This document shows, piece by piece, positions 1 through 64,000 of a stretch of DNA of 64,000 nucleotides; position 1 is the first letter of the stretch; each line of letters opens with the position of its first letter. Made by a program: the position numbers and the translations under genes. This DNA comes from an uncultured Candidatus Saccharibacteria bacterium (GTDB lineage Bacteria; Patescibacteriota; Minisyncoccia; UBA6257; UBA9933), in contig CAYVOL010000001.1 in the NCBI GenBank assembly GCA_964453135.1, positions 88,895 through 152,894 of the forward strand. The letters are read 5' to 3'. The notes beneath the pieces were generated by a model. It was not told the DNA's origin and made no database searches. It was given only the letters and a program-made list of their open reading frames with translations.

Positions 1-44
1 CTCCGATAATAGCCTGGAGCATAAGCGACAATGAAATTTATTAT

Positions 45-647
45 TTGGCGGCTTCCAGTTCTTCCGCCGCGCCGACGCTTTACTCTTTCGACTTGACTCG
101 TCAGTCCACTGCCGAGATAAAAGAGATAGGAGAACAAAAAAATATCGTCCCTCTAAAAATGGAAATTTCTCCCGACAAAAAATTACTGGGAGTTCTTGAC
201 GATGAAAATAATTTTTATCTATTAAGCCTATCAAGCCCGGAAAATAACTTCCTCAATAAAATTCCCGAGAAAATTTCTTTAACGCGCGATTTTGATTTTT
301 CTCCGGACGGCAAAAAACTGGCGGTGCTGAATAAAAATAATTCGCTGGATATTTTTTATTTAGAAGATTTTGACTGGGAAACGCGCAAAAAAGCGGGCGA
401 TATGAGCAAAATAAATTTAGAAGAAAAACGGGCTGTTGATAAAATTCTTTGGGACAACGATTCTTTGCATATCTTTTATGCGTCGGAAAAAGAAAACGGG
501 ACGATAATCAAAGTGGCGGAAATAAACGAAGGACGCCCGGTCAATATTTATAAAATCGCGGAAAATTTTTCCGACTGGTTTTACCAGAAAAATAGCGGTG
601 TGTTTTTTCTGCTCCAAAACAATGTTTTAAACAAGATAATATGGTAG
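45..647 (+). CDS. Hypothetical protein, probably 5'-partial. The frame is open to the window start and the TTG at 45 is only the ORF-track start. The repetitive SPD-K-L/FYL pattern suggests a beta-propeller or TolB-like repeat.
   Basis: ORF track; no stop codon in frame back to position 3; repeated '...SPDKKLL...FYLL' and '...SPDGKKLAVL...FYL' segments. Confidence 0.35.
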   Translation: MAASSSSAAPTLYSFDLTRQSTAEIKEIGEQKNIVPLKMEISPDKKLLGVLDDENNFYLLSLSSPENNFLNKIPEKISLTRDFDFSPDGKKLAVLNKNNSLDIFYLEDFDWETRKKAGDMSKINLEEKRAVDKILWDNDSLHIFYASEKENGTIIKVAEINEGRPVNIYKIAENFSDWFYQKNSGVFFLLQNNVLNKIIW

Positions 648-1453
648 CCAAATACGAAGTGCGCACGGAACAATTTGAGGGACCCTTGGAAAAACTGCTG
701 GAGCTGATTGAAGCGAAAAAAATGGAAATCACCCAACTGAATTTGGCAATGGTAACGGACGACTTTCTGCGATATTTGGAGAGTTTAAAAAAGCGCCGCT
801 CAAAGGTGGATGCCGGGGCGAATTCTGGGACGGATTCTAACGCGGCTCATAACGAAACAAGACCAGAGGGATTGGTTGAGCGAAAAGACGAGGCGGAGGT
901 AAAAATACTGGCGGATTTTTTGGTGGTGGCCTCGCGCCTGCTTTTGATAAAATCAAAAGCCCTTCTTCCGGAATTGGAACTTTCCGCCGAAGAAGAGGAG
1001 GATATCAAAGATTTGGAAAAGCGGCTGAAATTTTATTCTGAATTCAAACCAGCCGTCGTTTCTCTTAAAAAATTAAGCGAGGGAAAAACTGCTCTTTTTA
1101 GCCGGCCATTGCTCCTGGGAAGGCCGGCGATTTTTTATCCTTCCCCATCCGCCACGATAAACACGCTTCATCGGGCAATGGAAAATATTTTCCAGACGCT
1201 TCAGCAGATGTCTCTGGAATTTCAAACAATTGAGCCGGTTCTTATAAAACTGGAAGAGAAAATTGAGGAAATTGTCGGAAAAATTCAGCAAGGCATCAGA
1301 CATTTCGGGCATTTAATCAAAGAAAAATCCCGCCAGGAAATCGTGGTAATGTTTCTGGCTCTTCTCCACCTGCTGCGGGAGCAAAGCATTGAAGCGGAAC
1401 AAAAAGAAAAATTCTCGGAGATCGTGATAAGGAAAAAAGATATTCCGTCTTAG
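641..1453 (+). CDS. scpA: Segregation and condensation protein A (ScpA kleisin)
   Basis: N-terminal 'FEGPLEKLLELIEAKKMEITQLNLAMVTDDFLRYL' matches the ScpA signature, and a length of 270 aa is typical. Confidence 0.8.
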   Translation: MVAKYEVRTEQFEGPLEKLLELIEAKKMEITQLNLAMVTDDFLRYLESLKKRRSKVDAGANSGTDSNAAHNETRPEGLVERKDEAEVKILADFLVVASRLLLIKSKALLPELELSAEEEEDIKDLEKRLKFYSEFKPAVVSLKKLSEGKTALFSRPLLLGRPAIFYPSPSATINTLHRAMENIFQTLQQMSLEFQTIEPVLIKLEEKIEEIVGKIQQGIRHFGHLIKEKSRQEIVVMFLALLHLLREQSIEAEQKEKFSEIVIRKKDIPS

Positions 1454-1686
1454 TTATCTCTTGCTTTTTTTAGGCGCTCGATATGCGCCATAAGTTCTTT
1501 AATAGCGGGAGAGTCGGCCGGCAAAGACAATTTGTCGCGTTTGGCCTCCAGGCGCGCAATTTCTTTATCAATCGCGCCAAAATTTTTCCCGGAAAGCTTC
1601 GCCGCTTCTTCTTCATGCAGTATCGCCTCTTCTTCTATATCTTCTTTTTCAACATTAAAAAATTGCGAGGGAGATTCTATGCTCAT
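1453..1686 (-). CDS. Small coiled-coil hypothetical protein (about 78 aa, start MSIESPSQFF). It sits downstream of rplK, where rplA would normally be.
   Basis: In-frame ATG at 1684-1686 inside ORF-track entry 1450..1761; charged coiled-coil composition; same strand as and directly after rplK. Confidence 0.35.
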
Positions 1687-1699
1687 AAGTATCTTATTT

Positions 1700-2122
1700 C
1701 TAGACCACTTCAATACCCATACTGCGGGCCGTGCCTTCAATGATTTTCGCGGCAGATTCAATGTCGTTGGCGTTTAAGTCAACCATCTTTTTTTCGGCAA
1801 TTTCTTTAATCTGCGCCTTAGTTACTTTGCCGGCTTTTTTCTTAAGCGGGTCGCCCGAGCCCTTCCCTATTCCCGCGGCTTTCCGCAATAAATCGGAAGC
1901 AGGCGGAGTTTTTAATTTAAACTCAAAAGTGCGGTCCTCAAAAATAGTAATCTCGGCCGGAATAATGCTGCCGGTCATTGTTTTGGTGGCCTCGTTAAAC
2001 TGCTGGCAAAACTGGGCGATGTTGATGCCGTGCGGACCCAAAGCCGTGCCCACGGGAGGAGCCGGGTTGGCCGCTCCGGCCTGTAATTGAAGTTTTAAAA
2101 TTGTTTTGATTGGTTTAGCCAT
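1700..2122 (-). CDS. rplK: 50S ribosomal protein L11
   Basis: '[35 protein letters not shown]' is the canonical L11 N-terminus; 140 aa. Confidence 0.95.
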
Positions 2123-2129
2123 ATTATTT

Positions 2130-2771
2130 TTATATTTTTCTTACCTGCAATGAATCTAATTCTATTGATGTTTCCCGTCCGAAAATGGGGACCATTACTT
2201 TTATTTTTCCCTGTTCTTCGTCCACGGACGATATTTTTCCTTCGTAATCTTTGAACGGGCCGTCGGTGATTTTCACCAAATCTCCGGCGCGGTATTCTAT
2301 CTTGAATTTCTTGTCTTCTTCTCCCTTTATTCTGGAAAGCAATGTTTCCACCTCTTCCTTGGACAAAGGGGTGGGGTCGGTGGTGTCGGCTCCGACAAAT
2401 CCCATTACCCGCGGCGTATTTCTCACCACATACCAGGAATCTTCGTCCATCACCATGTCCACCAAAACATAGCCGTGATATATTTTTTCCTCCACTTCTT
2501 TCCGCTTGCCGTTTTTAATGACAATTTTCTTTTCTTTGGGAACAAGAATGCTGAAAATCTTGTTGTGCATTTCCAAGGATTCCACTCTCTGTTTCAGATA
2601 GCGGGACACCGCGTCCTCGTAGCCGGCGGAAGTATGCACCGCATACCAATGCCGCTCGCCTTTTTTGGAAAGTCCCCGACGGGGAGAACTTTTTTCTTTC
2701 GTACGCTCTGAAGAAATGCCTTTCGGTGAAGCCCCTTCTTTTTTATCCTGTTTTAACAAGTCGTCGCTCAT
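2130..2771 (-). CDS. nusG: Transcription termination/antitermination factor NusG (with an N-terminal basic extension)
   Basis: NGN motif '[14 protein letters not shown]', C-terminal KOW '[18 protein letters not shown]'; position between secE and rplK. Confidence 0.9.
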
Positions 2772-2781
2772 AAATAAAATG

Positions 2782-2967
2782 TTATAGCAAGAAATTGCCT
2801 ATCAAATAATGAAAGGCCGCGTCTAAAACTCCCAAAAACACCGCCAAACCCAAAGACAAGCCGATAACCATTAAGGTCATGTTTATCGTTTCCTTGCGGC
2901 TGGGCCAGTTTACTCTTTTCAATTCCGAGTAAGACTCTTGAAGATAAAATTTTAAACGTTGAATCAT
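2782..2967 (-). CDS. secE: Preprotein translocase subunit SecE
   Basis: 61 aa, a single C-terminal TM helix, 'LKRVNWPSRKE' motif; the conserved secE-nusG-rplK gene order. Confidence 0.8.
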   Translation of the reverse strand: MIQRLKFYLQESYSELKRVNWPSRKETINMTLMVIGLSLGLAVFLGVLDAAFHYLIGNFLL

Positions 2968-3033
2968 TTAGCGGTACTGCTGTCAAAAAATTGAAGACAG
3001 CGTTAAACAACGCCCATATTAACGATTTTGCCT

Positions 3034-5058
3034 TTATATGTCAAGATTTTTCACCAAAGAGGCCTTGGTTTGGATAAACTGCTTGCGCGGCTCCACCTGG
3101 TCGCTCATTAAAACTTCAAACAAGCGGTCGGCTTCTTCCGCGTCTTCCACGGTCACTAATTTCAAAACGCGGTTTTCGGGATTCATTGTTGTTTCCCATA
3201 ATTGTTCCGGATTCATCTCGCCTAAACCTTTATAGCGCTGGATGTTGACGCCTTTAATCGCCGTGTCGCCGGCTGCGGTTTCTTCAGCGCTGTTCTCTTC
3301 GCCTTTCTGACGTTTAATTTCGGTTTTCAGTTTCGCGTTTTGAGATTTAAGCTTCTGCCACTCCTCAATGGCGGAATTTTTCTCCTGGTCGTTATAAACG
3401 TATTTAATTTCTTTTCCTGATTGAAGACGATACAAAGGCGGTTGGGCGATATACAAATTGCCGCTTTCCACCACGGGACGGAAATAACGATAAAACAAGG
3501 TCAGAAGCAAAGTTCGGATATGCGCACCGTCGCTGTCGGCATCGGTCATTATAACGATTTTATGGTAGCGCAGTTTGGCAATATCAAAGCTGTCGCTAAT
3601 GGCCGTGCCCAAAGCGATAACCAAAGATTTTATTTCATTGTTGGCGAGCATTTTATCAATGCGGGCTTTTTCCACGTTCAAAATTTTTCCCCGCAAAGGA
3701 AGAATGGCTTGGAATTTTCGGTCGCGTCCGGATTTCGCCGAGCCGCCGGCGCTATCCCCTTCCACGATGAACAATTCAGACTCTTCCGCGCTTCGGCTGG
3801 AACAATCCGCAAGTTTGCCGGGTAAAGTCATTCCTTCCAAAGCGCCCTTGCGAAGAACCGTATCTTTGGCGGCTTTAGCGGCTTTTCTCGCTTTCTGCGC
3901 CAAAAGACATTTTTCAATAATGGCGCGCGCCTCGGATGAATATTTCTCCAAAAATTCTTTCAAAGATTCCGAGACCGCGGTTTCCACGGCATTGCGAGCC
4001 GCCGGCGTTCCCAAGCGAGCCTTGGTCTGGCCTTCAAACTGCGGCTCCCTTAATTTCACGGAAACAATGGCCGTAAGCCCTTCGCGCACGTCGTCGCCAG
4101 TCAAATTATCTTCGTTGGCTTTCAGATAATTGCCGCTTCTGGCGTAATCGTTTAACGCGCGGGTAAGAGCAGTGCGAAAACCAGTCAAGTGAGTGCCGCC
4201 GTCCGGCGTGTAAATATTATTGGCAAAGCTGTACTCTCGTATGTCCACGTCATCGTTAAAAACAAAGGCAACCTCCACTTCTATTTCATCCGCTGTCTTA
4301 TTCGTATAGAAAAATTCTTTTTGAATGGGCTGATGGGCTTCGTTGAGATGGCGGAGAAAAGAAGTAAGTCCGCCTTCAAAATAAAAAGTGTGGCTGAAAG
4401 GGGCTTTCTCGCGGCTGTCTAAAATATCAATGCGCACGCCTTTGGTTAAAAACGCCTGCTGTCTCAAATGGTCTAAAACTTTTTTGCGGTCAAAATCAAC
4501 TTTGCTGAAAATTTCTTCGTCCGGCTCAAAAATCACGCGCGTGCCGGTCTCGTCGCAACGGCCGCCTTTCTTTACGGCAAACTTCGGCTTCCCTTTTTCG
4601 TATTCCTGAAAATAAAGATTTCCGCCGCGGCACACTTCCACGCGCATCCATTTAGACAAAGCATTGACCACGGAAACGCCCACGCCGTGAAGCCCGCCGG
4701 AAACTTTATACGAATCCCCGCCGAATTTTCCGCCGGCGTGAAGCGTGCACATCACGGTTTCCAAAGCCGATTTTTTCGTCTGCGGATGAATGTCTACCGG
4801 AATGCCCCGGCCGTCGTCAGCCACAGCCATGCGGTTGTTTTCCAAAAATTCCACTTTGACATTTTTGGCAAAACCGGCCATGGCTTCATCCAAACTGTTG
4901 TCAACCACTTCCCAAATCAAGTGGTGCAATCCGTCCACGCCCGTGCCGCCGATATACATTCCCGGACGCTTCCTTACCGGCTCAAGCCCTTCCAAAACAT
5001 AAATATCTTTGGCTTCGTAAGAGCTGTTATTGTTGGAGTTGTTGGCAGTTTTATTCAT
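3034..5058 (-). CDS. gyrB: DNA gyrase subunit B (type IIA topoisomerase ATPase subunit)
   Basis: GHKL ATPase motifs 'GLHHLIWEVVDNSLDE', Toprim 'LFIVEGDSAGGSAK', 'PLRGKILNVE'; 674 aa. Confidence 0.9.
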   Translation of the reverse strand: MNKTANNSNNNSSYEAKDIYVLEGLEPVRKRPGMYIGGTGVDGLHHLIWEVVDNSLDEAMAGFAKNVKVEFLENNRMAVADDGRGIPVDIHPQTKKSALETVMCTLHAGGKFGGDSYKVSGGLHGVGVSVVNALSKWMRVEVCRGGNLYFQEYEKGKPKFAVKKGGRCDETGTRVIFEPDEEIFSKVDFDRKKVLDHLRQQAFLTKGVRIDILDSREKAPFSHTFYFEGGLTSFLRHLNEAHQPIQKEFFYTNKTADEIEVEVAFVFNDDVDIREYSFANNIYTPDGGTHLTGFRTALTRALNDYARSGNYLKANEDNLTGDDVREGLTAIVSVKLREPQFEGQTKARLGTPAARNAVETAVSESLKEFLEKYSSEARAIIEKCLLAQKARKAAKAAKDTVLRKGALEGMTLPGKLADCSSRSAEESELFIVEGDSAGGSAKSGRDRKFQAILPLRGKILNVEKARIDKMLANNEIKSLVIALGTAISDSFDIAKLRYHKIVIMTDADSDGAHIRTLLLTLFYRYFRPVVESGNLYIAQPPLYRLQSGKEIKYVYNDQEKNSAIEEWQKLKSQNAKLKTEIKRQKGEENSAEETAAGDTAIKGVNIQRYKGLGEMNPEQLWETTMNPENRVLKLVTVEDAEEADRLFEVLMSDQVEPRKQFIQTKASLVKNLDI

Positions 5059-5205
5059 TTAATTTTCTTATTATCCATAAAATTTTACCAAAAAAATTAA
5101 GAAATGACAATTTTTTGCCCGGGAAAAATGAACCAAACAAAAAAGGAGCTGGTCAGGCTCCCCTCGCGTCCGCCGGCTGGCGGAGGCGATTGTTTATAGA
5201 CCTCT

Positions 5206-7053
5206 TTAGAATAATGTTTCAGCGTCCGCATCCATTACCATATCATCAGATTTGTTTATCTGATGGCGGACCAGCCGCTGATATTCAGAACACTTGAGCA
5301 TCAACTCATCGTGCACGCCCTCTCCAACAACCCTGCCTTTATCAAACACAACAATCTTATCGGCATTCCTGATTGTCGAAAACCGATGAGCGATAATGAT
5401 CGTGGTGCGGCCCCTGGAGGCCTTCTCAATTGAGAGGCGAATAAACGCTTCATTCTGAGCATCCAAATTACTCGTCGCCTCATCAAAAATAAGAATATCA
5501 GGGTTTTTCACCAACGCCCGGGCAATCCCGACTCGTTGGCGCTCGCCGCCGGACAGTTTAACGCCTCTTTCGCCGATAAGCGTGTCATAACCCCGCTCCA
5601 GGCGATCAAAAAATCTATCTATGCACGCCATCTGGGCAATCTGGTCTAACTTCTTCTCGGTAATAGCGCTGGCTTGCCCATTGAGCGCGTAAGTGATGTT
5701 GTACCGCAAGGTCTCGTCAAATAACGGAACATGCTGCTCCACCAGACCCACGTGCTCGCGTAAATGGTTAAGGTCAAGAACTCGCAGATCATTACCGTCA
5801 ATCGTAATCTGCCCTTCCTTGACGTCTTCCGCGCGGAGCAAAGCGTGAACCGCCGTAGTTTTACCAGCGCCGGATTCTCCGACAAAGGCGACCGTCTGGC
5901 CGGATTCTATGGCAAAACTTACGCCTCTTAATGCCGGACCGGTTTGCTTTTCCGGCTTCGCCACCTCGGATGCGTCTTCGTCATCTTCGTCCGCTTGTTT
6001 GTCGCGACGAGGATATTCAAAAGTTACGTTCTTGAATTCTATCCTGCCGGCAAACTTAACGGGACGGACTGGATTGGGAATCACTTTTACGCTTGGCTCC
6101 AAATCCAGCAGTTCAAAATACTTTTTTACTGACGCATACATGCTTACGATGCGCCGCTGAAGCTGTCCGACTGTCCCGACTTGGGAAAGCGCATTACCCG
6201 CCCACGACCAGAAAATCACCAGATGCCCCGGCGTATAGACGCCGTTATACACGTAGTATATCCCGATGGCCATTACGGAAAATCTGGTCAGTCCAACGAT
6301 GATGTTGCGAGCAAATGCCCATTTTACAAAATTAAGCCAGATATCCTGAAACTGGGCGTGAATCTCGCGTAAATTGGCGTCGCTTTCGCGGACTGCCCGT
6401 TTTTCCTGGCTGTTAATTAGGACGAGTTCGGCGTTGCGGTAGATCTCTCCGCGAAAACGGGCATTTTCATGATAGGCCTTATCAACCCGTTTCAGCGGTT
6501 TCTGAACTTTCAGATTACCCGCGATGATAGCCGCTACAAACGACACCATTCCAACGACAACCACCAAGCCGAGCGGCCAGCTCAAATACAACAGAGCGCC
6601 CACCATAAAGATTATTTGAACAACTACCGGAAGCACCTCGTACATCAGCGTGTAAGCCAGGGACGTTAAAGAGTGCTGGCCCTTCGACACAATACTTTCC
6701 TTCATTCCGCTGTTCTGCGCTATGTGCTGTCCGACTGATAAACTCAGAACCTTCTCCATGGTCTTCTTGCTGATATATTCGGGAACCGCGAATTCAACAT
6801 TTTTGATTTCGAATACTTCGCGATAATACCCGACAACTACGTTCTGAAGAATGAATGCGACAAACGCCGCGCCCATAATCCAATACGTGAAACTCATCGG
6901 CCTTTTTTGAATAAGACAATCGATGAGCATCCCCTGAAAGTATGGGGCGGCAAGCGCCAAAATCTGCACGACAGCAATAAACACAAACACAATAACGACA
7001 CTGCTCCTGAACGGGGCGTAAATTTCCCATACTTTTTTTAAAAACTGTTTCAT
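5206..7053 (-). CDS. ABC transporter, fused permease/ATP-binding exporter (MsbA/ABCB-like), with an acidic insertion before the Walker A motif
   Basis: Six-TM N-terminal domain; Walker A 'GESGAGKTT', signature 'LSGGERQRV', Walker B 'ILIFDEATS'; insertion 'RRDKQADEDDEDASEVAKPEKQ'. Confidence 0.85.
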   Translation of the reverse strand: MKQFLKKVWEIYAPFRSSVVIVFVFIAVVQILALAAPYFQGMLIDCLIQKRPMSFTYWIMGAAFVAFILQNVVVGYYREVFEIKNVEFAVPEYISKKTMEKVLSLSVGQHIAQNSGMKESIVSKGQHSLTSLAYTLMYEVLPVVVQIIFMVGALLYLSWPLGLVVVVGMVSFVAAIIAGNLKVQKPLKRVDKAYHENARFRGEIYRNAELVLINSQEKRAVRESDANLREIHAQFQDIWLNFVKWAFARNIIVGLTRFSVMAIGIYYVYNGVYTPGHLVIFWSWAGNALSQVGTVGQLQRRIVSMYASVKKYFELLDLEPSVKVIPNPVRPVKFAGRIEFKNVTFEYPRRDKQADEDDEDASEVAKPEKQTGPALRGVSFAIESGQTVAFVGESGAGKTTAVHALLRAEDVKEGQITIDGNDLRVLDLNHLREHVGLVEQHVPLFDETLRYNITYALNGQASAITEKKLDQIAQMACIDRFFDRLERGYDTLIGERGVKLSGGERQRVGIARALVKNPDILIFDEATSNLDAQNEAFIRLSIEKASRGRTTIIIAHRFSTIRNADKIVVFDKGRVVGEGVHDELMLKCSEYQRLVRHQINKSDDMVMDADAETLF

Positions 7054-7231
7054 GCGTCATCCTCCTTTTCTGATAAGCTGGATGCTTTTCCTGTTTTTAG
7101 TTATAAAAGAGCGCGTCACTCTCATTGCAGAGAAAATACATTATACATTAAAATAAGCGCAAAGTCAATGACGATTTTGAAAACCAAATCCGCTTGCCCA
7201 ACCGTTAAAATCAAGATAATATAGGGGCAAG

Positions 7232-7516
7232 ATGCTGAATAATGACTACTTAGAAACCCTGCGAGAACGGGCAAAGGAATCGCGGGCGCATAAAAAGTTC
7301 CAGTTTATCGGCGTGGAAATCGCCAAAATTTTAGACGATCCGAAACATACCGCGCTTTATATTAAATTAGCCAAAGAGCGGGGCGAGGAAAGATTAATGC
7401 GCCTCGCCAAAGAAGTCGGCGAAAGAAAAAACATTAAAAATAAAGGCGCTTATTTTATGAGGATTTTAACCAAAGATGCCCCCAAGCCGTCGAAAAATAT
7501 AAACGCGAAAAAATAA
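7232..7516 (+). CDS. Hypothetical basic protein (94 aa); its stop overlaps the def start (TAATG)
   Basis: ORF track; coding-like composition; ATG of def at 7516 overlaps this stop codon. Confidence 0.4.
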   Translation: MLNNDYLETLRERAKESRAHKKFQFIGVEIAKILDDPKHTALYIKLAKERGEERLMRLAKEVGERKNIKNKGAYFMRILTKDAPKPSKNINAKK

Positions 7517-8073
7517 TGAAGCCGGATAATACTTTCAAAATCTTCACCATCGCCGACAAAGCCGAGGAAAAATTCCTGCGCGCCAAAACAGCTGATTTTG
7601 ATTTTTCCCGATTTTCCCGCCAGGACATAAAAGATTTGGTGGAAAAGTTAAAGAAAGCGATGGCGGAAAACCACGGCATCGGGCTGGCCGCCAATCAGAT
7701 TGGCCTAAATATAAAAGTTTTTATTGCCGTCATTCCGTCAATGCGGAACCGCGAAAAAAAATCCACCGAGGCGGCAATTGGCCAACCTCAAATTCCAAAC
7801 GGGAAATTTTACGCTATTTTCAATCCGGAAATCGCCGCTTATTCTCGAGAAACTGAAATCGCCGAAGAAGGGTGCTTGAGCGTGCCTGGAATTTACGGCG
7901 AAGTGGAGCGCGCGTCGGAAATCGCTTTAGTCGGCTTCAATAAAGACGGCCGCCGCGTGAGAATAAAAGCCCAAGGACTTGTTGCCCGCGTATTTCAGCA
8001 CGAAATTGACCATTTGAACGGAATCCTATTCATTGATAAGGCGAAGGAATTACATAAAGTCGCGGACAACTAA
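7516..8073 (+). CDS. def: Peptide deformylase
   Basis: Motifs 'GIGLAANQIG', 'EGCLSVPG', 'QHEIDHLNG'. Confidence 0.9.
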   Translation: MKPDNTFKIFTIADKAEEKFLRAKTADFDFSRFSRQDIKDLVEKLKKAMAENHGIGLAANQIGLNIKVFIAVIPSMRNREKKSTEAAIGQPQIPNGKFYAIFNPEIAAYSRETEIAEEGCLSVPGIYGEVERASEIALVGFNKDGRRVRIKAQGLVARVFQHEIDHLNGILFIDKAKELHKVADN

Positions 8074-8079
8074 CGATAT

Positions 8080-8937
8080 ATGAATTTTGTTTTTTTCGGC
8101 AGTCCAAATTTTGCCTCTATAATTTTGGAGAAATTAGTCAAAGCCGGTTTTATTCCCGCGGCAGTTGTCTGCAACCCCGACAAGCCCGTGGGAAGAAAAA
8201 AAATAATCACTCCGCCGGCAGTGAAATCGTTAATCTTAAAACATAGCTCATGGAACATGGATATCTTACAGCCGGAAAATCTTGATTCAGATTTCCAGTT
8301 TCAGGTTTCAGGTTTCAAGCCCGATGTATTCATCGTTGCCGCCTACGCCAAGATTTTGCCGAAAGAAATCATCGCAATTCCAAAAATGGGCGCTATCGGC
8401 GTTCATCCCTCGCTTCTTCCCAAACACCGCGGCTCCGCTCCCATTCAAAATCAAATCCTCCAAGGAGATAAAACAGGCGGCACGACGCTTTTTTTAATTG
8501 ATGAAAAAATGGACAACGGGCCGATTTTATCCCAAAAAGAAATTGCGATTGAAAACCAAAATTACGAGGAACTGGAAAAGGAGCTGGCGGACTTAAGCGC
8601 GGAACTTTTAATTGAAACTCTGCCGAAATTTTTAGAGAAGAAAATTACTCCTCAAAAACAAAACAGCTCGTTCGCCACCTACACCAAAAAATTTACCAGC
8701 CAAGACGGCTTTATAGAATTTGCCGATTTAGAAAAAGCGCAAAAAGGAGGAGAGATCGCCATTAAAATTGGCAGAAAAATCCGGGCTCTTAATCCCGAGC
8801 CGGGGGTATGGACAATTTATCAAAATAAAAGAGTAAAAATTCTAAAAGCAGAAATTTCGGCGGAGGGAAAATTAAAACTTATCACTATCCAATGGGAAGG
8901 AAAAAAACCGACGCCGGCAGAAAACTTGGCGGCTTAA
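8080..8937 (+). CDS. fmt: Methionyl-tRNA formyltransferase
   Basis: Formyltransferase core 'HPSLLPKHRGSAPIQNQILQGDKTGGTTLF'; directly downstream of def. Confidence 0.9.
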   Translation: MNFVFFGSPNFASIILEKLVKAGFIPAAVVCNPDKPVGRKKIITPPAVKSLILKHSSWNMDILQPENLDSDFQFQVSGFKPDVFIVAAYAKILPKEIIAIPKMGAIGVHPSLLPKHRGSAPIQNQILQGDKTGGTTLFLIDEKMDNGPILSQKEIAIENQNYEELEKELADLSAELLIETLPKFLEKKITPQKQNSSFATYTKKFTSQDGFIEFADLEKAQKGGEIAIKIGRKIRALNPEPGVWTIYQNKRVKILKAEISAEGKLKLITIQWEGKKPTPAENLAA

Positions 8938-8980
8938 AAATCTTGAAATATATCGGGTGAACGGGTAGAGTATAAAGATT

Positions 8981-9051
8981 GCCGGGTCGTCTAATGGTAG
9001 GACGTTTGGCTCTGAACCAAAAAATTGGGGTTCGACTCCCTGCCCGGCAGC
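8981..9051 (+). tRNA. tRNA-Gln (anticodon CTG)
   Basis: Manual cloverleaf: acceptor GCCGGGT/GCCCGGC, anticodon stem TTTGG/CCAAA with loop CTCTGAA, T-arm GGGGTTCGACTCCC; no encoded CCA. Confidence 0.7.
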
Positions 9052-9167
9052 TATCTTTCGCTAGAGCTACAGAATAGCATGTATTACACTTGTAGCAACT
9101 ATTCGTCGGGATTGGATTAGTAAAAAGTTCGGATTTTGTTTTCAGTAGACACAGCAGCGGTCAGCGC

Positions 9168-9196
9168 AATAAAAACCGCCTTTCAGCGGTTTTTCT
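9168..9196 (-). terminator. Rho-independent terminator downstream of copA (stem AAAACCGC/GCGGTTTT, U-tract on the minus strand)
   Basis: Hairpin 'aaaaccgcctttcagcggttttt' immediately 3' of the copA stop at 9202. Confidence 0.5.
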
Positions 9197-9201
9197 TCTG
9201 A

Positions 9202-11556
9202 TTAAGATTTTAGATTTTTCTCCACCCGCTTCAGAAGCACGGCATTCGTGGCCACCACGATCGAAGAAACAGACATGAGGAGCGCGGAAATTTCCGGTCG
9301 GAGCGAAAGGCCGTACGCTTTGTAGAACACTCCGGCGGCAACCGGAATCGCAAGTATGTTGTAAATCGCGGCCCAGAAGAGATTCTGTTTCATTTTCACG
9401 ACTGTCGCCTTGGAAAGGCGGATTGCCGCGACGATGTCGTAAGGATCGGATCTCATGAGCACGATATTGCCCGTTTCTATTGCGACGTCAGTCCCGGCGC
9501 CGATCGCGATGCCGATATCGGCTTGCGCCAAAGCCGGAGCATCATTAATGCCGTCGCCGACCATAGCGACAAATTTCTTCTCGTCTTGAAGCTGTTTTAC
9601 ATATTTCGCTTTCTCTTCCGGCAAAACTTCGGAAAATACGCGATCAATGCCAAGATCGCTTCCTACGACTTCGGCGACTTTTTTGTGATCGCCTGTGATC
9701 ATGACGACTTCGATGCCGAGTCCTTTGAGGCCAGCCACGGCTTTCTTTGCCGATGGTTTCACCATATCCGCGGCGGCAACGACGCCGGCAATATTTCCGC
9801 CGACGGCGAGCAAACTCAACGTTTTTCCTTCCCCAGCGAGGCGATCGAGCGTAGCACGCGCATCGCCGACGTTTACATTATTATTCGCCATCAACTTTTC
9901 TGTTCCAGCAAGCACGGTTTGCCCCTTAATCTCCGCTTTGAGGCCATACCCGGCAACCGACTCAAATTTCTCTATCGGTTCGAGCGGTACCGCACCTCGT
10001 TTCGTCGCTTCTTCCATGATTGCCTTTGCCAAGGGATGGTTAGATCCGAATTCAACACTTGCCTCATAGCGAAGAATTTCCTGCTCCGTGAAGCCGTTGA
10101 AAGCAGCGACATCGGTTACTTTCGGTTTGCCTTCGGTGAGCGTTCCAGTTTTGTCGAGCACGATCGCGTTGAGCCTTGATGTGTTCTCAAGCGTTGCAGC
10201 GTCTTTTATTAAGATACTGTGCTTCGCACCGACGCCGGTTCCGACGGCCACGGCTGTAGGCGTGGCAAGCCCTAAAGCGTCTGGACAAGCAATCACAACC
10301 GTGGAGACGGCAAACGTAAGCGCAGTTAAGAGCCCCGCGGCTGCGATAAAATACCAACCGAGAAATGCCGCAAGACCGGATCCGATCGCGACAATCACAA
10401 GCCAGCCAGCCGCCTTGTCCGCAATACGCTGGCCGGGCGCTTTGGAGTTTTGAGCCGTTTCTACCATCTTGATGATCTGCGCGAGCACCGTTTCGGAGCC
10501 GACCTGCATGGCCATGAACCTCACCGTGCCGTTCTGGTTCACCGAACCGCCGACGACTTTCGCGCCGATGGTTTTTGAAATCGGCATGGATTCGCCCGTT
10601 ACGAGAGATTCATCGATTGAAGTTTCTCCTTCGGTTATTTCGCCGTCAACCGGCACCTTGTCGCCCGGCCGCAGAACGACAATATCGTCGCGGACAATTT
10701 CCGCGCTCGGTATATTCATCTCGACACCACCGCGAATCACGTTCGCTTTCGGCGGCACGAGATCAAAAAGCGCGCGCAAAGCATCCGAGGTGCCGCGCCG
10801 CGATTTCATTTCCATCCAATGGCCGAAAAGCACGAAGGTTACCAGAAGCGCCGCCGCCTCATAAAAAGTTTCCGAATCCGGTTTGATAATCGTGAGAAGT
10901 ACGCTGAAAATATAGGCAGCCAATACGCCGGTGGCAATCAATACTGCCATATTGAGTTTTTTTGCTTTGAGCGAATAGTAGGTGCCGGTGATAAAAATGG
11001 AGCCGGTCCAGAAGACAATCGGCGTCGTGAGTACCAAGAGCGCCCAATTCAAAATCTGAGGCGATGCGATGTGAAGTTTTAGAAGATTCGCGCCGACCGG
11101 CGAGAAGAAGAAAATCGGAATGGACAAAATAAACGATATAAAAAATCTGCGCTTCATGTCGCGCTCCATCTGCTTTGCCATCGAGGGATCGGTCATTGCG
11201 GTCTCGTGATCCATGTGGCTCATCTTCGACATGTCATGCCCGGCGTGCTCGCCGCCCTTTCCGGCTTTTTTCTTCTCCGGAATCAGATCCATGCCGCACC
11301 CGGGGCATTTGCCCGGACCCGATTTGCGCACCTCCGGATGCATGGGACAGGTATAAATCGTTTCCCCACCGCTGTGACCGGCATGCTTCTTGTGCGCCAA
11401 TTTCTCGCCCATGCCGTACTCATATTGCTTCGCCTCCATGCCGCACCCGCAGGTGGCCGCGAGCTTTTCCGCGGCACAACCAAGGCACTCCTTGCCGCAC
11501 GCGCAATTAAGCTTTCTCTCTTTTTCCATATTCATATTGTGATGATCGTGATTCAT
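9202..11556 (-). CDS. copA: Copper-translocating P1B-type ATPase (CopA family). It has a His/Met-rich N-terminus with CxxC motifs and a 'CPMHP...CPGCGM' metal-binding motif. The TM6 motif reads CPD instead of CPC.
   Basis: 'DKTGTLT' phosphorylation site, 'GDGINDAPAL' hinge, 'TGES' actuator, 'IACPDALGLATP' in TM6, eight TM helices, 784 aa. Confidence 0.9.
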   Translation of the reverse strand: MNHDHHNMNMEKERKLNCACGKECLGCAAEKLAATCGCGMEAKQYEYGMGEKLAHKKHAGHSGGETIYTCPMHPEVRKSGPGKCPGCGMDLIPEKKKAGKGGEHAGHDMSKMSHMDHETAMTDPSMAKQMERDMKRRFFISFILSIPIFFFSPVGANLLKLHIASPQILNWALLVLTTPIVFWTGSIFITGTYYSLKAKKLNMAVLIATGVLAAYIFSVLLTIIKPDSETFYEAAALLVTFVLFGHWMEMKSRRGTSDALRALFDLVPPKANVIRGGVEMNIPSAEIVRDDIVVLRPGDKVPVDGEITEGETSIDESLVTGESMPISKTIGAKVVGGSVNQNGTVRFMAMQVGSETVLAQIIKMVETAQNSKAPGQRIADKAAGWLVIVAIGSGLAAFLGWYFIAAAGLLTALTFAVSTVVIACPDALGLATPTAVAVGTGVGAKHSILIKDAATLENTSRLNAIVLDKTGTLTEGKPKVTDVAAFNGFTEQEILRYEASVEFGSNHPLAKAIMEEATKRGAVPLEPIEKFESVAGYGLKAEIKGQTVLAGTEKLMANNNVNVGDARATLDRLAGEGKTLSLLAVGGNIAGVVAAADMVKPSAKKAVAGLKGLGIEVVMITGDHKKVAEVVGSDLGIDRVFSEVLPEEKAKYVKQLQDEKKFVAMVGDGINDAPALAQADIGIAIGAGTDVAIETGNIVLMRSDPYDIVAAIRLSKATVVKMKQNLFWAAIYNILAIPVAAGVFYKAYGLSLRPEISALLMSVSSIVVATNAVLLKRVEKNLKS

Positions 11557-11909
11557 TGGTTGGAAATGTTTTTATCTAAAAATAATGTCATGGCCATAGG
11601 CAGGAATCCAGCTTCCTCTAGAATTTCGAGCGGCGCTCCCCGCACTGCCATGACGCCGATGATCCAGATTGCAGCCCAGAGCGCCGTCCGCCGGATTCCG
11701 ATGTTGAGGAAAAGCAGCAGGGCGACGATCACGTCATTGATGCCGATCAGAACGACAAATGTGTTTGCGGCAACTGGTAGGATATTCGTTGCGAACGATC
11801 CATTGAGGAGCTCGATGAACTCCGCTGGCGCGAAGAATGCGGTCAATGCGTTTGCGAGGAACGCGAGCCCGAGGCCGATGCGGATGAGGAATCGATAGTT
11901 ATGGATCAT
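11553..11909 (-). CDS. Small four-TM membrane protein (DoxX-like); first gene of the copA operon. Start reassigned to MIHNYRF.
   Basis: Hydrophobic 118 aa. The ORF-track start at 11921 lies inside the predicted -10 box; the ATG at 11907-11909 follows the promoter. Its stop overlaps the copA start. Confidence 0.45.
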   Translation of the reverse strand: MIHNYRFLIRIGLGLAFLANALTAFFAPAEFIELLNGSFATNILPVAANTFVVLIGINDVIVALLLFLNIGIRRTALWAAIWIIGVMAVRGAPLEILEEAGFLPMAMTLFLDKNISNQ

Positions 11910-11911
11910 GG

Positions 11912-11949
11912 CTATTTCCATAATACCCCCATGGGGTATTTGCTGTCAA
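11912..11949 (-). promoter_or_regulatory. Sigma70-like promoter, TTGACA-N18-TATTAT, reading on the minus strand. The spacer holds a perfect palindrome ATACCCCCATGGGGTAT, a CsoR-type operator (copy 1). It drives the DoxX-like/copA operon.
   Basis: Minus-strand read: GTTGACAgcaaATACCCCATGGGGGTATTATggaaatagccATG. The arms ATACCCC/GGGGTAT match the G/C-tract inverted repeats bound by CsoR-family repressors. A second copy lies at 19525-19551. Confidence 0.55.
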
Positions 11950-12658
11950 CTGCGCGCCCTTTCCGCCATGCCAAATGCTCATATACGCTCGACCAGAGGA
12001 AACCCAAGCCGAAGGCGAACATCAGCTCCTCGAGCGGGATGCCGGCAAGGAGGATTCCCGAAATTGCGGGCAGATTCCAGACGCGCTCGACGTACCCCGG
12101 ATATACCGCAATGAGCGTAAGAAAATAAAGGAAATACAAACCTAGGAACAAGAATGCGCTTGTAATCATCTTCTTTTTGAGATCGGGGCGGCAGTACCAT
12201 GTGGCAAACCCTCCCGCGATCATGGCGATGAATGCGGAATAGATGGGATTGAGGCGAGTCGCGGCAAGAAACGCGGCGAAAATGATCGGGGCGGAAAGAA
12301 GCGACCAGAGGTGGTATTTGTGCCGAGGATCGTGCCGCTCCATGAAAGAGACCGGCTCGTGGCGCACCTTGAATATCCAGTCGTAGAGCGCCACCGCAAT
12401 GCCGCCCATTGCGAACGAGAAAATTATGCTTTCGATATCAAAGCCCGTTCGGTGCGCAAGATCAAAGAGCGAGGGCGGATTCCAGTACGCCGGAACGAAA
12501 AGCGGCTCGGTGAAACCGAGAAGCGATGTCCACAAACTCACGAGAAACATTTCTTTTCTTCCTTCTCTGCTCCGGAACGCGAAATAGATAAATGCCCAAA
12601 TCGCAAGAAGCAACAAACTCCAGAGCAGCCACGCGAATTGCGGTTCATGCGGACTCAT
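11912..12658 (-). CDS. Polytopic membrane protein (248 aa) with 'PLEEL' motifs reminiscent of lycopene-cyclase-domain (CrtYcd-like) proteins; function unknown
   Basis: ORF track; multiple TM helices; motifs 'EPLFVPAYW' and 'GIPLEELMFAFG'. The 5' end overlaps the promoter region by a few nucleotides, so the true start may be internal. Confidence 0.45.
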   Translation of the reverse strand: MSPHEPQFAWLLWSLLLLAIWAFIYFAFRSREGRKEMFLVSLWTSLLGFTEPLFVPAYWNPPSLFDLAHRTGFDIESIIFSFAMGGIAVALYDWIFKVRHEPVSFMERHDPRHKYHLWSLLSAPIIFAAFLAATRLNPIYSAFIAMIAGGFATWYCRPDLKKKMITSAFLFLGLYFLYFLTLIAVYPGYVERVWNLPAISGILLAGIPLEELMFAFGLGFLWSSVYEHLAWRKGRAVDSKYPMGVLWK

Positions 12659-12665
12659 GCTCTAA

Positions 12666-12851
12666 TTATATTCCTTCTTTTCTTTTTTTCGATGGACTGA
12701 CTCCCTCCGGAATATATTTGATCGGCGTTTTCTCGAATTCCTCCTTGCATGCTTTGCAGCAGAAGTAAAAGTTGTTGCCGCCGTATTTCAAGATCGCATA
12801 CTCCTGCTTTCGCCGAAGCTTCTTCCCACACACAGGATCAACGTTGAACAT
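12666..12851 (-). CDS. YHS-domain (TRASH-like) small metal-binding protein
   Basis: 'DPVCGKKL...YGGNNFYFCCKACKEEF' is the YHS-domain pattern; 61 aa. Confidence 0.7.
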   Translation of the reverse strand: MFNVDPVCGKKLRRKQEYAILKYGGNNFYFCCKACKEEFEKTPIKYIPEGVSPSKKRKEGI

Positions 12852-12863
12852 GATTTTGGTTGG

Positions 12864-13514
12864 TTAATTTTGTTTCGACCGCAATTTCGGAATAAACGAC
12901 GGCACGCGTGCCGCATAGGCGCCCCACGCGGGCCCGAATTCTTTCTGTGATTCTTTTTCTTCACTCCGTGCCAAACGAACGTACGCCACGATAAGAATCG
13001 GAAACATGGCGAGGGTGACGAGCGTCGGCCACTGAAGCAGAAACCCAAGCATGATGATGACGAAGGCGGCGTACTGCGGATGGCGGATGCGCGCATACGG
13101 GCCTATGGTTGCAAGCGCATGCTGTTTCTGCGCGGCATGCAAGACATCCCACGCCTTGGCGAGCAGTATGAAGCCGAAGCCGATCAGGATGTAGCTTGCG
13201 ATGTGGAAGGGTCCGAAATGCGGATCCCCGCCCCAGCCAAAAAGGTCTTCCAAGAGATGGCCGGAGTTATGTGCCAAAAGGTCAATGCCCGGCACGCGCT
13301 TCACTAGCCATCCCGAAACGAGATAGATCGTGAGCGGGAATCCGTACATCTCGGTGAAGAGCGCGACGATGAACGCCGAGAATCCGCCGAGCGATCGCCA
13401 GTCGCGGGCGGTTTTCGGCTTCACGAAACTGGTCGCAAACGCGATAAAGATCGCTGAGTTGATGATGACGAGCGGCCAGAGGCCGTAACCGTTTTCCATG
13501 GAAGTTAATGGCAA
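12864..13514 (-). CDS. Isoprenylcysteine carboxyl methyltransferase (ICMT/PEMT) family membrane methyltransferase
   Basis: 'GPYARIRHPQYAAFVIIMLG' signature plus multiple TM helices. Confidence 0.75.
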   Translation of the reverse strand: MPLTSMENGYGLWPLVIINSAIFIAFATSFVKPKTARDWRSLGGFSAFIVALFTEMYGFPLTIYLVSGWLVKRVPGIDLLAHNSGHLLEDLFGWGGDPHFGPFHIASYILIGFGFILLAKAWDVLHAAQKQHALATIGPYARIRHPQYAAFVIIMLGFLLQWPTLVTLAMFPILIVAYVRLARSEEKESQKEFGPAWGAYAARVPSFIPKLRSKQN

Positions 13515-13780
13515 CAGGAGTGTCCTCCGCCGTGCTTGATTGATTCGGCCTTTTTGGGATCAGCTGCCGCGTGGCTCGAATGATCTTCGGTATCTTGCGA
13601 TCCATGCCCGCGACGCATCATCCAAAGATGCGCAACAACCATCCCGCCGATAATGAGGATAAACGGCCATGATCTGACCCCTCCCCCGGCGGCGAAGATG
13701 ACGAAACCGAGGATAAGCAGGCATGGCAGCATCATCCATATCATGGATGAATTGTGCTTTTCGTTGTTGTTGTCGTTCAT
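13505..13780 (-). CDS. DUF2933-like small membrane protein with a His/Cys-rich C-terminus (start set at MNDNNNEKH)
   Basis: Single TM helix 'MIWMMLPCLLILGFVIFAAGG', 'HLWMMRRGHG...HGGGHSCCH'. The family is typical of metal-resistance loci. Family assignment is from recall. Confidence 0.5.
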   Translation of the reverse strand: MNDNNNEKHNSSMIWMMLPCLLILGFVIFAAGGGVRSWPFILIIGGMVVAHLWMMRRGHGSQDTEDHSSHAAADPKKAESIKHGGGHSCCH

Positions 13781-13929
13781 GTTTTTGAGATTTAATTTGT
13801 ATTCTACCTTTGCTATGCCGCATATTTTTCCGAATCTCCGTCGAAGTGCTCCTTGCAAGATTGCAAACAAAAGTAATTGAGCAGCCGTTAACCAGCGGAT
13901 TATCCGCGTAGCTGCAAACGCCCGTATTA

Positions 13930-14193
13930 CTACTTTTTCTCGATTAAGCTCGTGTTATGCATCCAGACGTAGTACCACGCGAAGATCCACGAGAAGGCAA
14001 ACGCGTAGAGCGCCATCAGGATGAAGCCGCCGAATGTACCCCACGTAACGCCGGGAAACGTTTCGAAAATCTGGTGGTGCAGCTGGATTCCCGCGTCAGA
14101 TCGAAGCGGCAAAAATCCTCCAAGCCAGCAGACGACAAGCACGATTTCCCCGCCCAAAACGCAAAGCCATCCGTATCGTTTGAGTGAAAGCAT
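13930..14193 (-). CDS. Small two-TM membrane protein, hypothetical
   Basis: ORF track; hydrophobic; same-strand packing within the island. Confidence 0.4.
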   Translation of the reverse strand: MLSLKRYGWLCVLGGEIVLVVCWLGGFLPLRSDAGIQLHHQIFETFPGVTWGTFGGFILMALYAFAFSWIFAWYYVWMHNTSLIEKK

Positions 14194-14202
14194 GTTGGTA
14201 AA

Positions 14203-14589
14203 TTATTTTATGTTATCGACGACCTTTTTTAATTTCTCTTCTACCTGCGCGGCGATATCGGCCAGGACGCGGTTTTTAACCATCCCCATCGCCGCAGTCG
14301 GCAGAATTGCAGATACATATGTTTTCTTGCCATCCTCGTAGACAATCACATTGCACGGCAGGAGGAGCCCAATATCCTTTTCCGTTTTCAATGCTTCGTA
14401 GGCGAGCGGCGGATTGCACGCGCCCAAGATGAGGTAATTTTCGTATTCAACATCAAGCTTCTTCTTGAGCGTCTCTTTCACGTCGATCTCCGTAAGTACG
14501 CCGAATCCTTCTTTTTGCAATTCGGATTTTATTTTCTCTACCGCTTCCTCGAACGGAAGTGAGATTTGTCTTTTATAGCCGTAGTTCAT
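14203..14589 (-). CDS. DUF302-domain protein
   Basis: 'GFGVLTEIDVKETLKKKL...YLILGACNPPLAYEAL' matches the DUF302 pattern; 128 aa. Confidence 0.7.
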   Translation of the reverse strand: MNYGYKRQISLPFEEAVEKIKSELQKEGFGVLTEIDVKETLKKKLDVEYENYLILGACNPPLAYEALKTEKDIGLLLPCNVIVYEDGKKTYVSAILPTAAMGMVKNRVLADIAAQVEEKLKKVVDNIK

Positions 14590-14619
14590 TTTATTTTTTC
14601 TATATTCTTGCTTCGGCCT

Positions 14620-15075
14620 TTAAAGCTGCCACGTAAATTTCCGCTCGCTTATCCCACCCACATCGCGGACGATGACCGTAATGGATGCGGGTTTGGGCGA
14701 AATCTGCGCAAAGACAAGCGTGCCGTTCCGGTGGTGCCCGCCGGGCGGTGGTCCTTCCCATCTGATCGGCGCAACTGTATCGCCCCGATCATCGGTGAGC
14801 GTCACGATTTTTGTCATGTCTTCATCAAGGCTTCCCGCGTGCGTATTAAGACCAACGCCGATGCTCCATTCGCCTGAAGAGAGATCTATCGGCTGGACTT
14901 GAACTTCTATTGTGCCCTGCGAATCGTATTTTGCTTCGTATACGGACGCTGAGGAATTTCCCTGCGGCAAAACAGCCGCTGGCGCCGGTTCTTTTCTTGA
15001 TCCAATGAGCGCCCAGAGAAAAAATCCGGCAGCGGCAATCACAAGAATAGTTATGATGAGATTTGATTTTTTCAT
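14620..15075 (-). CDS. Membrane-anchored or secreted hypothetical protein (151 aa)
   Basis: N-terminal signal anchor 'LIITILVIAAAGFFLWALIG'; no recognised domain. Confidence 0.45.
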   Translation of the reverse strand: MKKSNLIITILVIAAAGFFLWALIGSRKEPAPAAVLPQGNSSASVYEAKYDSQGTIEVQVQPIDLSSGEWSIGVGLNTHAGSLDEDMTKIVTLTDDRGDTVAPIRWEGPPPGGHHRNGTLVFAQISPKPASITVIVRDVGGISERKFTWQL

Positions 15076-15515
15076 TGGCTGTGTCGTTTAAATTTCATGA
15101 TTCGACTATACAGGAACGCAATGCCGCCAAGATTGAATGCGATGCCGACCCAGAAAAACTGCACTTGATAGACGCTGATGAACGACACGAAGGCCGAGAC
15201 GCCTAATACCGGCAGGATATTCACGAGATAATGGGCACAGCAGGAAATTATCGCTCCAGTCGAGGTGGCGCCAGTTACCGCAAGCAGCTTGCCGCTCGGA
15301 TCTTTGGCGCGCACCAATGCCTTGAGATAGCTATATAAGCCGACTTGGATTCCAAAACCAGACGCAAGACTTATAATGAAGTACCAAAACTGCGAGAACT
15401 GGCTCGCCGCAAATATTAGCCCCGATATCACAGACACAACCCCGAAATAAACCGCAAGGAGAATGGCTGCTGCTTCAAATCCTTTTATGATTGATGGGGC
15501 AATGATGCGATCCAT
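15072..15515 (-). CDS. Four-TM membrane protein, hypothetical (contains 'CCAHY')
   Basis: ORF track; hydrophobic; its stop overlaps the start of the upstream gene (15072/15075). Confidence 0.45.
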   Translation of the reverse strand: MDRIIAPSIIKGFEAAAILLAVYFGVVSVISGLIFAASQFSQFWYFIISLASGFGIQVGLYSYLKALVRAKDPSGKLLAVTGATSTGAIISCCAHYLVNILPVLGVSAFVSFISVYQVQFFWVGIAFNLGGIAFLYSRIMKFKRHSQ

Positions 15516-15517
15516 AG

Positions 15518-16141
15518 TTATTTCAACTTGGCGAGTTCTGTTGCGACCTTGTCGTTGTCAATCGCCATATTCGGATCGTCGAACGTATAGCGTACAATCC
15601 CCTGTTTGTCGACAAGAACGAAGCTGTGTCCAGGAAACGATCCGTAGTGCATCGAGGAAGGAACCGCGAGCATGCCGAATTTCCGCGAAACGGATTTGTC
15701 GGTATCGAAGAGCAGCGTCGCCTTTCCTAGTTCTGGCATTTTCTGCACCGCGCTCTGCCAGCTCGACGGCTGGTCTATTACCACCGAGAAGGCAACCGTG
15801 TCCGGTCCCGTAAACCGAGGATCGGTTGCAAGCGATACCATCTGGTTCCAGCACGCGGGGTAACACATGATGCCTTCGTTAAAGAATAACACCGCTTTTT
15901 TCCCTTTCAAGCTCTCATTTGAGTATTCGGTCCCGTTGCGGTCCCGGAGCGAAAATGCCGGAACAGCTTTTCCTATGAGATCGCCATAGGATCCCGAAGA
16001 GTCCGAACCGCCAGAGTGCATTGGATCGCCGGTTGTCCCTCCTGATTGCGAATTTCCGCGGCTCATGAAATAGAAGCCGCCAACGACGAATGCGATGATC
16101 GCGATGCCCGCGACAATTGTTGATGTGTTTTTATTTTTCAT
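15518..16141 (-). CDS. Thioredoxin-fold redoxin (TlpA/ResA/AhpC-TSA-like thiol-disulfide oxidoreductase), membrane-anchored
   Basis: N-terminal TM helix, 'KAVLFFNEGIMCYPACWNQ' CxxC active site, thioredoxin-fold length. Confidence 0.7.
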   Translation of the reverse strand: MKNKNTSTIVAGIAIIAFVVGGFYFMSRGNSQSGGTTGDPMHSGGSDSSGSYGDLIGKAVPAFSLRDRNGTEYSNESLKGKKAVLFFNEGIMCYPACWNQMVSLATDPRFTGPDTVAFSVVIDQPSSWQSAVQKMPELGKATLLFDTDKSVSRKFGMLAVPSSMHYGSFPGHSFVLVDKQGIVRYTFDDPNMAIDNDKVATELAKLK

Positions 16142-17043
16142 GGTTGTTGTTTTTCTTTTTTCCCGCCCGAGGCGGATCCGCCTTCGGCGGAAAGCTGGCG
16201 GATGCCGGTTGCCGCGAGCCAGGCGAAAATCACCACAATGAGAATCGCCCAGACGAACTGCGGCACGCCGCCGATGAATTGGTTAAGCCACATTTGGACT
16301 TTTGTAAGGAAGATGTTCACGTTGATCTGTAATTCGGAATGCATGGCGACATTGCCGGTCAATGCCCATATCAAGGTCAATACGCCCATAACCGCGAAGG
16401 TCGCTCCGGCGAGGAAATCCGATATCCGAAATGTTTTATCTTTTCCGAAGATGCGGACCGTGACTGGCTTCCGCGCACCAAAAAGCCGATCAGTCAAATG
16501 CGAGCGATCAAACATCAAAGAAAGAGCAAAGAGCGGCGCGACCATGCCGAGCACATATGCCAAAGTATAGACGATTCCCCAGAGGTACGACCCCGGGAGC
16601 ATAGAGAGCGCAAGCGCTCCCGCCAATACCGGCGCACAGCAGGTGGTCGCAATGCCGGAAAAAATGCCCAGCATATAAACGGACCCGATGCTTTCCTTTC
16701 CGGTAAGTTCCGGCTTCGGCCGAAACCGCTTCGGTAGCGCAAACCGGCGGCCAGTAAGAAGTGAGATGCCGAGCGCAAGTAGCACTAATCCGATGACAGT
16801 AAAGATTATCGAGTGGTAGCGGCTGAAAATCTGGCCGAGCGCCGAGATGCCAAGTCCGAGCGGCAGGAAAACCGTCATGATGCCGAGAAAGAAAATGAAT
16901 GTCATCAAAAACACCTTCCGACGCGTCCTAAAGATCGAACCGAGATACGACGGCAGAAGCACTGTAACACAACATGGGGCGAAAAGCGCCGCTACCCCTG
17001 CGATGAATGCCGCTATAAGCGATGTGCCAATGAGTATTTCCAT
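16138..17043 (-). CDS. ccdA: Cytochrome c biogenesis protein CcdA / DsbD-family transmembrane thiol-disulfide electron transporter
   Basis: 'FIAGVAALFAPCCVTVLLPSYLGS' and a second conserved Cys ('ATTCCAPVLAGAL') in a polytopic membrane protein. Confidence 0.8.
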   Translation of the reverse strand: MEILIGTSLIAAFIAGVAALFAPCCVTVLLPSYLGSIFRTRRKVFLMTFIFFLGIMTVFLPLGLGISALGQIFSRYHSIIFTVIGLVLLALGISLLTGRRFALPKRFRPKPELTGKESIGSVYMLGIFSGIATTCCAPVLAGALALSMLPGSYLWGIVYTLAYVLGMVAPLFALSLMFDRSHLTDRLFGARKPVTVRIFGKDKTFRISDFLAGATFAVMGVLTLIWALTGNVAMHSELQINVNIFLTKVQMWLNQFIGGVPQFVWAILIVVIFAWLAATGIRQLSAEGGSASGGKKEKQQP

Positions 17044-17047
17044 AGCG

Positions 17048-18079
17048 TTATACCCCGCAACCGCCTTGTTGCCTCTGCGGCTGAATTATTTGCGACTGTC
17101 CGCTGTCCACGCCGCATCCGCCTGGGCGTTGCGTCGGCGGTTCGGGAACGACAAGCGATTGAATTCTCGCGTATCCTTGTATGCTTGAGTACGAAGCTCC
17201 CAGTACTTCAGCCGGATTCACCGATGACCAATTCGTTCCTTTGCTTTGGAAGTATCGCGCAATAGTCCGGTAGGTGTCCGGAAACCAGTAGGAGTTCACG
17301 GCGAGCGCGGTTTTGTACATTTGATCTTCGCTCGCGCCCTGCGAAGCCATGAGCTCTAAGAGCCCAAGCATCGCCATGCCGTGGTTGCAATCCGGAAAGT
17401 ACGTCGAGTTACCGCAACAGGGGCGGTAGATTCCCTTGGCAACCTTTTCAACGAGCGCCTGCTGATCCTCTGTAAGCGCCACAAACTGATGCTTTGAGTA
17501 ATGACTCATGGCATTACCAACGGCAATCGTCCATCCGCCGGTTGATGCAAACCTGCCCGCTCCGCCATACTGCGGATCTTGCATTGGACCTTGCTCAAGA
17601 ATCCGGTTCTTATTGCCAAGACCGAACGCCCAAAGAAGATTCAATACCGCGCCGCTATTCTGCGGAGTAATTTTAAGGTTGCCGTTATCGGGCGAATCAA
17701 GCAACGCCTGCACATCAGAAGGCATTCCTCCGCGTTGCGCATAGAGAGCCTTGAATTGCGTTTCGTCAACTACGCCCGACTGCGCAAGTCGCTTGCCAAG
17801 ATCGCCCCAGCGCACCGGCAGCGCGACGCCTTCCTGCGGCGTAATCGCCTCGGTCAAGGCATCAGCCGATTGCGCGGAGCTCTGTTGCTGCTTCACTGCT
17901 TTGCTTCTTTCCGCCTTCAATCCGGTAGTATATATCCATGTTCCGGAAAACACGAGGACGGAAATAAGAATGCTCCACGCGAGGAAATGGTCTTTTTTCG
18001 GCTGCTCAGGATTGGAGCTTTCGTTATTTAATTCCGCGCGCTCTTCTATTATTTTATCATTGTCTTCCATGTTATTCAT
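17048..18079 (-). CDS. Hypothetical exported or membrane-anchored protein with conserved cysteines ('YRPCCGNSTYFPDCNHGMAM') and a C-terminal 'GGCGV' duplication
   Basis: ORF track; N-terminal TM segment; Cys motifs; no family recognised. Confidence 0.45.
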   Translation of the reverse strand: MNNMEDNDKIIEERAELNNESSNPEQPKKDHFLAWSILISVLVFSGTWIYTTGLKAERSKAVKQQQSSAQSADALTEAITPQEGVALPVRWGDLGKRLAQSGVVDETQFKALYAQRGGMPSDVQALLDSPDNGNLKITPQNSGAVLNLLWAFGLGNKNRILEQGPMQDPQYGGAGRFASTGGWTIAVGNAMSHYSKHQFVALTEDQQALVEKVAKGIYRPCCGNSTYFPDCNHGMAMLGLLELMASQGASEDQMYKTALAVNSYWFPDTYRTIARYFQSKGTNWSSVNPAEVLGASYSSIQGYARIQSLVVPEPPTQRPGGCGVDSGQSQIIQPQRQQGGCGV

Positions 18080-18563
18080 CGCAGCATTCGGCGAGCTTGG
18101 CCACGATGTCTTCGAGGCTCACACTGCCTTTTGCCGCCTTTTTTATAGTTTGGCCTTTGATAAGTTTTAATTTGAGTGCCCAAAAAATGGAGTACGCCTT
18201 GTAGGCGTTTTCGAATGTTTTCTTGGCTTTTTCCTTTTCTCCTTCAACATGCAATTTATTGCCGACTTCGATGAGGCGCATCGTGGCGGCCAAGAGATGC
18301 TTTGAGATACACCACGTTTCGCCCTCATGCTTCGGCATAAGCTGAGCCAAAAGTTCCTTGCGCAATTCCCGAATCTCTGCTGAAGTATCAAAGTATTCGT
18401 CTTGTTTTGTTTTAACGCCTGTAAAGAAAAAATGCTCTTCAAGGCTTATGAGATTCATAACCGCCAAGCTCAAATCCTCGGCAGTGGAAAGATCCACGCC
18501 TGCGTTTTCTTTTTGAGTTTCTATTTTTTTGAGAAATTCCTCAAGGGTCAATTTTGTTTCCAT
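18072..18563 (-). CDS. Hypothetical protein (163 aa) ending in 'LAECCDE'
   Basis: ORF track; coding-like periodicity; no domain recognised. Confidence 0.4.
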   Translation of the reverse strand: METKLTLEEFLKKIETQKENAGVDLSTAEDLSLAVMNLISLEEHFFFTGVKTKQDEYFDTSAEIRELRKELLAQLMPKHEGETWCISKHLLAATMRLIEVGNKLHVEGEKEKAKKTFENAYKAYSIFWALKLKLIKGQTIKKAAKGSVSLEDIVAKLAECCDE

Positions 18564-18581
18564 GTGAACGTTGTTGTTGAT

Positions 18582-18734
18582 TTAGTAGTTCCAGTAACCG
18601 CCCGTAACCACTTGTGCACCAGGTGCCGCTGGCGCTATTAGGCGATGTTGCATCATGCGGTAAGTCTGCCCTGCCATCAAGACAATCGCCACGATGACTG
18701 CTGGAATGATGGAGGTTGATTCTTTCTTGCTCAT
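18582..18734 (-). CDS. Possible unannotated small membrane peptide (50 aa, MSKKESTSIIPAVIVAIVLMAGQTYRMMQHRLIAPAAPGAQVVTGGYWNY)
   Basis: My own translation of the minus strand; it is below the ORF-track length cutoff. One TM helix; same strand and spacing as its neighbours. Confidence 0.3.
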   Translation of the reverse strand: MSKKESTSIIPAVIVAIVLMAGQTYRMMQHRLIAPAAPGAQVVTGGYWNY

Positions 18735-18831
18735 TATGACTTTTTGGCGCAGTAATAATTTCCATCTGAAGACGAAAAAACCGCATTGGAAATCGGTTTA
18801 TGCCGTGAATAAGCGCGTGAAAAGTTCGCTG

Positions 18832-19254
18832 CTAATTCATGGCGCAAATAATGAAAGGGTCCCGCTTCTCATGGAGCGAGAGCCAGCGTAGCATAAGCAC
18901 GCGGGAAGCAAACAATCTTTCTAGGAAATCTCGTATTGAAAACTGCGGATGCGAATCGCCGATATCTTTTGAGCGCATGCTGGAAAACAACACAAGTACG
19001 AACATGGCAAGCAGAAAGCCGATAAACGGAAACGGCCGGAGCGCAGCAATGAACAAGCCCTGAATAGCTCTAATGTGGTATTTTAGGTGTTCAAACGGCG
19101 TCACAGCCGTTGCACAATTGGTATTCTCAATGGCGCCGATGCAGGCAGGCGAATGACCTTGATTGCGAGTCATGGTGTAAGCCCCAAAAATTGCAGCTCC
19201 CACGAGAGCGATGAAGAGTGCGGCTGATATAATTGTTTTAAGCGTGATTCTCAT
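18832..19254 (-). CDS. Membrane protein, hypothetical (141 aa, start MRITLKTII), directly downstream of csoR
   Basis: TM helices; 'GHSPACIGAIENTNCATAV' Cys/His motif; one-nucleotide gap to the csoR stop. Confidence 0.45.
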   Translation of the reverse strand: MRITLKTIISAALFIALVGAAIFGAYTMTRNQGHSPACIGAIENTNCATAVTPFEHLKYHIRAIQGLFIAALRPFPFIGFLLAMFVLVLFSSMRSKDIGDSHPQFSIRDFLERLFASRVLMLRWLSLHEKRDPFIICAMN

Positions 19255-19255
19255 A

Positions 19256-19515
19256 TTATCTTCGCTGCGCCGAATGATAGACTTTGAGAATTTCATCGGT
19301 CGCTTTTTTCCCTTGACCCGACTTCATCTGCATCGCGACATGCGTTGACAAATGGTTTTGCAAAAGAAGTCCGTCAATGCCTGAAAGCGCCTGCTTAATC
19401 GCGGATGATTGTGTGATAACATCAATGCAGTATTTGTCTTCGCGGATCATCTTCTCAAGGCCGGCCAACTGGCCCTTCACGATCTGAAGGCGACGAAGAG
19501 CTTTTTTCTTCAAGA
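19256..19515 (-). CDS. csoR: CsoR/RcnR-family (DUF156) metal-sensing transcriptional repressor (start set at METVLKKK)
   Basis: 'LRRLQIVKGQLAGLEKMIREDKYCIDVITQSSAIKQALSGIDGLLLQNHL...H' matches the CsoR helix bundle with its Cys/His ligands. The ATG at 19513-19515 sits just after the promoter -10. Confidence 0.75.
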
Positions 19516-19518
19516 CTG

Positions 19519-19556
19519 TTTCCATGCTGGTAGTATACCCCCATAGGGTATTTGCT
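19519..19556 (-). promoter_or_regulatory. Sigma70-like promoter, TTGACA-N18-TATACT, with the CsoR-type palindrome ATACCCCCATAGGGTAT in its spacer (copy 2). It drives csoR, implying autoregulation.
   Basis: Minus-strand read: TTGACAgcaaATACCCTATGGGGGTATACTaccagcATG. It matches the block at 11923-11949 at 26 of 27 positions. Confidence 0.55.
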
Positions 19557-19606
19557 GTCAAGCACTCCCGTGGATAACCCAAAATCCAAAGTAAATATAT
19601 TTTTGT

Positions 19607-20272
19607 TCATAATTCTATAAAATCTTTTATCACTTGCTCATTAAAGGTAGTAAAAATTTTGATTCTGCCAAGTTTTGTGAGGATGATTTCGCCGTCGTAG
19701 TCGTTGGGGGCTAGATATACATTGTCAGGATACTTCTTTACGAGTGCGGTAAGCTGCTGGATCAAATTCGGATCACATTGATACTTCTTACAATTATATT
19801 GAATCAGCACGCCGGGCTTTCCTTTACCGTCGGCATGCTCAAGCATGTGCCGCTGAATTGCGTCCGGAAGCGACGTGGCGGAAATGTGAGCATTTGGCGA
19901 CTCTTCAATATGCCCCTGCACATCGGTGGGCGGCAAGTTCGGCCGGGTTGAAAGATACCAGATCCCGAACGCGGCGATGCCAGCGAAAATTGCGGTATAG
20001 CTGACGCGCTTTGCAAAACGAATAAATGCACGTCGACGCTCCTCTCCTACGTGTAGAATGTTCTTCGCTTTACGCGCGGATGATTTTTCTGAGTTCTTCG
20101 CGGCGGAAACGACGAACTGATCGATTGCATGCTTGATAATTTCGATATTGCAGGTCTTATGCTCCTTGCACCACGCTTCGCACTGCTCCGCAATCGCTTT
20201 TTTCGCGTAGATGAGCTTGCACTCGCCGCATTGATGGTAAGTGCCGCCGCTTTTTTGAATGACGTTGGTCAT
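19607..20272 (-). CDS. Hypothetical protein with an N-terminal Cys4 cluster, one TM helix and a C-terminal domain resembling DUF3105-type proteins
   Basis: 'YHQCGECK...CEAWCKEHKTC', TM helix 'YTAIFAGIAAFGIWYL', 'PGVLIQYNCKKYQCDPNL...YLAPND'. The DUF assignment is from recall only. Confidence 0.4.
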   Translation of the reverse strand: MTNVIQKSGGTYHQCGECKLIYAKKAIAEQCEAWCKEHKTCNIEIIKHAIDQFVVSAAKNSEKSSARKAKNILHVGEERRRAFIRFAKRVSYTAIFAGIAAFGIWYLSTRPNLPPTDVQGHIEESPNAHISATSLPDAIQRHMLEHADGKGKPGVLIQYNCKKYQCDPNLIQQLTALVKKYPDNVYLAPNDYDGEIILTKLGRIKIFTTFNEQVIKDFIEL

Positions 20273-20302
20273 ATAATTTTATTCGTGGCGATTTAATATG
20301 AA

Positions 20303-20860
20303 TTATGGCGCACACACTAACGGATCGGCAATTTTCTTCGCTATGGCCCCGATGGCAATAAACAACAAAATTATGCCAAGCAGTCCAAATTCTCCTCCTC
20401 GAAGAGGAAGGGTTGCGATTGCTCCTGATGCGCCGAGAAGCGAGAGCGCGCCAGTCGCAATGACCGATCCGCACGCAGCACAACCGATCCCCAATATGCC
20501 GCTTATCATGCCGCCCGCGCCGAAGACGACTCTGCTTTTGGCCACCTCGAATCTTCGTGAAAAATAGTAAGCGACCATCGCGGCATATATTCCGAAGAGC
20601 GCGGCAATCACAATCGTGTACGCCGCGGAGAATATTGAGAAGTTGGTGCTGATTCCGCCAAGAAGATTTATAGGCAGCTGAACGCGCAAGATCCATGGCG
20701 CATTTCCATCTTGAAGCGTATGGTAGATCAACCCGAAATTCGGAAGCCATACTGCGAATGTGAAAACTGAGACGCTCACCGCAAACGCAAGAACAATATA
20801 GCGGATTTTCGAGAAAACCTGCTTGAAAGCGAAAAAGGTTGTTTTTGCGTAACGTGCCAT
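20303..20860 (-). CDS. Polytopic membrane protein, hypothetical (185 aa)
   Basis: Hydrophobic, Gly/Ala-rich TM helices. Preferred over the overlapping ORF 20157..20867 in another frame. Confidence 0.45.
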   Translation of the reverse strand: MARYAKTTFFAFKQVFSKIRYIVLAFAVSVSVFTFAVWLPNFGLIYHTLQDGNAPWILRVQLPINLLGGISTNFSIFSAAYTIVIAALFGIYAAMVAYYFSRRFEVAKSRVVFGAGGMISGILGIGCAACGSVIATGALSLLGASGAIATLPLRGGEFGLLGIILLFIAIGAIAKKIADPLVCAP

Positions 20861-20867
20861 AATTCAA

Positions 20868-21635
20868 CTATTTTTTCTGAAGAGCGATATCAATGACCGA
20901 TTTGAATACCGAATACGGCTGAGCGCCTTGTACCAACTGGCCGTTGATATAACTGGTGGGCGTGGAATTCACTCCAATTGCGCTTGCTGCATCCCGATCT
21001 TTTTGAACTTGTGAAACATGTTTATTGCCGTCATAGCAGCTCGTAAATGCGTTCACATCGAGCCCTGCCTTTCCGGCCAAACTCACAAAGAGCGTGCGAT
21101 TAAGATTTCCGCTGTTTTCTTTCCCGTCAGCAATTTCGGCCTTATACAATTCATCGTGGTATGCCCAAAATTTTCCCTGGTCTTTGGCACATTCCGCGGC
21201 CGCTCCGGCATTTGTCGATTCCTGCCCGAGAAACTGGAAGTTGCGGAAGACCATTTTTACTTTGCCGATCTTGATATACTCGTCGCGAAGCTGCGGCTCG
21301 ACTTGACTAAACATGCGGCCGCAGAACGGACATTGATAGTCGCCGTATTCAATAAGCGTGACCGGCGCGTTTTGATCGCCCAAAATGACATCACGCCCGC
21401 CGATTTTAAGCGCCTCAGCGAGATTTGCAGATGGCGTCGGCTGATTATTGCCAACTGCCACTTGCTGCGGCGCGCTCCCGCCTGTTGATTTTCCTGCAGA
21501 GTAAATAACCGATCCGGCAATCAAAACGCCGGCGATGAGAATCGAGGCAGACAGCATAAAGCTGTTCGATTGTCTGGATTTTTCTTCTACGATTTGTTCT
21601 TCTTTTTGTTCGTGATGCTTGTGGTGTTCGTGCAT
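20868..21635 (-). CDS. DsbA-family thiol:disulfide oxidoreductase (thioredoxin fold), membrane-anchored
   Basis: 'LIEYGDYQCPFCGRMF' CPFC active site, N-terminal TM anchor, His-rich N-terminus. Confidence 0.8.
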   Translation of the reverse strand: MHEHHKHHEQKEEQIVEEKSRQSNSFMLSASILIAGVLIAGSVIYSAGKSTGGSAPQQVAVGNNQPTPSANLAEALKIGGRDVILGDQNAPVTLIEYGDYQCPFCGRMFSQVEPQLRDEYIKIGKVKMVFRNFQFLGQESTNAGAAAECAKDQGKFWAYHDELYKAEIADGKENSGNLNRTLFVSLAGKAGLDVNAFTSCYDGNKHVSQVQKDRDAASAIGVNSTPTSYINGQLVQGAQPYSVFKSVIDIALQKK

Positions 21636-21717
21636 GGTTTTGAATAATTAATGGTTGATGAATTCGTAAACAGCAGCCGCTTTGCGGTTGCCAAAACAAA
21701 ACGCAACCGATGGGCGG

Positions 21718-22137
21718 CTAAACAGAAAAGGCTACGCCGTAAATTTTAGGATGGATGATGCCCTGACTAAATGCCTTGGTTAGGTAATCAAAGATTTTTG
21801 GAATAAGCGCTCGAATTGAAAACGAACCTGATGGTGCAGCATTGTTTTTAACTGCTGATTTTGCAATCGATTGTGGATATGGAAAAACGAGCGATAAAAG
21901 GACGAAAGGTAAGAAGCTAAAAAATATCCAGTTTTGGTTCTGTAGCGGAAGCGCGCTCAAAAAATTCAACATGCTGCACCCCTGCGCTATGCGGTGCATG
22001 GGATCCACATTTGGCATGCCGCAAATCACGGCGGCCATCATCACAATAACGATTACCGGGTATACAATAATGCTGCTTCGGGGGGGTGACAAAAAAATCA
22101 TATTTATCAATATACCTGTAAATTTGTCACTAATCAA
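21718..22137 (-). CDS. Membrane protein, hypothetical (139 aa). Composition is back at the AT-rich host level.
   Basis: ORF track; TM helices. Confidence 0.35.
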   Translation of the reverse strand: MISDKFTGILINMIFLSPPRSSIIVYPVIVIVMMAAVICGMPNVDPMHRIAQGCSMLNFLSALPLQNQNWIFFSFLPFVLLSLVFPYPQSIAKSAVKNNAAPSGSFSIRALIPKIFDYLTKAFSQGIIHPKIYGVAFSV

Positions 22138-22347
22138 TTTCCCCTCTCATCACTTTTCTATCCCTTAAAATTAGATTGTCTTAGATAGATATTATCAGCT
22201 CCCTTTTCTCGCCTGATAATCCTTTGTCCTGCCAGAACCAGAATATATATAGTATTTGATGCCGAGACCAGAAAGCTTTTTTAGTCCAAGCTGACTCTCC
22301 AGAAACGTTTGTGGGGCTTGTATGGATTAGGTACCGTGGAGAATGCA

Positions 22348-22381
22348 GTAAATTATACAAAACCCCCGCAAGCGCGGGGGT
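22348..22381 (-). terminator. Rho-independent terminator for the 22415..22972 gene (stem CCCCCGC/GCGGGGG, then TTTTGTATAATTT on the minus strand)
   Basis: Hairpin at 22363-22380 followed by a U-rich tract on the minus strand. Confidence 0.55.
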
Positions 22382-22414
22382 TGAGAGCATGCTTGTCCTA
22401 TCCTATGTCCTATC

Positions 22415-22972
22415 CTATTGTCCTAATTGGGCCTGCAATCTTTTTATTAGATCTTGAAGCTCCTGGATCCGTTGCTGGATTTTAGCGGCATTGAACGCGC
22501 TGTCCTTTCTTTGTTTCGCGAAAATATCATTGACGCGCGAAATGGTAATTACCCTTGTCGTTTGGTTGAAATTACCGGAAAGCATAATCTTGTCGCCTGC
22601 TCTAATATCATTGACAGTTATATCGCCAAGGAAAGCCGCTCCGGCAAGGCTGACGTCTTTGCTGAATCCAAACAAACTCACGTTCAGCATATTGGTAGAC
22701 GTAGAGACAGAATTGACAACAACTCCATTCGCCTTAAAATCGCCTTTGAAATTCACGGACAACGATTCTCCGGCAACATTCCCTTCAATGACGCCGCGTC
22801 CTCCATCTTCAACTTTTTTCAATAAATTTCCGACACCCAGCATAACTCCTTGTCCATTGTTATTTTTGTTGTCTTCATCTCTGGCAGAAGCATTCCTTCC
22901 CGCTACGGAGAACGCCGCAGCCACCACAACAATCATCGCGGAAGCTAAAAAGATTTTAATGATTTTGCTCAT
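22415..22972 (-). CDS. Secreted hypothetical protein with a repetitive beta-strand-rich middle region (possibly beta-helical or bactofilin-like) and a C-terminal coiled coil
   Basis: Signal peptide 'IFLASAMIVVVAAAFSVAG'; V/N/S/G-rich repeats. Confidence 0.45.
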   Translation of the reverse strand: MSKIIKIFLASAMIVVVAAAFSVAGRNASARDEDNKNNNGQGVMLGVGNLLKKVEDGGRGVIEGNVAGESLSVNFKGDFKANGVVVNSVSTSTNMLNVSLFGFSKDVSLAGAAFLGDITVNDIRAGDKIMLSGNFNQTTRVITISRVNDIFAKQRKDSAFNAAKIQQRIQELQDLIKRLQAQLGQ

Positions 22973-23152
22973 ATTCTTGTTTTAGATTGGTTATTGCGTC
23001 GACCTTTGCTTAAATATACGGCAGACTGGCTTATGTTGTTACAGGTATGTCAGCATCGCCGATAAATCATATTGGCTCTAATGCTGTCAAAAGCGCGGAT
23101 CTATGCGGTCCACGATATACCCGCTGAATGTCTCATCCGACAAAAGAACTGC

Positions 23153-24994
23153 TCAAACAAATCCCTTTCTTGCTTTTTTTTCGTCGTTTTCTTTGAGCCA
23201 ATATTTTCGCAAGCGGATAGATTTGGGAGTTATTTCCACAAGCTCGTCGTCGTCAATGAACTCGATTGCTTCCTCAAGCGTCGGAGTGTGCATAGCTTTT
23301 AAAAATTCCATGGCGCCGTCGGACTTCGCTCGCATATTAGAAAGCTGTTTTTCTTTGCAGACATTCACGCGGATGTCATTTTCCCTGGCGTTCTCGCCGA
23401 CAATCTGCCCTTCGTAGACATTCACGCCGGGACCGAAAAAAAGTTCTCCCCTGCCTTCGGCTATAAGAAGCCCGTAGGTTCTTGTCGTGCCGGTCTCCGA
23501 TGCCACAAGCGAACCGCGCGGATTTGATTCAAAATCGCCCTTATATTCTTCGTATTTTTCAAAAAGAGAGTTGATGATTCCCTGCCCTTTCGTCCGCGTC
23601 AAAAATCTGTTGCGAAAACCTATTAACCCCCGCGTCGGAACCAGAAATTCCAAGAATGCCGTTCCTTTTTCCGTTCTCATTTCAACCATAATTCCCTTGC
23701 GCTGGCCAAGTTCGCTCACGACCGTTCCAGTAAATTGTTCGGGAACTTCTATGGAAGCGCGCTCAATCGGCTCGAGTTTTTTTCCGCCTCCTTCCGGCGG
23801 ATCGCGAAAAATGACCTGCGGGCGGGAAACCTGAAATTCGTATCCCTCGCGCCTCATTTTTTCAATAAGAATGGCGAGGTGCAGTTCGCCGCGCCCGGAA
23901 ACGACCCAAGCGTCCGCGGCTCCGGACACCGGCTCCACGCGCAAGGCCACATCCGTGTCAAGTTCGCGCATAAAACGCTCGTTCAAATTCCTTGATGTTC
24001 CCAGTTTTCCCTCCTGCCCCGAAAAAGGCGACGTGTTCACGGAAAAAACCATCTTGATCGTCGGCTTTTCAATATCTATCGTGGGCAGCGCAACCGGATT
24101 TTCCAGATCGGCGATAGTCTCGCCAATAGAGATATCCGGAATTCCCGCGACGGCAACAATATCTCCGGGCATGGCGGCCTCTGTTTCAATCCTTGTTAAT
24201 CCGTCGAAAGTCATAACGGAAGTAAGGGTCGCTTTTTTCGCAATGCCCGATCGATTTATATGCGCCACCTCCATTCCTTTTTTGAGTATTCCTGAATAAA
24301 GACGGCCTACGGCGATCTTTCCTTTGTAATTGTCGTAGGCAAGATTAACAGTCAGCATCTTGAGGGAACCGGCGCCTACTTCCGGATCTGGAATGTTGTT
24401 GACTATCGCATCAAATAAAGGAGTGATGTCTGTCATTCTGTTCAAGTCGCGATCATAACCGGCCTTGCCGGCAACGCCGGAAGCGTAAACAACTGGGAAG
24501 TCCGCCTGCTCCTCGGAGGCACCTAACTCCATGAAAAGATCCAACGTGCGGTCCAGCGCCCAAAGCGGCCGTACTTCCGGCTTGTCTATCTTATTGATGA
24601 CCACGATTATTTTGTGGCCGGCCTTGATGGCGTTTTTCAAAACGAATTTTGTCTGCGGCATAGGGCCCTCCTTGGCGTCAACCAAGAGCAAGGCGCCGTC
24701 AACCATGCGCATAATCCGCTCCACTTCGCCGCCGAAATCGGCGTGCCCGGGCGTATCCACAATATTTATCTTTGTTTCGCCGTACATTACGGAAGCGTTC
24801 TTGGAAAAAATAGTGATGCCGCGCTCTCGTTCAAGCTCGTTGGAATCCATTATCAACGTTTCATTTTGCAGTTTTCCGCCAAGGGCGGAGCCGCCCTTGG
24901 CGGAAAAACCGCGCGACTGCTTCAAAAGCGCGTCAACAAGAGTGGTCTTTCCGTGATCCACATGCGCAATGATGGCGATGTTTTTTAGTTTCAT
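23153..24994 (-). CDS. typA: Translational GTPase TypA/BipA
   Basis: 'NIAIIAHVDHGKTTLVDALL', 'DTPGHADFGGEVER', 'NKIDK'; a 613-aa EF-G-like architecture. Confidence 0.9.
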   Translation of the reverse strand: MKLKNIAIIAHVDHGKTTLVDALLKQSRGFSAKGGSALGGKLQNETLIMDSNELERERGITIFSKNASVMYGETKINIVDTPGHADFGGEVERIMRMVDGALLLVDAKEGPMPQTKFVLKNAIKAGHKIIVVINKIDKPEVRPLWALDRTLDLFMELGASEEQADFPVVYASGVAGKAGYDRDLNRMTDITPLFDAIVNNIPDPEVGAGSLKMLTVNLAYDNYKGKIAVGRLYSGILKKGMEVAHINRSGIAKKATLTSVMTFDGLTRIETEAAMPGDIVAVAGIPDISIGETIADLENPVALPTIDIEKPTIKMVFSVNTSPFSGQEGKLGTSRNLNERFMRELDTDVALRVEPVSGAADAWVVSGRGELHLAILIEKMRREGYEFQVSRPQVIFRDPPEGGGKKLEPIERASIEVPEQFTGTVVSELGQRKGIMVEMRTEKGTAFLEFLVPTRGLIGFRNRFLTRTKGQGIINSLFEKYEEYKGDFESNPRGSLVASETGTTRTYGLLIAEGRGELFFGPGVNVYEGQIVGENARENDIRVNVCKEKQLSNMRAKSDGAMEFLKAMHTPTLEEAIEFIDDDELVEITPKSIRLRKYWLKENDEKKARKGFV

Positions 24995-25232
24995 TTGAAA
25001 TAATAAAGACCCGCGCAGAGGGGTCAGAGAACTAATTTATACCACAACATTTTTTGCGGCGCAATATTTTATTCTTTAGATTCCGGTGAGCAAATTGTTA
25101 ATATTGTTTTTCAATATCAAAAAAGCCAAAAAGGCCTCTTAGTAAAAACGGAAAATACCCATCAGGCCATAGAATGCTTGGGTTTCGATTTAAAAAATAA
25201 ATTTTATCGGTCTCTGATTCCGATTGAAGACG

Positions 25233-25883
25233 CTATTTCTCCTGATAATCTTCCCTGAAAAATTTCTGGGCGATATGAAAAATTCCGTAAGTGATGAAGA
25301 AAGCGGAAAAAACGTCAATGGTGTAATGAAGATGGCCGAGAAGAACCGCTCCCGCGGCGACGAAAGAAGAAAGGAAAAAAATGTAGCGCAAAATTTTATT
25401 TTCCCAAAATATCAAAGCCATCAAAAACGGCATGCCGGTGTGGCCGGAAAAAAATAAATCAGTTCCTCCGGTGAAGTATTCAAAATGCAAAGAGCCGTCC
25501 AGCAATCGCGTTTTAATATGGTCGGGGTAGGGCGCGAGAGGCGTCATAATGACAAAAAGAGCGCGAACAGCGACAAACAAAGAAATGCTTTTAAGGGCAA
25601 AGGGGATTTTCTCCGGATATAAAACAGCGAGAACAAGCAGAAAAACAATAAACAAAATCGTTCCGCCGCTGAAAACAATATCGGTGTTAATCACAGGCAA
25701 ATTTTGAAGAATAATGTCAAAGGTCGTGCTCCCTTCCTCTCTGCTTAAATAATTGATAGCGCCGTAATTAATCAAAAAACTGGCGGCAAGAAAAACCAAC
25801 CCCAAAGCAGTAGATAAAACAAAACTTTTGTCCAGCCAAAGATTTCTGTGTTGGCTGATTATTTTTTTCGCGCGGTTGTGCAT
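25233..25883 (-). CDS. PAP2-superfamily (PAP2_C / sphingomyelin-synthase-like) membrane protein
   Basis: 'FFSGHTGMPF' and 'LGHLHYTIDVFSAFFI' motifs in a polytopic membrane protein. Confidence 0.55.
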   Translation of the reverse strand: MHNRAKKIISQHRNLWLDKSFVLSTALGLVFLAASFLINYGAINYLSREEGSTTFDIILQNLPVINTDIVFSGGTILFIVFLLVLAVLYPEKIPFALKSISLFVAVRALFVIMTPLAPYPDHIKTRLLDGSLHFEYFTGGTDLFFSGHTGMPFLMALIFWENKILRYIFFLSSFVAAGAVLLGHLHYTIDVFSAFFITYGIFHIAQKFFREDYQEK

Positions 25884-25971
25884 ATTTTATAAAAATAATT
25901 CAAAATGTAATAAATCTGAGCGTTATTTACATTTCAAAACATTGACCATTTGCGTTCTCGACGGCCTCCTC

Positions 25972-26102
25972 TGTCATTCTTCCCGACCTTCTGTCATTCT
26001 GAATCCGCCAGCCGGCGGAGAAGAATCTCCTTGATTCAACCGGAAAGCTTGCTACTTCGGAACGAGATCCTTCGTCCGCCAACTGGCGGACTCAGGATGA
26101 CG
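25972..26102. repeat. MITE/REP-like nested-palindrome element, copy A (GTCATTCTGA...AAGAATCTC // GAGATCCTTCG...CTCAGGATGAC)
   Basis: Core shared with the seven other copies; internal palindromes CCGCCAGCCGGCGG and CCGCCAACTGGCGG. Confidence 0.6.
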
Positions 26103-26164
26103 CAAACGATTATAATGACAATTAGAACGGGAGACAATATATATCCGCGGTTTCTAATCGCCGT

Positions 26165-27214
26165 CTATCGGCGCAGTTTCTGAAACGCCCGGTAAACTTC
26201 GTCAACCGTAATTCGGGAAATGAAACTATTTTGGGAAGAAAAAAATAATTGCCCCAATCCCCGGCCATTGGTTTTATCAATGGAAGCGCCCAAAGAATTG
26301 ATATGAAAATGAGGCCCGGCGCCGAAAATAGTTATTCCTTTCAATCCGGCAAGATACGCCAGATTGCTCGGCCCGCTGTCTACGCCGATAAAGTAATCGG
26401 CGTTTTTGAAAACAACAAGCAATTCGGGAATGTCTATCTTATTAATCAGAGAATGAACCACGAAGCTCAGCGAGGAATAAATGCGCTCGTAATTTTTTAA
26501 ATCTTTTTCTCCGCCGACAAAAATAAATTGAAAATTTCCCGACTGATTTATTTTTTCCAACAGCTCAATCCATTTTTTATTATCCCAGCGCTTCATCGGC
26601 CAATTTGCCCAAGTATGAATAATGATTTTCTTTTTCTTGCTTTTGAAAATCTCATGGAAAACCTCTTGGGATAAAACCTGGTAATCGCTTTTCTGAAACT
26701 GAAAAATGTCGTCAAGGGAAACACTGATATCTCTTTTAAGCAGAAATTCGCAGTTAAAAGTTCTTCAGGTTTTGGGCTGACTTCTAAATAATAAATTTTT
26801 TGTCAAATGAGCGACATATTTTAGCCCCGCGAACAAAGTAGTTTTAATCTCGCCCGCCGATATATTTCTTACTATTCTATACGCCCCTTTGTTCATTCTC
26901 ATTATAATTATTTTTTCGTACGGTTCAAAATTTTTCTTTTCATTTATTTTTTCCACGACAAACACTTCATTGACCCCTTTTAATCTTTCTGCCAGAGATT
27001 TCAACGCGGGCGAAACTAAAAGATCAACTTTTTTGTCTTTATTTTCAGCGATGAAAAAAGAAAGCGCCGCGGCAGCCGACGCGAATTCGCCGATAAGGCA
27101 AGGAATGACGATTAAAATTTTGTTGTTTTTATAATCGCGCGTTCTTTTTGTCAGCTCAATGATGCCGCCCAGGGCCGCCTCCTGCCAGATGTTAAAATAC
27201 TCGCGATTGAACAT
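26165..27214 (-). pseudogene. Glycosyltransferase family 9 (heptosyltransferase-like) gene split into two ORFs (26165..26596 and 26765..27214); likely a frameshift/pseudogene, or a sequencing error
   Basis: The N-terminal ORF has the GT9 N-domain. The C-terminal ORF carries 'FIGVDSGPSNLAYLAGLKGITIFG'. The two ORFs are 143 and 149 aa; a typical GT9 is about 340 aa. Confidence 0.45.
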
Positions 27215-27215
27215 T

Positions 27216-28553
27216 TTACTTAACTAATAATCTTCTCATTCTAATCCCCTGGCTAATAAACTCTCCCAAGGATATGGTTTTAAAAATATCGCGCCACATT
27301 AAAATTTCTCCTTTTAGGCCGCTCCGAAATCCGTTTTTCTTCACCTTGCGATTATTGTACACTTTTTCCATTATAACGCTTCTGATGCGCAATCTATTTC
27401 CTATTATTATCTTGTTGAGAAAAACTTCTAATCCGAAACTTTTTAATTTTTTCATTTCTTCCAGCCGCGCCGCCACTATTGATTTCGGAAATACTCTTTC
27501 GCCGCTCATAAAATCTATCCCGATTATCTTTTTCATCCAGCGCGGGGTATTTTCTCTTATGCTTATTGCCGCGTCCGCTTGTCCGGACGCCACCGGCTCT
27601 ATCAAGGAAACAATGTTTTCGGATTTCAAACCAAGAAGGTCCGCGTCCAGCATTACAATGTGCTCACCCGAAGATTCCGCTATTCCTCGGGCAATACTCG
27701 CGCTTTTTCCCAGATTTTTCTCATTCGTCAATAATTTTACTTCCGGAAATTTTCTTGCCGTTTCTCCGGTTTTATCCGCAGAGCAATCGTCTATCACGAT
27801 TATTTCGCGCAAAAAACCAGATGCGCCAATTGCCGCCTGAAGAGTATTGCTGATTGTTTGCTCTTCGTTGTAAGCGGGAATAACGCAGGAAAAATTTTTC
27901 TTGTTTTCTCTTAATTTTTCGGATGCGGGAATGATTTCTTTTCTTTTTTCCAAAATTTTTTCTTCTTTTTCCTCTAAAAACAAGACTTCTTTCTGCGAAC
28001 GACGGGCCAAATTATACAGCGCGGCGAAAACAATCGCCAGCGCCGTAGCGATAAAATATGCTTCTCCAAAATATCTGCTGATAACCGAGTAAAAACTTCC
28101 CGCGGCGTAGCCAGCTCCCATCAAAACGCTGTACTGAATGGCGCTGATAGGGACAGTGTAAGAAACAAATTTTTTATAAGATATTTTCGCCATTCCGGCG
28201 CTGGTTAAAAATATCGCCGCCATGCCGTAAGCCAGCTTGCCAAAAAACATCATTCGGAAAGGATAGTCGTTCCACAATCCTTCAACTATTGGAAAATGTT
28301 TCTGGAATTTTTTGGACTGGAAAATATACTTTTCAATAACTTTAATACTGTCCGCAAAATAGCCGAGAAGATACAAAAAAGAGTCCGGAATAAAATCGCC
28401 GAGCAGCAAGATAAAAAAGGCGGGCAGGAAGAGCAGAAAATTTGACCGGATTAAATAGCCGGCAAGCAAAGACACCACAGGGCCTTCGGAAGCGGCCAAA
28501 ATAAAAAGCGCGACATATTTGTAATGAAGCAAAGTTTGCAAGATGGGAATCAT
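27216..28553 (-). CDS. Fusion protein: N-terminal DedA/VTT-domain membrane module plus C-terminal GT2 glycosyltransferase (dolichyl-phosphate sugar transferase-like)
   Basis: N-terminal 200 aa hydrophobic with a DedA-like pattern; the C-terminus has 'FSCVIPAYNEEQTI', 'VIDDCSADKT', 'IVMLDADL'. Confidence 0.65.
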   Translation of the reverse strand: MIPILQTLLHYKYVALFILAASEGPVVSLLAGYLIRSNFLLFLPAFFILLLGDFIPDSFLYLLGYFADSIKVIEKYIFQSKKFQKHFPIVEGLWNDYPFRMMFFGKLAYGMAAIFLTSAGMAKISYKKFVSYTVPISAIQYSVLMGAGYAAGSFYSVISRYFGEAYFIATALAIVFAALYNLARRSQKEVLFLEEKEEKILEKRKEIIPASEKLRENKKNFSCVIPAYNEEQTISNTLQAAIGASGFLREIIVIDDCSADKTGETARKFPEVKLLTNEKNLGKSASIARGIAESSGEHIVMLDADLLGLKSENIVSLIEPVASGQADAAISIRENTPRWMKKIIGIDFMSGERVFPKSIVAARLEEMKKLKSFGLEVFLNKIIIGNRLRIRSVIMEKVYNNRKVKKNGFRSGLKGEILMWRDIFKTISLGEFISQGIRMRRLLVK

Positions 28554-29347
28554 AAAAAGTTTAGGCCGAAAACTTTCCGCGCGTTTTCGGTTGTTTGACT
28601 ACAGACAATTTCTAAAGAAACATTTTTTATTTCCGCCAATTTTTTGGCAATTTCTTCCAAATAAAACGGCTCATTTCTTTGTCCCCTGCGGGGCGCGGGC
28701 GCCGCGAAAGGCGCGTCGGTTTCCAGCAGAATTTTCTCCCATGGCAGACGTTTGATATCTTTAATATGAGAATAATTGGGAAAAGTAATCACGCCGGAAA
28801 AAGAAATGTAAAATCCCAAGTCAAGATAATCCCCGATATTTTCCCAAGCATCTTCACCGCTGAAAAAATGCATGACGCCCGCGCGTTCTTTTAAGAGTAA
28901 ATCGCGGTTGTCTTGTAAAATTTTCAGCATGTCGCCGTGGGCTTCGCGGCAATGGACAACCAGCGGCTTTTTTACTCCATGCGCCAATTGAATGTGCTTC
29001 AAAAAGGCTTCCTTTTGCTTTTCTTTATTATTCGCCGCATGGTGATAATCAAGGCCGCATTCGCCGATTACCGCAACTGCCGGCTCTTTGGCTAATTCTT
29101 GAAAAAAATGCGTGTCGTTGTCGGAAAAAAAATCTTTTTCAATATCGCCCGGATGGCAACCAACCGCCGCCCACATTTTGCCTTTATATTTTCCCGCCAA
29201 CTCCACTGCTTGCTCTGAACTTTTTTTATCCACGCCCACGTTAATCATCCCTATTCCGTTTTTCAAAGCGCGCTCAATAACCAATTCCCGGTCTTGGGCA
29301 AATCGGGGAAACTGCAGATGGGTATGTGTGTCAATTAATTTTAGCAT
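28550..29347 (-). CDS. tatD: TatD-family metal-dependent hydrolase (DNase)
   Basis: 'LIDTHTHLQFPRF', 'ECGLDYHH', 'LVVHCREAH'; 265 aa. Confidence 0.85.
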   Translation of the reverse strand: MLKLIDTHTHLQFPRFAQDRELVIERALKNGIGMINVGVDKKSSEQAVELAGKYKGKMWAAVGCHPGDIEKDFFSDNDTHFFQELAKEPAVAVIGECGLDYHHAANNKEKQKEAFLKHIQLAHGVKKPLVVHCREAHGDMLKILQDNRDLLLKERAGVMHFFSGEDAWENIGDYLDLGFYISFSGVITFPNYSHIKDIKRLPWEKILLETDAPFAAPAPRRGQRNEPFYLEEIAKKLAEIKNVSLEIVCSQTTENARKVFGLNFL

Positions 29348-29358
29348 AAATTGGAGTT

Positions 29359-29447
29359 GTCATTCCGAGTTCTCATTGTAGGAATCTTAACCAACAAGTC
29401 ATTCCTCGCCTCCGCCACCGCCGTGGCGGGGCGGAGGCGAGGAATCT
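29359..29447. repeat. MITE/REP-like element, copy B (GTCATTCCGAG...GAATCT / ATTCCTCGCCTCCGCC-accgccgtggcgg-GGCGGAGGCGAGGAAT)
   Basis: Same core family, with a long perfect inverted repeat. Confidence 0.5.
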
Positions 29448-29454
29448 ATAATTT

Positions 29455-30804
29455 CTAATCCCTCGTAATCTCGCGCAAAACTTTCAAGGTTCTGCCTAAT
29501 TCTTCTTTTTGGGTGAATTTTCCGAAGCTGAAACGCAAACTGGAATTTATTCTTTTCTCCGGGAATCCCAGAGACTGCAAAACATAAGACGGCTTGGCGG
29601 AAAAAGAAACGCAGGCCGAACCGCGGGAAACCGCGATGCCTCTTAAGTCAAGTTTAATGAGTAATTCCTCGGCGCTATGGCGGGGAAAATAGATATTAAG
29701 GATGTTAGGCAAAGCATTATGGTGCCGCAATCCAACAGCTTCAAATTTTTCGGGCGTAAATCCGTTAATCGCGGCGTTAGGATATATTATTTTTAATTTT
29801 TCCCAAAAATAATTTTTCAATTCCATTATTCTTTTGGTTTCTTTCGCGCGATTTTCTTCCGCCAATTCAATTGCCTTGGCGAATCCAACAATAGCCGGGA
29901 CATTTTCCGTGCCCGAACGCCAACCGAATTCTTGTCCGCCGCCGGTTGTCGCGGGCATTAAATAAGAAGTGTTAGATTTTATATCGCGGAAATAAAGCGC
30001 GCCAATGCCTTTGGGCCCGTAAATTTTATGAGCCGACAAAGTCATTAAATCAACATTCAATTCATCAACGCGACAATTAAGAAATTGAAAAGCCTGCGCC
30101 GCGTCAGTATGAAAAATAGGGTACAAAGAAAAATTTTGAGAAATTTTGAATTCCTTAATGACTTGGGAAATTTTCACAACATCTTGAATGGTCCCGATTT
30201 CGTTATTAACGCGCATTACGGAAACCAAAGCAGTTTGCTCGTTCAGCGCTTCTTTTAATTTTTTCAAATCAATTTTTCCTTGCCTGCTAACCGGCAAATA
30301 AACGACTTCCACTCCGTCGCTTTCCAAATCCCTCGCGGTTTCCAGAACTGATTCGTGTTCAATCGCCGAAACTATGATACGGACGCCGTCCGACTTCCCG
30401 TTTCTTTTCCTAAATCCTTTAACAACTCCGCGCAAGGCAAGATTGTTGGCTTCGGTCGCCGAGCCGGTAAAAATAATTTCGCGGAAACCAACGCCGAGCG
30501 TTTGGGCGATTTTTTCCCGCGATTCGTCAACCGCCCCCCTGGCGATTTGCCCGAAAGAATGGAGGGAATTCGGATTACCGAATTTAGCCGAGGGCAACCC
30601 AAAATACGGCTTCATTGCTTTTTCCACATCGGGATCAATCGGCGTTGTCGCCGCGTAATCAAAATAAACCCTCACACCCTTAAAATTACTCCGGATTTTT
30701 TTTGCGAAGATACGACGTGTTTTAAAACTCTTAATGTTCTTTGTGTGAAATCCAACACTGCGCATAAAGGTGTGAGGGTAAATTCTAGAATAATTTCTCT
30801 TCAA
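29455..30804 (-). CDS. Cysteine desulfurase (IscS/NifS family; class V aminotransferase). The true start is probably internal, near 'VYFDYAATTP'.
   Basis: 'YFDYAATTPIDP', 'SAIEHESV', 'DLMTLSAHKIYGPKGIGALY' PLP-lysine region, C-terminal 'RFSFGKF'. Confidence 0.85.
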   Translation of the reverse strand: MKRNYSRIYPHTFMRSVGFHTKNIKSFKTRRIFAKKIRSNFKGVRVYFDYAATTPIDPDVEKAMKPYFGLPSAKFGNPNSLHSFGQIARGAVDESREKIAQTLGVGFREIIFTGSATEANNLALRGVVKGFRKRNGKSDGVRIIVSAIEHESVLETARDLESDGVEVVYLPVSRQGKIDLKKLKEALNEQTALVSVMRVNNEIGTIQDVVKISQVIKEFKISQNFSLYPIFHTDAAQAFQFLNCRVDELNVDLMTLSAHKIYGPKGIGALYFRDIKSNTSYLMPATTGGGQEFGWRSGTENVPAIVGFAKAIELAEENRAKETKRIMELKNYFWEKLKIIYPNAAINGFTPEKFEAVGLRHHNALPNILNIYFPRHSAEELLIKLDLRGIAVSRGSACVSFSAKPSYVLQSLGFPEKRINSSLRFSFGKFTQKEELGRTLKVLREITRD

Positions 30805-30852
30805 AAATTAAATTTCAAATTTTATATTCACGACAGGTTCCCCGCGGAATTC

Positions 30853-31647
30853 TTAATAAAATTTCCGGTTATAAATATCAAGAGCCAATCTTCCGTCTTT
30901 TCCTTGATCAGACCCCCCTTGATAAACGGTCACTCCGCAATTAATCGGCTTTTCCTCTTTGTCTACCGAAATAAACCGCTCTCTGTCCCAGCGCTCCAAG
31001 TTAGCCCTCAAACATAAAAGAGTCAAATGGTGAGAAATAACCAGGACATTCTGTTGAAAATTTTCCCTGATAAGCGTCGTCAAAAAGCTTCTTACCCGAT
31101 CTTTGACGTCCGCTTTGTTTTCTCCATTCAAGAACCGATACTCATATTCTCCTTCCAGTTTGAATAAAAGCCCCTGCAAGGGATTAAGCGCGTAATAAAT
31201 GCGCCAATCGTTGAAAATAGTCGCAATCCCGTGTTCCTGTTCGCGGATTCTTTCTTCGTAAACTTTTTTCACATTATCCAGCTCCGGCCATCCTTCTTTC
31301 AGGGAACCCAGCGTTTGTCTTGTTCTTAAATAAGGCGAAATATAAACGATATCGGGTAAAAGTATTTTATTTTTCAATTCCAGTCCGGTTTTTTTAGCCT
31401 GACTTATCCCTTCTTCCGTCAACGGAGTATCATAATCACTTACTCCCAATTTAAATGTTCGCCAGATATTTTTTGCCAAAACTTTTAATTCTTCACTCGG
31501 CCAATTTTCGTCTTCCGCCTTAGAAAAATCACGCTCAAAAATATCACAAAATTTTTCATAATCCGGATTATCCCGCTTCAAAATCCTCAGATAATTATAA
31601 GCGGATTCTCCGTGCCTTATAAAAGTTAAACTATTGGGCCATTTCAT
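30853..31647 (-). CDS. Histidine phosphatase family protein (phosphoglycerate-mutase-like)
   Basis: 'LTFIRHGESAYN' RHG catalytic motif; 264 aa. Confidence 0.7.
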   Translation of the reverse strand: MKWPNSLTFIRHGESAYNYLRILKRDNPDYEKFCDIFERDFSKAEDENWPSEELKVLAKNIWRTFKLGVSDYDTPLTEEGISQAKKTGLELKNKILLPDIVYISPYLRTRQTLGSLKEGWPELDNVKKVYEERIREQEHGIATIFNDWRIYYALNPLQGLLFKLEGEYEYRFLNGENKADVKDRVRSFLTTLIRENFQQNVLVISHHLTLLCLRANLERWDRERFISVDKEEKPINCGVTVYQGGSDQGKDGRLALDIYNRKFY

Positions 31648-31700
31648 AATTTTATTAACCGCAAGATAAACACTGCCAATTGTTCCAACGAAATCTTTTC

Positions 31701-31790
31701 TGGCGGAGGCGGAAGGATTCGAACCTTCGATGCCATTTCTGGCATACCTGTTTTCAAGACAGGCCGTTTCAACCGCTCGCGCACGCCTCC
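31701..31790 (-). tRNA. tRNA-Ser (anticodon TGA), type II with a long variable arm, CCA encoded
   Basis: Reverse complement GGAGGCGTGCGCGAGCGGTTGAAACGGCCTGTCTTGAAAACAGG...GAAGGTTCGAATCCTTCCGCCTCCGCCA. Confidence 0.8.
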
Positions 31791-31834
31791 AATATAATTC
31801 TTAATTTTTCCGACGAAGCGGTGGGATATTCTTG

Positions 31835-31905
31835 TGGACTCGAGGGGAATCGAACCCCTATCTTCCGGATGCAAACCGGATGCTCTGCCACTAAGCTACG
31901 AGCCC
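31835..31905 (-). tRNA. tRNA-Ala (anticodon TGC); G3:U70 present, CCA not encoded
   Basis: Reverse complement GGGCTCGTAGCTTAGTGGCAGAGCATCCGGTTTGCATCCGGAAGATAGGGGTTCGATTCCCCTCGAGTCCA. Confidence 0.8.
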
Positions 31906-32014
31906 GACTAAAATTTTATAACATAATTTTTTGGTTTTCTCAAAAACAATAGGGGTCGTTCCTGTTTCGCTTGGCGAAACAGGAACGACCCCTGTAGAAA
32001 TTATTAATAAAAGA

Positions 32015-32674
32015 TCACGCCGCTCTCTTGCAAATATATTCTTTCACCTCGCGATACTGCTCCTGGCTGATAAACTGCTTATCCCGATAGAATTCAAGCA
32101 ATTCCGAGAGGCGCCACAGCGCGTGGAGTCTCAAGCCCGCCGAAGCAAGCGCTTCCTTTCCGCCCTGCTCGCGGTCAATGAAAACAGCCACATCTTCCAC
32201 TTTAAAACCCAGACTCCGAAGCGCCTCTGCGGCTTCAATTTTAGAATGCGCTCCGGTAACGACATCATCAACGAGAAGAACTATCATGCCTCGATAAACT
32301 CTTCCCGATGTCTTAACAATATGAGGAAGAACTCGCCGTTCGAATTTGTCTTCACCTTTTTTCAACTGCAAAAAGGAACATGCCGAGATCTTCGCAAAAG
32401 CGAGGGCAAAAGGATTGCCAGCAACAGGCACGCCGCAAACGGCATTGTAGGACAGCAATGTTTCAAAAGCACAACAATCCAGGCATCTACTTAACTGAAC
32501 AATGATATCATCATTAAGCGGATTAAGCGGTCCCTTGGGCGGTTTCCTGAAATTGAAGTAAATCGGAGACGGCGGGTCATTTGAACTTTTCTCGTGAATC
32601 TTCAATTGAGCCGCTCCTAATTCAACGACTCCAATTCGGAAAATTTCTTCCGCCAAAGATGGATTTTTAATCAT
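32015..32674 (-). CDS. Type I phosphoribosyltransferase (orotate phosphoribosyltransferase-like)
   Basis: PRPP-binding loop 'MIVLLVDDVVTGAHSKIEA'; 219 aa. Confidence 0.65.
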   Translation of the reverse strand: MIKNPSLAEEIFRIGVVELGAAQLKIHEKSSNDPPSPIYFNFRKPPKGPLNPLNDDIIVQLSRCLDCCAFETLLSYNAVCGVPVAGNPFALAFAKISACSFLQLKKGEDKFERRVLPHIVKTSGRVYRGMIVLLVDDVVTGAHSKIEAAEALRSLGFKVEDVAVFIDREQGGKEALASAGLRLHALWRLSELLEFYRDKQFISQEQYREVKEYICKRAA

Positions 32675-32782
32675 CTCTTCACCTCCCTAGCAGTTATTGC
32701 CGCATCAATCGCGCCTTAAAGATTCGCTGATTCTCCAACATCTGTCGAAAATTCCGCTCGCTCATTTTCGTTCCTCCTGTTG

Positions 32783-33658
32783 TTAGCGAATCGCCGCCCG
32801 CGCCAAATCATGAAGCGCGGCAAGCGACGCAAGAAGCGTTAATTGCTGAATTGGCTGATCAACATTATGACATGAAAATCTATAGCCCCTATCTAGCCGA
32901 CAATCAACCGGATAAAGTCCGCAACGATCGCCGGGACAACTTATGTTAAGCCAACCATTGTTGCCTTGAGTGTATGCCTGAAAATCGCGGTTATCGTAAA
33001 AAGAGATTTTGCCCTCCATTCGTTCATGAATGATACGCATTGCATCAATCATCTCGGAAATCGCGTCAACTGGCCGCGACCGCAGATACGCCGCAAGTTC
33101 GCAACCGTATTCGCCGTAAAGCGACCCGCCATGACTCGCCCTGATTGTCGTAGCCTCAACAATCATAAGCTGCGGGATTTTTGCCGTAGTCTCATATTCT
33201 GGAAACCGCATCGAATGAAGAAGAAGACTGATGGTTGCCGAAACAGCGAATGCCACTTCCCAATCATAATATGGGATCTTGCCGTTTTCACACAACAAGC
33301 AGTTCGCGTCCATTACTTCATCATATCCACTACTGTTACAACGTATGCAGATTTCATCCTTAAATTTCCTGACCAGCGGCGTAGGAATTTCGTACTCTAA
33401 AAATCCATCTTTCATACCGCGATAAATCAGAGAATTCTCAAAACCAAAGTCCTCGCCGAGTCTTCCATTGAATTTTTTGAATTGGAAGCTCTCTTTGAGA
33501 CCGATTACCAACGGCGCATTTGCCGGTATTTCTTTTGCACTATTCACAAAATCGGAATGAATGCGCAACAGAATCCCCGGTTTGTTATTCGTACCCCTAA
33601 ATGAAAGTTCGTACCAACAGGGTATTGTCTCACGCGTTAACATCTTAATGTCTTTCAT
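32783..33658 (-). CDS. Cysteine-rich hypothetical protein (291 aa); no recognised family
   Basis: ORF track; 'CIRCNSSGYDEVMDANCLLCENG' and 'CPGDRCGLYPVDCRLDRGYRFSCH' clusters; composition more GC-rich than neighbouring genes. Confidence 0.45.
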   Translation of the reverse strand: MKDIKMLTRETIPCWYELSFRGTNNKPGILLRIHSDFVNSAKEIPANAPLVIGLKESFQFKKFNGRLGEDFGFENSLIYRGMKDGFLEYEIPTPLVRKFKDEICIRCNSSGYDEVMDANCLLCENGKIPYYDWEVAFAVSATISLLLHSMRFPEYETTAKIPQLMIVEATTIRASHGGSLYGEYGCELAAYLRSRPVDAISEMIDAMRIIHERMEGKISFYDNRDFQAYTQGNNGWLNISCPGDRCGLYPVDCRLDRGYRFSCHNVDQPIQQLTLLASLAALHDLARAAIR

Positions 33659-33764
33659 TTAATACCTCTCTTTCTATCTTATTAAGTTAATAATGTACAA
33701 AATAACCCAACAATTAGGTCATCAAAAAACCATACAGAAAATATCGAAAAGTGTCAAACAAAGT

Positions 33765-34163
33765 TCATTCCGTTGTCGCGCCGTCAAATTCGGCTTCGTT
33801 GGCTTCCGCCTCTTCTTTGGTCGCGCGCGCGATGCCGTCTTTATGGTGCGCGGGAGAATAAATGGTGTAGAGTTTTAATGCTTCGGTAGAAGAAGTATTG
33901 ATGACATTGTGCCGCGCTCCGGCCGGAACAATAATCGCCACGCCGTCTTCAAGCGCGTATTCATTGCCGTCAATAATGCATTTGCCTTCTCCTTTTTCTA
34001 TGCGAAAAAACTGGTCATTCTCGGGATGAACTTCCATTCCGATTTCTTCCATGGGCCTCAAGCTCATCAAAACCAGCTGGCTGTGTTTGCCAGTATAGAG
34101 CACTTTGCGGTAATGATTATTTCCCAAAGTGTCTTTTTCGATGTTAGTGTTAAATCCTTTCAT
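33765..34163 (-). CDS. Cupin-domain protein (start moved to MKGFNTNIEK so that it does not run through the tRNA)
   Basis: 'GMEVHPENDQFFRIEKGEGKCIIDGNEYALEDGVAIIVPAGARHNVIN' two-motif cupin core. Confidence 0.6.
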   Translation of the reverse strand: MKGFNTNIEKDTLGNNHYRKVLYTGKHSQLVLMSLRPMEEIGMEVHPENDQFFRIEKGEGKCIIDGNEYALEDGVAIIVPAGARHNVINTSSTEALKLYTIYSPAHHKDGIARATKEEAEANEAEFDGATTE

Positions 34164-34243
34164 AGTGTGAACCCCGTTAGAGATAATTGGAACCAATGAT
34201 ATAACGAGGTTTATTTGAAAAATTACGTAAATTTCTAACGGGG

Positions 34244-34316
34244 TGGACCATGCCGGATTCGAACCGGCTACCTCTTCTATGCCATAGAAGCGCTCTGCCA
34301 AGTGAGCTAATGGCCC
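34244..34316 (-). tRNA. tRNA-Ala (anticodon GGC); G3:U70 present, CCA not encoded
   Basis: Reverse complement GGGCCATTAGCTCACTTGGCAGAGCGCTTCTATGGCATAGAAGAGGTAGCCGGTTCGAATCCGGCATGGTCCA. Confidence 0.75.
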
Positions 34317-34332
34317 TGTTGGATTTTCCGCC

Positions 34333-34572
34333 TTATTTCTTTTCCCTCTCGCTAAAATAGTAAATGTAAAGAATTTCCAAAATCCCGAGCGTATTCACCA
34401 CAAGCAATGCCGCAAACCACCACAACTCTTCTTTTCTGGCCGACTTCCACAACGCCCTTCCTTTCCAATAGATAGTCCAAACCAAAACAATGACCAATAT
34501 GAACCAGGGCACAGTCGCCAAAGCGTTAAAACCGAGATAACCGCCGGACATTGCCAAAATATTGTTCGTCAT
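34333..34572 (-). CDS. Small two-TM membrane protein of the 'WKG-ALW...NTLGILEI' type, common in Patescibacteria (DUF5652-like); start set at MTNNIL
   Basis: 'WTIYWKGRALWKSARKEELWWFAALLVVNTLGILEILYIYYF'. The DUF number is from recall only. Confidence 0.5.
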   Translation of the reverse strand: MTNNILAMSGGYLGFNALATVPWFILVIVLVWTIYWKGRALWKSARKEELWWFAALLVVNTLGILEILYIYYFSEREKK

Positions 34573-34695
34573 TAAAATTAGACGAGAATTGCGGCCGCGA
34601 ATTTTCAATGCAAAATTGAAAATTATTGCTACTTGCCCAATTCTTAGCTATGTTTATAGTGTATCTAAACTATCTTTATTTATCAATATAATAAA

Positions 34696-34767
34696 GCCCT
34701 CGTAGTTCAATGGACAGAACAAATCCGTCCTAAGGATGAAATGGGAGTTCGATTCTTCCCGAGGGCA
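34696..34767 (+). tRNA. tRNA-Arg (anticodon CCT, tentative)
   Basis: GCCCTCGTAGTTCAATGGACAGAACAAATCCGTCCTAAGGATGAAATGGGAGTTCGATTCTTCCCGAGGGCA. The anticodon stem has one mismatch, so the anticodon call is tentative. Confidence 0.65.
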
Positions 34768-34780
34768 CTGGAAATAAAAT

Positions 34781-34872
34781 GGTGAGGTGGCTGAGTCCGG
34801 TTGAAGGCGCCACACTCGAAATGTGGTGTGCTCGAAAGGGCACCGTGGGTTCGAATCCCACCCTCACCGCCA
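34781..34872 (+). tRNA. tRNA-Ser (anticodon CGA), type II, CCA encoded
   Basis: GGTGAGGTGGCTGAGTCCGGTTGAAGGCGCCACACTCGAAATGTGGTG...GTGGGTTCGAATCCCACCCTCACCGCCA. Confidence 0.8.
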
Positions 34873-34930
34873 GTAGTTTTAGGGCTTAGATAAAGGTGTT
34901 TTAAAATAGAGAGGCAAAGGGATTTGAACT

Positions 34931-35524
34931 ATGGACGAAAAAACGATACAAACCTATAACCAGATGGCCAAAGAATACGATGATGAAACCATCGATTTTT
35001 GGGAGCGATTTCCTCGAACTTTTTTCGATAAGTTTGCTGAATCAACGAAAGGTACAGTCCTCGATGTTGGCAGCGGCCCAGGGAGAGATGGATTGTTATT
35101 GAAAGAAAAAGGACTTGAAGTTGTTTGCCTTGATGCTTCCGAATCCATGATCAAACTATGCAGAGAGAAAGGATTGGAATCTGTGCTCGGTGATTTCACC
35201 ACCATGCCGTTCGAAAACAATTCTTTTGATGGTGCATGGGCATATACTTCGCTTCTCCATATTCAAAAAGCAGATGTATCAAAAGCCTTTAACGAGATAC
35301 ACAGAGTATTGAAGGGCGACGGAATTCTCGGACTAGGTTTGATAGAAGGAGAAGCAGGGGAGTATCGCGAAAGCTCTGGGGTAAACATGTCCCGCTGGTT
35401 CAGCTTCTACTCAAAAAAAGAAATAGAAAATCTATTGGATAATCACGGTTTCAAGGTCTTGTATTTTGAACAGTTCAAACCTAGATCTAAGAATTACCTG
35501 AACTTTATTGCCCAAAAGAAATAA
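34931..35524 (+). CDS. Class I SAM-dependent methyltransferase
   Basis: Motif I 'VLDVGSGPGRDG', motif II 'FDGAWAYTSLLHI'. Confidence 0.8.
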   Translation: MDEKTIQTYNQMAKEYDDETIDFWERFPRTFFDKFAESTKGTVLDVGSGPGRDGLLLKEKGLEVVCLDASESMIKLCREKGLESVLGDFTTMPFENNSFDGAWAYTSLLHIQKADVSKAFNEIHRVLKGDGILGLGLIEGEAGEYRESSGVNMSRWFSFYSKKEIENLLDNHGFKVLYFEQFKPRSKNYLNFIAQKK

Positions 35525-35737
35525 CCGTTATATCAAATATAGCTGATTGTGACTGATTATGGCGGCAAATTTAGTAAACTTTTTGCGCAAATTCTGGGAT
35601 TTCGAAATGAGTAGGGTTTTCTTTGTAAATATACCTCAGTTTTTGTATAGTTTTATCAATTATTCTGAAATTCAGCCGCTTCGGTTCTAACTTCGGGACA
35701 TCGTCACCGCCAGGAATATTTTTTAATTCAGCAACTG

Positions 35738-36655
35738 CTACTTTTCAATTCTTGACTCAATAAAGCTTTTTATCTCGCGATAATCGTTTTGTCCCTTTCT
35801 GGGAACAAGAATATAAGCGGAAGTGGAACTGGCGGAGCTGGAAGCGTCAGCCAAAGAAACGGAAGTAGTCGCGCTTTCCAATAAGCCGGTGGAAAAATCC
35901 AAAGTAATGGTGTTAAAACGGACGACTTTTAATTTGTCAAACAAGGGTAAAAGTTCCTGAAAATTTACATTGCTTTCCAAGCGGCCAAGCTCGGGAGTCA
36001 ATTTTATCACCAAAGCGGTTTTCTGCATAAAATTTAATTCTTTGTATTTTTTGAAAACAGCGCGGATGATTTCCTGCTGATTTTTTTCCCTCAAAAAATC
36101 CCCTTCCGGCGCGAAACGATTTCTCGCCACCCACAAAGCGCGCTCGCCGTTCAAATGCTGTTGGCCGGCTTCCATTTTATAGCCGCTAACCCAGTCAACC
36201 AAAGGAGATGGGAGACTGATGTCAACCCCACCCAACTCATCAACCACTTGCTTGAAAATTCTCATATCTATAACCGCGTATTTATCGGTAGACAAACCGG
36301 TTATTTCCGGCAATTTCTCCAACAGCTCTTTAGTTTTTCCCCGCTCCAGCACTTCGTTGAGCTTAAATTGTTCGTCGCTTAAATCCACATACAAATCGCG
36401 AGGCAAAGATATTATATTGGCTACCCCAATCTGGGGGTGATAGTCAAAAATGAAAATCGCGTCCGCCAAATCCGGAGCGTTGTTAAACCCGACCACCTCT
36501 CCCATTTTTCCAAAAACCACAAAAGTGATGCTGTCTTTTTGAGCAATATCGCTATCTTTCGAAAAAACAAAAATCTTCTTTTGATAAGTCAGCATGGCGA
36601 AAATGGCCATTGCCAATGTCAAAGATAAGAAAATAATCAGTAGTTTTTTACGCAT
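35738..36655 (-). CDS. LytR-CpsA-Psr (LCP) family cell-envelope phosphotransferase
   Basis: N-terminal TM anchor; 'ANIISLPRDLYVDL', 'KLNEVLERG'; length typical of LCP. Confidence 0.65.
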   Translation of the reverse strand: MRKKLLIIFLSLTLAMAIFAMLTYQKKIFVFSKDSDIAQKDSITFVVFGKMGEVVGFNNAPDLADAIFIFDYHPQIGVANIISLPRDLYVDLSDEQFKLNEVLERGKTKELLEKLPEITGLSTDKYAVIDMRIFKQVVDELGGVDISLPSPLVDWVSGYKMEAGQQHLNGERALWVARNRFAPEGDFLREKNQQEIIRAVFKKYKELNFMQKTALVIKLTPELGRLESNVNFQELLPLFDKLKVVRFNTITLDFSTGLLESATTSVSLADASSSASSTSAYILVPRKGQNDYREIKSFIESRIEK

Positions 36656-36795
36656 AAATGCCGTTTAATAATGCTCGCGCTTGAACGCCGTAACGAACGA
36701 TTTCACGCTTGCTTATAAAATACTGGGATTTTTTAAGGCCGTCAACTAATTTTTCTTGTCCCTGTCTGTAATACGTGATATTATTGTCGGTAAAA

Positions 36796-36866
36796 CGGGC
36801 TGTAGTATAACGGCAGTATACACCCTTGGGGTGGGTGCGACCCGGGTTCAATTCCCGGCAGCCCGA
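36796..36866 (+). tRNA. tRNA-Pro (anticodon GGG); C1:G72 present, CCA not encoded
   Basis: CGGGCTGTAGTATAACGGCAGTATACACCCTTGGGGTGGGTGCGACCCGGGTTCAATTCCCGGCAGCCCGA. Confidence 0.75.
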
Positions 36867-36885
36867 CAATAATATAATAATTGTT

Positions 36886-37584
36886 ATGCGCACCAAAGAC
36901 GGCTTATGGAAATTGAGTCCCAGCGGGCTTTACGGCTTTCATAAATGCAAAGCTTGTTTTTGGCTGGAAAATCATCACGGCAAGCCCCCCTCTTTGCCCT
37001 GGCTCCTCAACAGCGCCATGGACAGCGTCTTAAAGGCGCGCTACGATTTTTACCGCGAAAAAAATGAATTTCCTCCGGAAATCGCGGCCTTAAAAAAAGA
37101 GGGAATAAAATTTTTCAACGACTCTGATATTTTGAACAAGTGGCGTGGCCATTCTTCGCATCTGAAAATCGTTAATAAAGAAATTGGGTATGAATTGGCC
37201 GGCAAAATAGACGATGTTTTGACGGAAACCGACGACCGCTTAATTCCGGTTGATTTCAAGTCGTCGGGCTACGCTCCAAAAGAGGACAAGAAAAAATATT
37301 ATCTTGACCAGCTCAACGCTTACGCTTTGATGTTTCGCGAACACGGCTATCCGCCATCGGACCGCGCCTTTCTTTTTCATTATTTTGTCAAAAATACAAA
37401 AAATCCCTCTCTTAACGTGGAGTTTGAAAGCCATATTGATTTGGTAAAAATTGAAATTCCTGCTTTGGAAAAGATGTTGGCTGATATCGTAAATCTATTA
37501 AACGGGCATTACCCGGGCGATGATATTGGATGCGAAGCGTGCGTTTATTTTGAAGGAAGAGGCGGGATGAAAAACAAAAAATAA
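36886..37584 (+). CDS. PD-(D/E)XK nuclease-superfamily protein (Cas4/RecB-like, with N- and C-terminal Cys pairs). Start moved to the ATG at 36886, downstream of the tRNA.
   Basis: 'FHKCKAC' N-terminal Cys pair, 'IDDV...LIPVDFKSS', 'YLDQLNAYALMF' QxxxY motif, C-terminal 'CEAC'. Confidence 0.6.
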   Translation: MRTKDGLWKLSPSGLYGFHKCKACFWLENHHGKPPSLPWLLNSAMDSVLKARYDFYREKNEFPPEIAALKKEGIKFFNDSDILNKWRGHSSHLKIVNKEIGYELAGKIDDVLTETDDRLIPVDFKSSGYAPKEDKKKYYLDQLNAYALMFREHGYPPSDRAFLFHYFVKNTKNPSLNVEFESHIDLVKIEIPALEKMLADIVNLLNGHYPGDDIGCEACVYFEGRGGMKNKK

Positions 37585-37599
37585 ACCCGCTTATGCGTC

Positions 37600-37633
37600 C
37601 CCCGCCCTTTTGGCCGTAGCCAAAAGGGCGGGG
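37600..37633. repeat. 15-bp perfect-stem palindrome, CCCCGCCCTTTTGGC-cgta-GCCAAAAGGGCGGGG, between the nuclease gene and the xer gene; no U-tract
   Basis: Read directly from the sequence. It is GC-rich in AT-rich surroundings. Confidence 0.6.
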
Positions 37634-37671
37634 CGGAAGACGAAAAAATCCGTGATAAGAAAAATGGTTAA

Positions 37672-38583
37672 ATGGACATTAATGTTCTCTTAAAAGAATA
37701 TCTTGATTACCTGGAAATTGAAAAAAACCGCTCGCCGAAAACCCGGGCGAATTACGAGCGTTATTTGAAAAAATTTTTTTCTTTCGCCAATATTAAAAAC
37801 GAAAAAGAAATTACCGCTGACGCAGTAAAAGAATTCCGTCTCCATCTTGCCCGCGCGACTCTGGCAAAAAACGATGAAAAAGAATATGAGAAAACAACGC
37901 AAAGTTATTACATTATTGCCCTAAGAAATTTTTTGAAATACCTGATTAAAAATAATTATCTCGTTTTATCGCCTGACAAAATTGAACTGCCGAAAATACC
38001 TCCGCGCCAGATAGAGCCGTTAAGATACGCCGATTTGGAACGATTGCTCTCCTCTCCCCAGGGCGCGGATATAAAATCTTTAAGAGACAAAGCAATTTTG
38101 GAAACATTGTTTTCTACGGGATTGCGCATTTCCGAACTTTGCGCCTTGAACCGCTATCTTGACTTAAAAAGAGGAGAATTGAGCGTACGGGGGAAAGGAG
38201 GAAAACTGCGCGTTGTTTTTCTTTCGGAAAGCGCCCGGGAAGCGATAGCAACTTATCTTGACAAAAGAAGCGACGCGGAGGAAGCGCTTTTTGTCAGTTT
38301 AACCAAAGCAAAAAATCCGAAAATTATTGGCCGGATTATCCCGCGCGCGGTTCAGCGCACTGTTGATTTTTATTCCCGCAAAGCCGGCATTGCCCAGAAA
38401 GTTCATCCGCATCTTTTGCGCCACGGATTTGCCACGGATCTTTTAATAAACGGCGCGGACTTGCGGGCGGTGCAGGAGCTTTTAGGCCACGCCAATATAT
38501 CCACCACCCAAATTTACACGCACCTTACCAACAAAGAACTAAAAGAGGTGCACAAAACTTTTCACGCCCGAAGGAGAAAATAA
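37672..38583 (+). CDS. Tyrosine site-specific recombinase, XerC/XerD family
   Basis: 'RISELCAL', 'HPHLLRHGFATDLLINGADLRAVQELLGHANISTTQIYTHL' with the R...HxxR...Y catalytic residues; N-terminal SAM-like core-binding domain. Confidence 0.8.
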   Translation: MDINVLLKEYLDYLEIEKNRSPKTRANYERYLKKFFSFANIKNEKEITADAVKEFRLHLARATLAKNDEKEYEKTTQSYYIIALRNFLKYLIKNNYLVLSPDKIELPKIPPRQIEPLRYADLERLLSSPQGADIKSLRDKAILETLFSTGLRISELCALNRYLDLKRGELSVRGKGGKLRVVFLSESAREAIATYLDKRSDAEEALFVSLTKAKNPKIIGRIIPRAVQRTVDFYSRKAGIAQKVHPHLLRHGFATDLLINGADLRAVQELLGHANISTTQIYTHLTNKELKEVHKTFHARRRK

Positions 38584-38593
38584 AAAATGCTGT

Positions 38594-39472
38594 TCACGAG
38601 AGCATGTAATAACTGCCCGGGCCGGGGTTGCCTATTCTTTTTATCAAGCCGCTGTCGGTTAATTTTTGGAGATAAAATCTGACGGTTCTTTCGCTGATTT
38701 GAGGAAGGGCGGCAATTAATTCGCGGGCGGATATTTTTTCCACTTCTTTTATTTTATTAAATATAACGCTTTGCCAGGAATCGGCGGTGTCTAATGGAAA
38801 CACATCGCTGTTTTGCCGAATGGCCGCGGAATTTTCCATTAGCGCGGATTTCCTTTTATTGATGAGGGTTTTAATATCCAAACCGGCGGCGACCGCTACC
38901 GCACCGCTGCTCGGCCTTCTGACGGATTTGGAATTTTTCGTTTCCTTGTTGCCGCTAAAATAGTTGTCGTCAATCCAATCTTTTTCATCAACGGCGAGCG
39001 GCGTTTGACGGAGAAATTTTTCTTCGTTTATTTCGACGATTTCTTTTGTTTCCTCCGGCAATTTATTGGCGGAGGTTTCTTTGGATTTTTGACGGGAAGA
39101 GCTGAAAATACTCTCAATGTCGGGATGCTCCGGCTTAATCTGAAGAGACTGCTTAATTTCCGAAAGGGCGTTTTGAACAGCCCATGTTAAATTGTTGATT
39201 TCCCGAAAAAGCACCTGCGCGTTAATAATGTTTATTTCCTCCAAAACTTCCGCCAGTTTGACAAGAATTTCCAATTGGGACAAAACATTAAGCTGTTCTT
39301 TGGCGTCTTCCTCTCTTTTTTGAAAATTATGGCTCAGCGCCACCAAATCAACGGCGATGTTTTCTGTTTTCATTTTAAGATTTTCCTGCTTAAACAAAGC
39401 GGCGCAGCGAAAAACTGCCCAGGCGATTTCCAGAGAACGATTTTTAATAAAATTGTGATTGACGGGATTCAT
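38594..39472 (-). CDS. Hypothetical protein with a C-terminal winged-helix DNA-binding domain
   Basis: C-terminal 'ISARELIAALPQISERTVRFYLQKLTDSGLIKRIG' is an HTH/wHTH pattern. The N-terminal 200 aa are unassigned. Confidence 0.45.
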   Translation of the reverse strand: MNPVNHNFIKNRSLEIAWAVFRCAALFKQENLKMKTENIAVDLVALSHNFQKREEDAKEQLNVLSQLEILVKLAEVLEEINIINAQVLFREINNLTWAVQNALSEIKQSLQIKPEHPDIESIFSSSRQKSKETSANKLPEETKEIVEINEEKFLRQTPLAVDEKDWIDDNYFSGNKETKNSKSVRRPSSGAVAVAAGLDIKTLINKRKSALMENSAAIRQNSDVFPLDTADSWQSVIFNKIKEVEKISARELIAALPQISERTVRFYLQKLTDSGLIKRIGNPGPGSYYMLS

Positions 39473-39649
39473 TTTTATGTTTTAAGCGCATCTTCCTTCG
39501 CGCCTCCGCCGAAGCGGCTATGAAGGCCAAGCAATACTGCGAAAGGATATATAAATCCGAATTGATATACTTTTACAATAGAAATAATTTTTTTACAAGA
39601 GCCGAAAAGCACTACTCGATTATGGTATAAAGAGTGGCCAACTAGAAAG

Positions 39650-40156
39650 TTAATGGCCTTCATCAATTAGTTTCTGAATGTGAAGAGAGAAATAGCCCTT
39701 ATATTTTTCTTGTAAATCTTTCCGCTTCCAATCCTCGCCGGTGATAATTTTTCGGCAGTTTTCCGCTCCGCACAAGCAATCCATTTTGACATCGCACGTG
39801 TCTGTCATTGCGTAATCAAAAGTGATTTCCTCGCCCGGGTTTATGTCCCGCAAGGCGACCAGCGTTATTTGTCCTTTGATGCCGCAAGTAGGGGCGCAGG
39901 AATGGTTAGTTAAAAAAATAGCGTCAAGATTCTGAAAATCAAAAGGACAAATCACAAAATCTTTTTCTACTTGAAAACAATGATATTGAACCGGTAAAAA
40001 AGCGGGGTTATTGTCTAACTCATCAAGGCTGATTATTTTCCCTCCGGTAATAGCGACGATTTCGTCTTTCTTGATTTTCTCTCGCGCAAAAAGCCCCCGG
40101 CCTTTTTGACCGGCGTTTCTAATTTCTATTTTCGGACTGACGTAGGAATAAAACAT
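39650..40156 (-). CDS. SET-domain protein (putative protein lysine methyltransferase) with a post-SET Cys cluster
   Basis: 'NHSCAPTCG', 'EEITFDY', post-SET 'CLCGAENC'; 168 aa. Confidence 0.7.
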   Translation of the reverse strand: MFYSYVSPKIEIRNAGQKGRGLFAREKIKKDEIVAITGGKIISLDELDNNPAFLPVQYHCFQVEKDFVICPFDFQNLDAIFLTNHSCAPTCGIKGQITLVALRDINPGEEITFDYAMTDTCDVKMDCLCGAENCRKIITGEDWKRKDLQEKYKGYFSLHIQKLIDEGH

Positions 40157-40440
40157 GACAAGGTTCCTGAAAGTTTAATATCGGTGCTGTATTCTTAAAA
40201 TAGTTCGAACGCATTTTTCCAAAAAAATCCCCCCGCGAAAATCCGGAAAGGCGGCAGAGCCACACCGCTGACAATTTCCTGCCTCCGCTAAAGCTACGGA
40301 CGGGCAGGCAAGTTTTTCTTTGGCGGCATTCGATCCAAAAATCCGCGAAGTGAATACAAATGTATTTTATGAAAAAATTAGAAAAAATCCAAAAGAGAAA
40401 GAGGCCGTACCCGTAGGTCGTGCCTCTGTTGCGTGCGAGT

Positions 40441-41028
40441 TCATTTGCTCGCGGCTCTGCGTTTTTGCGTGGCTCGCCACGCATCTGTGATAAACACGAG
40501 CGAGACCAACTGCTGGAGAAAGAGCCACGGGTACCCCTGAATCCACATGAGCCACCCGCAGGTGACGTGCATGAGGACATACCAGAGATAACCGCTTGCT
40601 CGTTCCTTCGCAAGCAGGTAAGTCCCGACCAAGTATCCCACTACGAGACCGACCTCGAGCCACTGATTAATGGTGGTAATGCCACCAAAATCGTAGAAGC
40701 TGCAGCCGAACCCAAGTGGGATGCAGACGAGCGCAAGACGGTCAAGCCAACGCGGCGGACTGCTGATTGTGCCGCGGAGAGCGAGAGCGAGTCCCAGAAA
40801 CATTGCCGGGGCACCGCTCGCTTCCACCGAAGCCGCAATCCAGTTCCGTCGCATTACGAAGATAATTACCCATGGGGGCAGACCGAACATGTACACCACC
40901 CACGAGGCAATCCTCCACTTGCGCGCGTTGGCATTCTTGCCGCCGTTTAGCGTATACTCGGAGAACCAGAGAAAAATCTTGTTGAGGAGGTAGCCGATAC
41001 CTCCCCACACTTGCAGGAAGATATCCAT
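40441..41028 (-). CDS. pnuC: Nicotinamide riboside/NMN transporter PnuC family; coding sequence visibly GC-rich
   Basis: Seven-TM architecture with 'YLWYVLMHVTCGWLMW' and 'RWLDRLA' PnuC-like motifs; 195 aa. Confidence 0.65.
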   Translation of the reverse strand: MDIFLQVWGGIGYLLNKIFLWFSEYTLNGGKNANARKWRIASWVVYMFGLPPWVIIFVMRRNWIAASVEASGAPAMFLGLALALRGTISSPPRWLDRLALVCIPLGFGCSFYDFGGITTINQWLEVGLVVGYLVGTYLLAKERASGYLWYVLMHVTCGWLMWIQGYPWLFLQQLVSLVFITDAWRATQKRRAASK

Positions 41029-41308
41029 TCTGACCTCCTTCGAGTTTTTGAATGTGCATTACCACGTCCTCTCGCGTAGCCGAGTTCGCGGAATTACGTA
41101 TTTTCCACAATACTTAAGATTAGCATTTTATACCATAAAAGTCAAACTGCGGCAAGTCGCCGTCTCTCGGGTTCAAATTTGTATTGGATTAAAAAATTTT
41201 CTTTTCTGCTGTTAATGGAATCGGGAATTTCTTTTTGCCCCTAAAACTCCGTGCGATTTAGTCGCCGAGCGCGGGCTTTGCCCGCGCGAGGCATTGACTT
41301 TTCCAACG

Positions 41309-41392
41309 TGGTGCCCGGGGTGGGAGTCGAACCCACATGCCTTGCGGCACTCGATTTTAAGTCGAGCGCGTATACCATTCCGCCACCCGGGC
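41309..41392 (-). tRNA. tRNA-Leu (anticodon TAA), type II, CCA encoded
   Basis: Reverse complement GCCCGGGTGGCGGAATGGTATACGCGCTCGACTTAAAATCGAGTGCCGCAAGGCATGTGGGTTCGACTCCCACCCCGGGCACCA. Confidence 0.8.
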
Positions 41393-41398
41393 AAACGA

Positions 41399-41838
41399 TT
41401 ATTCAATTGTTCTTAAAAATTTTTCAATTATTTCCTTGTATCCTTCAACAAAAACATACTTATTGACATCTTTCAGCTCAATCCATGCGAAATTCATATG
41501 TTCGTCGCTGAGTTTGATTTCCCCTCCTTTGTAAATACAGCTGAAGCCGACTAAGAATACGGGCGAGTCGGGATGAGTATACCGCCTCCATGCCGCCGCC
41601 ACGCCTCCTATTTCCAGTTTTATATCATCGCCCAGTTCTTCCGAAATTTCCCGCTGTAAAATTTCTTCAAGCGGCAATTTCGTCTCGCTTTCTAAAATCC
41701 TTCCGCCAGGCAGTTCCCATTGCCCGCCGTTTTTATAGGCGGCTGATTCCTGCAAAATCAAAACCTTTTTCCCGCTTTCATCACTGCGGCAGATAAAGGC
41801 TTTCAGCCCCACCATAAATTTTTGGTTGTTGTCGTCCA
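41399..41838 (-). CDS. NUDIX hydrolase (start moved to MDDNNQKF, downstream of tRNA-Cys)
   Basis: Nudix box 'GGRILESETKLPLEEILQREISEELG'. Confidence 0.75.
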
Positions 41839-41849
41839 TATTACCGCGG

Positions 41850-41921
41850 AGGCCAGGGAGGGATTCGAACCCTCGCATAGCGGTTTTGCAGACCGCCGCG
41901 TTGCCTCTTCGCCACCTGGCC
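41850..41921 (-). tRNA. tRNA-Cys (anticodon GCA) with U73 discriminator; CCA not encoded
   Basis: Reverse complement GGCCAGGTGGCGAAGAGGCAACGCGGCGGTCTGCAAAACCGCTATGCGAGGGTTCGAATCCCTCCCTGGCCT. Confidence 0.75.
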
Positions 41922-41950
41922 GTATCTAAAACAAAATACATCTGCCGGAC

Positions 41951-42289
41951 TTATTCTCCGATTTTATCATCTAAAAGAATCTTTTCAACTTTGGCGGCTT
42001 CCTCCGCTCCTTCGTCTATTTTGAAATAAATCTGCGGAAAATACTGCGTCCTCGCTTTTTTCATCAAAATGCGGCGCAAGTAATTACGGCTTTTATTCAA
42101 AATTTTAAGAACATTTTCTTTTTGCGAAGAAGGAATAACGGAAAATTTTACCGCGGCGCCGGTTAAATCTCCCGATGTTTCCGCTTGGGTTAAAGTTATC
42201 AGAGCGCCGTCAAACTCCATCTCGCGCGCGATAATTTGGGAAAGTTCTTTGAGGATTAAATTATCCAAACGTTCCTGGCGATAGCGCAT
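41951..42289 (-). CDS. rbfA: Ribosome-binding factor A
   Basis: 'RQERLDNLILKELSQII' KH-like N-terminus; 112 aa; downstream of infB. Confidence 0.8.
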   Translation of the reverse strand: MRYRQERLDNLILKELSQIIAREMEFDGALITLTQAETSGDLTGAAVKFSVIPSSQKENVLKILNKSRNYLRRILMKKARTQYFPQIYFKIDEGAEEAAKVEKILLDDKIGE

Positions 42290-42292
42290 AAG

Positions 42293-43777
42293 CTAATTTT
42301 TGAAATACACCAGCTTGTCTTTAACGGCAATGGCGATGCTTGATTCAACCATGACTCCGAATTCATTGGGCGCTTCCACTTGAGTCATTTGTTTTTTCTG
42401 CGACTGCAAACTGACAATTCGGCCGTTTCCCAAATCTGTTCCCTCCCTTTGGATTTTCACCAAGGTATTGTTTTTGATAAAACCGGTTAAAACCTTCCCT
42501 CCGAGCAACTGCTGTTTTCCTTTTTGGCTGAAGAGCGCCAAAATTTCCGCTTCTCCCAAGGGCAAAGGATTTTCAATAAATTTCATTTCCTCTTCTGTTG
42601 ATTTTACCAGTTCGTAAATAATGGGGCTGGTGATGATTTTTATCTTTTGCGCTTTGGCTAAAGTATCCGCCGCCCGGCTGACTTTAACGTTAAAACCGAT
42701 GATGACCGCGCCGGAAATTTCCGCGCTTCTTACATTGCTGTCGCTGATTTCCCCCACTTCTTCCGACAAAATGCTGATGCCGACTTTCTCTTGCGGCAAG
42801 GCGCGGATGATTCCGCCGAGCGCCTCCAAGGAACCGCCGACATCGGCTTTCAAAATTAAATTAAGCATCGGCTTTTTTGCATCCGCCGCAATAACTTCCG
42901 CCGGCGCTTTCTTTTTTACTTCCGGCAAGCGCGCTCCGGCAATATCCAAAGTTTCCAGCTCTACATCGCCGGCAATAAATTCTTCTCCGATTAACGGGAG
43001 AGATTCGAACCCCAAAACTAAAAACGGCGAGGAGGGCTCTAATTGCTCCGCTTTATTTCCCTGAAAATCCTCCAGAATTTTTATTTTTCCGCTGGCGGCG
43101 GAAGTGGCGATTTTGTCTCCTGATTTAAGAACGCCGTTTTTTATTATACCCGTGACGGTAATGCCGCGGCGGCTGTCCATTTTGGCCTCAATAATAACTC
43201 CCCGCGGAGCGGCTTCGGAATTGTAAGTTAAATTTTCTATTTCCGCGGCAAGCAGTATCAAATCAAGCAGTTCATTTATTCCCTCGCCTTTCTTGGCGGA
43301 AATTTCCTGCCAGCTGACGCTGCCTCCGTATCCTTCCAGATATACACCGCTGGCCGACAAGCTGTTTTTTGTTTTTTCAACATCAGCGTTTGACTTATCA
43401 ATTTTATTGATTGCCGCAATAAAAGGCGTGCTGGTTTTTTGAAGAATATCAATGCATTCTTTGGTTTGCGGCTGGACGCCGTCGTCAGCCGCCACCACCA
43501 AAATCGCTACGTCAGCCGCCTGCGCTCCCCGCTCTCTCATTTTGAAAAAAGCTTCGTGCCCGGGAGTGTCGATGAAAGTGATTTTTTTATCATTGTGTTT
43601 TATTTCGTAAGCGCCGATTGACTGCGTAATTCCTCCGGCTTCACGCGCCGCCATATTTGTTCTCCTGATGTAATCAAGCAAGCTGGTTTTTCCGTGATCA
43701 ACATGCCCCATTACCGCGACAATGGGCGGACGAGGCAATAATTTTTCTTCTTTTTTCTTCAAAGTCGCATTTGTCAT
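42293..43777 (-). CDS. infB: Translation initiation factor IF-2 (short form lacking the long N-terminal region)
   Basis: G-domain '[16 protein letters not shown]', 'DTPGHEAF', 'NKIDK'; C-terminal domains; 494 aa. Confidence 0.9.
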
Positions 43778-43852
43778 TAGTAAAAACTAACAGAGAAAGA
43801 GCGGGAAAGCAAGAATCGCGGGCAATAAATTTACAAGAATGTCCCAAGACCG

Positions 43853-44398
43853 CTAAACGAATCTTTTCACCATTACCACGTCATAATAAGATTTGGGCAA
43901 AATATCCAAATAGTGCTCCACTACGCCTTGAAGTATTGGGTTAATTTCTTTGTTGTCCGCGGCGTGAATGATGTTTCCATTGCCGGTATAAATTGCCAAA
44001 TGACCGATGTAAATTTTTTTTCCGTTAAACCGAGAATGCCAGTAGTGCCCTTTGGTGCCTTCAAAAAATAAAACATCGCCCGCTTCCATTTGAGATACGG
44101 GGATTTCTTCCCCCATATCAGAAGCGGCCTGCAAAATAGAAGAGCGCGGCAAGCCAACGCCGACTTGCCGGAAAACATATTGACTAAAAGAAGAACAATC
44201 AAAACCGCGCGGCGCTTCTTCGCTGTTTTCCACAAGATAAGCGCCGTATTGATAAGGCACGCCGACAAAACTGCGCGCCAATTTTATTAATTTTTTTATT
44301 TTTTCTTCGCGGGTCATTGTCATGCAACGCCCAGCCTGAAACTTGTATCCTGAAATAGCGAGGCAGGAAACTAATTGCGAGATTCGGGCTGTTTTCAC
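43853..44398 (-). CDS. NlpC/P60 (C40) family peptidoglycan endopeptidase
   Basis: Catalytic Cys 'FDCSSFSQYVF', His 'GHLAIYTGNGNIIHA'. Confidence 0.8.
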   Translation of the reverse strand: MKTARISQLVSCLAISGYKFQAGRCMTMTREEKIKKLIKLARSFVGVPYQYGAYLVENSEEAPRGFDCSSFSQYVFRQVGVGLPRSSILQAASDMGEEIPVSQMEAGDVLFFEGTKGHYWHSRFNGKKIYIGHLAIYTGNGNIIHAADNKEINPILQGVVEHYLDILPKSYYDVVMVKRFV

Positions 44399-45148
44399 TT
44401 AATTCCTAAAATGCCAGTGCCAAGGTTCAAACGCCATTCCTATTTTATTATTTTTTGGATAAGAAAGGAAAAAATCAAACTGGCGCGCGTTATGAGTAAG
44501 CCAGCCATATTCTTTTGTCTTATAAAAATTTTTTAAATCGGCAATCCCCCGGCAAGGCGCCACGTCAATGCCCTGAATTTTAACACTGCAATGTTCGCTG
44601 TAAGCAGGCAAGCAAGCCAACCGCAATGTTTTTTTCAAGTCAAAGTCATTGCCAACAAATTTAGAAATAAAAAGCATCACCTGAAACGCCGGAGAACGGT
44701 ACCCGGAATAAACATTGATTTCGCGATTGATGTCGCTCTTCATTTTTTTATTAAGCTCGCGGAAGGCAAGGAAATTGTTTTTTGGCAGGAAGTGGGTGAA
44801 TTCCATTATCTTAATTTCCTTCTTGATGATATAACGCTGTCCTTTAATCGACACTAAATTTTTCGGCACCGGTTCAACGCCTAAAAATCGCGCTTTTATG
44901 CCGTAATTTTTCGGATTAATAAGCAAAACAGCGTCTATCAATTTTTTTTCGTCTTTTGCTAAAAAAGAAAAGAGTCGGTCAAAGGTTATCACCCGAAAAT
45001 CATGATTTTTAACAGCTCCCCTTTCTCCCCGCTCGCAGCGAAACTTTTGGGATATTTTTTCCGCGATTAGGCGATTTTCTTTGTCTAAATTTTCAAAATT
45101 AATCATTTCAATATAAAGATAGGTAATGACTATGCTCGTGTCAATCAA
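44399..45148 (-). CDS. M15-family D-alanyl-D-alanine carboxypeptidase (VanY/LAS-like)
   Basis: 'SGYRSPAFQ', 'PAYSEHCSVKIQGIDV', 'EPWHWHF' Zn-binding motifs. Confidence 0.7.
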   Translation of the reverse strand: MIDTSIVITYLYIEMINFENLDKENRLIAEKISQKFRCERGERGAVKNHDFRVITFDRLFSFLAKDEKKLIDAVLLINPKNYGIKARFLGVEPVPKNLVSIKGQRYIIKKEIKIMEFTHFLPKNNFLAFRELNKKMKSDINREINVYSGYRSPAFQVMLFISKFVGNDFDLKKTLRLACLPAYSEHCSVKIQGIDVAPCRGIADLKNFYKTKEYGWLTHNARQFDFFLSYPKNNKIGMAFEPWHWHFRN

Positions 45149-45323
45149 CGAATTTCATCAACCGAAAGATAAAAGCCCAAAGAAGCCGGAAGATGAAATC
45201 TGGATTAAAAAGTTGCGAGAAAAAAGGGCGTGTTGTAACATAAAACCAGTTCATAGGGACAAATCGTCTTTAACTTACTAAAGCCGCGGCTATACAAAAA
45301 TAGCTCGGCAAGGAGGAAGCGCA

Positions 45324-45665
45324 ATGGGATCCAATGCGGAATTAGAAGAAGCGGGAGGGTCGGCGACGGCGCAAGTGGAGATGTTCGGGCTGTGCGGAGA
45401 AATACTCAACCAACTTCCCCAAGAGACGCAGAAGGACATTCATATCACCATTCACAGGGACTTGATCGCGGAGGTCTTCGTCAGAGAAGGAATGGACAGG
45501 GCAAAAATGACGAAGATAGCCGACATCCAGAAGGTAGTCGGCGATAATAATAACAACGCGGTGGCGGTCAGAGACACATCGGGAAGGATGTACAGATGTC
45601 TCTGCCTGAAAGCCACGGCAGAGACCATCCAGGAGATAGCGACGGCTTTCCTCGCTATCAGATGA
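45324..45665 (+). CDS. Small GC-rich hypothetical protein (113 aa) with a strong Shine-Dalgarno site (AAGGAGGAAGCGCAATG)
   Basis: ORF track; SD spacing; composition differs from the neighbouring genes. Confidence 0.4.
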   Translation: MGSNAELEEAGGSATAQVEMFGLCGEILNQLPQETQKDIHITIHRDLIAEVFVREGMDRAKMTKIADIQKVVGDNNNNAVAVRDTSGRMYRCLCLKATAETIQEIATAFLAIR

Positions 45666-45682
45666 ATTGCCCCTCGCAACAC

Positions 45683-45714
45683 GTCCAGCGTCCCGCCACA
45701 GCGGGACGCTGGAC
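45683..45714. repeat. 14-bp perfect-stem hairpin, GTCCAGCGTCCCGC-caca-GCGGGACGCTGGAC, directly 3' of the 45324..45665 ORF; no U-tract
   Basis: Read directly from the sequence. Confidence 0.55.
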
Positions 45715-45780
45715 AAAACTTCCTCAAAAATATTTTCAAAAAACAAATAGCGGAATTTGACGTCTTATTTCCATTAATGA

Positions 45781-46533
45781 ATGAAATTAATCATTCAAAA
45801 CATCGCAACAGAATATCATGATGAAGGGAAGGGGCAAACTTTATTGTTTCTGCACGGATGGCAGGACAACTCTAATGCTTTTGATTCTTTGATTCCTTTT
45901 CTAAATTCCCGCTTCAAAATAATCAGGGTTGATTTACCGGGATTCGGCAAAAGCGAAGCGCCTCCCGCGATTTGGGAGCTTAATGATTACATCATTTTTG
46001 TAAAAAATTTTATTTCCAAATTAAACCTTGATATTTACGCTTTGGTCGGCCATTCTTTCGGCGGGAGGATTATCATCAAGGGTGCGGCGGAAAAAATTTT
46101 AGATACGGAGAAAATTATTTTGATTTCTTCCGCCGGCATTTCCCAAAACAGCATTCTCCGCAATTTACTGTTTAAAATCTTGGCCAAAGCCGGCGCCTTA
46201 ATCACTTTTATCCCTCCCTTGATTTTTTGGAGGAAAAAATTTCGCGAAACTATGTACCGCGCATTAGGCAGTGATTATTTAGAGGCCGGCGACTTGAAAG
46301 AAACTTATCTAAAAATTATCAAAGAGGATTTGAGTTCCAGCGCCCAAAAAATAACAACGCCCGCGCTTTTAATCTGGGGCGCGGATGACAGAACAACGTC
46401 GCTGAAAGACGGAAAACGTTTGTCGCAGTTAATCCCGAACGCGAAACTGGAAATAATTGACCAAGCCGGACATTTTGTCTGCAAAGAAAAACCGCAAGAG
46501 GTCGCGGAGTTAATTTCTGAATTTCTATCATGA
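45781..46533 (+). CDS. Alpha/beta-fold hydrolase
   Basis: 'LLFLHGWQDNSNAF', nucleophile elbow 'GHSFGG'; 250 aa. Confidence 0.8.
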   Translation: MKLIIQNIATEYHDEGKGQTLLFLHGWQDNSNAFDSLIPFLNSRFKIIRVDLPGFGKSEAPPAIWELNDYIIFVKNFISKLNLDIYALVGHSFGGRIIIKGAAEKILDTEKIILISSAGISQNSILRNLLFKILAKAGALITFIPPLIFWRKKFRETMYRALGSDYLEAGDLKETYLKIIKEDLSSSAQKITTPALLIWGADDRTTSLKDGKRLSQLIPNAKLEIIDQAGHFVCKEKPQEVAELISEFLS

Positions 46534-47954
46534 AAACATGGCTCTCCCGCTATCACCCGCGCTATCCGCGCTCGCTTATCTATATGCTTCAGGCAACCGA
46601 ATACGACATCGCCGATTATTTGCGCTGGTACAAAAGAGTAAAAGATTTTAGATACGTTGAACAAAGGGGCCAACTGAAAAAAACTTCCAAGGCTCTCGCG
46701 CTTTGGGCCGCCGCATGGATGATGCTTCTTGTTTTTTATGCGGTTGCTTTGGAATTTTTGTTGTCTGGCAACGGCGCTGTTAAATATCTGTTTCTTTTTA
46801 TTCTATTGCTCGCGCCGTATTTTCTGGCTTACGCCTTAATTATTCCGCTTTTTGTCATTAGAATTTTTCAATGGCCGATTGAATATTTAATCATAAAAAA
46901 AGCGGCGCGGCGGCTCCATAAAATTAAAGCCGTAAAAATCGCCATAGCGGGAAGTTTTGGCAAAACAAGCATGCGCGAAATTATTAAAGTTGTCTTATCG
47001 GAAAAGAAAAAGGTTGCCGCTCCCCCTCACAGCTACAATACGCCGCTAGGCATAAGCAAATTTGTCCAAGAATTAAAAGGCGACGAGGAGGTTTTAATTT
47101 TTGAATTAGGAGAATATTACCCGGGCGATGTCAGAAGATTATGCGAGATTGTTAATCCCGACATCGGTATTATCACCGGCGTCAACGAAGCGCATTTATC
47201 AAAATTTAAAAGTTTGGAGAAAACCGCTCAAACGATTTTTGAACTGGCACGGTATTCCAAAGCCAAACCGATTTACGTAAATGGAGAAAACGAACTCGGC
47301 CGGAAAAACGCCTTGCCTGAGCATATTTTATACAGCCGGAAAGACGCGGGGAAATGGAAAGTAGAAAATCCGCAAACTGATTTGGAAGGAACTTCATTTG
47401 TTCTCAAAAAAGAGGATTTAGAATTAGCGGTCCAATCAAAACTTTTAGGCCTGCATCAGGTTGGGCCGTTAGCTGTTAGCGCTGACATTGCTTTGACTCT
47501 TGGACTTTCGCCTCAAGAAATCAAAAGCGGCATTGCCAAAACCAAAGCCTTTGACCATCGCTTGGAGCCGAAAATAGACAGCGGCGGAGTGATTACTCTG
47601 GACGACAGCTACAACGGCAATCCGGACGGCGTCAAAGCGGTGATTGAATTTTTGGGGTCGCTGAAAAATCACCGCAGATTTTACGTAACCCCGGGCTTGG
47701 TGGAGATGGGCGCGCGGACAGAAGAAATTCACAAAGAAATCGGCAAAGAACTGGCTCAAGCCGGCATTGAAAAAATTGTTTTAATCAAAAATTCCGTCAC
47801 GCCTTCCATCGCCGATGGACTGCGAGAAGCAAACTACGGAGGAGAAATTTTATGGTTTGACGACGCGCTCTCCGCTTTCGCCGCCCTGCCGCATCTTACA
47901 ATAAAAGACGACGTGGTTCTTCTCCAAAACGACTGGCCGGATCAATATCAATAG
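46530..47954 (+). CDS. murF: Mur ligase family protein (MurF-like UDP-MurNAc-peptide D-Ala-D-Ala adding enzyme) with an unusual N-terminal segment of two TM helices
   Basis: 'IAIAGSFGKTSMREI' P-loop, Mur ligase central and C-terminal domains; N-terminal TM helices 'ALALWAAAWMMLLVFYAVAL' and 'YLFLFILLLAPYFLAYALIIPLFVI'. Confidence 0.75.
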   Translation: MKTWLSRYHPRYPRSLIYMLQATEYDIADYLRWYKRVKDFRYVEQRGQLKKTSKALALWAAAWMMLLVFYAVALEFLLSGNGAVKYLFLFILLLAPYFLAYALIIPLFVIRIFQWPIEYLIIKKAARRLHKIKAVKIAIAGSFGKTSMREIIKVVLSEKKKVAAPPHSYNTPLGISKFVQELKGDEEVLIFELGEYYPGDVRRLCEIVNPDIGIITGVNEAHLSKFKSLEKTAQTIFELARYSKAKPIYVNGENELGRKNALPEHILYSRKDAGKWKVENPQTDLEGTSFVLKKEDLELAVQSKLLGLHQVGPLAVSADIALTLGLSPQEIKSGIAKTKAFDHRLEPKIDSGGVITLDDSYNGNPDGVKAVIEFLGSLKNHRRFYVTPGLVEMGARTEEIHKEIGKELAQAGIEKIVLIKNSVTPSIADGLREANYGGEILWFDDALSAFAALPHLTIKDDVVLLQNDWPDQYQ

Positions 47955-48040
47955 GCTTGACTTAAACTCTCGTTTATAGTATTTCATAATCAGCACTGAC
48001 ACAACGTTTACAGCAACTTCTCACATAAGGAGGAAATGAA

Positions 48041-48343
48041 ATGAAATTCCAACTGACGGGGAAAATTATCTGGTCTGTAGGATCCTGCCATGAGGACAGG
48101 AGAATGACAATCCGGGAGGAATTTGAAGCGCCAAATATAAAGATGGCCATTGAGAAGGCCAAGAACATTGTTCAAACACATCACGAGAAATTTTGTCATT
48201 CAACTGACTATGGGCTTACCGCTGAGCTTCGCACAATCTCTCCCGTATGGATAACATTTTTCTGCGGCGACCAGCCCGCTATTCCCGCGCAGCCAGCGCG
48301 CTCCGCTATAGCGGCGCACTTCCAAGAAGAACGGCTGGCATAG
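48041..48343 (+). CDS. Small hypothetical protein (100 aa) with a strong SD (AAGGAGGAAATGAAATG)
   Basis: ORF track; SD; followed by a canonical terminator. Confidence 0.4.
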   Translation: MKFQLTGKIIWSVGSCHEDRRMTIREEFEAPNIKMAIEKAKNIVQTHHEKFCHSTDYGLTAELRTISPVWITFFCGDQPAIPAQPARSAIAAHFQEERLA

Positions 48344-48371
48344 AAAGGGGGCAAAATAATAAATGATATAC

Positions 48372-48411
48372 AGCCGGGCAGGTTAATTCCTCGACCCGGC
48401 TCTTGTTTTTT
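48372..48411 (+). terminator. Rho-independent terminator (stem AGCCGGG/CCCGGCT followed by CTTGTTTTTT)
   Basis: Hairpin plus U-tract read from the sequence. Confidence 0.6.
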
Positions 48412-48452
48412 ATATTGTAGTTATCCGACAAGTATTTTAGAATAAAATCAAT

Positions 48453-49601
48453 ATGAAAAAGACCATCGCGGTTATTTTCGGCGGCAGGAGCGTGGAACAC
48501 GACATTTCCATCATCACCGCGCATATTCCAATCATTCAATCGCTTTTAGCCGGCGGGCAATTTGACGTCTGGCCAGTTTACATTGCCAAAAATGATTCAT
48601 GGTACTGCGACAAGGCAATGAACGATTTGGAATTTTTCAAACAAAACGATTTTGCGGAAAAACTAAAAAAGCAAAAAAAAATCCTGATTCTGTTTGATGA
48701 CGGACTAAAAATTATCTGGCCGGGACTTGTGCCGAAAACATTAAAAATAGATGCTGTCTTTCCGGCCATGCACGGCACTTTCGGAGAAGACGGCAGTTTG
48801 ATGGGATTATTGAGGATGGCGAACGCGCCTTTTGTTGGATGCGACTTATCCGCTTCCGCGGTGGCGATGGATAAAGTTTTAACCAAACAAGTGTTGGAAG
48901 CGGAAAAAATTCCGGTCGTGCCTTATGTTTGGCTTGCCAAAACCGATTGGGAAAATAATAAAGAAGAGCTGAAAGAAAAAATAGGGAAATTAACTTGGCC
49001 GCTGTTTGTAAAACCGGCGCATCTTGGCTCCAGCATTGCCATTGCCAAAGTAAAAAACGAGCAAGAGCTGGAAAACGCGGTGGAAGTCGCCTTTCATTAT
49101 GACGACAAAGTCCTCGCGGAGGAAAGCGTGGAAAATTTGATTGAAATAACGCTTCCCATTATGGGAAACGACGAACTGCGCTTCGGCGGGCTGGAAAGGC
49201 CGCTCAATAAAACAGAATTTTTTAATTTTGACGACAAATATTTATCAGGAAAGAAAAAAACCGGCGGAGTGAATTCGCAGTACAGCGAAATTCCGGCAAA
49301 AATCGGCGAGGAGTTGGCGCAACAGGCAAAAGATTTGGGCGAAAAAGTTTACCGCGTTTTAGGATGTTCGGGCATAGCGCGCGTTGATTTTTTAATTGAC
49401 AGATCCATTGACAACGGCTCGGGGAAAATTTACGTCAACGAAGTTAATACTTTGCCGGGAAGTTTGTATCACCACAACTGGCGGAAAATGGGGGTTTCCA
49501 ATGTAGAGCTGGTGAACAAATTAGTCGCATTAGCGGAAGAACGTTTTGCGGAGAAAAAAAAGATAACCTATAGCTTTAAGTCAAAGCTGCTGGGATTATA
49601 A
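48453..49601 (+). CDS. ddl: D-alanine--D-alanine ligase
   Basis: 'IAVIFGGRSVEHDIS', 'HGTFGEDGSLMGLL', ATP-grasp 'GSSIAIAKV'; C-terminal 'NEVNTLPG'. Confidence 0.9.
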   Translation: MKKTIAVIFGGRSVEHDISIITAHIPIIQSLLAGGQFDVWPVYIAKNDSWYCDKAMNDLEFFKQNDFAEKLKKQKKILILFDDGLKIIWPGLVPKTLKIDAVFPAMHGTFGEDGSLMGLLRMANAPFVGCDLSASAVAMDKVLTKQVLEAEKIPVVPYVWLAKTDWENNKEELKEKIGKLTWPLFVKPAHLGSSIAIAKVKNEQELENAVEVAFHYDDKVLAEESVENLIEITLPIMGNDELRFGGLERPLNKTEFFNFDDKYLSGKKKTGGVNSQYSEIPAKIGEELAQQAKDLGEKVYRVLGCSGIARVDFLIDRSIDNGSGKIYVNEVNTLPGSLYHHNWRKMGVSNVELVNKLVALAEERFAEKKKITYSFKSKLLGL

Positions 49602-49724
49602 TTTACCTCGCCGTCTGCCATTGCGGGCACCCATTAGCGGCGCGCGGCAATCTGACGAAATCTGACTCGGCGCGAGCCATCGCCAAAATTTGACGAACGG
49701 GCTAAATTGCCTTAAATTTTTTCT

Positions 49725-51011
49725 ATGAACACCTTTGATAAAAAAATAATCCTCCTGATAGTTTTGGCGGCAATAAGCGGAGGAATTATCGGTTCTTTAG
49801 TCTCCGCTTCGCCAGCAAGCGCCAGCATCTGGGATGACTTACAGAACAGTCTTAATAACCTTTTCAATCCTTCTGCAAACCAGCCGAGTTCGCAATCCAA
49901 TTCCCCTGCTGCCAATTTGAAAACAGAAAAAGCAGCGCCCTATAGCCCCACTATTGATTACGAAGAGGCGGTAGTGGGAGCAGTGGAAAAATCATCGCCT
50001 TCCGTGGTTTCCATTATTATTTCCAAAAATGTTCCTGTTTTGGAACAATGCCCTTACAATCCTTTTTCTAATCTGCCGCCGGAGTTCCAGCAGTTTTTCG
50101 GCGGCGGGAGCGTTCAATTTTACCAGCCCTGTCAGAAAGGAACAAAAAAACAGGAAATCGGCGGCGGTTCAGGATTTATAATTTCCTCTGATGGAATGAT
50201 TTTAACCAATAAGCACGTGGTATTTGACAAAGACGCCGACTACACCGTTTTGACCAATGACGGGAAAAAATATCCGGCAAAAGTTCTGGCGCAAGACGCG
50301 GCGCTTGACTTGGCTATTGTGAAAATAAACGCCGGCGGATTACCCACTCTTACTTTGGGCAATTCTGATTCAGTGCGGCTGGGACAAACCGCCATTGCTA
50401 TTGGCAACGCCTTGGGAGAATTCCGCAACACGGTTTCCGCGGGCGTTATTTCCGGTCTTGCCCGCAACATTACCGCCAGCGGCGGAGGCGTGATGGAAAA
50501 AATAGAGGGCGTGCTTCAGACGGACGCGGCCATTAACGAAGGAAATTCCGGCGGGCCTCTGCTTAACCTCAAAGGAGAAGTTATCGGCATAAATGTAGCA
50601 ATGGTTTCCGGAGCGCAAAATATCGGCTTTGCCATTCCCATAAACCAAGCCAAGCGGGCCATTGAATCGGTGAAAAAAACCGGCAAAATAAGTTCCCCCT
50701 TTCTCGGAGTGCGCTACTTGGATATTTCCTCTGATCTGGCGGAAAAAGAAAAGCTGCCCATTGATTACGGCGCATTGGTAAGAGGCGGAGAAGACGGCCC
50801 GGCAGTGGTGAGAGATTCGCCGGCTTATTCCGCGGGAATAAAAGCGGAAGATATTATTCTGGAAGTGAACGGCGGAAAAATAGACCAAAGCCGTTCATTA
50901 AGTTTCTATCTCCAAAAGTACAACTCCGGCGATTCCGTTGTTTTAAAAATTTTGCGTGACGGGAAAAAAATGGAACTTAAAGTAAAATTGGGAGAAAGGC
51001 CGCAGCAGTAA
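49725..51011 (+). CDS. htrA: Trypsin-like serine protease of the HtrA/DegP (S1C) family with a C-terminal PDZ domain
   Basis: 'GSGFIISSDGMILTNKHVV', 'DLAIVKI', 'GNSGGPLLN'; a PDZ-like C-terminus. Confidence 0.85.
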   Translation: MNTFDKKIILLIVLAAISGGIIGSLVSASPASASIWDDLQNSLNNLFNPSANQPSSQSNSPAANLKTEKAAPYSPTIDYEEAVVGAVEKSSPSVVSIIISKNVPVLEQCPYNPFSNLPPEFQQFFGGGSVQFYQPCQKGTKKQEIGGGSGFIISSDGMILTNKHVVFDKDADYTVLTNDGKKYPAKVLAQDAALDLAIVKINAGGLPTLTLGNSDSVRLGQTAIAIGNALGEFRNTVSAGVISGLARNITASGGGVMEKIEGVLQTDAAINEGNSGGPLLNLKGEVIGINVAMVSGAQNIGFAIPINQAKRAIESVKKTGKISSPFLGVRYLDISSDLAEKEKLPIDYGALVRGGEDGPAVVRDSPAYSAGIKAEDIILEVNGGKIDQSRSLSFYLQKYNSGDSVVLKILRDGKKMELKVKLGERPQQ

Positions 51012-51019
51012 AATAAATC

Positions 51020-51095
51020 GTATATCTTGTAACTTGTAGCGCGTGACGCGAGAAATATTTATCGCGCCACACGATACACGTTGCGCCACACGTTT
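51020..51095 (+). promoter_or_regulatory. Candidate regulatory region upstream of clpB: tandem CTTGTA-A-CTTGTA, the palindrome CGCGTGACGCG, and the direct repeat GCGCCACACG twice (51064-51073 and 51083-51092)
   Basis: Repeats read directly from the sequence. No CIRCE or CtsR consensus is present. Confidence 0.3.
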
Positions 51096-51104
51096 TACGA
51101 ACCT

Positions 51105-53777
51105 ATGAACAACTTCAATAAATTCACAATCAAAGCGCAGGAGGCCCTGCATAACGCGCAGGAACTGGCGGCGCGGGAAAATCACGGCGAGCTTAAAACA
51201 CTTCATCTTTTGTTTACCCTGTTAGGCGACAGCGCTACTCTCGTTAAACCGGTAATAGCCAAAGCCGGCATAGCGGCGGAAGCATTAAAGGAAGCGGTCT
51301 TGGAAGAATTGAAAAAAGAACCGAAGCTTCTTTCCGGCTCCATGCCCCAGCTTTATCTTTCCCAGGAACTGATGATGACTTTGGATCGCTCCGCTCACAT
51401 CGCCCAACAGCAGAAAGACGAATTTATTTCCTGCGAACACATGCTCTTGGCAATGCTGGAACTGGAAAATTCGCGAGCCGGACAACTCTTGAAACAATTT
51501 GGATTGCAAAGAGAAGCGGCGGTGAGAATTTTAGCGCAGCTGCGAGGCTCAACGCGCATCACCGACGAATCGCCGGAAACCAAATTCCAGGTTTTAGAAA
51601 AATACGCCATTAACTTAACGGAACAAGCGCGGCAAGGAAAATTGGACCCGGTCATCGGCCGCGAAGAAGAACTGCGCCGCTTGATGCAAGTTTTAAGCCG
51701 GCGCACGAAAAATAATCCGGTTCTTATCGGCGAGCCGGGCGTGGGCAAAACAGCAGTAGTGGAAGGACTGGCTCAGAAAATTATTTCCGGAGACGTGCCG
51801 GAAACATTAAAAGGAAAAGAGATCGTGATGCTTGATTTAGGTTCGCTCATCGCCGGCGCGAGATTCCGTGGAGAATTTGAGGACCGCTTAAAAGCGTTCA
51901 TTAAAGAAATTCAAAATTCGCAAGGCAAAATCATTCTTTTCATTGACGAAATTCATATGATCGTGGGGGCGGGAGCGGCTGAGGGAGCGGTGGACGCTTC
52001 CAATATGTTGAAGCCCCCATTGGCTCGCGGCGAGCTTCGGGCCATTGGCGCCACCACCATCGCGGAATACCAGAGATACATTGAAAAAGATATGGCTCTG
52101 GAAAGAAGATTCCAGCCGATCATGGTGGAAGAGCCGAATTTAGAAGACAGCGTCGCTATTTTAAGAGGACTGAAAGAAAAATACGAAATTCATCACGGAG
52201 TTCACATCGGAGACGAAGCGATTGTGGCGGCGGTTAATTTGTCCGCCCGGTATTTAACCAGCCGTTTTTTACCGGACAAAGCTATTGACTTGGTGGACGA
52301 AGCGGCCGCGGCGCGCCATTTAGAATCGGAAAGTCTGCCCAAAGAAATAGATAAAATCCGCCAGGAAATTATCCGCAAGGAAATAGAAAAGTCCGCTTTA
52401 GCGAACGAGAAAGCAGATAAGGTTAAAAGCCGCCTTAAAACTTTGGAAAAAGAAATCACCCAGCTGAAAGAAAAAAACGACGAGTTAAGTTCGCGCTGGC
52501 ACGCGGAAAAACTCACTTTTGAAGATTATCATAATTTGAAAAAGAAAATTGAGGATTTGAAACGGCAGTCGGAACTAGCGGAAAGAGATGGCAACTTGGA
52601 AAAGGTGGCGCGGATTTTATACGGCGAGCTTCCGCAGGCGGAGAAAGATTTGAAAATTTTTGAAAAGAAATTTGTCGGAAGAAAAACCAAGACAATGGCG
52701 AAAAAAGAGAAGGGCGATAAAGAAACTTTCGTTCAGCCGCGCTTTATCAAAGAAGTGGTGGACGAAGAAGACATCGCCGAAGTGGTTTCCCGCTGGACCG
52801 GCATTCCGGTGTCTAAAATGCTGGAAAGCGAAGCGCAAAAATTAATCCACATTGAAGATGTTTTGAGCGGACGCGTCATCGGCCAGGAAGAAGCCATTAA
52901 AGCAGTGGGCTATGCTTTAAGGCGGGCGCGCACCGGACTAACTGACGAAAACCGGCCCATGGCTTCGTTTATGTTTTTAGGCCCCACGGGCGTGGGCAAA
53001 ACCGAATTAGCCAAGGCATTGGCGGAATTTATGTTCAACGACGAAAAATCCCTTATCCGCATTGATATGTCGGAATATATGGAGAAACATTCGGTGGCGC
53101 GCTTAATCGGCGCTCCCCCGGGATACGTGGGATACGAAGAAGGCGGCAAACTGACGGAAACAGTGCGGCATCGTCCGTATAGTTTGGTTTTGTTTGACGA
53201 AATTGAAAAGGCTCATCCGGAAGTTTTCAATATCCTGCTTCAAGTCTTGGACAACGGGCGCTTAACCGACGGCAAGGGTAAAACCGTCAATTTCAGAAAC
53301 TCCGTCATTATTCTAACTTCCAATGTGGGCAGCCATTATTTCCGGGAAATGTCCCGCATCGGCCTCGTAGGCTCGGAAAAATACGAGGAAACCACCGAGG
53401 ATTTCAAAGACAAAGTGAGGGAATCTCTGCGGGAAACTTTCCGTCCGGAATTTTTAAATCGCCTTGACGAAATTATTATTTTCAATCCACTTACCAAAAA
53501 AGAAATTGAAAAAATAGTGGACAGCCAGCTGGAAGAATTCAAGGAGAAATTAAAAGAGCGCCGTTTAAGCATCATGATTGACCCGTCGGTCAAAAATTAC
53601 ATCGTAGAAAACGGCTTTGATCCGGACTACGGCGCCCGTCCCATTAGAAGAATGATCCAAAAAACCATTCTCAATCCTCTGGCGGACAAAATCATCAAGG
53701 GCGAATTCAACAATGCTAAAAAAATTAAAATCTCTCTTAAGAATTCAGACGTTAACATTGTGGCCGTTAATTCTTAA
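51105..53777 (+). CDS. clpB: ATP-dependent chaperone ClpB (start placed at the [11 protein letters not shown] rather than the upstream TTG)
   Basis: Two AAA+ modules ('GEPGVGKT', 'GPTGVGKT'), a long coiled-coil middle domain, and a ClpB-type N-terminal domain. Confidence 0.9.
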
Positions 53778-54519
53778 GAGTTTTTTGTGGGGGATTCTCT
53801 TGGGTTTGTTTTCCTGGCAGGGAGGAATTTTCTGGCTCTCGCTGTTTTTAGCAACCTCTTTTTATCTTTACTTCATTAAGCCGGTAGAGCGAGGCAAGTT
53901 TTTGTATTCTTTTTTAATTTTGGTTTTTTACGCTCCGATAGTGATTAAATTTTTGGGCGATTTTTACCCCCGCGTCATTCCGAACGCTCCGCAGGAAGGA
54001 GCGGGAATTTATTTATCGGCTATAGCCGTTGCCGGCTTTTCCCTGCTGTGGTTTTTTCTCTTGGGGAGCAAAGAACTTCTGTTTATCCGCCGAGGAGAAA
54101 TTTTTAATTTCATCAGCGGCTTGCTTTATTTTTTAATTGCCGCGGTTTACTTCGCGGCCGTCGCCAATCCGCCGTCTTCCGCTATTTTTCTTTTTTATTT
54201 TCTGGCGACAGCGCTGGCTTTTTATTTTCTTTCCCGGGAAATTTTCCGGTTCTATTTTCCCGATTTATCTCCCGCAAGAAACGTTCTCTTTGCTTCGGTT
54301 CTATCTTTTCTGATTTCAGAGATTCTGATACTGACGCCTTTTTTGCCCATCGGGTTTCTTAATTCAGCCATTTTAATTATTCTGGCGATTTTTATTCTGG
54401 AAGATTTAATTTTTTACCATTTGCGCGGCAAATTAGACTTCCGCATTATTGCCAATAATGTTATCATTTTAATTGCGGGGATTTTCTTCATATTTTTAAC
54501 TTTGAACCGCAGTTTGTAA
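53713..54519 (+). CDS. Polytopic membrane protein, hypothetical. It overlaps the clpB 3' end by 64 nt, so the true start is probably a downstream TTG/GTG.
   Basis: ORF track; eight or more hydrophobic helices. Confidence 0.4.
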   Translation: MLKKLKSLLRIQTLTLWPLILKSFLWGILLGLFSWQGGIFWLSLFLATSFYLYFIKPVERGKFLYSFLILVFYAPIVIKFLGDFYPRVIPNAPQEGAGIYLSAIAVAGFSLLWFFLLGSKELLFIRRGEIFNFISGLLYFLIAAVYFAAVANPPSSAIFLFYFLATALAFYFLSREIFRFYFPDLSPARNVLFASVLSFLISEILILTPFLPIGFLNSAILIILAIFILEDLIFYHLRGKLDFRIIANNVIILIAGIFFIFLTLNRSL

Positions 54520-54567
54520 ATCATCGCGGAGCGCGCGATAACGCAAAACTTAAATTTATAACGCACC

Positions 54568-55956
54568 ATGCTGAAACTAACTTTTTACGGAGGAGTGGAA
54601 GGGGAAGTAACCGGCTCCAATTACGTTTTGGAATACCAATCTCCCGATTCTAAAAAAATCAGCCGCCTTATGATTGACTGCGGCTTGACCCAGGGAGGAA
54701 GCCAGACGGATAAGCGCAATTTTGAGCCGTTTCCTTATGATATTACTTCCATTGACGCGGTGCTTATCACCCACGCCCATATTGACCACATCGGCCGCCT
54801 TCCCAAATTAGCGAAAGACGGCTACAAAAAACCGATATACTCCACCGGCCCCACCAAAGACACGGCGGAACAGCTTTTAATTGACGCGGAACATCTCTTG
54901 CGAAAAGAAGCGGAAGAAAAAAACATAGCCCCTCTTTTCGGCCTTGATGACATCAACAACTGCCTAAAATTGTGGAGAAAGATCGGTTACCACGAAAAGT
55001 TTTCCATCAACGATTTCACGATAGAATTTTTTGACGCCGGCCATATTTTGGGCTCGGCTTTTATAAAAGTTTCCGCGCCGGAGCCGGAAAACAAAACGAT
55101 TGTTTTTTCCGGCGATCTGGGAAACACGCCTGTTCCTTTGGTGAAAGACACGGAAAAACTCCCTTCGACCGATTATCTGGTAATTGAGTCAACTTACGGC
55201 AACCGCGTTCACGAAAATCCGCTGGAACGGAAAAACAGACTGGAAGACATCATTGAAAACGCGGTGGAAGCCAACGGGACGCTTCTTATTCCCGCTTTCG
55301 CCATGGAAAGAACACAAGAAATTTTGTACGAATTAAACGATCTGGCGGAGCATAAACGGATTCCGCCTATTTCCATTTTCGTGGACAGCCCTTTAGCCAT
55401 TAAATTGACTGGCATTTACCAAAAATATTACCAGGACCCCGATTATATGGATGGCGAAACAATCGCTTTGGCGAAAAAAGGAAATGAAATTTTCAATTTC
55501 CCCCGCTTGAAATTTACCCTAACCACCGAGGCGTCAAAAGAAATAAACGGGGCGCCTCCGCCTAAAATCATCATTGCCGGCTCGGGAATGTCCCACGGCG
55601 GCCGCATCCTTCACCATGAGCTCCGCTATTTGCCTGACCAGAGAAATACGCTTTTGTTCATCGGCTATCAGTCAGCGGGAACTTTGGGAAGAAAAATTTT
55701 AGATGGCGCCCAGTCTGTCAGAATTTTTGGAGAGACAATTCCGGTGCGTTGCCGCATTGAAAGAATTTCCGGCTATTCCGCTCACGCAGACCAGCCCCTG
55801 CTTTTAAAATGGGTGGCGGGCGCCAAAGATTCCTTGAAAAACGTTTTTGTCGTACAGGGCGAGCGCGAGGAAGCCGCGTCTTTGGCGGGAAAAATCAGCG
55901 ACGAGTTTGCTGTTAAAACAACGCTCCCCCGCCAAAAAGAAAGTTTTGTGTTATAA
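54568..55956 (+). CDS. Beta-CASP family MBL-fold ribonuclease (RNase J / CPSF-like)
   Basis: 'LITHAHIDHIGRLP' MBL motif 2, 'FDAGHILGSA', beta-CASP region, C-terminal 'SGHADQ'. Confidence 0.75.
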   Translation: MLKLTFYGGVEGEVTGSNYVLEYQSPDSKKISRLMIDCGLTQGGSQTDKRNFEPFPYDITSIDAVLITHAHIDHIGRLPKLAKDGYKKPIYSTGPTKDTAEQLLIDAEHLLRKEAEEKNIAPLFGLDDINNCLKLWRKIGYHEKFSINDFTIEFFDAGHILGSAFIKVSAPEPENKTIVFSGDLGNTPVPLVKDTEKLPSTDYLVIESTYGNRVHENPLERKNRLEDIIENAVEANGTLLIPAFAMERTQEILYELNDLAEHKRIPPISIFVDSPLAIKLTGIYQKYYQDPDYMDGETIALAKKGNEIFNFPRLKFTLTTEASKEINGAPPPKIIIAGSGMSHGGRILHHELRYLPDQRNTLLFIGYQSAGTLGRKILDGAQSVRIFGETIPVRCRIERISGYSAHADQPLLLKWVAGAKDSLKNVFVVQGEREEAASLAGKISDEFAVKTTLPRQKESFVL

Positions 55957-55993
55957 TTAAGTTTCAAGTTCTAGGTTTCAAGATTCAAGTAAT

Positions 55994-56998
55994 ATGTTAA
56001 ACAAAGACCTCCATCTTTCGCCGAAAATTTTTGAAAACAACATTGAGCAAAAACCTCTGCGCGACGGCTACGGCGAGGGTTTGATAACGGCCGGAGAAAA
56101 AAATTCCAATGTCGTTGTTTTATGCGCGGATTTAAAAGAATCCACCCGCTGCCACTGGTTTGCGGAAAAATTTCCGGAAAGATTTTTTGAGGTTGGCGTG
56201 GCGGAGCAAAATATGGCCACTATTGCCGCGGGATTGGGAGTTTCGGGAAAAATTCCCTTCATAGCCTCTTACGCGACATTTTCTCCGGGAAGAAACTGGG
56301 AACAAATCCGCACCACAGCCGCTTACAATAATTCCAATGTCAAAATCGCCGGACATCACGCCGGAATATCCACGGGCCCGGACGGCGCCACTCACCAGGC
56401 TATTGAAGACATTGCCATAATGCGGGCCATTCCCGATATAAAAGTAATAGTCCCCTGCGACGCAATAGAAGCGAGAAAAGCCACTATCGCGGCCGCGCAA
56501 ATCTGGGGACCGGTTTATTTAAGATTCGCCCGAGAAAAAACTCCGCTCATTACAACCGAAGAAACGCCTTTTACTCCGGGCAAGGCGGAAATTTTCTGGG
56601 AGTCAACAAATGGACGAAAAGCCCAAGTGGCTATTATCGCCGCTGGCCCAATTTTATACCAGACCCTATTGGCCGCCAAAGAATTGGAAAAAGAAAAAAT
56701 CGGCGCTGTTGTTATAAACTGCCACACCATAAAACCACTGGACGTTCAAAAAATAATCGAGGTAGCAAAAAAGTGCGGCGCTGTTGTGACAGCGGAAGAG
56801 CATAATGTCATCGGCGGATTGGGCGGCGCGGTGGCGGAAACGTTGGCAAAAAATTATCCCGTGCCCATGGAATTTATCGGGATGCAAGATTGCTTCGGCG
56901 AAAGCGGCCAGCCCGAAGAATTGGCAAAAAAATACGAGCTAACCAGCAATGATATTGTTAAAGCGGCGCAAAGAGCGATAAGAAGAAAAAAATTGTAG
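55994..56998 (+). CDS. Transketolase, C-terminal subunit (pyrimidine-binding plus C-terminal domains) of a split transketolase
   Basis: 'FEVGVAEQNMATIAAGL', 'GHHAGISTGPDGATHQAIEDIAIMRAIP'; 334 aa. Confidence 0.8.
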   Translation: MLNKDLHLSPKIFENNIEQKPLRDGYGEGLITAGEKNSNVVVLCADLKESTRCHWFAEKFPERFFEVGVAEQNMATIAAGLGVSGKIPFIASYATFSPGRNWEQIRTTAAYNNSNVKIAGHHAGISTGPDGATHQAIEDIAIMRAIPDIKVIVPCDAIEARKATIAAAQIWGPVYLRFAREKTPLITTEETPFTPGKAEIFWESTNGRKAQVAIIAAGPILYQTLLAAKELEKEKIGAVVINCHTIKPLDVQKIIEVAKKCGAVVTAEEHNVIGGLGGAVAETLAKNYPVPMEFIGMQDCFGESGQPEELAKKYELTSNDIVKAAQRAIRRKKL

Positions 56999-57080
56999 AA
57001 CTTTTCTATTGTTGGCCTTATTGGCCAACGCATAAATTCGCTTGGCGAATTTATGCGTTGGGGCACACTGTTCGGAAAGT

Positions 57081-57206
57081 GTCATTCTAAGTCCCGTCTT
57101 TCCATTCCTCTGTCATTCTGAGTCCCGCTAAGCGGGACGAAGAATCTCATACCGCGGTAATTTCCGGGATGCTGAGCCCCCGCCGTGGCGGGAGCTCAGC
57201 ATGACC
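57081..57206. repeat. MITE/REP-like element, copy C
   Basis: GTCATTCTAAGTCCCG...GTCATTCTGAGTCCCGCTAAGCGGGACGAAGAATCTC...GATGCTGAGCCCCCGCCGTGGCGGGAGCTCAGCATGAC. Confidence 0.6.
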
Positions 57207-57365
57207 GGCATTATAAATCAGCGTTGTTAAACGACACATGACAGGTTGACTTTTACGGTAAAATCTTGTTGACTTATATTAGAACAGGGCACTGGAGATT
57301 CTTTCGGAATCCTCCACTTTATTAGCTCTTAAACCCAAACACACTCGCAGAAAGGAGAAAGCGGC

Positions 57366-57947
57366 ATGAAAAGAGACGTGAAGGAAGGACTGCTGGGAGC
57401 AGTAGTGGGAGCGGCGGCGGTTTTGATAGGAGAACAGCTCCTGAAAAAAGCCGGCGCGGCAAGCGCGTCCGGCAACGAGTTTTCCGCGGATATAGCCCGC
57501 GCGAAACTTCAAGACGCCCTTCGACGTCTTGAGGCAAAGAACAAAACCGCGTACCAACGACTGCAAGAAAGGCAAAGGCAGTCGGAGGATCCAGGAAAGT
57601 TCGCCGGTTCACTGAGCAAACTCGTCGTCGCCTTTGACGACAACCCCGAAACGCTTCTAGAAATGCTGGAATGGGCAGGGATGATGGAAGAGCAGGAGTT
57701 CAGCGCTTTTCTTGAAGGCCTAAGCTACGAGCCTTTCGTCTATGTTCTCAAGCGCGCCGGCGTCTATGCCAAAGTCATCTGGGAGAAACTTTATTCCAAT
57801 AGCCCAGATGCGCCGGGGATTCTGCAGAAGATGGATAGGGGGCTCAATCAGCAACTTGGCCCTTTCCTGGAAAGATGGGGAGCAAGCGTCCAGGTGAGAC
57901 AAGACGCCCGAAGGCAAAGGATGGATTCCAGAAGATTCGTCTGGTAA
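57366..57947 (+). CDS. Hypothetical protein, paralog A of the RRQRMDxRRFVW-tail pair (193 aa); SD AAAGGAGAAAGCGGCATG
   Basis: ORF track; strong SD; visibly GC-rich; shares 'IRAKLQD', 'AYQRL', 'LEWAGxM...EFxAFLExL', 'VLKR' and 'RRQRMDxRRFVW' with 59126..59752. Confidence 0.55.
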   Translation: MKRDVKEGLLGAVVGAAAVLIGEQLLKKAGAASASGNEFSADIARAKLQDALRRLEAKNKTAYQRLQERQRQSEDPGKFAGSLSKLVVAFDDNPETLLEMLEWAGMMEEQEFSAFLEGLSYEPFVYVLKRAGVYAKVIWEKLYSNSPDAPGILQKMDRGLNQQLGPFLERWGASVQVRQDARRQRMDSRRFVW

Positions 57948-58145
57948 TTATCGGATTTGCCGAATATTCATAAAAGGCATATAGCACTTATAATATTATA
58001 TCTTAATCATATTGTGGGAGTTTCTTACTCTTTCAGGCTTTAAAATAGCGAGCCCGCCGCTATTATCTGAAGGAGTTTTTTGTTTGTCTTGATTTTATAC
58101 CTGACACTTGTTGCTTGCTTATAGAAGATGACGCGATTCGGAAGT

Positions 58146-58277
58146 GTCATCCTGAGCCCCGTCTTTCTAATTCTTCTGTCATTCTGAGCCCGCCAACTGG
58201 CGGACGAAGAATCTCGTACTGCGACAGAACCAGGGGATTCTTCGTCCCCCGCGCCATGGCGGGGGACTCAGAATGAC
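58146..58277. repeat. MITE/REP-like element, copy D
   Basis: GTCATCCTGAGCCCCG...GTCATTCTGAGCCCGCCAACTGGCGGACGAAGAATCTC...GATTCTTCGTCCCCCGCGCCATGGCGGGGGACTCAGAATGAC. Confidence 0.6.
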
Positions 58278-58464
58278 TTTCCAAACGACGCATGCGGAAA
58301 AAGTCAACCCCGTATATAGCAAATCTGCGCAGATTTGCTATGTGTAAGGTTGACTTTTTCATTAAAATATGCTTTTATAATAGCACGTTCTTCACAATAA
58401 AATATTGGATGATTGCGAACGAATAAGAATATAGATGACAACAACCAACAATGAAAGGAGGGTG

Positions 58465-59115
58465 GCCATGGCCGACAAGCGACAACAGAGAGGACAAAGG
58501 AAGGAATTTCCGGTAAGGATTTTCCTGAAAACCTTATCCCCGCGAAAAGCGGGCGACGTCTATGAGGTGACCGCGGTGGCAACCGTGGTCAAAGGTAAGT
58601 TTCCTCAAGACGGCGTTGCTGTCCAGTTTTTCGTGGACGGCTCGCCGAAAGATTCTGTTGTCGCCGCCGAAAATGGCGGCCGGGCCCTCAAACGGCTTTT
58701 CTTTGAGAAGGAGGGGTTGTACCTGGTTGAAGCCAGAGTAAGCGACCCCAACCTTCCTGGCAACTATGTTGCCAGCGCTGAGGTCAATATCACGGCGGAG
58801 AAGAAAGATCCGCCAAAGCCGGTGGCAGATCTTCTTGTCCGGACATACCAGCTGTCTGCTGGAAAGTTCCGGTTTGAGATTCAGCCGCTGACTGAAAGCG
58901 GCAAGGTGGCTATTGGCGCGGTGGTAGAGATTTTTGACCCCGCGCTTCCTGAGCCGACACGGCAGGCGCTTGAGAAACCCACGGATACGATTTTGTATAC
59001 AGCTGAGGTTTCTCAAAAGGAGAAGTCCAAGACTATCCATTTCTGGGTGATCGGGACCAAGATTGTCAAAAACAAAACAATCTACAACGCCAATGCCGTG
59101 AAGCGTCAGGCGTAA
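58465..59115 (+). CDS. Hypothetical protein (start reassigned to MADKRQQRG after the SD GAAAGGAGGGTGGCCATG); basic N-terminus, beta-rich body
   Basis: The ORF-track frame 58435..59115 has a strong SD 7 nt before the internal ATG at 58465; GC-rich. Confidence 0.5.
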   Translation, partial: AMADKRQQRGQRKEFPVRIFLKTLSPRKAGDVYEVTAVATVVKGKFPQDGVAVQFFVDGSPKDSVVAAENGGRALKRLFFEKEGLYLVEARVSDPNLPGNYVASAEVNITAEKKDPPKPVADLLVRTYQLSAGKFRFEIQPLTESGKVAIGAVVEIFDPALPEPTRQALEKPTDTILYTAEVSQKEKSKTIHFWVIGTKIVKNKTIYNANAVKRQA

Positions 59116-59125
59116 GGAGAGAAAG

Positions 59126-59752
59126 ATGCCACTGGCGAATATTTGGGAATTCCTGGTAAGTGATATTGGCGGGGCTGTGGTGTGGGATGAAGTTCTGAAA
59201 CCCATCCTGAAAGGAGCCGTTGAAAAACACGGCGACAAGATGGGTCAAGTAGTCTACGACAAGTTTTTCACGGACAAAATCCGCGCAAAACTGCAAGACT
59301 ACTTCCGCCTCCTCAGCGAAAGAGGAGAAAGCGGAAGGGCCGCCTACCAGCGGCTAAGGGCCCGCCAGGAAAGGCATCAACGCGACAACACGGAAAATTT
59401 CTTCGTCGAAATGTTGGGGAAAGTTGTCTTGACTTTCGACGGAGAGGATCCCGAGGCCGCCCTGGACATTTTGGAATGGGCTGGAGCGATGAGCGACGAC
59501 GAGTTCAACGCCTTTCTTGAGGCGTTAAACCATGACGCGTTCTTGCAAGTCCTGAAGCGCCTCGGGGGGCACATTAGGTTTGTCTGGAGTAGAATTTACT
59601 CCAGCGACCTGAACGCGCCGGGACTCTGGCAACGCACGAATCAAAGCGTTGACCAGTGGGCAAACCCCTTCCTGAATAGGTGGGAAGGTAATTTACGCGC
59701 GCGACAACAGGAACGCCGACAGCGAATGGACGCCAGACGATTTGTCTGGTAA
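59126..59752 (+). CDS. Hypothetical protein, paralog B of the RRQRMDxRRFVW-tail pair (208 aa); SD AAGGAGAGAAAGATG; 10-nt gap to the upstream gene
   Basis: Shares the same conserved blocks as 57366..57947. Confidence 0.55.
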   Translation: MPLANIWEFLVSDIGGAVVWDEVLKPILKGAVEKHGDKMGQVVYDKFFTDKIRAKLQDYFRLLSERGESGRAAYQRLRARQERHQRDNTENFFVEMLGKVVLTFDGEDPEAALDILEWAGAMSDDEFNAFLEALNHDAFLQVLKRLGGHIRFVWSRIYSSDLNAPGLWQRTNQSVDQWANPFLNRWEGNLRARQQERRQRMDARRFVW

Positions 59753-59778
59753 ACCGATATCAAGCAAGGGAGGAAGTC

Positions 59779-60738
59779 ATGCATAGCATACTGCAAGCGT
59801 TGTGGTTTTTAGTTCAAGAAGTATGGGAGATAGCCGGCGCAGGCGTGGAGTTCACCCAGGTTATTACGAGGGTGAACAGCCACGGCCTCAGCGACCGGCA
59901 GATTTACCTCGCTGGCTTGAGACGCCTGGCGATTCTCGTTATCGTATTGCCCATCCCGCTCTTGGGAGCCAGCATTTGGCTCGGCGGGAGCTGGGCGGCA
60001 TCCGCGGGGATGATCTGGGCAGTCGCTTTTCTCTTGTTGTCTTTGGTCGCCGCCCCGATCGGGATGATTGTGGCGGCCCTGGGCAGTACAACGAGGGAGA
60101 GCGGGGAAAAATATGTGCGGGTTGTGCTATCAGTAGTATTTTCAGAACTGCTGGTAGCATTCTTCCTAGCTGTAGTGCCGATCAGAAATAATATATCGGC
60201 GCTACCCCTGCTAGCGTTGTGCGCGTTTATCATCATCCTTGCCGGAATGAAATTCCTCCGGAAAGGTTTGGTGATTGCGGCAGTGGCGGCATTTGCCCTG
60301 CTGGTGTTTTCGTTCTTCTTCCCAAGGACGTTTGAGCAGAAGATTGCTCCGTCCTTTGAGCGGTTAGATACCCAGATGGCGGCGGCGCCACCCGTGGCGA
60401 CTTCTGCGCCAGCGCAGCAACCCGTTACCGCGGCGCTTCCATCTCCGGCAAGGATTTATCCTAACTACAAGTTCGACCTTGTGGATAGGATTGAAGTTCC
60501 CCTATTGCCGGCTGGGCAAGTGCTTCCGCATGAGGCCGGGGGGTGGGTTATCCTCCCGATGGGAGCGCGCTACCGAGTAGACTACGATACGCCGGTCGTC
60601 ATTGAGTATAATGACGGCCGGAGATTCATACGCCGGCCCAATGAACCCGCGTTTGACGGGGTTCAGCCGGGCAACGGCATTTTCCGTCTTTACGGAGAAA
60701 ACGGCCAAAAAGCCGTTGTAACCATCCGCAAGGACTAG
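59779..60738 (+). CDS. Membrane protein, hypothetical: about six TM helices, a Pro/Ala-rich linker, and a C-terminal soluble domain of about 110 aa; SD GGGAGGAAGTCATG
   Basis: ORF track; hydrophobicity pattern; last gene before a canonical terminator. Confidence 0.5.
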   Translation: MHSILQALWFLVQEVWEIAGAGVEFTQVITRVNSHGLSDRQIYLAGLRRLAILVIVLPIPLLGASIWLGGSWAASAGMIWAVAFLLLSLVAAPIGMIVAALGSTTRESGEKYVRVVLSVVFSELLVAFFLAVVPIRNNISALPLLALCAFIIILAGMKFLRKGLVIAAVAAFALLVFSFFFPRTFEQKIAPSFERLDTQMAAAPPVATSAPAQQPVTAALPSPARIYPNYKFDLVDRIEVPLLPAGQVLPHEAGGWVILPMGARYRVDYDTPVVIEYNDGRRFIRRPNEPAFDGVQPGNGIFRLYGENGQKAVVTIRKD

Positions 60739-60769
60739 TTCTTTTTATCGGAAAGGAGGTGATTAATAA

Positions 60770-60810
60770 CCCCCATTGTTCGCGAGAGCAATGGGGGCGT
60801 TTTTATTTTA
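60770..60810 (+). terminator. Rho-independent terminator (stem CCCCCATTG/CAATGGGGG, then CGTTTTTATTTT)
   Basis: Read from the sequence, 32 nt after the stop at 60738. Confidence 0.65.
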
Positions 60811-60837
60811 AGCCAGACAAGTTTTGTTTATTTAAAA

Positions 60838-60882
60838 AGATTCATCGCCCCCCGCCATGGCGGGGCGGGGCTCGGAATGACG
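60838..60882. repeat. MITE/REP-like element, single half-module (copy E)
   Basis: GATTCATCGCCCCCCGCCATGGCGGGGCGGGGCTCGGAATGAC. Confidence 0.5.
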
Positions 60883-60938
60883 ACAAAATTTCAGAGAACT
60901 ACGCGCCACTTAATCGCAATGCGAAAAGCGTTAAAGAA

Positions 60939-61334
60939 TTACACGCCTCTTAAAACGCTATCAACAAAATCAGGCAAACCGTAAGCCACGAGTCCTATGG
61001 CTATGGCAATCACTGCCCAAAGCAAGGCCTGCTTCGCCTTATCATAATTTTTAGGGTCTGTCGCGCCAAACAAAAAAAGATAGGCGGCGTAAAAAACAAA
61101 ACCAATGGCGAAAATCCAGAAAGCGGTGGCAAACCATTTTAAAAGATTGCGAAAAAGACCCAAAACGCTTCCGCTTCCCCCTTCAACTTGAATAATAGGG
61201 CTATTTCCGGGGCCGGGAGGGCTCACTTGAGTAACACTAACATTATCAGCAAAAGAATGGCGCGGCGCTACTATGAAATACGCGGCTGTAATAACGATAG
61301 AAAAAATGAAAAACAAAGAAATAAGATTTTTCAT
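60939..61334 (-). CDS. TrbC/VirB2-like small two-TM 'pilin' family protein, paralog 1 (131 aa)
   Basis: Signal/TM helix, then 'LKWFATAFWIFAIGFVFYAAYLFLFGATDPKNYDKAKQALLWAVIAIAIGLVAYGLP', the pattern of the type IV secretion pilin family that is frequent in Patescibacteria (family assignment from recall). Confidence 0.5.
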   Translation of the reverse strand: MKNLISLFFIFSIVITAAYFIVAPRHSFADNVSVTQVSPPGPGNSPIIQVEGGSGSVLGLFRNLLKWFATAFWIFAIGFVFYAAYLFLFGATDPKNYDKAKQALLWAVIAIAIGLVAYGLPDFVDSVLRGV

Positions 61335-61351
61335 AAAGATTCTCTTTATCG

Positions 61352-61462
61352 GTCATTCCGAGCCTAGCCACGGCGGGGTGAGGAATCTTGACAGATTCTT
61401 CGCCCGCCTCCGCCCAGCCACAACGGGGTCATAGTGGGGGCGGAGGCGGAACTCAGAATGAC
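61352..61462. repeat. MITE/REP-like element, copy F
   Basis: GTCATTCCGAGCCTAGCCACGGCGGGGTGAGGAATCTTGACAGATTCTTCGCCCGCCTCCGCCCAGCCACAACGGGGTCATAGTGGGGGCGGAGGCGGAACTCAGAATGAC. Confidence 0.6.
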
Positions 61463-61476
61463 AATTTACCTTAATA

Positions 61477-61791
61477 TTATGGATTAAGAATGCTCTGAAT
61501 AAGCGCTGGCAAGCCGTAAACTAAAATTCCAACTGCCATTGCGATAATGGTGTAAAGCAATGCCCTTTTTGCCTCATCGTATTTTTTCGCATCCTGAGCG
61601 CTGAACAAAAAAAGATAGGCGGCGTAAAAAGCAAAGCCGATGGCAAAAATCCAAAAAGCGGTGGCAAACCATTTTTGGAATCGGTCTAAAATCGTAATGA
61701 CCTGCTGCAAATTTTGCGGCCCTCCGCCATCGGCTAAGGCGACAGAAAAAGGAATTATTAAAAGTGATACGGCAACAAAAAATTGAGACAT
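61477..61791 (-). CDS. TrbC/VirB2-like pilin family protein, paralog 2 (104 aa)
   Basis: 'FQKWFATAFWIFAIGFAFYAAYLFLFSAQDAKKYDEAKRALLYTIIAMAVGILVYGLP'. It shares a roughly 70-nt near-identical DNA stretch with paralog 1. Confidence 0.5.
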   Translation of the reverse strand: MSQFFVAVSLLIIPFSVALADGGGPQNLQQVITILDRFQKWFATAFWIFAIGFAFYAAYLFLFSAQDAKKYDEAKRALLYTIIAMAVGILVYGLPALIQSILNP

Positions 61792-61919
61792 AATTTAAAA
61801 ATTTAAAAGTATCGCGGAATGATTATTGAAATGCGCCAAACAATATCGTTATCGTTGCCGACTCCGTTTGCGGGTGAAATAACCGGCGCAAAAGCGGAGA
61901 CGGCAACAATTTTTTAAGT

Positions 61920-62297
61920 TTATTGCCCTTTAAGAAACTGATCCACCAAGAAAGGCAACCCGTAAGCCATTAAACCTATGATTATGGCGATAACGGCGTA
62001 AATCAAAGCGGTCTTTCCTTTCTGATGGCCGTCTTTGGAATGCGAAGCGAACAAAAACAGGTAAGCGGCGTAGAAGATATACCCCACGGCAAAAATCCAG
62101 AAAACAGTGGCAATCCATTTCAGAATAGTTCTGAGAAGTTCTAATGTGCTATTCACACTGCCTATTTTATATCCGGGATTTGTTAGTGGAGCCGTTACCG
62201 GATTTCCTATATTAGCCGTTTCAGCCGCGGCTCCCAAAGGAAAAACCGAAACCGCCGTTAAAGCCAGCAGCAAAACAAAAAATATCTTATTTCTCAT
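61920..62297 (-). CDS. TrbC/VirB2-like pilin family protein, paralog 3 (125 aa)
   Basis: 'LKWIATVFWIFAVGYIFYAAYLFLFASHSKDGHQKGKTALIYAVIAIIIGLMAYGLP'. Confidence 0.5.
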   Translation of the reverse strand: MRNKIFFVLLLALTAVSVFPLGAAAETANIGNPVTAPLTNPGYKIGSVNSTLELLRTILKWIATVFWIFAVGYIFYAAYLFLFASHSKDGHQKGKTALIYAVIAIIIGLMAYGLPFLVDQFLKGQ

Positions 62298-62366
62298 ACA
62301 ATTTATCTCAGTTAACGTTTTCTCAATTAACGACCTTTGAATTGTTTCCAGTATAACACATCATCC

Positions 62367-62678
62367 TTAAACTGTCAGCAATTCTCTGATAATTGCCACG
62401 ATTCCGTAAGCGCACCAGATAGCGGCGTAGCCGATAATCGCCCATTTCAGAGCGTTTGTTCCCTTTTTATATTCTTCGGGTTTGCCTCGGGAAAGAAGCA
62501 TCTGAAAAGCCGCGTAAATAACCATTATAACAAACACAAGAGTAAAAAGACCCATACCGGTGCTGATTACTTTCTGCAAGATATCATTCAAATCATTCCT
62601 GCCAAGAGGATTATAAATTCCGCTGCCCGTGCCGCCTTCCGTTTGAGCTAAAACTTTTTGAATGAGAAGATTTAACAT
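62367..62678 (-). CDS. TrbC/VirB2-like pilin family protein, divergent paralog 4 (103 aa)
   Basis: 'GMGLFTLVFVIMVIYAAFQMLLSRGKPEEYKKGTNALKWAIIGYAAIWCAYGIVAII' shows the same architecture of two TM helices with a short charged loop. Confidence 0.4.
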   Translation of the reverse strand: MLNLLIQKVLAQTEGGTGSGIYNPLGRNDLNDILQKVISTGMGLFTLVFVIMVIYAAFQMLLSRGKPEEYKKGTNALKWAIIGYAAIWCAYGIVAIIRELLTV

Positions 62679-62735
62679 TTTAAGTGAGAGTTATGGCGCT
62701 GTTTGAAAACTTCGACAGAATCAGCTTCTGTTTTT

Positions 62736-62863
62736 GTCATTCTGAGCCCTCCGCCGTGGCGGGGGCGAAGAATCTCTTGATTTTACATTAGCACGAGATC
62801 CTTCGCTTCGCTCAGGATGACATGATGGATTCTTCTCCGCCGGCTGACGAATTCAGGATGACG
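62736..62863. repeat. MITE/REP-like element, copy G
   Basis: GTCATTCTGAGCCCTCCGCCGTGGCGGGGGCGAAGAATCTC...GAGATCCTTCGCTTCGCTCAGGATGAC...GATTCTTCTCCGCCGGCTGACGAATTCAGGATGAC. Confidence 0.6.
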
Positions 62864-62884
62864 GTTTTCGAACAACGCCGAGAA

Positions 62885-63298
62885 TCATTGACAATTAATA
62901 CTGTTCCATGGTCCTAATCCTGGCCCGAGAACAGCCGGACCGCCGCCCAATGACGCGCCCATTAAAATTTTAATCGTAGTATCAATTATGAGCCAAGCGG
63001 CTAAAATAATTACAAAGCCGACAAGCGCCGTGCGAATGGTTTTTAACCCGCTTTGATATAAGGGCGGGTTGGCTCCGGCCACCAACATTTTAATTCCTCC
63101 CCAGACCATAAACGCCACAGCCAAAGAAGCGGCGATTCCTAAAACAAAATTATAAACATTTTGAAACAGCTTAAAAAAATTACAGAAGGTGCACATCGCT
63201 CCGCTTCCTCCGGGCCCGCAAGGCACCAAGGCGGCGCTGGCGGCGTTGACTGTTAAAAAGAAAAATAAAATTGCGGCGACAGTAAAAACGAAATTCAT
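62885..63298 (-). CDS. TrbC/VirB2-like pilin family protein, divergent paralog 5 (start moved to MNFVFTVAAILFF so that it does not run through the MITE); Cys-containing N-terminal region
   Basis: 'LAVAFMVWGGIKMLVAGANPPLYQSGLKTIRTALVGFVIILAAWLIIDTTIKIL'. The N-terminal 79 codons in the ORF track are the translated MITE copy H. Confidence 0.45.
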   Translation of the reverse strand: MNFVFTVAAILFFFLTVNAASAALVPCGPGGSGAMCTFCNFFKLFQNVYNFVLGIAASLAVAFMVWGGIKMLVAGANPPLYQSGLKTIRTALVGFVIILAAWLIIDTTIKILMGASLGGGPAVLGPGLGPWNSINCQ

Positions 63299-63359
63299 TA
63301 TGTAATTTAGTTGTAAGATTCCGTAGCGTTGTTTACGCTTTTCATCGTTGTTTTTGATT

Positions 63360-63489
63360 GTCATTCTGAACGTTTTCGTCATCCTTCGCCCCCCGCCATG
63401 GCGGGGGGCGAAGGATCTCGCAAGATTCTTCGCTACGTTTAGAATGGCAAATGGATTCTTCGTCCGCCAGTTGGCGGACTCAGAATGAC
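63360..63489. repeat. MITE/REP-like element, copy H
   Basis: GTCATTCTGAACGTTTTCGTCATCCTTCGCCCCCCGCCATGGCGGGGGGCGAAGGATCTC...GATTCTTCGTCCGCCAGTTGGCGGACTCAGAATGAC. Confidence 0.6.
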
Positions 63490-63672
63490 AACGGGGCGTC
63501 AGAAATGTAATGGTCAATGTTTGAAATACAAACAACACTCTGATTTCTTACAAATTTAGTTTATCATTTTGCGCGCAATAGGGCAATCCCTTAGTTGACT
63601 TTTAGCTTCTGGCTTTTAGCTTTTAGTTTTAATTCTACATTCTAAATCCTATATTCTATCCAATCTAGTGAT

Positions 63673-64000
63673 TTATCCGTTCTTCAACATTTTCAGCATT
63701 TTCTCCAGCGGCCAAGCATTAATTATATCCGCTTTCTTCGCCCAGCCGCGCCGAGCTTGGCTTATGCCCCACTTCAAATAATTCATATGGGAAACAGAGT
63801 GGGCGTCGGAGTCAATGGACAATTTTACTTTCGCCTCTACGCACTTTCTGATATGAGAATCTTTGAAATCAAGGCGGTCCGGATATGCGTCTATTTCCAA
63901 AACTGTTCCGGTTCTTCTGGCGGTTTTGATAATTTCCTCCATATCCACATCAATAGCCGGCCGCTTATTGATTATCCGGCAAGTAGGGTGAAAAATAATG
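63673..64000 (-). CDS. PHP-domain protein (histidinol-phosphatase/PolX-type), C-terminal part only; the gene continues beyond the window end
   Basis: 'VLEIDAYPDRLDFKDSHIRKCVEAKVKLSIDSDAHS' is the PHP C-terminal motif. The frame is open to position 64000. Confidence 0.5.
   Translation of the reverse strand, partial: IIFHPTCRIINKRPAIDVDMEEIIKTARRTGTVLEIDAYPDRLDFKDSHIRKCVEAKVKLSIDSDAHSVSHMNYLKWGISQARRGWAKKADIINAWPLEKMLKMLKNG

What the first reader, a model, noticed from the sequence alone, without database searches (positions are those of the whole stretch)
57081..60882. GC-rich, MITE-bracketed cassette of four co-directional genes of unknown function with strong SD sites: candidate undescribed accessory system
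Between MITE copies C and E lie four genes: paralog A (57366..57947); MITE copy D; a basic, beta-rich protein (58465..59115); paralog B (59126..59752, 10-nt gap); and a six-TM membrane protein with a C-terminal soluble domain of about 110 aa (59779..60738, 26-nt gap), closed by a canonical terminator. All four genes are visibly far more GC-rich than the host backbone and use near-consensus AAGGAGG-type SD sites. None matches a family I recognise. The tight three-gene operon of soluble protein, paralog and membrane protein, together with a detached second paralog copy, is typical of mobile defence, toxin-immunity or surface-modification modules. It sits directly beside the tandem pilin-like array.
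Basis: partly seen in the sequence, partly recalled or inferred. Interest (0 to 1): 0.85.

Follow-up and report, generated by a model that had tools for sequence, protein, structure and literature searches.

The report
Variable envelope operon beside pilin array
Four real genes of unknown function in a candidate-phyla-radiation (Patescibacteria) genome are a rare, fast-changing three-protein membrane module, plus one extra gene copy, that in related bacteria almost always lies next to the VirB2-type pilin gene cluster; it therefore looks more like a partner of that surface apparatus than a mobile defence cassette.

Summary
There are four co-directional genes with strong ribosome-binding sites, two of them paralogs (39% identity). 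A 12-bp-stem terminator closes the set. GC is 53-56% against a window gene mean of 46%, and palindromic repeat copies lie on both sides.

The repeats are not cassette boundaries. They sit in almost every intergenic gap from 57 to 63.5 kb, including between pilin genes, and are absent from homologous loci.

The core is a conserved module: an Ig-like protein (Big_1/CarboxypepD_reg-like), a novel helical protein, and a polytopic membrane protein with a variable C-terminal beta domain. The helical family has only about 23 cluster representatives among 1.84 billion proteins. None is in phage, plasmid or viral collections, and there are no Pfam, NCBIfam or PADLOC hits.

In 7 of 8 independent loci with enough downstream sequence, the module is convergent with VirB2-like (PF18895) pilin genes, while the upstream neighbours differ. 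Against a close relative, pilins and gene 1 keep 53-68% identity, but genes 2 and 3 fall to 24-28%. The membrane protein is a mosaic of shuffled N- and C-terminal parts.

Best reading: an undescribed, hypervariable envelope module functionally tied to the Patescibacterial VirB2-type pilus locus. The mechanism is inferred, not shown.

The parts
57081..57205 (.). Palindromic MITE/REP-like repeat, copy C (full element, inverted ends GTCATTCTrAG...CTCAGCATGAC)
57366..57947 (+). Paralog A: detached second copy of the helical family gene (193 aa, pI 9.1), with its own SD and promoter-like region
   Evidence: (P0005)
58146..58277 (.). Repeat copy D (full element; folds as a long hairpin, z -5.7). It is followed by a TTGACT...TATAAT-like stretch shared with the region upstream of paralog A
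58468..59115 (+). Gene 1: basic 215-aa protein with two beta-sandwich (Big_1-like and CarboxypepD_reg-like) domains; no signal peptide or TM segment
59126..59752 (+). Gene 2 (paralog B): 208-aa all-helical protein of a new family (motif RAELL..F.R.L..AS.NL.RRQ..RQ..Y.PGDE..V.LL.KLY.ALD..F.WLG...DEEFD..LEFL.HD...Q.LK)
59779..60738 (+). Gene 3: 319-aa polytopic membrane protein (5-6 TM), Pro/Ala-rich linker and a C-terminal beta domain of about 95 aa that is swapped among lineages
60770..60806 (+). Intrinsic-terminator-like hairpin (12-bp stem) plus T run, between the convergent module and the pilin array
60850..60881 (.). Repeat copy E (half element only)
60939..61334 (-). VirB2-like pilin 1 (PF18895 T4SS_pilin), convergent with the module
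61352..61462 (.). Repeat element between pilin genes 1 and 2
61477..61791 (-). VirB2-like pilin 2 (PF18895)
61920..62297 (-). VirB2-like pilin 3 (PF18895)
62367..62678 (-). VirB2-like pilin 4 (PF18895)
62736..62821 (.). Repeat element between pilin genes 4 and 5
62885..63298 (-). VirB2-like pilin 5 (PF18895); the true start is probably MNFVF at 63298, and the longer ORF to 63538 reads through a repeat element
63360..63489 (.). Repeat element upstream of pilin 5

Best explanation
The locus is a lineage-restricted module of Paceibacteria-like Patescibacteria (CPR), genetically coupled to the array of VirB2-type pilin genes.

Shown:
- Three genes recur together in the same order: an Ig-like protein, a novel helical protein and a polytopic membrane protein with a C-terminal beta domain. 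The last two often have overlapping stop and start codons.
- The module ends convergently, 50-200 nt from a PF18895 pilin array, while its upstream neighbours differ from genome to genome.
- Genes 2 and 3 diverge far faster than gene 1 and the pilins. Gene 3 is a mosaic whose transmembrane part and C-terminal domain have been reassorted between lineages.
- The window genome carries an extra, detached copy of gene 2 (paralog A).

Inferred:
- The three proteins form a cytoplasmic-membrane complex.
- The variable C-terminal domain of gene 3 is probably displayed outside the cell on a Pro/Ala-rich linker.
- The signal-less Ig-like and helical proteins dock on the cytoplasmic side.
- The complex works with the VirB2-type pilus/T4SS-related surface apparatus, either as an assembly or anchoring platform or as a specificity (adhesion) factor for contact with the host cell. 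Diversifying selection or recombination acts on it as it does on the pilins.

The palindromic repeats are genome-specific intergenic insertions, not the borders of a mobile element.
For: Family and rarity.
- A profile of A+B searched against 1.84 billion representatives gives 24 hits at E <= 1e-3. About 23 are real and all are 189-255 aa.
- Alignment shows one coherent motif set.

Module conservation (HMM scan of all fetched loci; gene tables).
- Helical gene followed by membrane gene in 11 of 11 loci with room, plus a divergent pair in L017.
- Ig-like gene upstream in 12 loci.
- Stop/start overlap between genes 2 and 3 in 6 of 10 loci.

Pilin linkage.
- Convergent PF18895-like genes follow directly in the window, L002, L005, L009, L015, L018 and L020; L017 is the exception.
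- Upstream genes differ: transketolase, secDF, xer, an HlyD-like/ABC exporter cluster, secE, PaaX/Cas2-like, PAP2.

Rate contrast, window against L002.
- Pilins 1-5 are colinear at 54-68% identity and gene 1 is at 53%.
- Gene 2 is at 24% (E = 1) and gene 3 at 28% over 123 aa (E = 1e-3).

Mosaicism.
- Transmembrane-part clusters are {window, L015, L020}, {L005, L014, L016} and {L012, L018}.
- C-tail clusters are {window, L005}, {L002, L015} and {L012, L018}.
- The window and L005 tails are 51% identical.

Topology hints.
- K/R counts with 5 TM helices favour N-in/C-out, read from the sequence.
- The tails in L009 and L017 are Cys-rich.

Not mobile.
- No phage, plasmid or IMG/VR relatives.
- No repeats in homologous loci.

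Literature. VirB2-like arrays of 2-11 genes are widespread in Patescibacteria and essential in Ca. Southlakia epibionticum (PMC12102498, PMC10633639, PMC12857230).
Against: - No experiment or expression data exist, and the convergent orientation means the module is not co-transcribed with the pilins.
- The linkage rests on only 8 informative loci, all from one part of the CPR, so inherited gene order could contribute.
- L017 has the helical/membrane pair without pilins.
- No virB4 or other T4SS core gene lies in the 64-kb window. None of the five ORFs of 600 aa or more is VirB4.
- Topology is unsettled. My crude predictor gave mixed results, and basic residues follow the last TM helix.
- The single-sequence model of gene 3 is unusable (pLDDT 57).
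- Ig-like and helical proteins without export signals do not obviously belong to a surface structure.
- The module's GC exceeds its flanks in most lineages. This is unexplained and could mean recurrent horizontal replacement.
Confidence: 0.5

Rival explanations
1. Polymorphic toxin/immunity-like or defence cassette. The membrane protein carries an exchangeable C-terminal effector domain. The helical protein is its cognate immunity or regulator, and paralog A is an orphan extra copy. The pilin neighbourhood is incidental, or is merely a recombination-prone region.
For: - The gene 3 C-terminal domain is swapped between lineages on a different N-terminal scaffold.
- Genes 2 and 3 diverge extremely between close relatives.
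- There is an extra detached copy of gene 2 in the window and a chimeric remnant in L012.
- Composition is atypical.
Against: - No PADLOC hit above noise.
- No toxin or other domain in five different C-tails.
- No gene follows the variable domain: a terminator comes next, then convergent pilins.
- Similarity of the helical genes tracks neither the C-tail type nor the transmembrane type.
- No trafficking domain of known polymorphic toxins was found.
- The position next to pilins is conserved.
- Absent from phages and plasmids.
Confidence: 0.15
2. Highly diverged core parts of the Patescibacterial T4SS itself. Gene 3 is a VirB6/PrgH-like channel subunit of the 'extended VirB6' type with a C-proximal hydrophilic domain, and genes 1 and 2 are lineage-specific structural partners.
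For: - Gene 3 has five or more hydrophobic helices plus a C-terminal hydrophilic domain, as described for extended VirB6 proteins (PMC12857230).
- It lies directly next to VirB2-like pilins.
- VirB6 homologues are scarce in some Patescibacteria classes, which has been attributed to extreme divergence (PMC12102498).
Against: - No match to TrbL/VirB6 or any Pfam model at E <= 10 in five family members.
- No virB4 in the window.
- A core channel subunit is not expected to be replaced or shuffled between close relatives.
- The family is very rare, about 23 clusters at 50% identity, whereas the T4SS is widespread in the phylum.
Confidence: 0.15
3. No functional link. These are lineage-specific genes of unrelated or unknown role that stay beside the pilin array only by inherited gene order. 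The GC excess reflects amino-acid bias or high expression.
For: - All carriers appear to be related Paceibacteria-like CPR.
- L005 and L009 also share the genes beyond the pilins, a solute-binding-like protein and gyrA.
- The convergent orientation gives no co-transcription.
- L017 lacks the pilins.
Against: - The upstream flank differs in every independent locus while the junction between module and pilins persists.
- Carrier genomes range from about 31% to 46% GC, and their module proteins share only 20-50% identity. Gene order is preserved over a long divergence.
Confidence: 0.15

Closest known systems
VirB2-like pilin arrays / T4SS loci of Patescibacteria (Quinonero-Coronel et al. 2025, PMC12102498; Wang et al. 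2023, PMC10633639)
   Same: The neighbouring five genes are PF18895 T4SS_pilin members in a tandem, sequence-divergent array. The paper describes 441 such arrays. The organisms are of the same type, and the arrays are thought to vary for host adaptation.
   Different: The three-gene module is not among the T4SS components catalogued there (VirB1/2/3/4/6/8, TrsD, PrgF and others), and no text in that paper mentions it. No virB4 lies within the window.
VirB6 / 'extended VirB6' polytopic T4SS subunits (PF04610 TrbL; PrgH, TraL, ConG)
   Same: Polytopic membrane protein of about 260-470 aa with five or more hydrophobic helices and a C-proximal hydrophilic domain, encoded beside pilin genes.
   Different: No detectable sequence similarity. 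It is hypervariable and mosaic between close relatives. It is not in a virB4 cluster.
Polymorphic toxin-immunity loci (CDI, Rhs, LXG/MafB types) with orphan modules
   Same: A variable C-terminal domain is exchanged on a more conserved scaffold. The adjacent small protein diverges quickly. Extra or remnant copies lie nearby.
   Different: No toxin fold or trafficking domain was found. No immunity gene lies downstream of the variable end. The scaffold is an integral membrane protein. The position beside the pilin array is fixed.
Intimin/invasin-type bacterial Ig-like (Big_1) and CarboxypepD_reg beta-sandwich domains
   Same: The gene 1 family profile matches intimin Big domains (E = 1.8e-9). 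Members hit Big_1 (4 of 6) and CarboxypepD_reg (2 of 6).
   Different: Gene 1 is a small two-domain protein with no signal peptide, anchor or passenger architecture. The window protein alone does not reach any Pfam threshold.
MITE / REP-like palindromic intergenic repeats
   Same: Elements of about 100-135 nt with 11-nt inverted ends (GTCATTCTGAG...CTCAGAATGAC) and strong hairpin potential, in many copies and only in intergenic DNA.
   Different: No target-site duplications or cognate transposase were identified. They do not delimit the module: they also separate the pilin genes and are absent from homologous loci.

Membership tests
VirB6/TrbL T4SS membrane subunit | Match to the TrbL/VirB6 profile (PF04610) or PrgH-type profiles | tested here: not met
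   hmmscan of five gene 3 family members against Pfam at E <= 10 lists no TrbL/VirB6. CONJScan PrgH profiles and profile-profile comparison were not available.
VirB6/TrbL T4SS membrane subunit | Polytopic protein with five or more hydrophobic helices, optionally with a C-proximal hydrophilic domain | tested here: met
   Five hydrophobic segments, one 30 aa long, then a hydrophilic tail of about 135 aa. The same architecture is seen in 10 homologs.
VirB6/TrbL T4SS membrane subunit | Encoded in a cluster with virB4 and other T4SS genes | tested here: not met
   All window ORFs of 600 aa or more are GyrB, an ABC transporter, a P-type ATPase, BipA and ClpB. Only VirB2-like pilins are adjacent.
Known anti-phage defence systems (PADLOC-DB) | Significant match of at least one protein to a defence-system model | tested here: not met
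   The only hit is paralog A against ZorA at E = 0.007, 13 bits. The others have none.
Polymorphic toxin-immunity system | Variable C-terminal domain exchanged between lineages on a conserved N-terminal scaffold | tested here: met
   Clusters of the transmembrane part and the C-tail are incongruent. The window tail is 51% identical to that of distant L005 but unrelated to that of close relative L002.
Polymorphic toxin-immunity system | Recognisable toxin domain and trafficking/pre-toxin domain | tested here: not met
   No Pfam or PDB match for five C-tails or for the whole proteins.
Polymorphic toxin-immunity system | Cognate immunity gene immediately downstream of the toxin end | tested here: not met
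   Gene 3 is followed by a terminator and convergent pilin genes in the window and 6 other loci.
MITE-bounded mobile cassette (composite element) | Short non-coding elements with terminal inverted repeats, in multiple copies | tested here: met
   17 core matches against 0.63 expected. Full copies align. Hairpin z = -5.7.
MITE-bounded mobile cassette (composite element) | Repeats mark the ends of the transferred unit, and homologous cassettes elsewhere carry the same ends or empty sites | tested here: not met
   Elements also lie inside the cassette and between pilin genes. None is present in the loci from other genomes; the only match among the 16 loci fetched by then is in L001, a contig of the window's own genome. 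Copy E is a half element.
MITE-bounded mobile cassette (composite element) | Target-site duplications and a related autonomous transposase | not tested
   Flanks were not examined for duplications. No transposase was seen among the window ORFs scanned.
Bacterial Ig-like domain proteins (Big_1, PF02369) | Profile match to Big_1 or a solved Big domain | tested here: met
   The family profile matches intimin 6tpl at E = 1.8e-9. Four of 6 members hit Big_1, best 2.8e-6. The window protein alone is sub-threshold.
T4SS_pilin (PF18895), neighbouring genes | Score above the Pfam gathering threshold | tested here: met
   All five neighbours score 27.9-48 bits against a cut-off of 26.6.

The most novel reading that the evidence does not exclude
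The module is a previously unrecognised specificity system of the Patescibacterial VirB2-type pilus. A membrane platform (gene 3) displays an exchangeable C-terminal domain that recognises the host cell surface. The helical and Ig-like proteins couple it from the cytoplasmic side to pilus assembly or secretion. Reassortment of its parts, together with pilin variation, sets or shifts the host range of these episymbionts.
Probability: 0.2. Interest if true: 0.8.

Novelty: new variant of a known kind. Interest (0 to 1): 0.55.

Why it matters
The role of the T4SS-related pilus of Patescibacteria is an open question. In the one species tested, the apparatus and its pilin array are essential, but what it transports or binds is unknown (PMC10633639, PMC11665869). 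A conserved yet hypervariable membrane module welded to the pilin array gives concrete new candidates for partners, anchors or host-specificity factors of that apparatus in the largest CPR class. It also adds two protein families with no relatives among described families. Even if the functional link fails, the locus is a clear case of modular domain shuffling and rapid replacement in ultra-small genomes.

Tried and rejected
Searches that found little or nothing:
- Word-indexed homology searches for genes 2 and 3 found only the proteins themselves. The search for gene 1 found one homolog.
- Pfam, PHROGs, PADLOC and NCBIfam scans of the four proteins found nothing significant.
- Pfam scans of all family members of genes 2 and 3 gave no recurrent hit.
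- The helical-family profile against PDB sequences gave nothing.
- tblastn against phages and plasmids and a scan of IMG/VR found no relatives.

Structure work:
- The afdb50 library was not available.
The single-sequence model is too poor to search (pLDDT 57).
- My hydropathy and positive-inside script gave inconsistent topologies across homologs, so I do not rely on it.

Ideas considered and rejected:
- Prophage structural Ig-like protein for gene 1: no phage hits and a fixed chromosomal position.
- Assembly artefact: rejected by independent contigs.

Full report
**1. What is in the sequence**

Four + strand ORFs lie at 57366-57947 (A, 193 aa), 58468-59115 (gene 1, 215 aa), 59126-59752 (B, or gene 2, 208 aa) and 59779-60738 (gene 3, 319 aa). 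Each ATG is preceded by a strong Shine-Dalgarno-like site. The gaps are 10 and 26 nt. A terminator with a 12-bp stem and a T run follows at 60770-60797. A and B are paralogs: 39% identity, E = 3e-42.

The genes have 53-56% GC, against 46.1 +/- 4.6% for 71 window ORFs. Tetranucleotide distance is z = 2.1. Only five of 122 windows are as deviant, and all of those lie in a second GC-rich block at 9-18 kb.

A contig from a second sequencing run is 100% identical across transketolase, A, gene 1 and the start of B. The order is therefore not an assembly artefact.

**2. The repeats**

The core GTCATTCTGAG occurs 17 times within one mismatch, against 0.63 expected. Full elements are about 100-135 nt with inverted ends, and copy D folds into a long hairpin (z = -5.7). 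Copies C and D are full elements; E is a half element.

Thirteen of the 17 core matches lie between 57.0 and 63.5 kb. They sit in nearly every intergenic spacer, including those between pilin genes (61352-61462, 62736-62821, 63360-63489). None occurs in the loci fetched from other genomes; the only match is in L001, a contig of the window's own genome. They are genome-specific intergenic insertions, not the ends of a cassette.

The regions upstream of A and of gene 1 share the element plus a TTGACT...TATAAT-like stretch.

**3. The proteins**

*No named family.* None of the four reaches a Pfam, PHROG, PADLOC or NCBIfam threshold.

*Gene 1.*
- Its family (six sequences, alignment A5) matches intimin Big domains at E = 1.8e-9.
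- Members hit Big_1 (4 of 6) and CarboxypepD_reg (2 of 6). It is therefore a two-beta-sandwich protein.
- It is basic (pI 9.6) and has no signal peptide or TM segment.

*Gene 2 and paralog A.*
- A profile of A+B scored against 1.84 billion representatives returns 24 proteins at E <= 1e-3.
- About 23 are genuine, all 189-255 aa with one shared motif set.
- With 22 sequences AlphaFold gives an all-helical model (pLDDT 77) with a poorly ordered, Gly/Ala-rich amphipathic N-terminus.

*Gene 3.*
- It has five hydrophobic segments, one of them 30 aa long, then a Pro/Ala-rich linker and a beta-rich C-terminal domain of about 95 aa.
- Counting K/R with five TM helices favours N-in/C-out. The tails of two homologs are Cys-rich. 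Both points hint at an external domain.
- My crude predictor was inconsistent, and the single-sequence model is unusable.
- There is no match to TrbL/VirB6 or any other Pfam model in five members.
- Five C-tails gave no Pfam hit, and the window-type tail gave no PDB hit.

**4. Context elsewhere**

Loci came from exact look-ups and from genome and metagenome scans. They were scanned with HMMs of the three families and of the pilins.

| Feature | Result |
|---|---|
| Helical gene followed by membrane gene | 11 of 11 loci with room, plus a divergent pair in L017 |
| Stop/start overlap between genes 2 and 3 | 6 of 10 loci |
| Ig-like gene directly upstream | 12 loci; absent in L005, L020 and L017; chimeric in L012 |
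| Convergent PF18895-like pilin genes 50-200 nt downstream | 7 of 8 independent loci with enough sequence: window, L002, L005, L009, L015, L018, L020; not L017 |

The upstream neighbour differs in each locus: transketolase, secDF, xer, an HlyD-like/ABC exporter cluster, secE, PaaX/Cas2-like, PAP2. The only named genome is 'Candidatus Paceibacterota bacterium'. The window's five neighbours all pass the PF18895 threshold. No relatives exist in phage, plasmid or IMG/VR collections.

**5. Evolutionary pattern**

L002 is a fairly close relative. Against it, the five pilins are colinear at 54-68% identity and gene 1 is at 53%. Gene 2 is only 24% identical (E = 1), and gene 3 is 28% identical over 123 aa (E = 1e-3).

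Across ten loci the parts of gene 3 cluster incongruently:

| Part of gene 3 | Clusters |
|---|---|
| Transmembrane part | {window, L015, L020}, {L005, L014, L016}, {L012, L018} |
| C-terminal tail | {window, L005}, {L002, L015}, {L012, L018} |

The window tail is 51% identical to that of distant L005. Gene 3 is thus a mosaic with an exchangeable C-terminal domain. Helical-gene similarity follows neither part.

The module is GC-richer than its flanks in L002 (55-57.5% against 43.7%), L005, L014 and L016, only slightly so in L009 and L015. In L002 the adjacent pilins are host-like (42-45%). High GC is therefore a trait of the module across lineages, not proof of a recent arrival in this genome. 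I cannot explain it. Recurrent replacement, GC-biased conversion at a recombination hot spot, or codon selection are all possible.

**6. Interpretation**

*Shown.* This is a rare, lineage-restricted three-gene module plus one extra gene 2 copy. It is physically coupled to VirB2-type pilin arrays through genome rearrangements, and two of its components are hypervariable and shuffled.

*Inferred.* The three proteins form a membrane complex that functions with the pilus/T4SS-related surface apparatus, as an assembly or anchoring platform or as a host-contact specificity factor. Like the pilins, it would be under diversifying pressure. I give this 0.5.

*Rivals*, each about 0.15:
- A polymorphic toxin/immunity-like or defence cassette. 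It fits the shuffling and the orphan copy. It lacks a toxin domain, a downstream immunity gene and a PADLOC hit.
- An extremely diverged VirB6-like core subunit with partners. It fits the architecture and the neighbourhood. It lacks a profile match and a nearby virB4, and the gene is too variable and too rare.
- Mere inherited synteny.

**7. Comparison with what is known**

VirB2-like arrays of 2-11 divergent pilin genes are documented in 383 Patescibacteria assemblies. The array is essential in Ca. Southlakia epibionticum (PMC12102498, PMC10633639, PMC12857230). The role of the apparatus is described as unknown (PMC11665869). The module found here is not among the components catalogued in PMC12102498, and I found no text mentioning it.

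I therefore rate it a new variant of a known kind: a Patescibacterial VirB2-pilin locus with novel, undescribed accessory families. It is not a categorically new system, because no function has been demonstrated.

**8. Limits**

- There are only eight informative loci, and most contigs are short.
- The word-indexed protein searches are insensitive for gene 3, because hydrophobic words saturate the candidate list.
- No profile-profile search against Pfam or PDB and no AFDB fold search were available.
- Topology and interactions are untested.
- The taxonomic placement of the window itself is inferred from its relatives and its gene content.

Noticed in passing
window 9200-18100: A second GC-rich block (gene GC 49-56%, GC3 up to 0.70) is the most compositionally deviant part of the window. 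It encodes a heavy-metal P-type ATPase with an HMBD domain, a lycopene-cyclase-domain protein, a DsbD-like membrane protein and several unassigned ORFs. It may be horizontally acquired.
   Followed up: partly
L012 133-630 (metagenome contig Ga0210057_1069714): A chimeric ORF lies upstream of the helical gene. Its first ~70 aa resemble the N-terminus of the helical family, fused to the C-terminal CarboxypepD_reg-like half of the Ig-like gene 1. It looks like a recombination remnant and is further evidence that this locus is rearranged.
   Followed up: partly
window 62885-63538 (- strand): The 217-aa ORF for pilin 5 owes its N-terminal 80 aa to read-through of a palindromic repeat element (63360-63489). 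The real pilin most likely starts at MNFVF (63298), giving 137 aa like its homologs in L005 and L009.
   Followed up: yes
window 57244-57285 and 58346-58385: The regions upstream of paralog A and of gene 1 share the repeat element and also an AGGTTGACTTTT...TAAAAT...TTATA(A/T)TAG stretch. Either the repeat carries or abuts a promoter, or the duplication that made paralog A included the upstream region.
   Followed up: partly
L002 2588-4604; L005 9962-11682; L014; L016: The module is GC-richer than its flanks in several unrelated carrier genomes (for example 55-57.5% against 43.7% in L002), while the adjacent pilin genes are host-like. The cause is unknown.
   Followed up: partly
L005 13766-17507 and L009 11478-16553: In two distant carriers the pilin array is followed by the same genes: a large solute-binding-like lipoprotein, then gyrA. 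The L009 GyrA ORF (940 aa, still open at the locus edge) carries N-terminal sequence with no counterpart in L005 GyrA, possibly an intein-like insertion; this was read by eye and not tested.
   Followed up: no
L002 5498-6549 (- strand): The otherwise colinear pilin array of the close relative contains two non-pilin genes (84 aa and 247 aa, no Pfam hit on record) that the window array lacks.
   Followed up: no
window 55994-56998: Transketolase is encoded as a separate C-terminal half (pyrimidine-binding plus C-terminal domains only). No N-terminal half lies immediately upstream, where a beta-CASP RNase gene sits. Split transketolase genes are said to be common in small genomes.
   Followed up: no

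Follow-up and report, generated by a model that had tools for sequence, protein, structure and literature searches.

Organisation of the locus

The DNA analysed here, a 64-kb stretch from an ultra-small, Patescibacteria-like bacterium, referred to in its entirety as the window, carries two diverged copies of one gene, paralogues A and B, on the forward strand beside an array of pilin genes on the reverse strand. B is the middle gene of a three-gene cassette, X-Y-Z, and the family to which both copies belong is termed Y here. The features under discussion are as follows:

57081..57203, + strand: MITE-like repeat upstream of A, with terminal inverted repeats GTCATTCTAAGTCCCG ... GAGCTCAGCATGAC, a second internal GTCATTCTGAG unit and a GC hairpin
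57366..57947, + strand: paralogue A (193 aa), the Y-family copy outside the cassette (orphan), with an AGGAG ribosome-binding site of its own, an N-terminus that is hydrophobic and rich in Gly/Ala, and the tail RRQRMDSRRFVW
58146..58277, + strand: MITE-like repeat separating A from the X-Y-Z operon and sharing roughly 85% identity with the copy at 57081-57203
58435..59115, + strand: gene X (226 aa), cassette gene 1, with an N-terminal Big_1 Ig-like domain and a C-terminal CarboxypepD_reg-like beta-sandwich
59126..59752, + strand: paralogue B (208 aa), the Y-family member within the cassette, starting 10 nt after X behind a strong ribosome-binding site, with the tail RRQRMDARRFVW
59779..60738, + strand: gene Z (319 aa), cassette gene 3, with five transmembrane helices, a linker rich in Pro/Ala and a beta-rich domain at the C-terminus
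60770..60797, + strand: intrinsic-terminator-like hairpin (12 pairs, then a T-run), which ends the X-Y-Z operon
60939..63538, - strand: five VirB2-like T4SS_pilin (PF18895) genes, convergent with the cassette (60939..61334, 61477..61791, 61920..62297, 62367..62678 and 62885..63538)

Paralogue A is probably monocistronic; the X-Y-Z operon is bounded by strong ribosome-binding sites and by the terminator after Z. Two called open reading frames (58115..58276 and 58147..58362) lie within the second MITE-like repeat and are spurious. The GC content of A, X, B and Z is 0.53-0.56, with GC3 at 0.59-0.64, against 0.42-0.48 for the flanking housekeeping and pilin genes.

An old pair of diverged paralogues

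Paralogues A and B align over their full length with 81/207 identical residues (39%; 61% positives; BLASTP E=3e-42) and are sisters with 100% bootstrap in the Y-family tree, which bears out the preliminary description of a paralogous pair with a shared core and removes the concern that the similarity might prove insignificant on formal alignment. The motifs listed in that description (RAKLQD, AYQRL, LEMLEWAG/LDILEWAG, EFSAFLEGL/EFNAFLEAL, VLKR and both tails) were recovered, with one correction: IRAKLQD is too long, the part common to the two proteins being RAKLQD only. All invariant columns of a nine-sequence Y alignment are present in A and B (K99, E110, W118, F127, E132, Y158, G166, Q169 and R200, B numbering), and tblastn located no copies of Y in the 64-kb window other than these two. 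The described divergence of the N-termini also holds, with residues 8-26 of A being Gly/Ala-rich and borderline transmembrane (KD19 = 1.83), whereas the N-terminus of B is less hydrophobic (KD19 1.21) and more acidic. Synonymous sites are saturated between the two genes (pS=0.755; dN=0.49), so that dN/dS is undefined. Judged from these comparisons, A and B are old, diverged in-paralogues of an undescribed, predicted helical family.

The MITE-like repeats have terminal inverted repeats at 57081-57096/57188-57203 and 58146-58161/58262-58277, and the second copy does lie between A and the operon holding B, as had been noted; the further suggestion that the duplication was mediated by these repeats is not supported. 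The two copies flanking A share roughly 85% identity, as estimated by reading the conservation line of their alignment, along some 135 nt of sequence that does not code, with homology ending at the element. Because they are still so similar while the synonymous sites of A and B are saturated, the repeats are much younger than the duplication. Beyond the element, the upstream regions of A and X showed no homology to each other, and no remnant of X or Z adjoins A. The repeat core matches 10 times against 0.06 expected, and occurs in nearly every spacer of the region. No DnaA-box cluster was found at the candidate replication origin near 45 kb of the window.

Conservation of the C-terminal tail

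The last 12 residues of the two proteins (RRQRMDSRRFVW in A and RRQRMDARRFVW in B) are identical at 11 positions, making the tail the best-conserved 12-residue window of the A/B alignment (next best 8/12) and substantiating the near-identity first remarked upon. Under column shuffling, the probability of at least 11 matches is 0.0009 for the last window and 0.045 for any window. Different codons encode 7 of the 11 identical residues in A and B, so that, with synonymous sites saturated, the tail must have been kept by protein-level selection and not by gene conversion; at the sequence level it is more constrained than the remainder of the protein. Among the remaining reading frames of 50 or more codons in the 64-kb window, none ends in RRFVW or contains RQRMD.

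Among the Y-family members compared, the exact RRFVW ending is private to the genome carrying A and B, and what is common to every member with an intact C-terminus is a tail of net positive charge that includes aromatic or hydrophobic residues: in 13/13 such proteins the net charge over the last 20 residues is +2 to +6 (A +4, B +5). Over the whole protein most members are near neutral, and the orthologue at locus L002 reaches +24. The basic tail could serve as a docking, membrane-binding or translocation signal.

A rare family in Patescibacteria

Searches across roughly 15 billion proteins brought out only approximately 14 members of family Y, including one named Candidatus Wolfebacteria; there were 9 matches among 1.84 billion representatives, and metagenome contigs yielded 3 further Y loci. 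The family appears confined so far to Patescibacteria/CPR-type sequence, with no further members in GTDB species-representative genomes and none in viral contigs (IMG/VR) or phage and plasmid records. Matches above threshold were absent for A and B in Pfam, NCBIfam, PHROGs and PADLOC, and for 11 other Y members in Pfam, NCBIfam and PADLOC; Y found no match among PDB sequences and folds (Foldseek), and hhalign gave no homology to X or Z. As far as sequence and predicted fold can tell, Y is new to the Pfam, NCBIfam, PHROG, PADLOC, PDB-sequence and Foldseek comparisons.

The family shares a core pattern, ...K-L-(Y/V)...E...W-x-G...(D/E)(E/D)F...LE...Y-S-x-D-x-x-x-P-G...Q followed by a basic tail, to which both A and B conform. 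Structure prediction for B returned an all-alpha protein with a confident core (residues 50-150), low confidence for the 43 N-terminal residues and moderate confidence for the tail. Two candidate assignments were discarded. A ferritin-like four-helix bundle was raised by phmmer of B alone (ferritin light chain, E=0.03-0.8), with the matches lost when the family profile was used and absent in Foldseek against the PDB; and the T4SS_pilin/VirB2 family (PF18895) matches only the downstream array genes, with no match in A, B, X or Z.

The X-Y-Z cassette and its pilin neighbourhood

Wherever the contig is long enough, genes of the size of X and Z lie on either side of Y in the same orientation, the gaps or overlaps between them being short (the window, L002, L003, L005, L006, L007 and L008), and such flanking genes are partly visible at L004, L009, L010 and L011; the genes upstream of the cassette differ between loci. 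The flanking genes were put to a formal homology test for the window against L002 and L003 only, the other loci resting on multiple alignment; X-X comparisons gave E=1e-7 and 2e-12. Z-Z similarity has E=0.002, and the Z profile retrieves P0012; five transmembrane helices are predicted in every Z member (290-393 aa), with even-numbered loops rich in K/R. This positive-inside pattern suggests a topology with the N-terminus in and the C-terminus out; a structure model of Z from two sequences (pLDDT 40) was discarded as unusable. X has no detectable signal peptide or transmembrane helix. At L010 the upstream gene is a fusion of the Y N-module (59% identity over 71 aa, E=5e-23) with an X-like C-terminal domain (hhalign E=1.9e-4). 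Taken on sequence, X-Y-Z is a conserved, putatively membrane-associated three-gene operon.

In 3/3 informative loci the cassette adjoins VirB2-like pilin genes (five in the window, one or two visible at L006 and L011), an adjacency kept at about 30% protein identity. Within the five-gene array, genes 1, 2 and 5 were run against Pfam, and genes 3 and 4 were assigned by BLASTP similarity to these. Neither VirB4, VirB6, a coupling protein nor other T4SS machinery was found in the window or related loci. Arrays of 2-11 diverged pilin genes have been documented in Patescibacteria, whose T4SS are of the monoderm MPF-FATA class without defined substrate signals, mostly lack relaxases and are thought to have been co-opted to other functions; an essential pilin array is mentioned for one cultivated species, and adhesins are stated not to have been detected (PMC12102498, in the sections consulted). 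The same sections make no mention of pilin-associated accessory genes like X, Y or Z.

A putative adaptor in a membrane complex

The comparisons above establish the paralogy, the conservation and domain content of the cassette, the selection on the tail and the linkage to pilin arrays; a complex of X, Y and Z, a docking or membrane-binding function of the tail and any role in pilin or pilus biology are inferred. Y is tentatively, and with somewhat less than even confidence, read as an adaptor, cytoplasmic or peripheral, within a membrane complex that is tied to the pilin array. Y would be a cytoplasmic helical protein, peripherally membrane-associated, whose small-residue-rich, amphipathic N-terminal module and basic aromatic/hydrophobic tail would attach it to Z, to anionic membrane or to both. 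X would be bound by the compact helical core of Y, which carries the conserved W-x-G...DEEFD...LE and YSxDPxxPG motifs. As A, expressed separately, keeps the tail of B and every residue that is invariant in the family, it would fit this site too and stand in as another form of the subunit, its N-terminus being more hydrophobic and possibly inserted into the membrane. The Y/X fusion at L010 is a hint in favour of the adaptor model, as a Rosetta-stone pointer. Against the model count the common and non-specific nature of basic C-terminal tails, the small number of loci (three) that inform the pilin linkage, all of them with no VirB4 or other T4SS machinery nearby, the deviating GC content of A and the cassette, and the limited confidence of the structure models for Z and for the N-terminus and tail of B.

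Patescibacteria depend on host-cell contact, and VirB2-like pilin arrays are widespread among them. A module that stays beside such arrays at about 30% identity is a concrete candidate for a pilin-associated accessory function. It brings together an Ig-like protein, a helical protein of orphan fold whose basic tail is under selection, and a membrane protein for which an external domain is predicted. If the cassette and the pilin genes are linked by position only, what remains is an ordinary lineage-specific duplication in a rare orphan gene family.

Alternative readings

The same tail could belong to a secreted substrate or effector, its Arg-rich, basic residues forming a VirB/D4-type translocation signal, with X as chaperone or adaptor and Z as membrane partner or immunity factor. 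The net-positive charge of the last 20 residues in all intact members, the Arg-rich A/B tails, the strong purifying selection on them and the adjoining pilin genes in all three informative loci would suit such a role, as would the proposed co-option of relaxase-poor patescibacterial T4SS (PMC12102498, as excerpted). This reading is nevertheless unlikely: VirB4 and a coupling protein are absent from the window and every related locus, substrate signals are not defined for the MPF-FATA class in the same excerpt, no effector-like catalytic domain was found, and so tight an operon coupling to a membrane protein speaks for a resident complex.

Improbable to a similar degree is that X-Y-Z and the extra Y copy form a horizontally acquired accessory cassette in a variable region, for example an anti-phage or abortive-infection system with Z as membrane effector, unrelated to the pilins. 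In both GC and GC3, A, X, B and Z depart from their neighbours, which would also fit an acquired island of unrelated function, and the bracketing of A and the cassette by MITE-like repeats, the extremely patchy and rare occurrence of Y and the varying upstream neighbours are in keeping with it. PADLOC, however, matched none of the four window proteins or 13 Y members, no integrase, transposase or other mobility gene lies nearby, phage, plasmid and viral collections gave no finds, and the place beside pilin arrays has been kept at about 30% protein identity.

A nucleic-acid-binding or regulatory role, in which the Arg-rich tail (RRQRMDxRR) would bind RNA or DNA like an arginine-rich motif and Y would control neighbouring genes, is less probable again. 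The all-helical predicted fold and the highly charged L002 orthologue are compatible with it; searches for an HTH or another nucleic-acid-binding domain were negative, however, most members are near neutral overall, regulators are not typically operon-coupled to a membrane protein, and the mixture of aromatic and hydrophobic residues in the tail resembles membrane-binding or docking peptides.

Ig-like domains are common on phage particles, and a prophage or phage-derived remnant could be imagined in which X is a decoration protein, Y a helical tape-measure- or scaffold-like protein and Z a holin-like membrane protein. This very unlikely reading is largely refuted already: the best BFVD fold matches are N-terminal regions of tape-measure proteins at E=0.19 only, there is no significant match in BFVD, IMG/VR viral contigs or PHROGs, nor in GenBank phages for X, Y or Z, and no other phage genes lie nearby.

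The weakest reading, the polymorphic toxin/immunity pair proposed in the preliminary description and duplicated by recombination between MITE copies, would account for two diverged copies with unlike N-termini and a repeat element between them, and is scarcely credible given that the duplication far predates the repeats and lacks duplicated flanks, that no toxin, immunity or defence domain was found, and that A and B are followed not by a small cognate immunity gene (B by the five-helix Z, A by a MITE-like repeat), with the neighbours of B being the conserved X and Z.

Comparison with known systems

Polymorphic toxins join a conserved N-terminal trafficking region to a variable C-terminal toxin domain, and the variable N-terminus and conserved C-terminus of A and B are the reverse of this. 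The repeats resemble MITE/REP-like palindromic elements in their length (~125-130 nt), terminal inverted repeats of roughly 16 nt, GC hairpins and multi-copy, intergenic, non-coding nature, although here they flank A and the operon yet do not explain the duplication. For Y, a sub-threshold lead is DUF5663 (PF18908), itself without known function: residues 94-167 of P0006, the conserved Y core, align to nearly the whole model (E=9.6e-4), although this best match, at 20.1 bits, falls short of the 23.7-bit gathering cut-off, and only 1/13 Y members matches, A and B not among them.

X has its likeness in the Big_1 domains of intimin/invasin and in the prealbumin-like CarboxypepD_reg domains: the X profile matches an intimin Ig-like domain with E=2e-8, and single X members match Big_1 (7e-6) and CarboxypepD_reg (1.3e-4). 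Lacking a signal peptide, anchor or autotransporter part, X as it stands is not an intimin-type surface adhesin.

Substrates of VirB/D4-type T4SS carry positively charged C-terminal tails that act as translocation signals. The C-terminal 20 residues of Y are likewise net-positive and Arg-rich, kept as a property and not as a sequence; the patescibacterial T4SS is, in contrast, of the monoderm type, and Y is operon-coupled to a membrane protein. Unlike the genes of the VirB2-like arrays, X, Y and Z do not encode pilins, and none of the three fits a T4SS component model of Pfam, NCBIfam or PADLOC; the cassette holding B directly adjoins such an array, in the same taxon in which these arrays have been described (PMC12102498).

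The X-Y-Z cassette

B, one of two paralogous proteins of a family here called Y, is encoded in a conserved three-gene operon, X-Y-Z, whose other two products are a soluble protein with an Ig-like domain and a multi-pass membrane protein; its paralogue A is a lone copy. The interest of the finding lies in this undescribed, pilin-linked cassette rather than in the duplication itself.

Genes of the cassette and its surroundings
57366..57947, + strand, A (ORF, 193 aa)
58435..59115, X, flanking B
59126..59752, + strand, B (ORF, 208 aa)
59779..60738, Z, flanking B
60939-63538, - strand, array of five VirB2-like T4SS_pilin (PF18895) genes (Pfam run on genes 1, 2 and 5 only)

Gaps of 10 nt (X-B) and 26 nt (B-Z) separate the cassette genes; strong Shine-Dalgarno sequences precede all three, and downstream of Z lies a terminator hairpin of 12 pairs. 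Among related loci elsewhere, Y is flanked on the same strand by X- and Z-sized genes on every contig of sufficient length (L002, L003, L005, L006, L007 and L008), and such genes are partially present in L004, L009, L010 and L011; homology of the flanking genes was formally tested for the window against L002 and L003, and elsewhere rests on multiple alignment. Pairwise comparisons (E=1e-7 and 2e-12) show the X proteins to be homologous; they combine a Big_1 Ig-like domain with a CarboxypepD_reg-like domain; the X profile matches intimin (E=2e-8), Pfam Big_1 is found in three of seven members, and no signal peptide or transmembrane helix was found in them. At L010 133-627, upstream of Y, the place of X is taken by a chimeric ORF. 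Residues 1-71 of its product share 59% identity with the N-terminus of the adjacent Y protein (E=5e-23), and the final 62 or so align to the X C-terminal beta domain (hhalign E=1.9e-4, probability 48%); in Rosetta-stone fashion this hints, modestly, that the N-module of Y and the C-domain of X may act at the same place. From gene context in about a dozen short metagenomic loci, Y is tentatively read as an adaptor, cytoplasmic or peripheral, in a membrane complex formed with X and Z.

Surroundings and composition

The position of the cassette beside VirB2-like pilin arrays is conserved, and its upstream neighbour varies: transketolase in the window, SecE in L006, a PaaX/Cas2-like gene in L002. 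The first three pilin genes of the window are close paralogues (76-97 bits) and have in common a 187-nt direct-repeat family. The fifth pilin ORF (62885-63538, - strand) has a long N-terminal extension crossing a MITE copy at 63474-63489; translation probably begins further in, near MNFVFTVAAILFFF. The transketolase gene (55994-56998, + strand) encodes pyrimidine-binding and C-terminal domains only, as in the split type, and directly upstream of it lies an RNase J-like beta-CASP enzyme, not the N-terminal half. In L002 (5900-7521), a Candidatus Wolfebacteria contig, the cassette follows a LAGLIDADG-like ORF and a protein of 190 aa that matches PaaX_M and, weakly, Cas2, with topoisomerase I, RelA/SpoT and ParB further upstream.

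A, X, B and Z have a raised GC of 0.53-0.56 (GC3 0.59-0.64; neighbours 0.42-0.48), which fits a common origin and possibly reflects horizontal acquisition. It is unlikely that X-Y-Z is an acquired cassette of accessory or defence genes with no relation to the pilins. The window is ordinary chromosome, with gyrB, IF-2, TypA, Mur ligase, Ddl, HtrA, ClpB and an RNase J-like gene. A second GC-rich island (~9200-18100; GC ~0.53, GC3 0.58-0.63) may, from its matching composition, be another acquired segment.

Genes in the second GC-rich island
9202..11556, heavy-metal P-type ATPase
16138..17043, DsbD-like membrane protein
17048..18079, unassigned 343-aa ORF

At ~44500-45800, around a 630-nt spacer (45149..45780), the predominant coding strand changes from - to + and the GC skew flips sign; the region resembles an origin or terminus of replication, and no DnaA-box cluster was found there.

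The paralogue pair and its C-terminal tail

The preliminary description had reported two paralogous ORFs with divergent N-termini and a near-identical C-terminal tail, an observation that is confirmed. Both ORFs lie exactly where described; A and B align end to end (39% identity, 61% positives; BLASTP E=3e-42); residues 8-26 of A are Gly/Ala-rich and borderline transmembrane (mean KD 1.83), the N-terminus of B being more acidic and less hydrophobic; and 11 of the final 12 residues are identical. The motifs quoted are all present, although only RAKLQD, not IRAKLQD, is common to both. No other copy was found in the window by tblastn with both proteins, and the DNA is alignable in just two short stretches.

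Counted by the Nei-Gojobori method over aligned codons, dN is 0.49 and pS 0.755; the latter is saturated, so that dS and dN/dS are undefined. In a neighbour-joining tree of the family, A and B are sisters in 100% of bootstraps and thus old, lineage-specific in-paralogues, with the L004 protein as next relative (99.5% of bootstraps). Neither has lost any of the columns that are invariant across the family. As a duplication confined to one lineage, the pair is ordinary.

The tail is constrained more strongly than the remainder of the protein. It is the most conserved 12-residue stretch (next best, 8/12), and column shuffling produced 11/12 identities or more somewhere in the alignment in 4.5% of trials, and within the last 12 residues in 0.09%. 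Codons differ at seven of the 11 identical residues (CGA/CGC, AGG/CGA, CAA/CAG, AGG/CGA, GAT/GAC, AGA/CGA, TTC/TTT), indicating that it is the protein sequence that is held constant and that recent gene conversion is not the source of the identity. Among the window's reading frames of at least 50 codons, an RRFVW ending and the RQRMD motif are confined to A and B. The exact RRFVW ending is peculiar to this genome, and elsewhere in the family the C-terminus reads RRYR, RRILR, KGVR, KTYR, LWKF and similar, whereas a net-positive tail is family-wide: the last 20 residues carry +2 to +6 in 13/13 members with an intact C-terminus, with aromatic or hydrophobic residues interspersed, most whole proteins being near neutral.

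The earlier interpretation is partly supported, and its suggestion of a secretion or assembly signal may hold for the tail. Under the tentatively preferred adaptor reading, the N-module of Y and its basic, aromatic-bearing tail would be docking or membrane-binding elements, and A would be an alternative subunit at the same docking site as B. That Y is instead a substrate of T4SS type, its positively charged C-terminus serving as the signal, we regard as improbable; the window holds no VirB4.

The Y family

Y is a rare fold-orphan family. A phmmer search with A against 1.84 billion cluster representatives returned nine proteins (115-238 aa), and word-indexed searches and a metagenome scan brought the known total to ~14, one of them from Candidatus Wolfebacteria assembly GCA_016201375.1. 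The alignment has four parts: a small-residue-rich, amphipathic to hydrophobic N-terminal helix; a Lys-rich helix (...RAELLxFxRxL); a conserved core (LTKLYxxL...EIFKWLGxMxDEEFDxxLEFLxHD...LKRSW...LYSxDPxxPGLxQK); and a variable C-terminal helix with the basic tail at its end.

Pfam, PHROG, NCBIfam and PADLOC models gave no match to A or B, and no known family recurred across 13 members; the sole near-threshold match was DUF5663, to the core of one member (20.1 bits; cut-off 23.7), which finds no mention in the literature searched. AlphaFold2 predicts B to be all-alpha, made up of nine helices (pLDDT ~90 for core residues 50-150, <50 for the first 43 residues, 50-77 for the tail helix), and Foldseek with this model found nothing significant in PDB or BFVD. 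Weak ferritin light-chain sequence matches, obtained for B alone, disappeared with the family profile. A nucleic-acid-binding regulator, with which a basic tail would be compatible, is an unlikely reading of Y, and a phage remnant is less likely still. No members were found in phage records, viral contigs, plasmid records or GTDB species-representative genomes.

Intergenic repeats

MITE-like elements with terminal inverted repeats GTCATYCTGAG...CTCAGRATGAC occupy most spacers between 57 and 63.5 kb. This MITE/REP-like palindromic family comprises the core GTCATYCTGAGYCCCG, a GC hairpin and ACGAAGAATCTC; core matches number 10, against 0.06 expected, and nearly all of them fall in the spacers of that region. 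The repeat creates spurious ORFs at 58115..58276 and 58147..58362.

Repeat copies
57081-57203, MITE-like copy upstream of A
58146-58277, MITE-like copy upstream of X
60866-60881, repeat copy
61447-61462, repeat copy
62736-62751, repeat copy
63474-63489, repeat copy
26086-26101, repeat copy

The copies upstream of A and X are roughly 85% identical over ~135 nt (read off the conservation line), homology ends at the element, and no fragment of X or Z adjoins A. Given the saturated A/B divergence, the repeats are far younger and do not explain the duplication. The earlier proposal of a toxin/immunity pair with repeat-mediated duplication is scarcely credible.

Comparison with known pilin arrays

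VirB2-like arrays of 2-11 genes are on record for 383 patescibacterial assemblies, and one such array is reported to be essential in a cultivated species (PMC12102498). In the passages of that study found by term search, it is stated that no adhesins were detected, and accessory genes of the X-Y-Z kind go unmentioned.

Follow-up and report, generated by a model that had tools for sequence, protein, structure and literature searches.

A tandem array of five small genes

The window, by which we mean the whole 64-kb stretch of DNA that was analysed, carries five small minus-strand genes in tandem, packed into 2.4 kb, whose products share 21-54% amino acid identity with one another. By ascending coordinate these are P1 (60939..61334, 131 aa), P2 (61477..61791, 104 aa), P3 (61920..62297, 125 aa), P4 (62367..62678, 103 aa) and P5 (62885..63298, 137 aa counted from the ATG of its signal peptide). 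The original prediction had described a signal/TM helix, a second helix and a short charged loop before a C-terminal helix for each, and the open reading frames, hydropathy profiles and AF2 models agree. All five show an N-terminal hydrophobic leader, after which come two more hydrophobic helices and a charged loop of a few residues (DPKNYDKAK, DAKKYDEAK, SKDGHQKGK, GKPEEYKKG and ANPPLYQSG), and in four of the five paralogs the leader is an ordinary Sec leader ending in A-x-A. P1, for example, begins with a Sec-type signal peptide (..HSFA|D), continues through a variable Pro/Gly-rich segment of ~30 residues and ends in the hairpin; its AF2 model (pLDDT 81) places helices at residues 2-26, 57-89 and 94-128, and that of P5 (pLDDT 76) at 2-22, 34-73 and 78-112. 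P4 is of an NPLG-motif subtype with a short, non-canonical leader (MLNLLIQKVLA) that is kept in its orthologue. P5 is of a Cys-rich subtype, its N-tail carrying VPCGPG..C..C and its C-tail GPWN..C, a pattern matched in P0125. Together with the DsbA- and DsbD-like genes present in the window, the conserved cysteines in both tails of P5-type proteins offer what may be a hint of topology.

On profile evidence, the locus is confirmed as a T4SS-type (VirB2-like) pilin array of Pfam family PF18895, and the proposal that these are pilins of a family expanded in Patescibacteria thus stands. The PF18895 (T4SS_pilin) gathering score of 26.6 bits is exceeded by all five proteins (P1 to P5: 31.9, 27.9, 28.4, 48.0 and 43.7 bits; E 1.4e-7 to 1.4e-12), far above chance, and the leader, two-helix hairpin and short charged loop expected of the family are present throughout, P4 departing only in its leader. 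Of the two profiles originally invoked, then, PF18895 is found in every protein, whereas the classical TrbC/VirB2 profile PF04956 matches none of them at E<=1. Nor did other comparisons recover a canonical pilin: hhalign of a 30-sequence profile was negative against both Agrobacterium (A. fabrum) VirB2 (probability 0.1%) and F TraA (0.2%), and a profile search of the PDB returned no pilin, only non-specific helical hairpins. Two fold searches matched generic, non-specific helical hairpins only. The best NCBIfam match of all five is NF045849 (E 4e-8 to 6e-4), spanning the hairpin, at 30.0, 24.2, 28.6, 32.8 and 19.5 bits for P1-P5 against a cut-off of 40 bits. A PHROGs scan of three of the pilins gave no match. 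Homologues are plentiful by profile: at E<=1e-3, an exhaustive search with a profile built from the five proteins reached 34,512 cluster representatives, compared with two proteins in a word-indexed search with P4 and two distant loci in a genome-collection scan with P1-P3. Searches of plasmid and phage collections with tblastn gave no match, and so provide no link to known mobile elements.

The array is flanked by PolX and by an uncharacterised cassette, from which it is separated by a GC-rich hairpin terminator on the plus strand (60770..60797; a 12-bp stem followed by a T-run) that is kept in the relative's contig L004. Physical linkage to this cassette had been predicted, and the two are indeed adjacent and convergent, likewise in L004, the sole close relative found; PHROGs and NCBIfam scans of four cassette proteins gave no match. 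The window otherwise holds housekeeping genes. Neither VirB4, VirD4 and VirB6 nor other T4SS parts, virB3/virB4 or mating-pair-formation neighbours were recognised within its 64 kb: every ORF of at least 428 aa was assigned to a non-T4SS family, and the smaller ORFs belong to housekeeping families or have no match. Rfam models found tRNAs only and no rRNA gene in the window, and no tandem repeats were found.

Old paralogs with exchanged hairpins

The five genes each have an orthologue in L004, in unchanged order, with identities of 57% (P1), 64% (P2), 54% (P3), 63% (P4) and 68% (P5), and each orthologue is at least as close as any paralog within the genome. The duplications behind the five paralogs are thus old, judging from these alignments, and the set is individually conserved and stably inherited. 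Independent assemblies made from two sequencing runs (L001-L003) match window positions 59304-63410 with 100% identity, so that an assembly artefact can be discounted. Tandem arrays are usual among the relatives, with 2-5 genes in L004-L006, L008-L012, L014, L017 and L018; the closest loci that bear organism names are from Patescibacteria, and the named relatives are MAGs of Patescibacteria and Saccharibacteria, names that suggest a Patescibacterial source for the window. An XerC/D-like protein encoded nearby shares 66% identity with one in L005.

The wider family includes "polypilins", fusions in which as many as 8 hairpins are repeated; P0011, P0012 and P0013 carry 2-8 hairpins per polypeptide behind one signal peptide and lie inside ordinary pilin arrays, and NCBI applies the NF045849 family name to one fused member. 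The genomic setting of the array is conserved in other lineages, where it comprises gyrA, a solute-binding protein, the pilins and an XerC/D-like gene, and around the gyrA-context arrays of several lineages no VirB4 was found within about 8-10 kb.

Sequence has been shared between P1 and P2, which are 54% identical at the amino acid level. A near-identical block of about 70 nt had been noted in these two paralogs and is real: 65 of 70 nt are identical between the helix-1 blocks of P1 (61071..61140, minus strand; codons 66-89, KWFATAFWIFAIGFVFYAAYLFLF) and P2 (61606..61675, minus strand). Over the 24 codons, P1 and P2 agree at 66 of 72 nt, compared with 60% in the downstream and 38% in the upstream flank; over the same block, P1 is 83% identical to its own L004 orthologue. 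Synonymous codons tell the same story, being identical at 16 of 21 positions inside the block and at 9 of 27 outside it (Fisher p=0.0036). The original prediction attributed the block to recent duplication or gene conversion. The first of these is ruled out by the colinear one-to-one orthologues in L004, while the second fits the site patterns: the N-terminal half of P1 sides with its orthologue (38:11 sites) and the hairpin half with P2 (33:19; Fisher p=4.8e-5), and in L004 the hairpin of the P1 orthologue is nearer to that of the P3 orthologue (p=3.8e-5). For the block, gene conversion or mosaicism in the hairpin-coding half is therefore the better explanation.

Such mosaicism invites the view that the locus generates surface diversity, as originally suggested, with interchangeable paralogs shuffled by gene conversion, perhaps through MITE-mediated recombination, so that an altered exposed surface would open new host strains or evade defences. 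The exchanges in both genomes speak for this reading, the N-terminal segments are the most divergent portion of the paralogs, and antigenic variation has been raised for Patescibacteria by analogy with the VirB2 paralogs of Bartonella and Anaplasma (PMC12102498). We nevertheless consider it unlikely. The part that was swapped is the conserved membrane hairpin rather than the variable exposed segment; the five orthologues have kept their order and one-to-one correspondence; and no silent or truncated donor cassettes, invertible promoter or DGR are seen. The identity of the array in independent assemblies leaves no sign of active diversification, and a stably inherited paralog set, identical in the two populations sampled, gives the predicted diversity-generating role no support. 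The homologous array of Ca. Southlakia epibionticum is, moreover, essential, arguing for non-redundancy.

Palindromic elements between the genes

Short palindromes interrupt the array. Their terminal motif, GTCATTCTGAGC, occurs 23 times in the window when up to 2 mismatches are allowed, against 3.6 copies expected, and none of 100 shuffles reached 23. Seven full elements of 86-132 nt are bounded by GTCATTCTGAG TIRs and are modular in build, comprising GTCATTCTGAG on the outside, a CCGCC..GGCGG hairpin, and GAAGAATC within. Three full, TIR-bounded elements lie exactly where MITEs had been predicted: one separates paralogs 1 and 2, another separates paralogs 4 and 5, and the last follows paralog 5. 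The first, a palindrome of 111 nt between P2 and P1 (61352..61462; TIRs GTCATTCCGAG and CTCAGAATGAC), has a predicted RNA fold of -63 kcal/mol (z -6.9). The second, between P5 and P4 (62736..62862), combines an 86-nt unit (62736-62821) with an additional half-unit and folds at -48.9 kcal/mol (z -4.0), and the third, of 130 nt, lies upstream of P5 (63360..63489; -70.2 kcal/mol, z -9.3). A half copy downstream of P1 (60831..60881) folds no better than its shuffles (z -1.1). The open frame of P5 continues upstream to a GTG at 63538, the extra part lying inside a MITE-like element; the 217-aa gene call in the database, which starts there, is thus over-extended into the element.

Comparison with L004, where the TIR motif was not found and the orthologous array is free of MITEs, shows that insertions have driven apart genes that are closely spaced in the relative: the P5-P4 spacer measures 206 nt in the window and 3 nt in L004, and the P2-P1 spacer 142 nt and 5 nt. 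The elements have the traits of MITEs, being short, non-coding, multicopy, bounded by TIRs and present or absent at orthologous sites, and "REP-like element" remains an alternative label. Correia, RUP, ERIC and BIME sequences are the bacterial MITE or REP-like intergenic palindromes with which they are best compared. Like these, the present elements are about 90-130 nt long, non-coding, TIR-bounded, strongly folded, multicopy, intergenic and variably present between relatives; they differ in their modular build, and in that no direct repeats indicative of target-site duplication flank them and no cognate transposase was seen in the 64-kb window. The literature searched contains no description of such elements for Patescibacteria.

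Candidate role and comparison with known systems

As a whole, the locus is probably best accounted for by five anciently duplicated chromosomal T4SS-type pilin genes with a role in a T4SS pilus. Each product has a leader, an N-segment that is variable and presumably extracytoplasmic, and a hairpin in which a short Lys-rich loop links the two hydrophobic helices. Going by published work on the family, Sec would insert the proteins so that both tails face outwards and the basic loop inwards, with the leader probably cleaved after A-x-A, and the exposed parts would be the variable N-segments and the tails. This membrane pool of hairpins would then supply a T4SS of monoderm type (MPF-FATA-like), driven by VirB4 and presumably encoded elsewhere in the genome, which, as the same family work suggests, would build a pilus-like surface structure for host-cell contact. 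Retention of each of five divergent paralogs, together with the essentiality of the Southlakia array, suggests distinct, non-redundant subunits rather than interchangeable variants. Into this arrangement, MITE-like palindromes were inserted at spacers that measure just 3-5 nt in L004, and the hairpin-coding half has swapped sequence between paralogs. The structured elements at P5|P4 and P2|P1 probably split a tight ancestral operon, giving transcripts that are stabilised or terminated separately. Several points count against this model: no T4SS ATPase or channel gene is recognisable in the 64 kb, the proteins have no detectable sequence link to canonical VirB2, TrbC or TraA, the fold searches matched generic hairpins only, and fused members are not easily reconciled with a simple filament subunit. 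A pilus of such pilins has never been visualised in any Patescibacterium and has been called a possibility (PMC12857230).

An alternative is that the proteins form no filament and would instead reside in the membrane as two-helix modules, for instance in a hetero-oligomeric ring, a channel lining or a scaffold of a T4SS or other envelope machine, with the name "pilin" describing their shape only. In fused members, 2-8 hairpins behind one signal peptide would suit a polytopic membrane protein; the absent link to VirB2 or TraA and the housekeeping settings of several lineages' arrays, distant from VirB4, point the same way. We judge this quite unlikely, however, as polyproteins could be cleaved to monomers and canonical VirB2 is likewise membrane-resident before assembly. 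Faint PF04956 TrbC matches also appear among the precomputed Pfam matches of the fused relatives, and of those only, and pilin genes adjoin virB4 in 1135 of 1948 Patescibacteria assemblies (PMC12102498).

A related proposal, which we hold tentatively and think improbable, is that the hairpin is the building block of a side-by-side membrane hetero-oligomer, whose helix-helix interfaces would be kept matched by gene conversion between neighbouring paralogs and, in some lineages, by fusion, up to the 8-hairpin polypilin, as the outward-facing N-segments diverge. Were this true, the arrays would encode not a set of alternative pilins but a defined multi-subunit envelope structure or the processed polyprotein of a mixed pilus, and those placed by gyrA and a solute-binding protein, far from virB4, would point to uptake from the host.

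Two further candidates are refuted, the first of them by the sequences. Patescibacteria do have type IV pili that serve host attachment, but pilins of this kind (T4P/T2SS-type), processed by prepilin peptidase, are rejected on signal-peptide type, the class III signal (a short basic leader to Gly, then F/M-T-L-[IL]-E) being found in none of the five; the proteins also have two membrane helices rather than one N-terminal helix and a globular head, and match no T4P Pfam family. Chance hydrophobic ORFs or mis-assembled repeats might be suspected of proteins so short and hydrophobic, with other weak membrane-family matches in the Pfam scan, but five of five above a curated cut-off, orthologues at 54-68%, thousands of homologues and identical independent assemblies dispose of the idea.

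Canonical conjugative pilins belong to diderms, are encoded by one gene per system beside virB3/virB4, and are cyclised or acetylated. The present proteins resemble Agrobacterium VirB2, RP4 TrbC (PF04956) and F TraA in their long leader, two hydrophobic helices and short basic loop, and those pilins are likewise small and stored in the membrane before assembly, as assumed here; in sequence, there is no detectable similarity (PF04956 at E<=1; hhalign for VirB2 and TraA). NF045849 describes the Mbov_0395/MMCAP2_0565 pilin-like conjugal transfer family of Mycoplasma ICEs, a monoderm conjugation system, although all five proteins score below its cut-off and so fall outside that equivalog. The T4SS VirB2 paralogs of Bartonella and Anaplasma share tandem amplification, divergence and a link to host interaction (cited in PMC12102498), but are bona fide PF04956 VirB2 proteins of diderm pathogens of eukaryotes, thought to serve antigenic variation, which is unsupported here.

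The closest parallels come from Patescibacteria themselves. Using PF18895 among other means, Quinonero-Coronel et al. (2025, Microb Genom, PMC12102498) found 441 arrays of 2-11 VirB2-like pilins in 383 assemblies, with a mean identity of 25% and a maximum of 54%. The present genes, likewise tandem, small and highly divergent, fall within that paper's definition of an array (at least two tandem or one-gene-separated pilin genes of low mutual identity). The published arrays, for whose detection PF18895 and PF04956 served, lie on chromosomes and in many cases away from any relaxase. The one described here is not close to virB4 within the 64-kb window, a proximity that about 40% of that paper's assemblies also lack. 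MITE-like interleaving and mosaic hairpin halves, neither of which that paper mentions, are particular to the present description. With tandem arrays published there and for Southlakia (PMC10633639), this one is a further example of a described sort: a real but ordinary new case, expected in such genomes, that leaves the current picture unchanged.

What the array and its relative do contribute is evolutionary. The paralogs form an old set in which each member is conserved, mobile palindromes can split the operon, and membrane hairpins swap sequence while exposed N-segments do not; taken together, these favour distinct subunits of one structure over interchangeable variants. Few envelope components have been shown to be essential to the epibiotic life of a cultivated Patescibacterium, and T4SS-type pilins belong to those few. 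In Ca. Southlakia epibionticum ML1, a series of six pilin genes lies within the T4SS cluster SEML1_0006-0019 and is essential by Tn-seq (Wang et al. 2023, Cell, PMC10633639; reviewed in PMC12857230). The five genes described here lie instead between PolX and the uncharacterised cassette.

Five pilin-family genes and their products

On the minus strand between 60939 and 63298, five ORFs of 131, 104, 125, 103 and 137 aa (P1-P5; 60939-61334, 61477-61791, 61920-62297, 62367-62678 and 62885-63298) all pass the curated 26.6-bit cut-off of PF18895 ("Type IV secretion system pilin"), scoring 31.9, 27.9, 28.4, 48.0 and 43.7 bits. Family membership is thereby established, and the five-gene pilin array of the original prediction is borne out. 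The TrbC label attached to it fares less well: PF18895 recognizes all five proteins, whereas PF04956, the classical TrbC/VirB2 profile, matches none even at E≤1. In NCBIfam, each of the five is matched best by NF045849, the pilin-like conjugal transfer protein (Mbov_0395/MMCAP2_0565) known from Mycoplasma ICEs, although scores of 19.5-32.8 bits fall short of its 40-bit cut-off. Against a 30-sequence family profile, F TraA and Agrobacterium VirB2 reach hhalign probabilities of 0.2% and 0.1%, and a profile search of PDB sequences returned no relevant match. At the sequence level, the tie to canonical pilins is weak; the pilin assignment draws instead on PF18895 membership, on common architecture, and on what has been published about that family from genomics and genetics. 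A profile built from the five proteins retrieved 34,512 cluster representatives at E≤1e-3 among 1.84 billion, and plasmid and phage collections yielded no matches to the pilins.

The architecture is equally firm. P1, P2, P3 and P5 carry an ordinary Sec leader with an A-x-A end (HSFA↓D, ALA↓D, AAA↓E and ASA↓A), while P4 has a leader of 11 residues only, conserved in its orthologue. After the leader come a variable segment of 5-40 residues and two hydrophobic helices with a short, Lys-rich loop between them. The AlphaFold2 model of P1 (pLDDT 81) has a leader helix, an unstructured stretch at 27-56, and hairpin helices at 57-89 and 94-128; that of P5 (pLDDT 76) places the hairpin helices at 34-73 and 78-112. 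The reading frame of P5 is open to a GTG at 63538, but this 80-codon extension crosses a palindromic element, and both signal peptide and profile match begin at the ATG at 63298. That ATG is most likely the real start, and the 217-aa database call (P0015; 62885-63538, minus strand) is therefore over-extended.

Cysteines occur in both tails of P5, of its orthologue on L004 (a close relative's Logan contig) and of the database protein P0125, as VPCGPG..C..C towards the N-terminal end and GPWN..C at the C-terminal end, a conserved pattern that fits both tails lying outside the membrane. DsbA-like, DsbD-like and redoxin proteins are also encoded in the window, in an extracytoplasmic thiol-redox cluster (redoxin/AhpC-TSA, DsbD_TM and DsbA-like thioredoxin; 15518-17043 and 20868-21635, minus strand) that could serve these cysteines.

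Age of the paralogs and mosaic hairpins

The pilin genes of L004 stand in the order seen in the window: P5o (truncated where the contig stops), P4o, P3o, a pair of inserted non-pilin genes, P2o and P1o, followed by a convergent cassette. Orthologue identities for P1-P5 are 57, 64, 54, 63 and 68%, each at least as high as any paralog identity within the genome (highest 54%, P1/P2). Given the common order and these identities, the duplications happened before the two lineages parted, and every paralog has been retained, an old, individually conserved set that contradicts the recent duplication proposed originally. Tandem arrays are also the rule at more distant loci, with three pilin genes each at L005 and L009-L012, two at L006 (a Saccharibacterium), and four or five at L017 and L018.

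The near-identical block predicted for P1 and P2 is present over P1 codons 66-89 (KWFATAFWIFAIGFVFYAAYLFLF), where 66/72 nt are identical, compared with 60% downstream and 38% upstream; inside it, identity between P1 and P1o is only 83%. Identical degenerate residues use identical codons in 16/21 cases within the block versus 9/27 outside (Fisher p=0.0036). Across the N-half, 38 sites group P1 with P1o to the exclusion of P2, and 11 group it with P2 to the exclusion of P1o; from the start of the block these numbers become 19 and 33, a contrast (Fisher p=4.8e-5) to be read knowing that paralog N-segments align poorly and that the block by itself (8:2 sites) is not significant. A similar pattern is seen on L004, where P1o in its hairpin half resembles P3o more closely (p=3.8e-5) and has the block variants AIAFWIFAAGFIF in common with it. 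By these site patterns P1 is a mosaic, its hairpin-coding half bearing the marks of exchange with neighbouring paralogs by gene conversion or recombination; of the two origins first offered for the block, recent duplication falls to the 1:1 orthologues in L004.

Palindromic elements and genomic setting

The MITE-like interleaving also proved real, with structured palindromes inserted in the P5-P4 and P2-P1 spacers. Each is modular, running from an outer GTCATTCTGAG through a CCGCC..GGCGG hairpin and an inner GAAGAATC into its mirror image. The window holds seven full copies (86-132 nt), whose folding energies span -49 to -70 kcal/mol (z -4 to -9); six lie within the final 7 kb (binomial P=1e-5, calculated post hoc), where they bracket cassette genes and pilin genes alike. 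Copies outside the array lie at 57081-57205, 58146-58277 and 25993-26101. L004 has no copy, and its P5o-P4o and P2o-P1o spacers measure 3 and 5 nt versus 206 and 142 nt here, so the operon was originally tight, and the palindromes either entered it or were lost from it. The terminal motif is present in L005, a related Patescibacterial locus, and absent from L004 and L006. As neither target-site duplications nor a transposase were seen, "REP-like" is as good a label as MITE. Conceivably, the elements terminate or stabilize transcripts. Two runs yielded assemblies with 100% identity across 59304-63410, elements included.

On its upstream side, the array is bordered by the C-terminus of a PolX gene; downstream, convergent with it, is the cassette, four uncharacterised plus-strand genes (57366-60738) with GC of ~0.51 versus ~0.45 for the window and no match for any of the four proteins in Pfam, NCBIfam or PHROGs. 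Its 193-aa (57366-57947) and 208-aa (59126-59752) proteins are paralogs ending ..RRQRMDxRRFVW; the 226-aa protein (58435-59115) is 53% identical to a 210-aa orthologue at the same position in L004, where array and cassette adjoin as in the window; the fourth has 319 aa (59779-60738). Directly 3' of the last stop stands a perfect Shine-Dalgarno-like GGAAAGGAGGTGAT, resembling on the pilin strand the 16S rRNA 3' tail (CACCUCCUUUC), then a 12-bp GC hairpin terminator (60748-60797); no conserved ORF follows the site, and the arrangement is kept in L004 (L004:3026-3154).

The remainder is ordinary chromosome, encoding ScpA, NusG, GyrB, an ABC transporter, a P-type ATPase, BipA, IF-2, a Mur ligase, Ddl, HtrA, ClpB, an RNase J-like protein, transketolase, a XerC/D-like recombinase and nine tRNAs. 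VirB4 and VirD4 are absent from the 64 kb, since every ORF of at least 428 aa falls in another family, and no VirB6, VirB3 or VirB8 family was recognized there. In several Patescibacteria, including a Saccharibacterium, arrays recur in the order Lactamase_B_3, gyrA, (methyltransferase), SBP_bac_1 solute-binding protein, pilins, XerC/D-like recombinase (L006:4387-9132; L009:1-10267; L012:1836-8867; L018:3560-11543), with no VirB4 within 8-10 kb. On the groundwater contig L009, the gyrA beside the array (L009:1-2397) has an intein-splicing domain match.

Proposed assembly and comparison with known systems

We propose that Sec would insert the pilins so that both tails face outwards and the basic loop inwards, that leader cleavage would follow, and that a VirB4-type T4SS encoded elsewhere may recruit them into a pilus-like structure for host contact, in which the five subunits could have distinct roles. 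A less likely rival, a membrane-resident, non-filament assembly, is favoured by the location of arrays away from virB4 and by fused polypilins, single ORFs in which one signal peptide precedes 2-8 in-frame PF18895 hairpin repeats. Many of the strongest profile matches are polypilins (P0011, 606 aa, seven repeats; P0012, 552 aa, six; P0013, 820 aa, eight); these fused proteins are found embedded in tandem arrays of single-hairpin genes (L017:1777-3435; L018:10001-11128), and precomputed Pfam annotation adds faint PF04956 TrbC matches to PF18895. The locus generating surface-protein diversity envisaged originally is weakened by the 1:1 orthology of the paralogs, by the identity of the sampled populations, and by conversion that hits the conserved part and not the exposed one. 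Type IV pilus pilins are refuted by the absence of a class III signal peptide from all five proteins, and spurious ORFs are refuted too. The original observation is thus confirmed and its interpretation partly supported.

Quinonero-Coronel et al. (2025, PMC12102498) surveyed 3,035 Patescibacteria genomes using PF18895, PF04956 and CONJScan profiles and described 441 arrays, spread over 383 assemblies and each made up of 2-11 VirB2-like pilin genes; identity averaged 25% and reached at most 54%, and pilins were near virB4 in 1135/1948 assemblies. That survey makes no mention of polypilins, which bear directly on what the PF18895 family builds; a 2025 review treats a T4SS pilus in monoderm Patescibacteria as an open possibility (PMC12857230). 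In Ca. Southlakia epibionticum, the pilin series of the T4SS cluster is essential (Wang et al. 2023, PMC10633639). Set beside these published arrays and the essential Southlakia series, the array in the window is another example of a kind already described.
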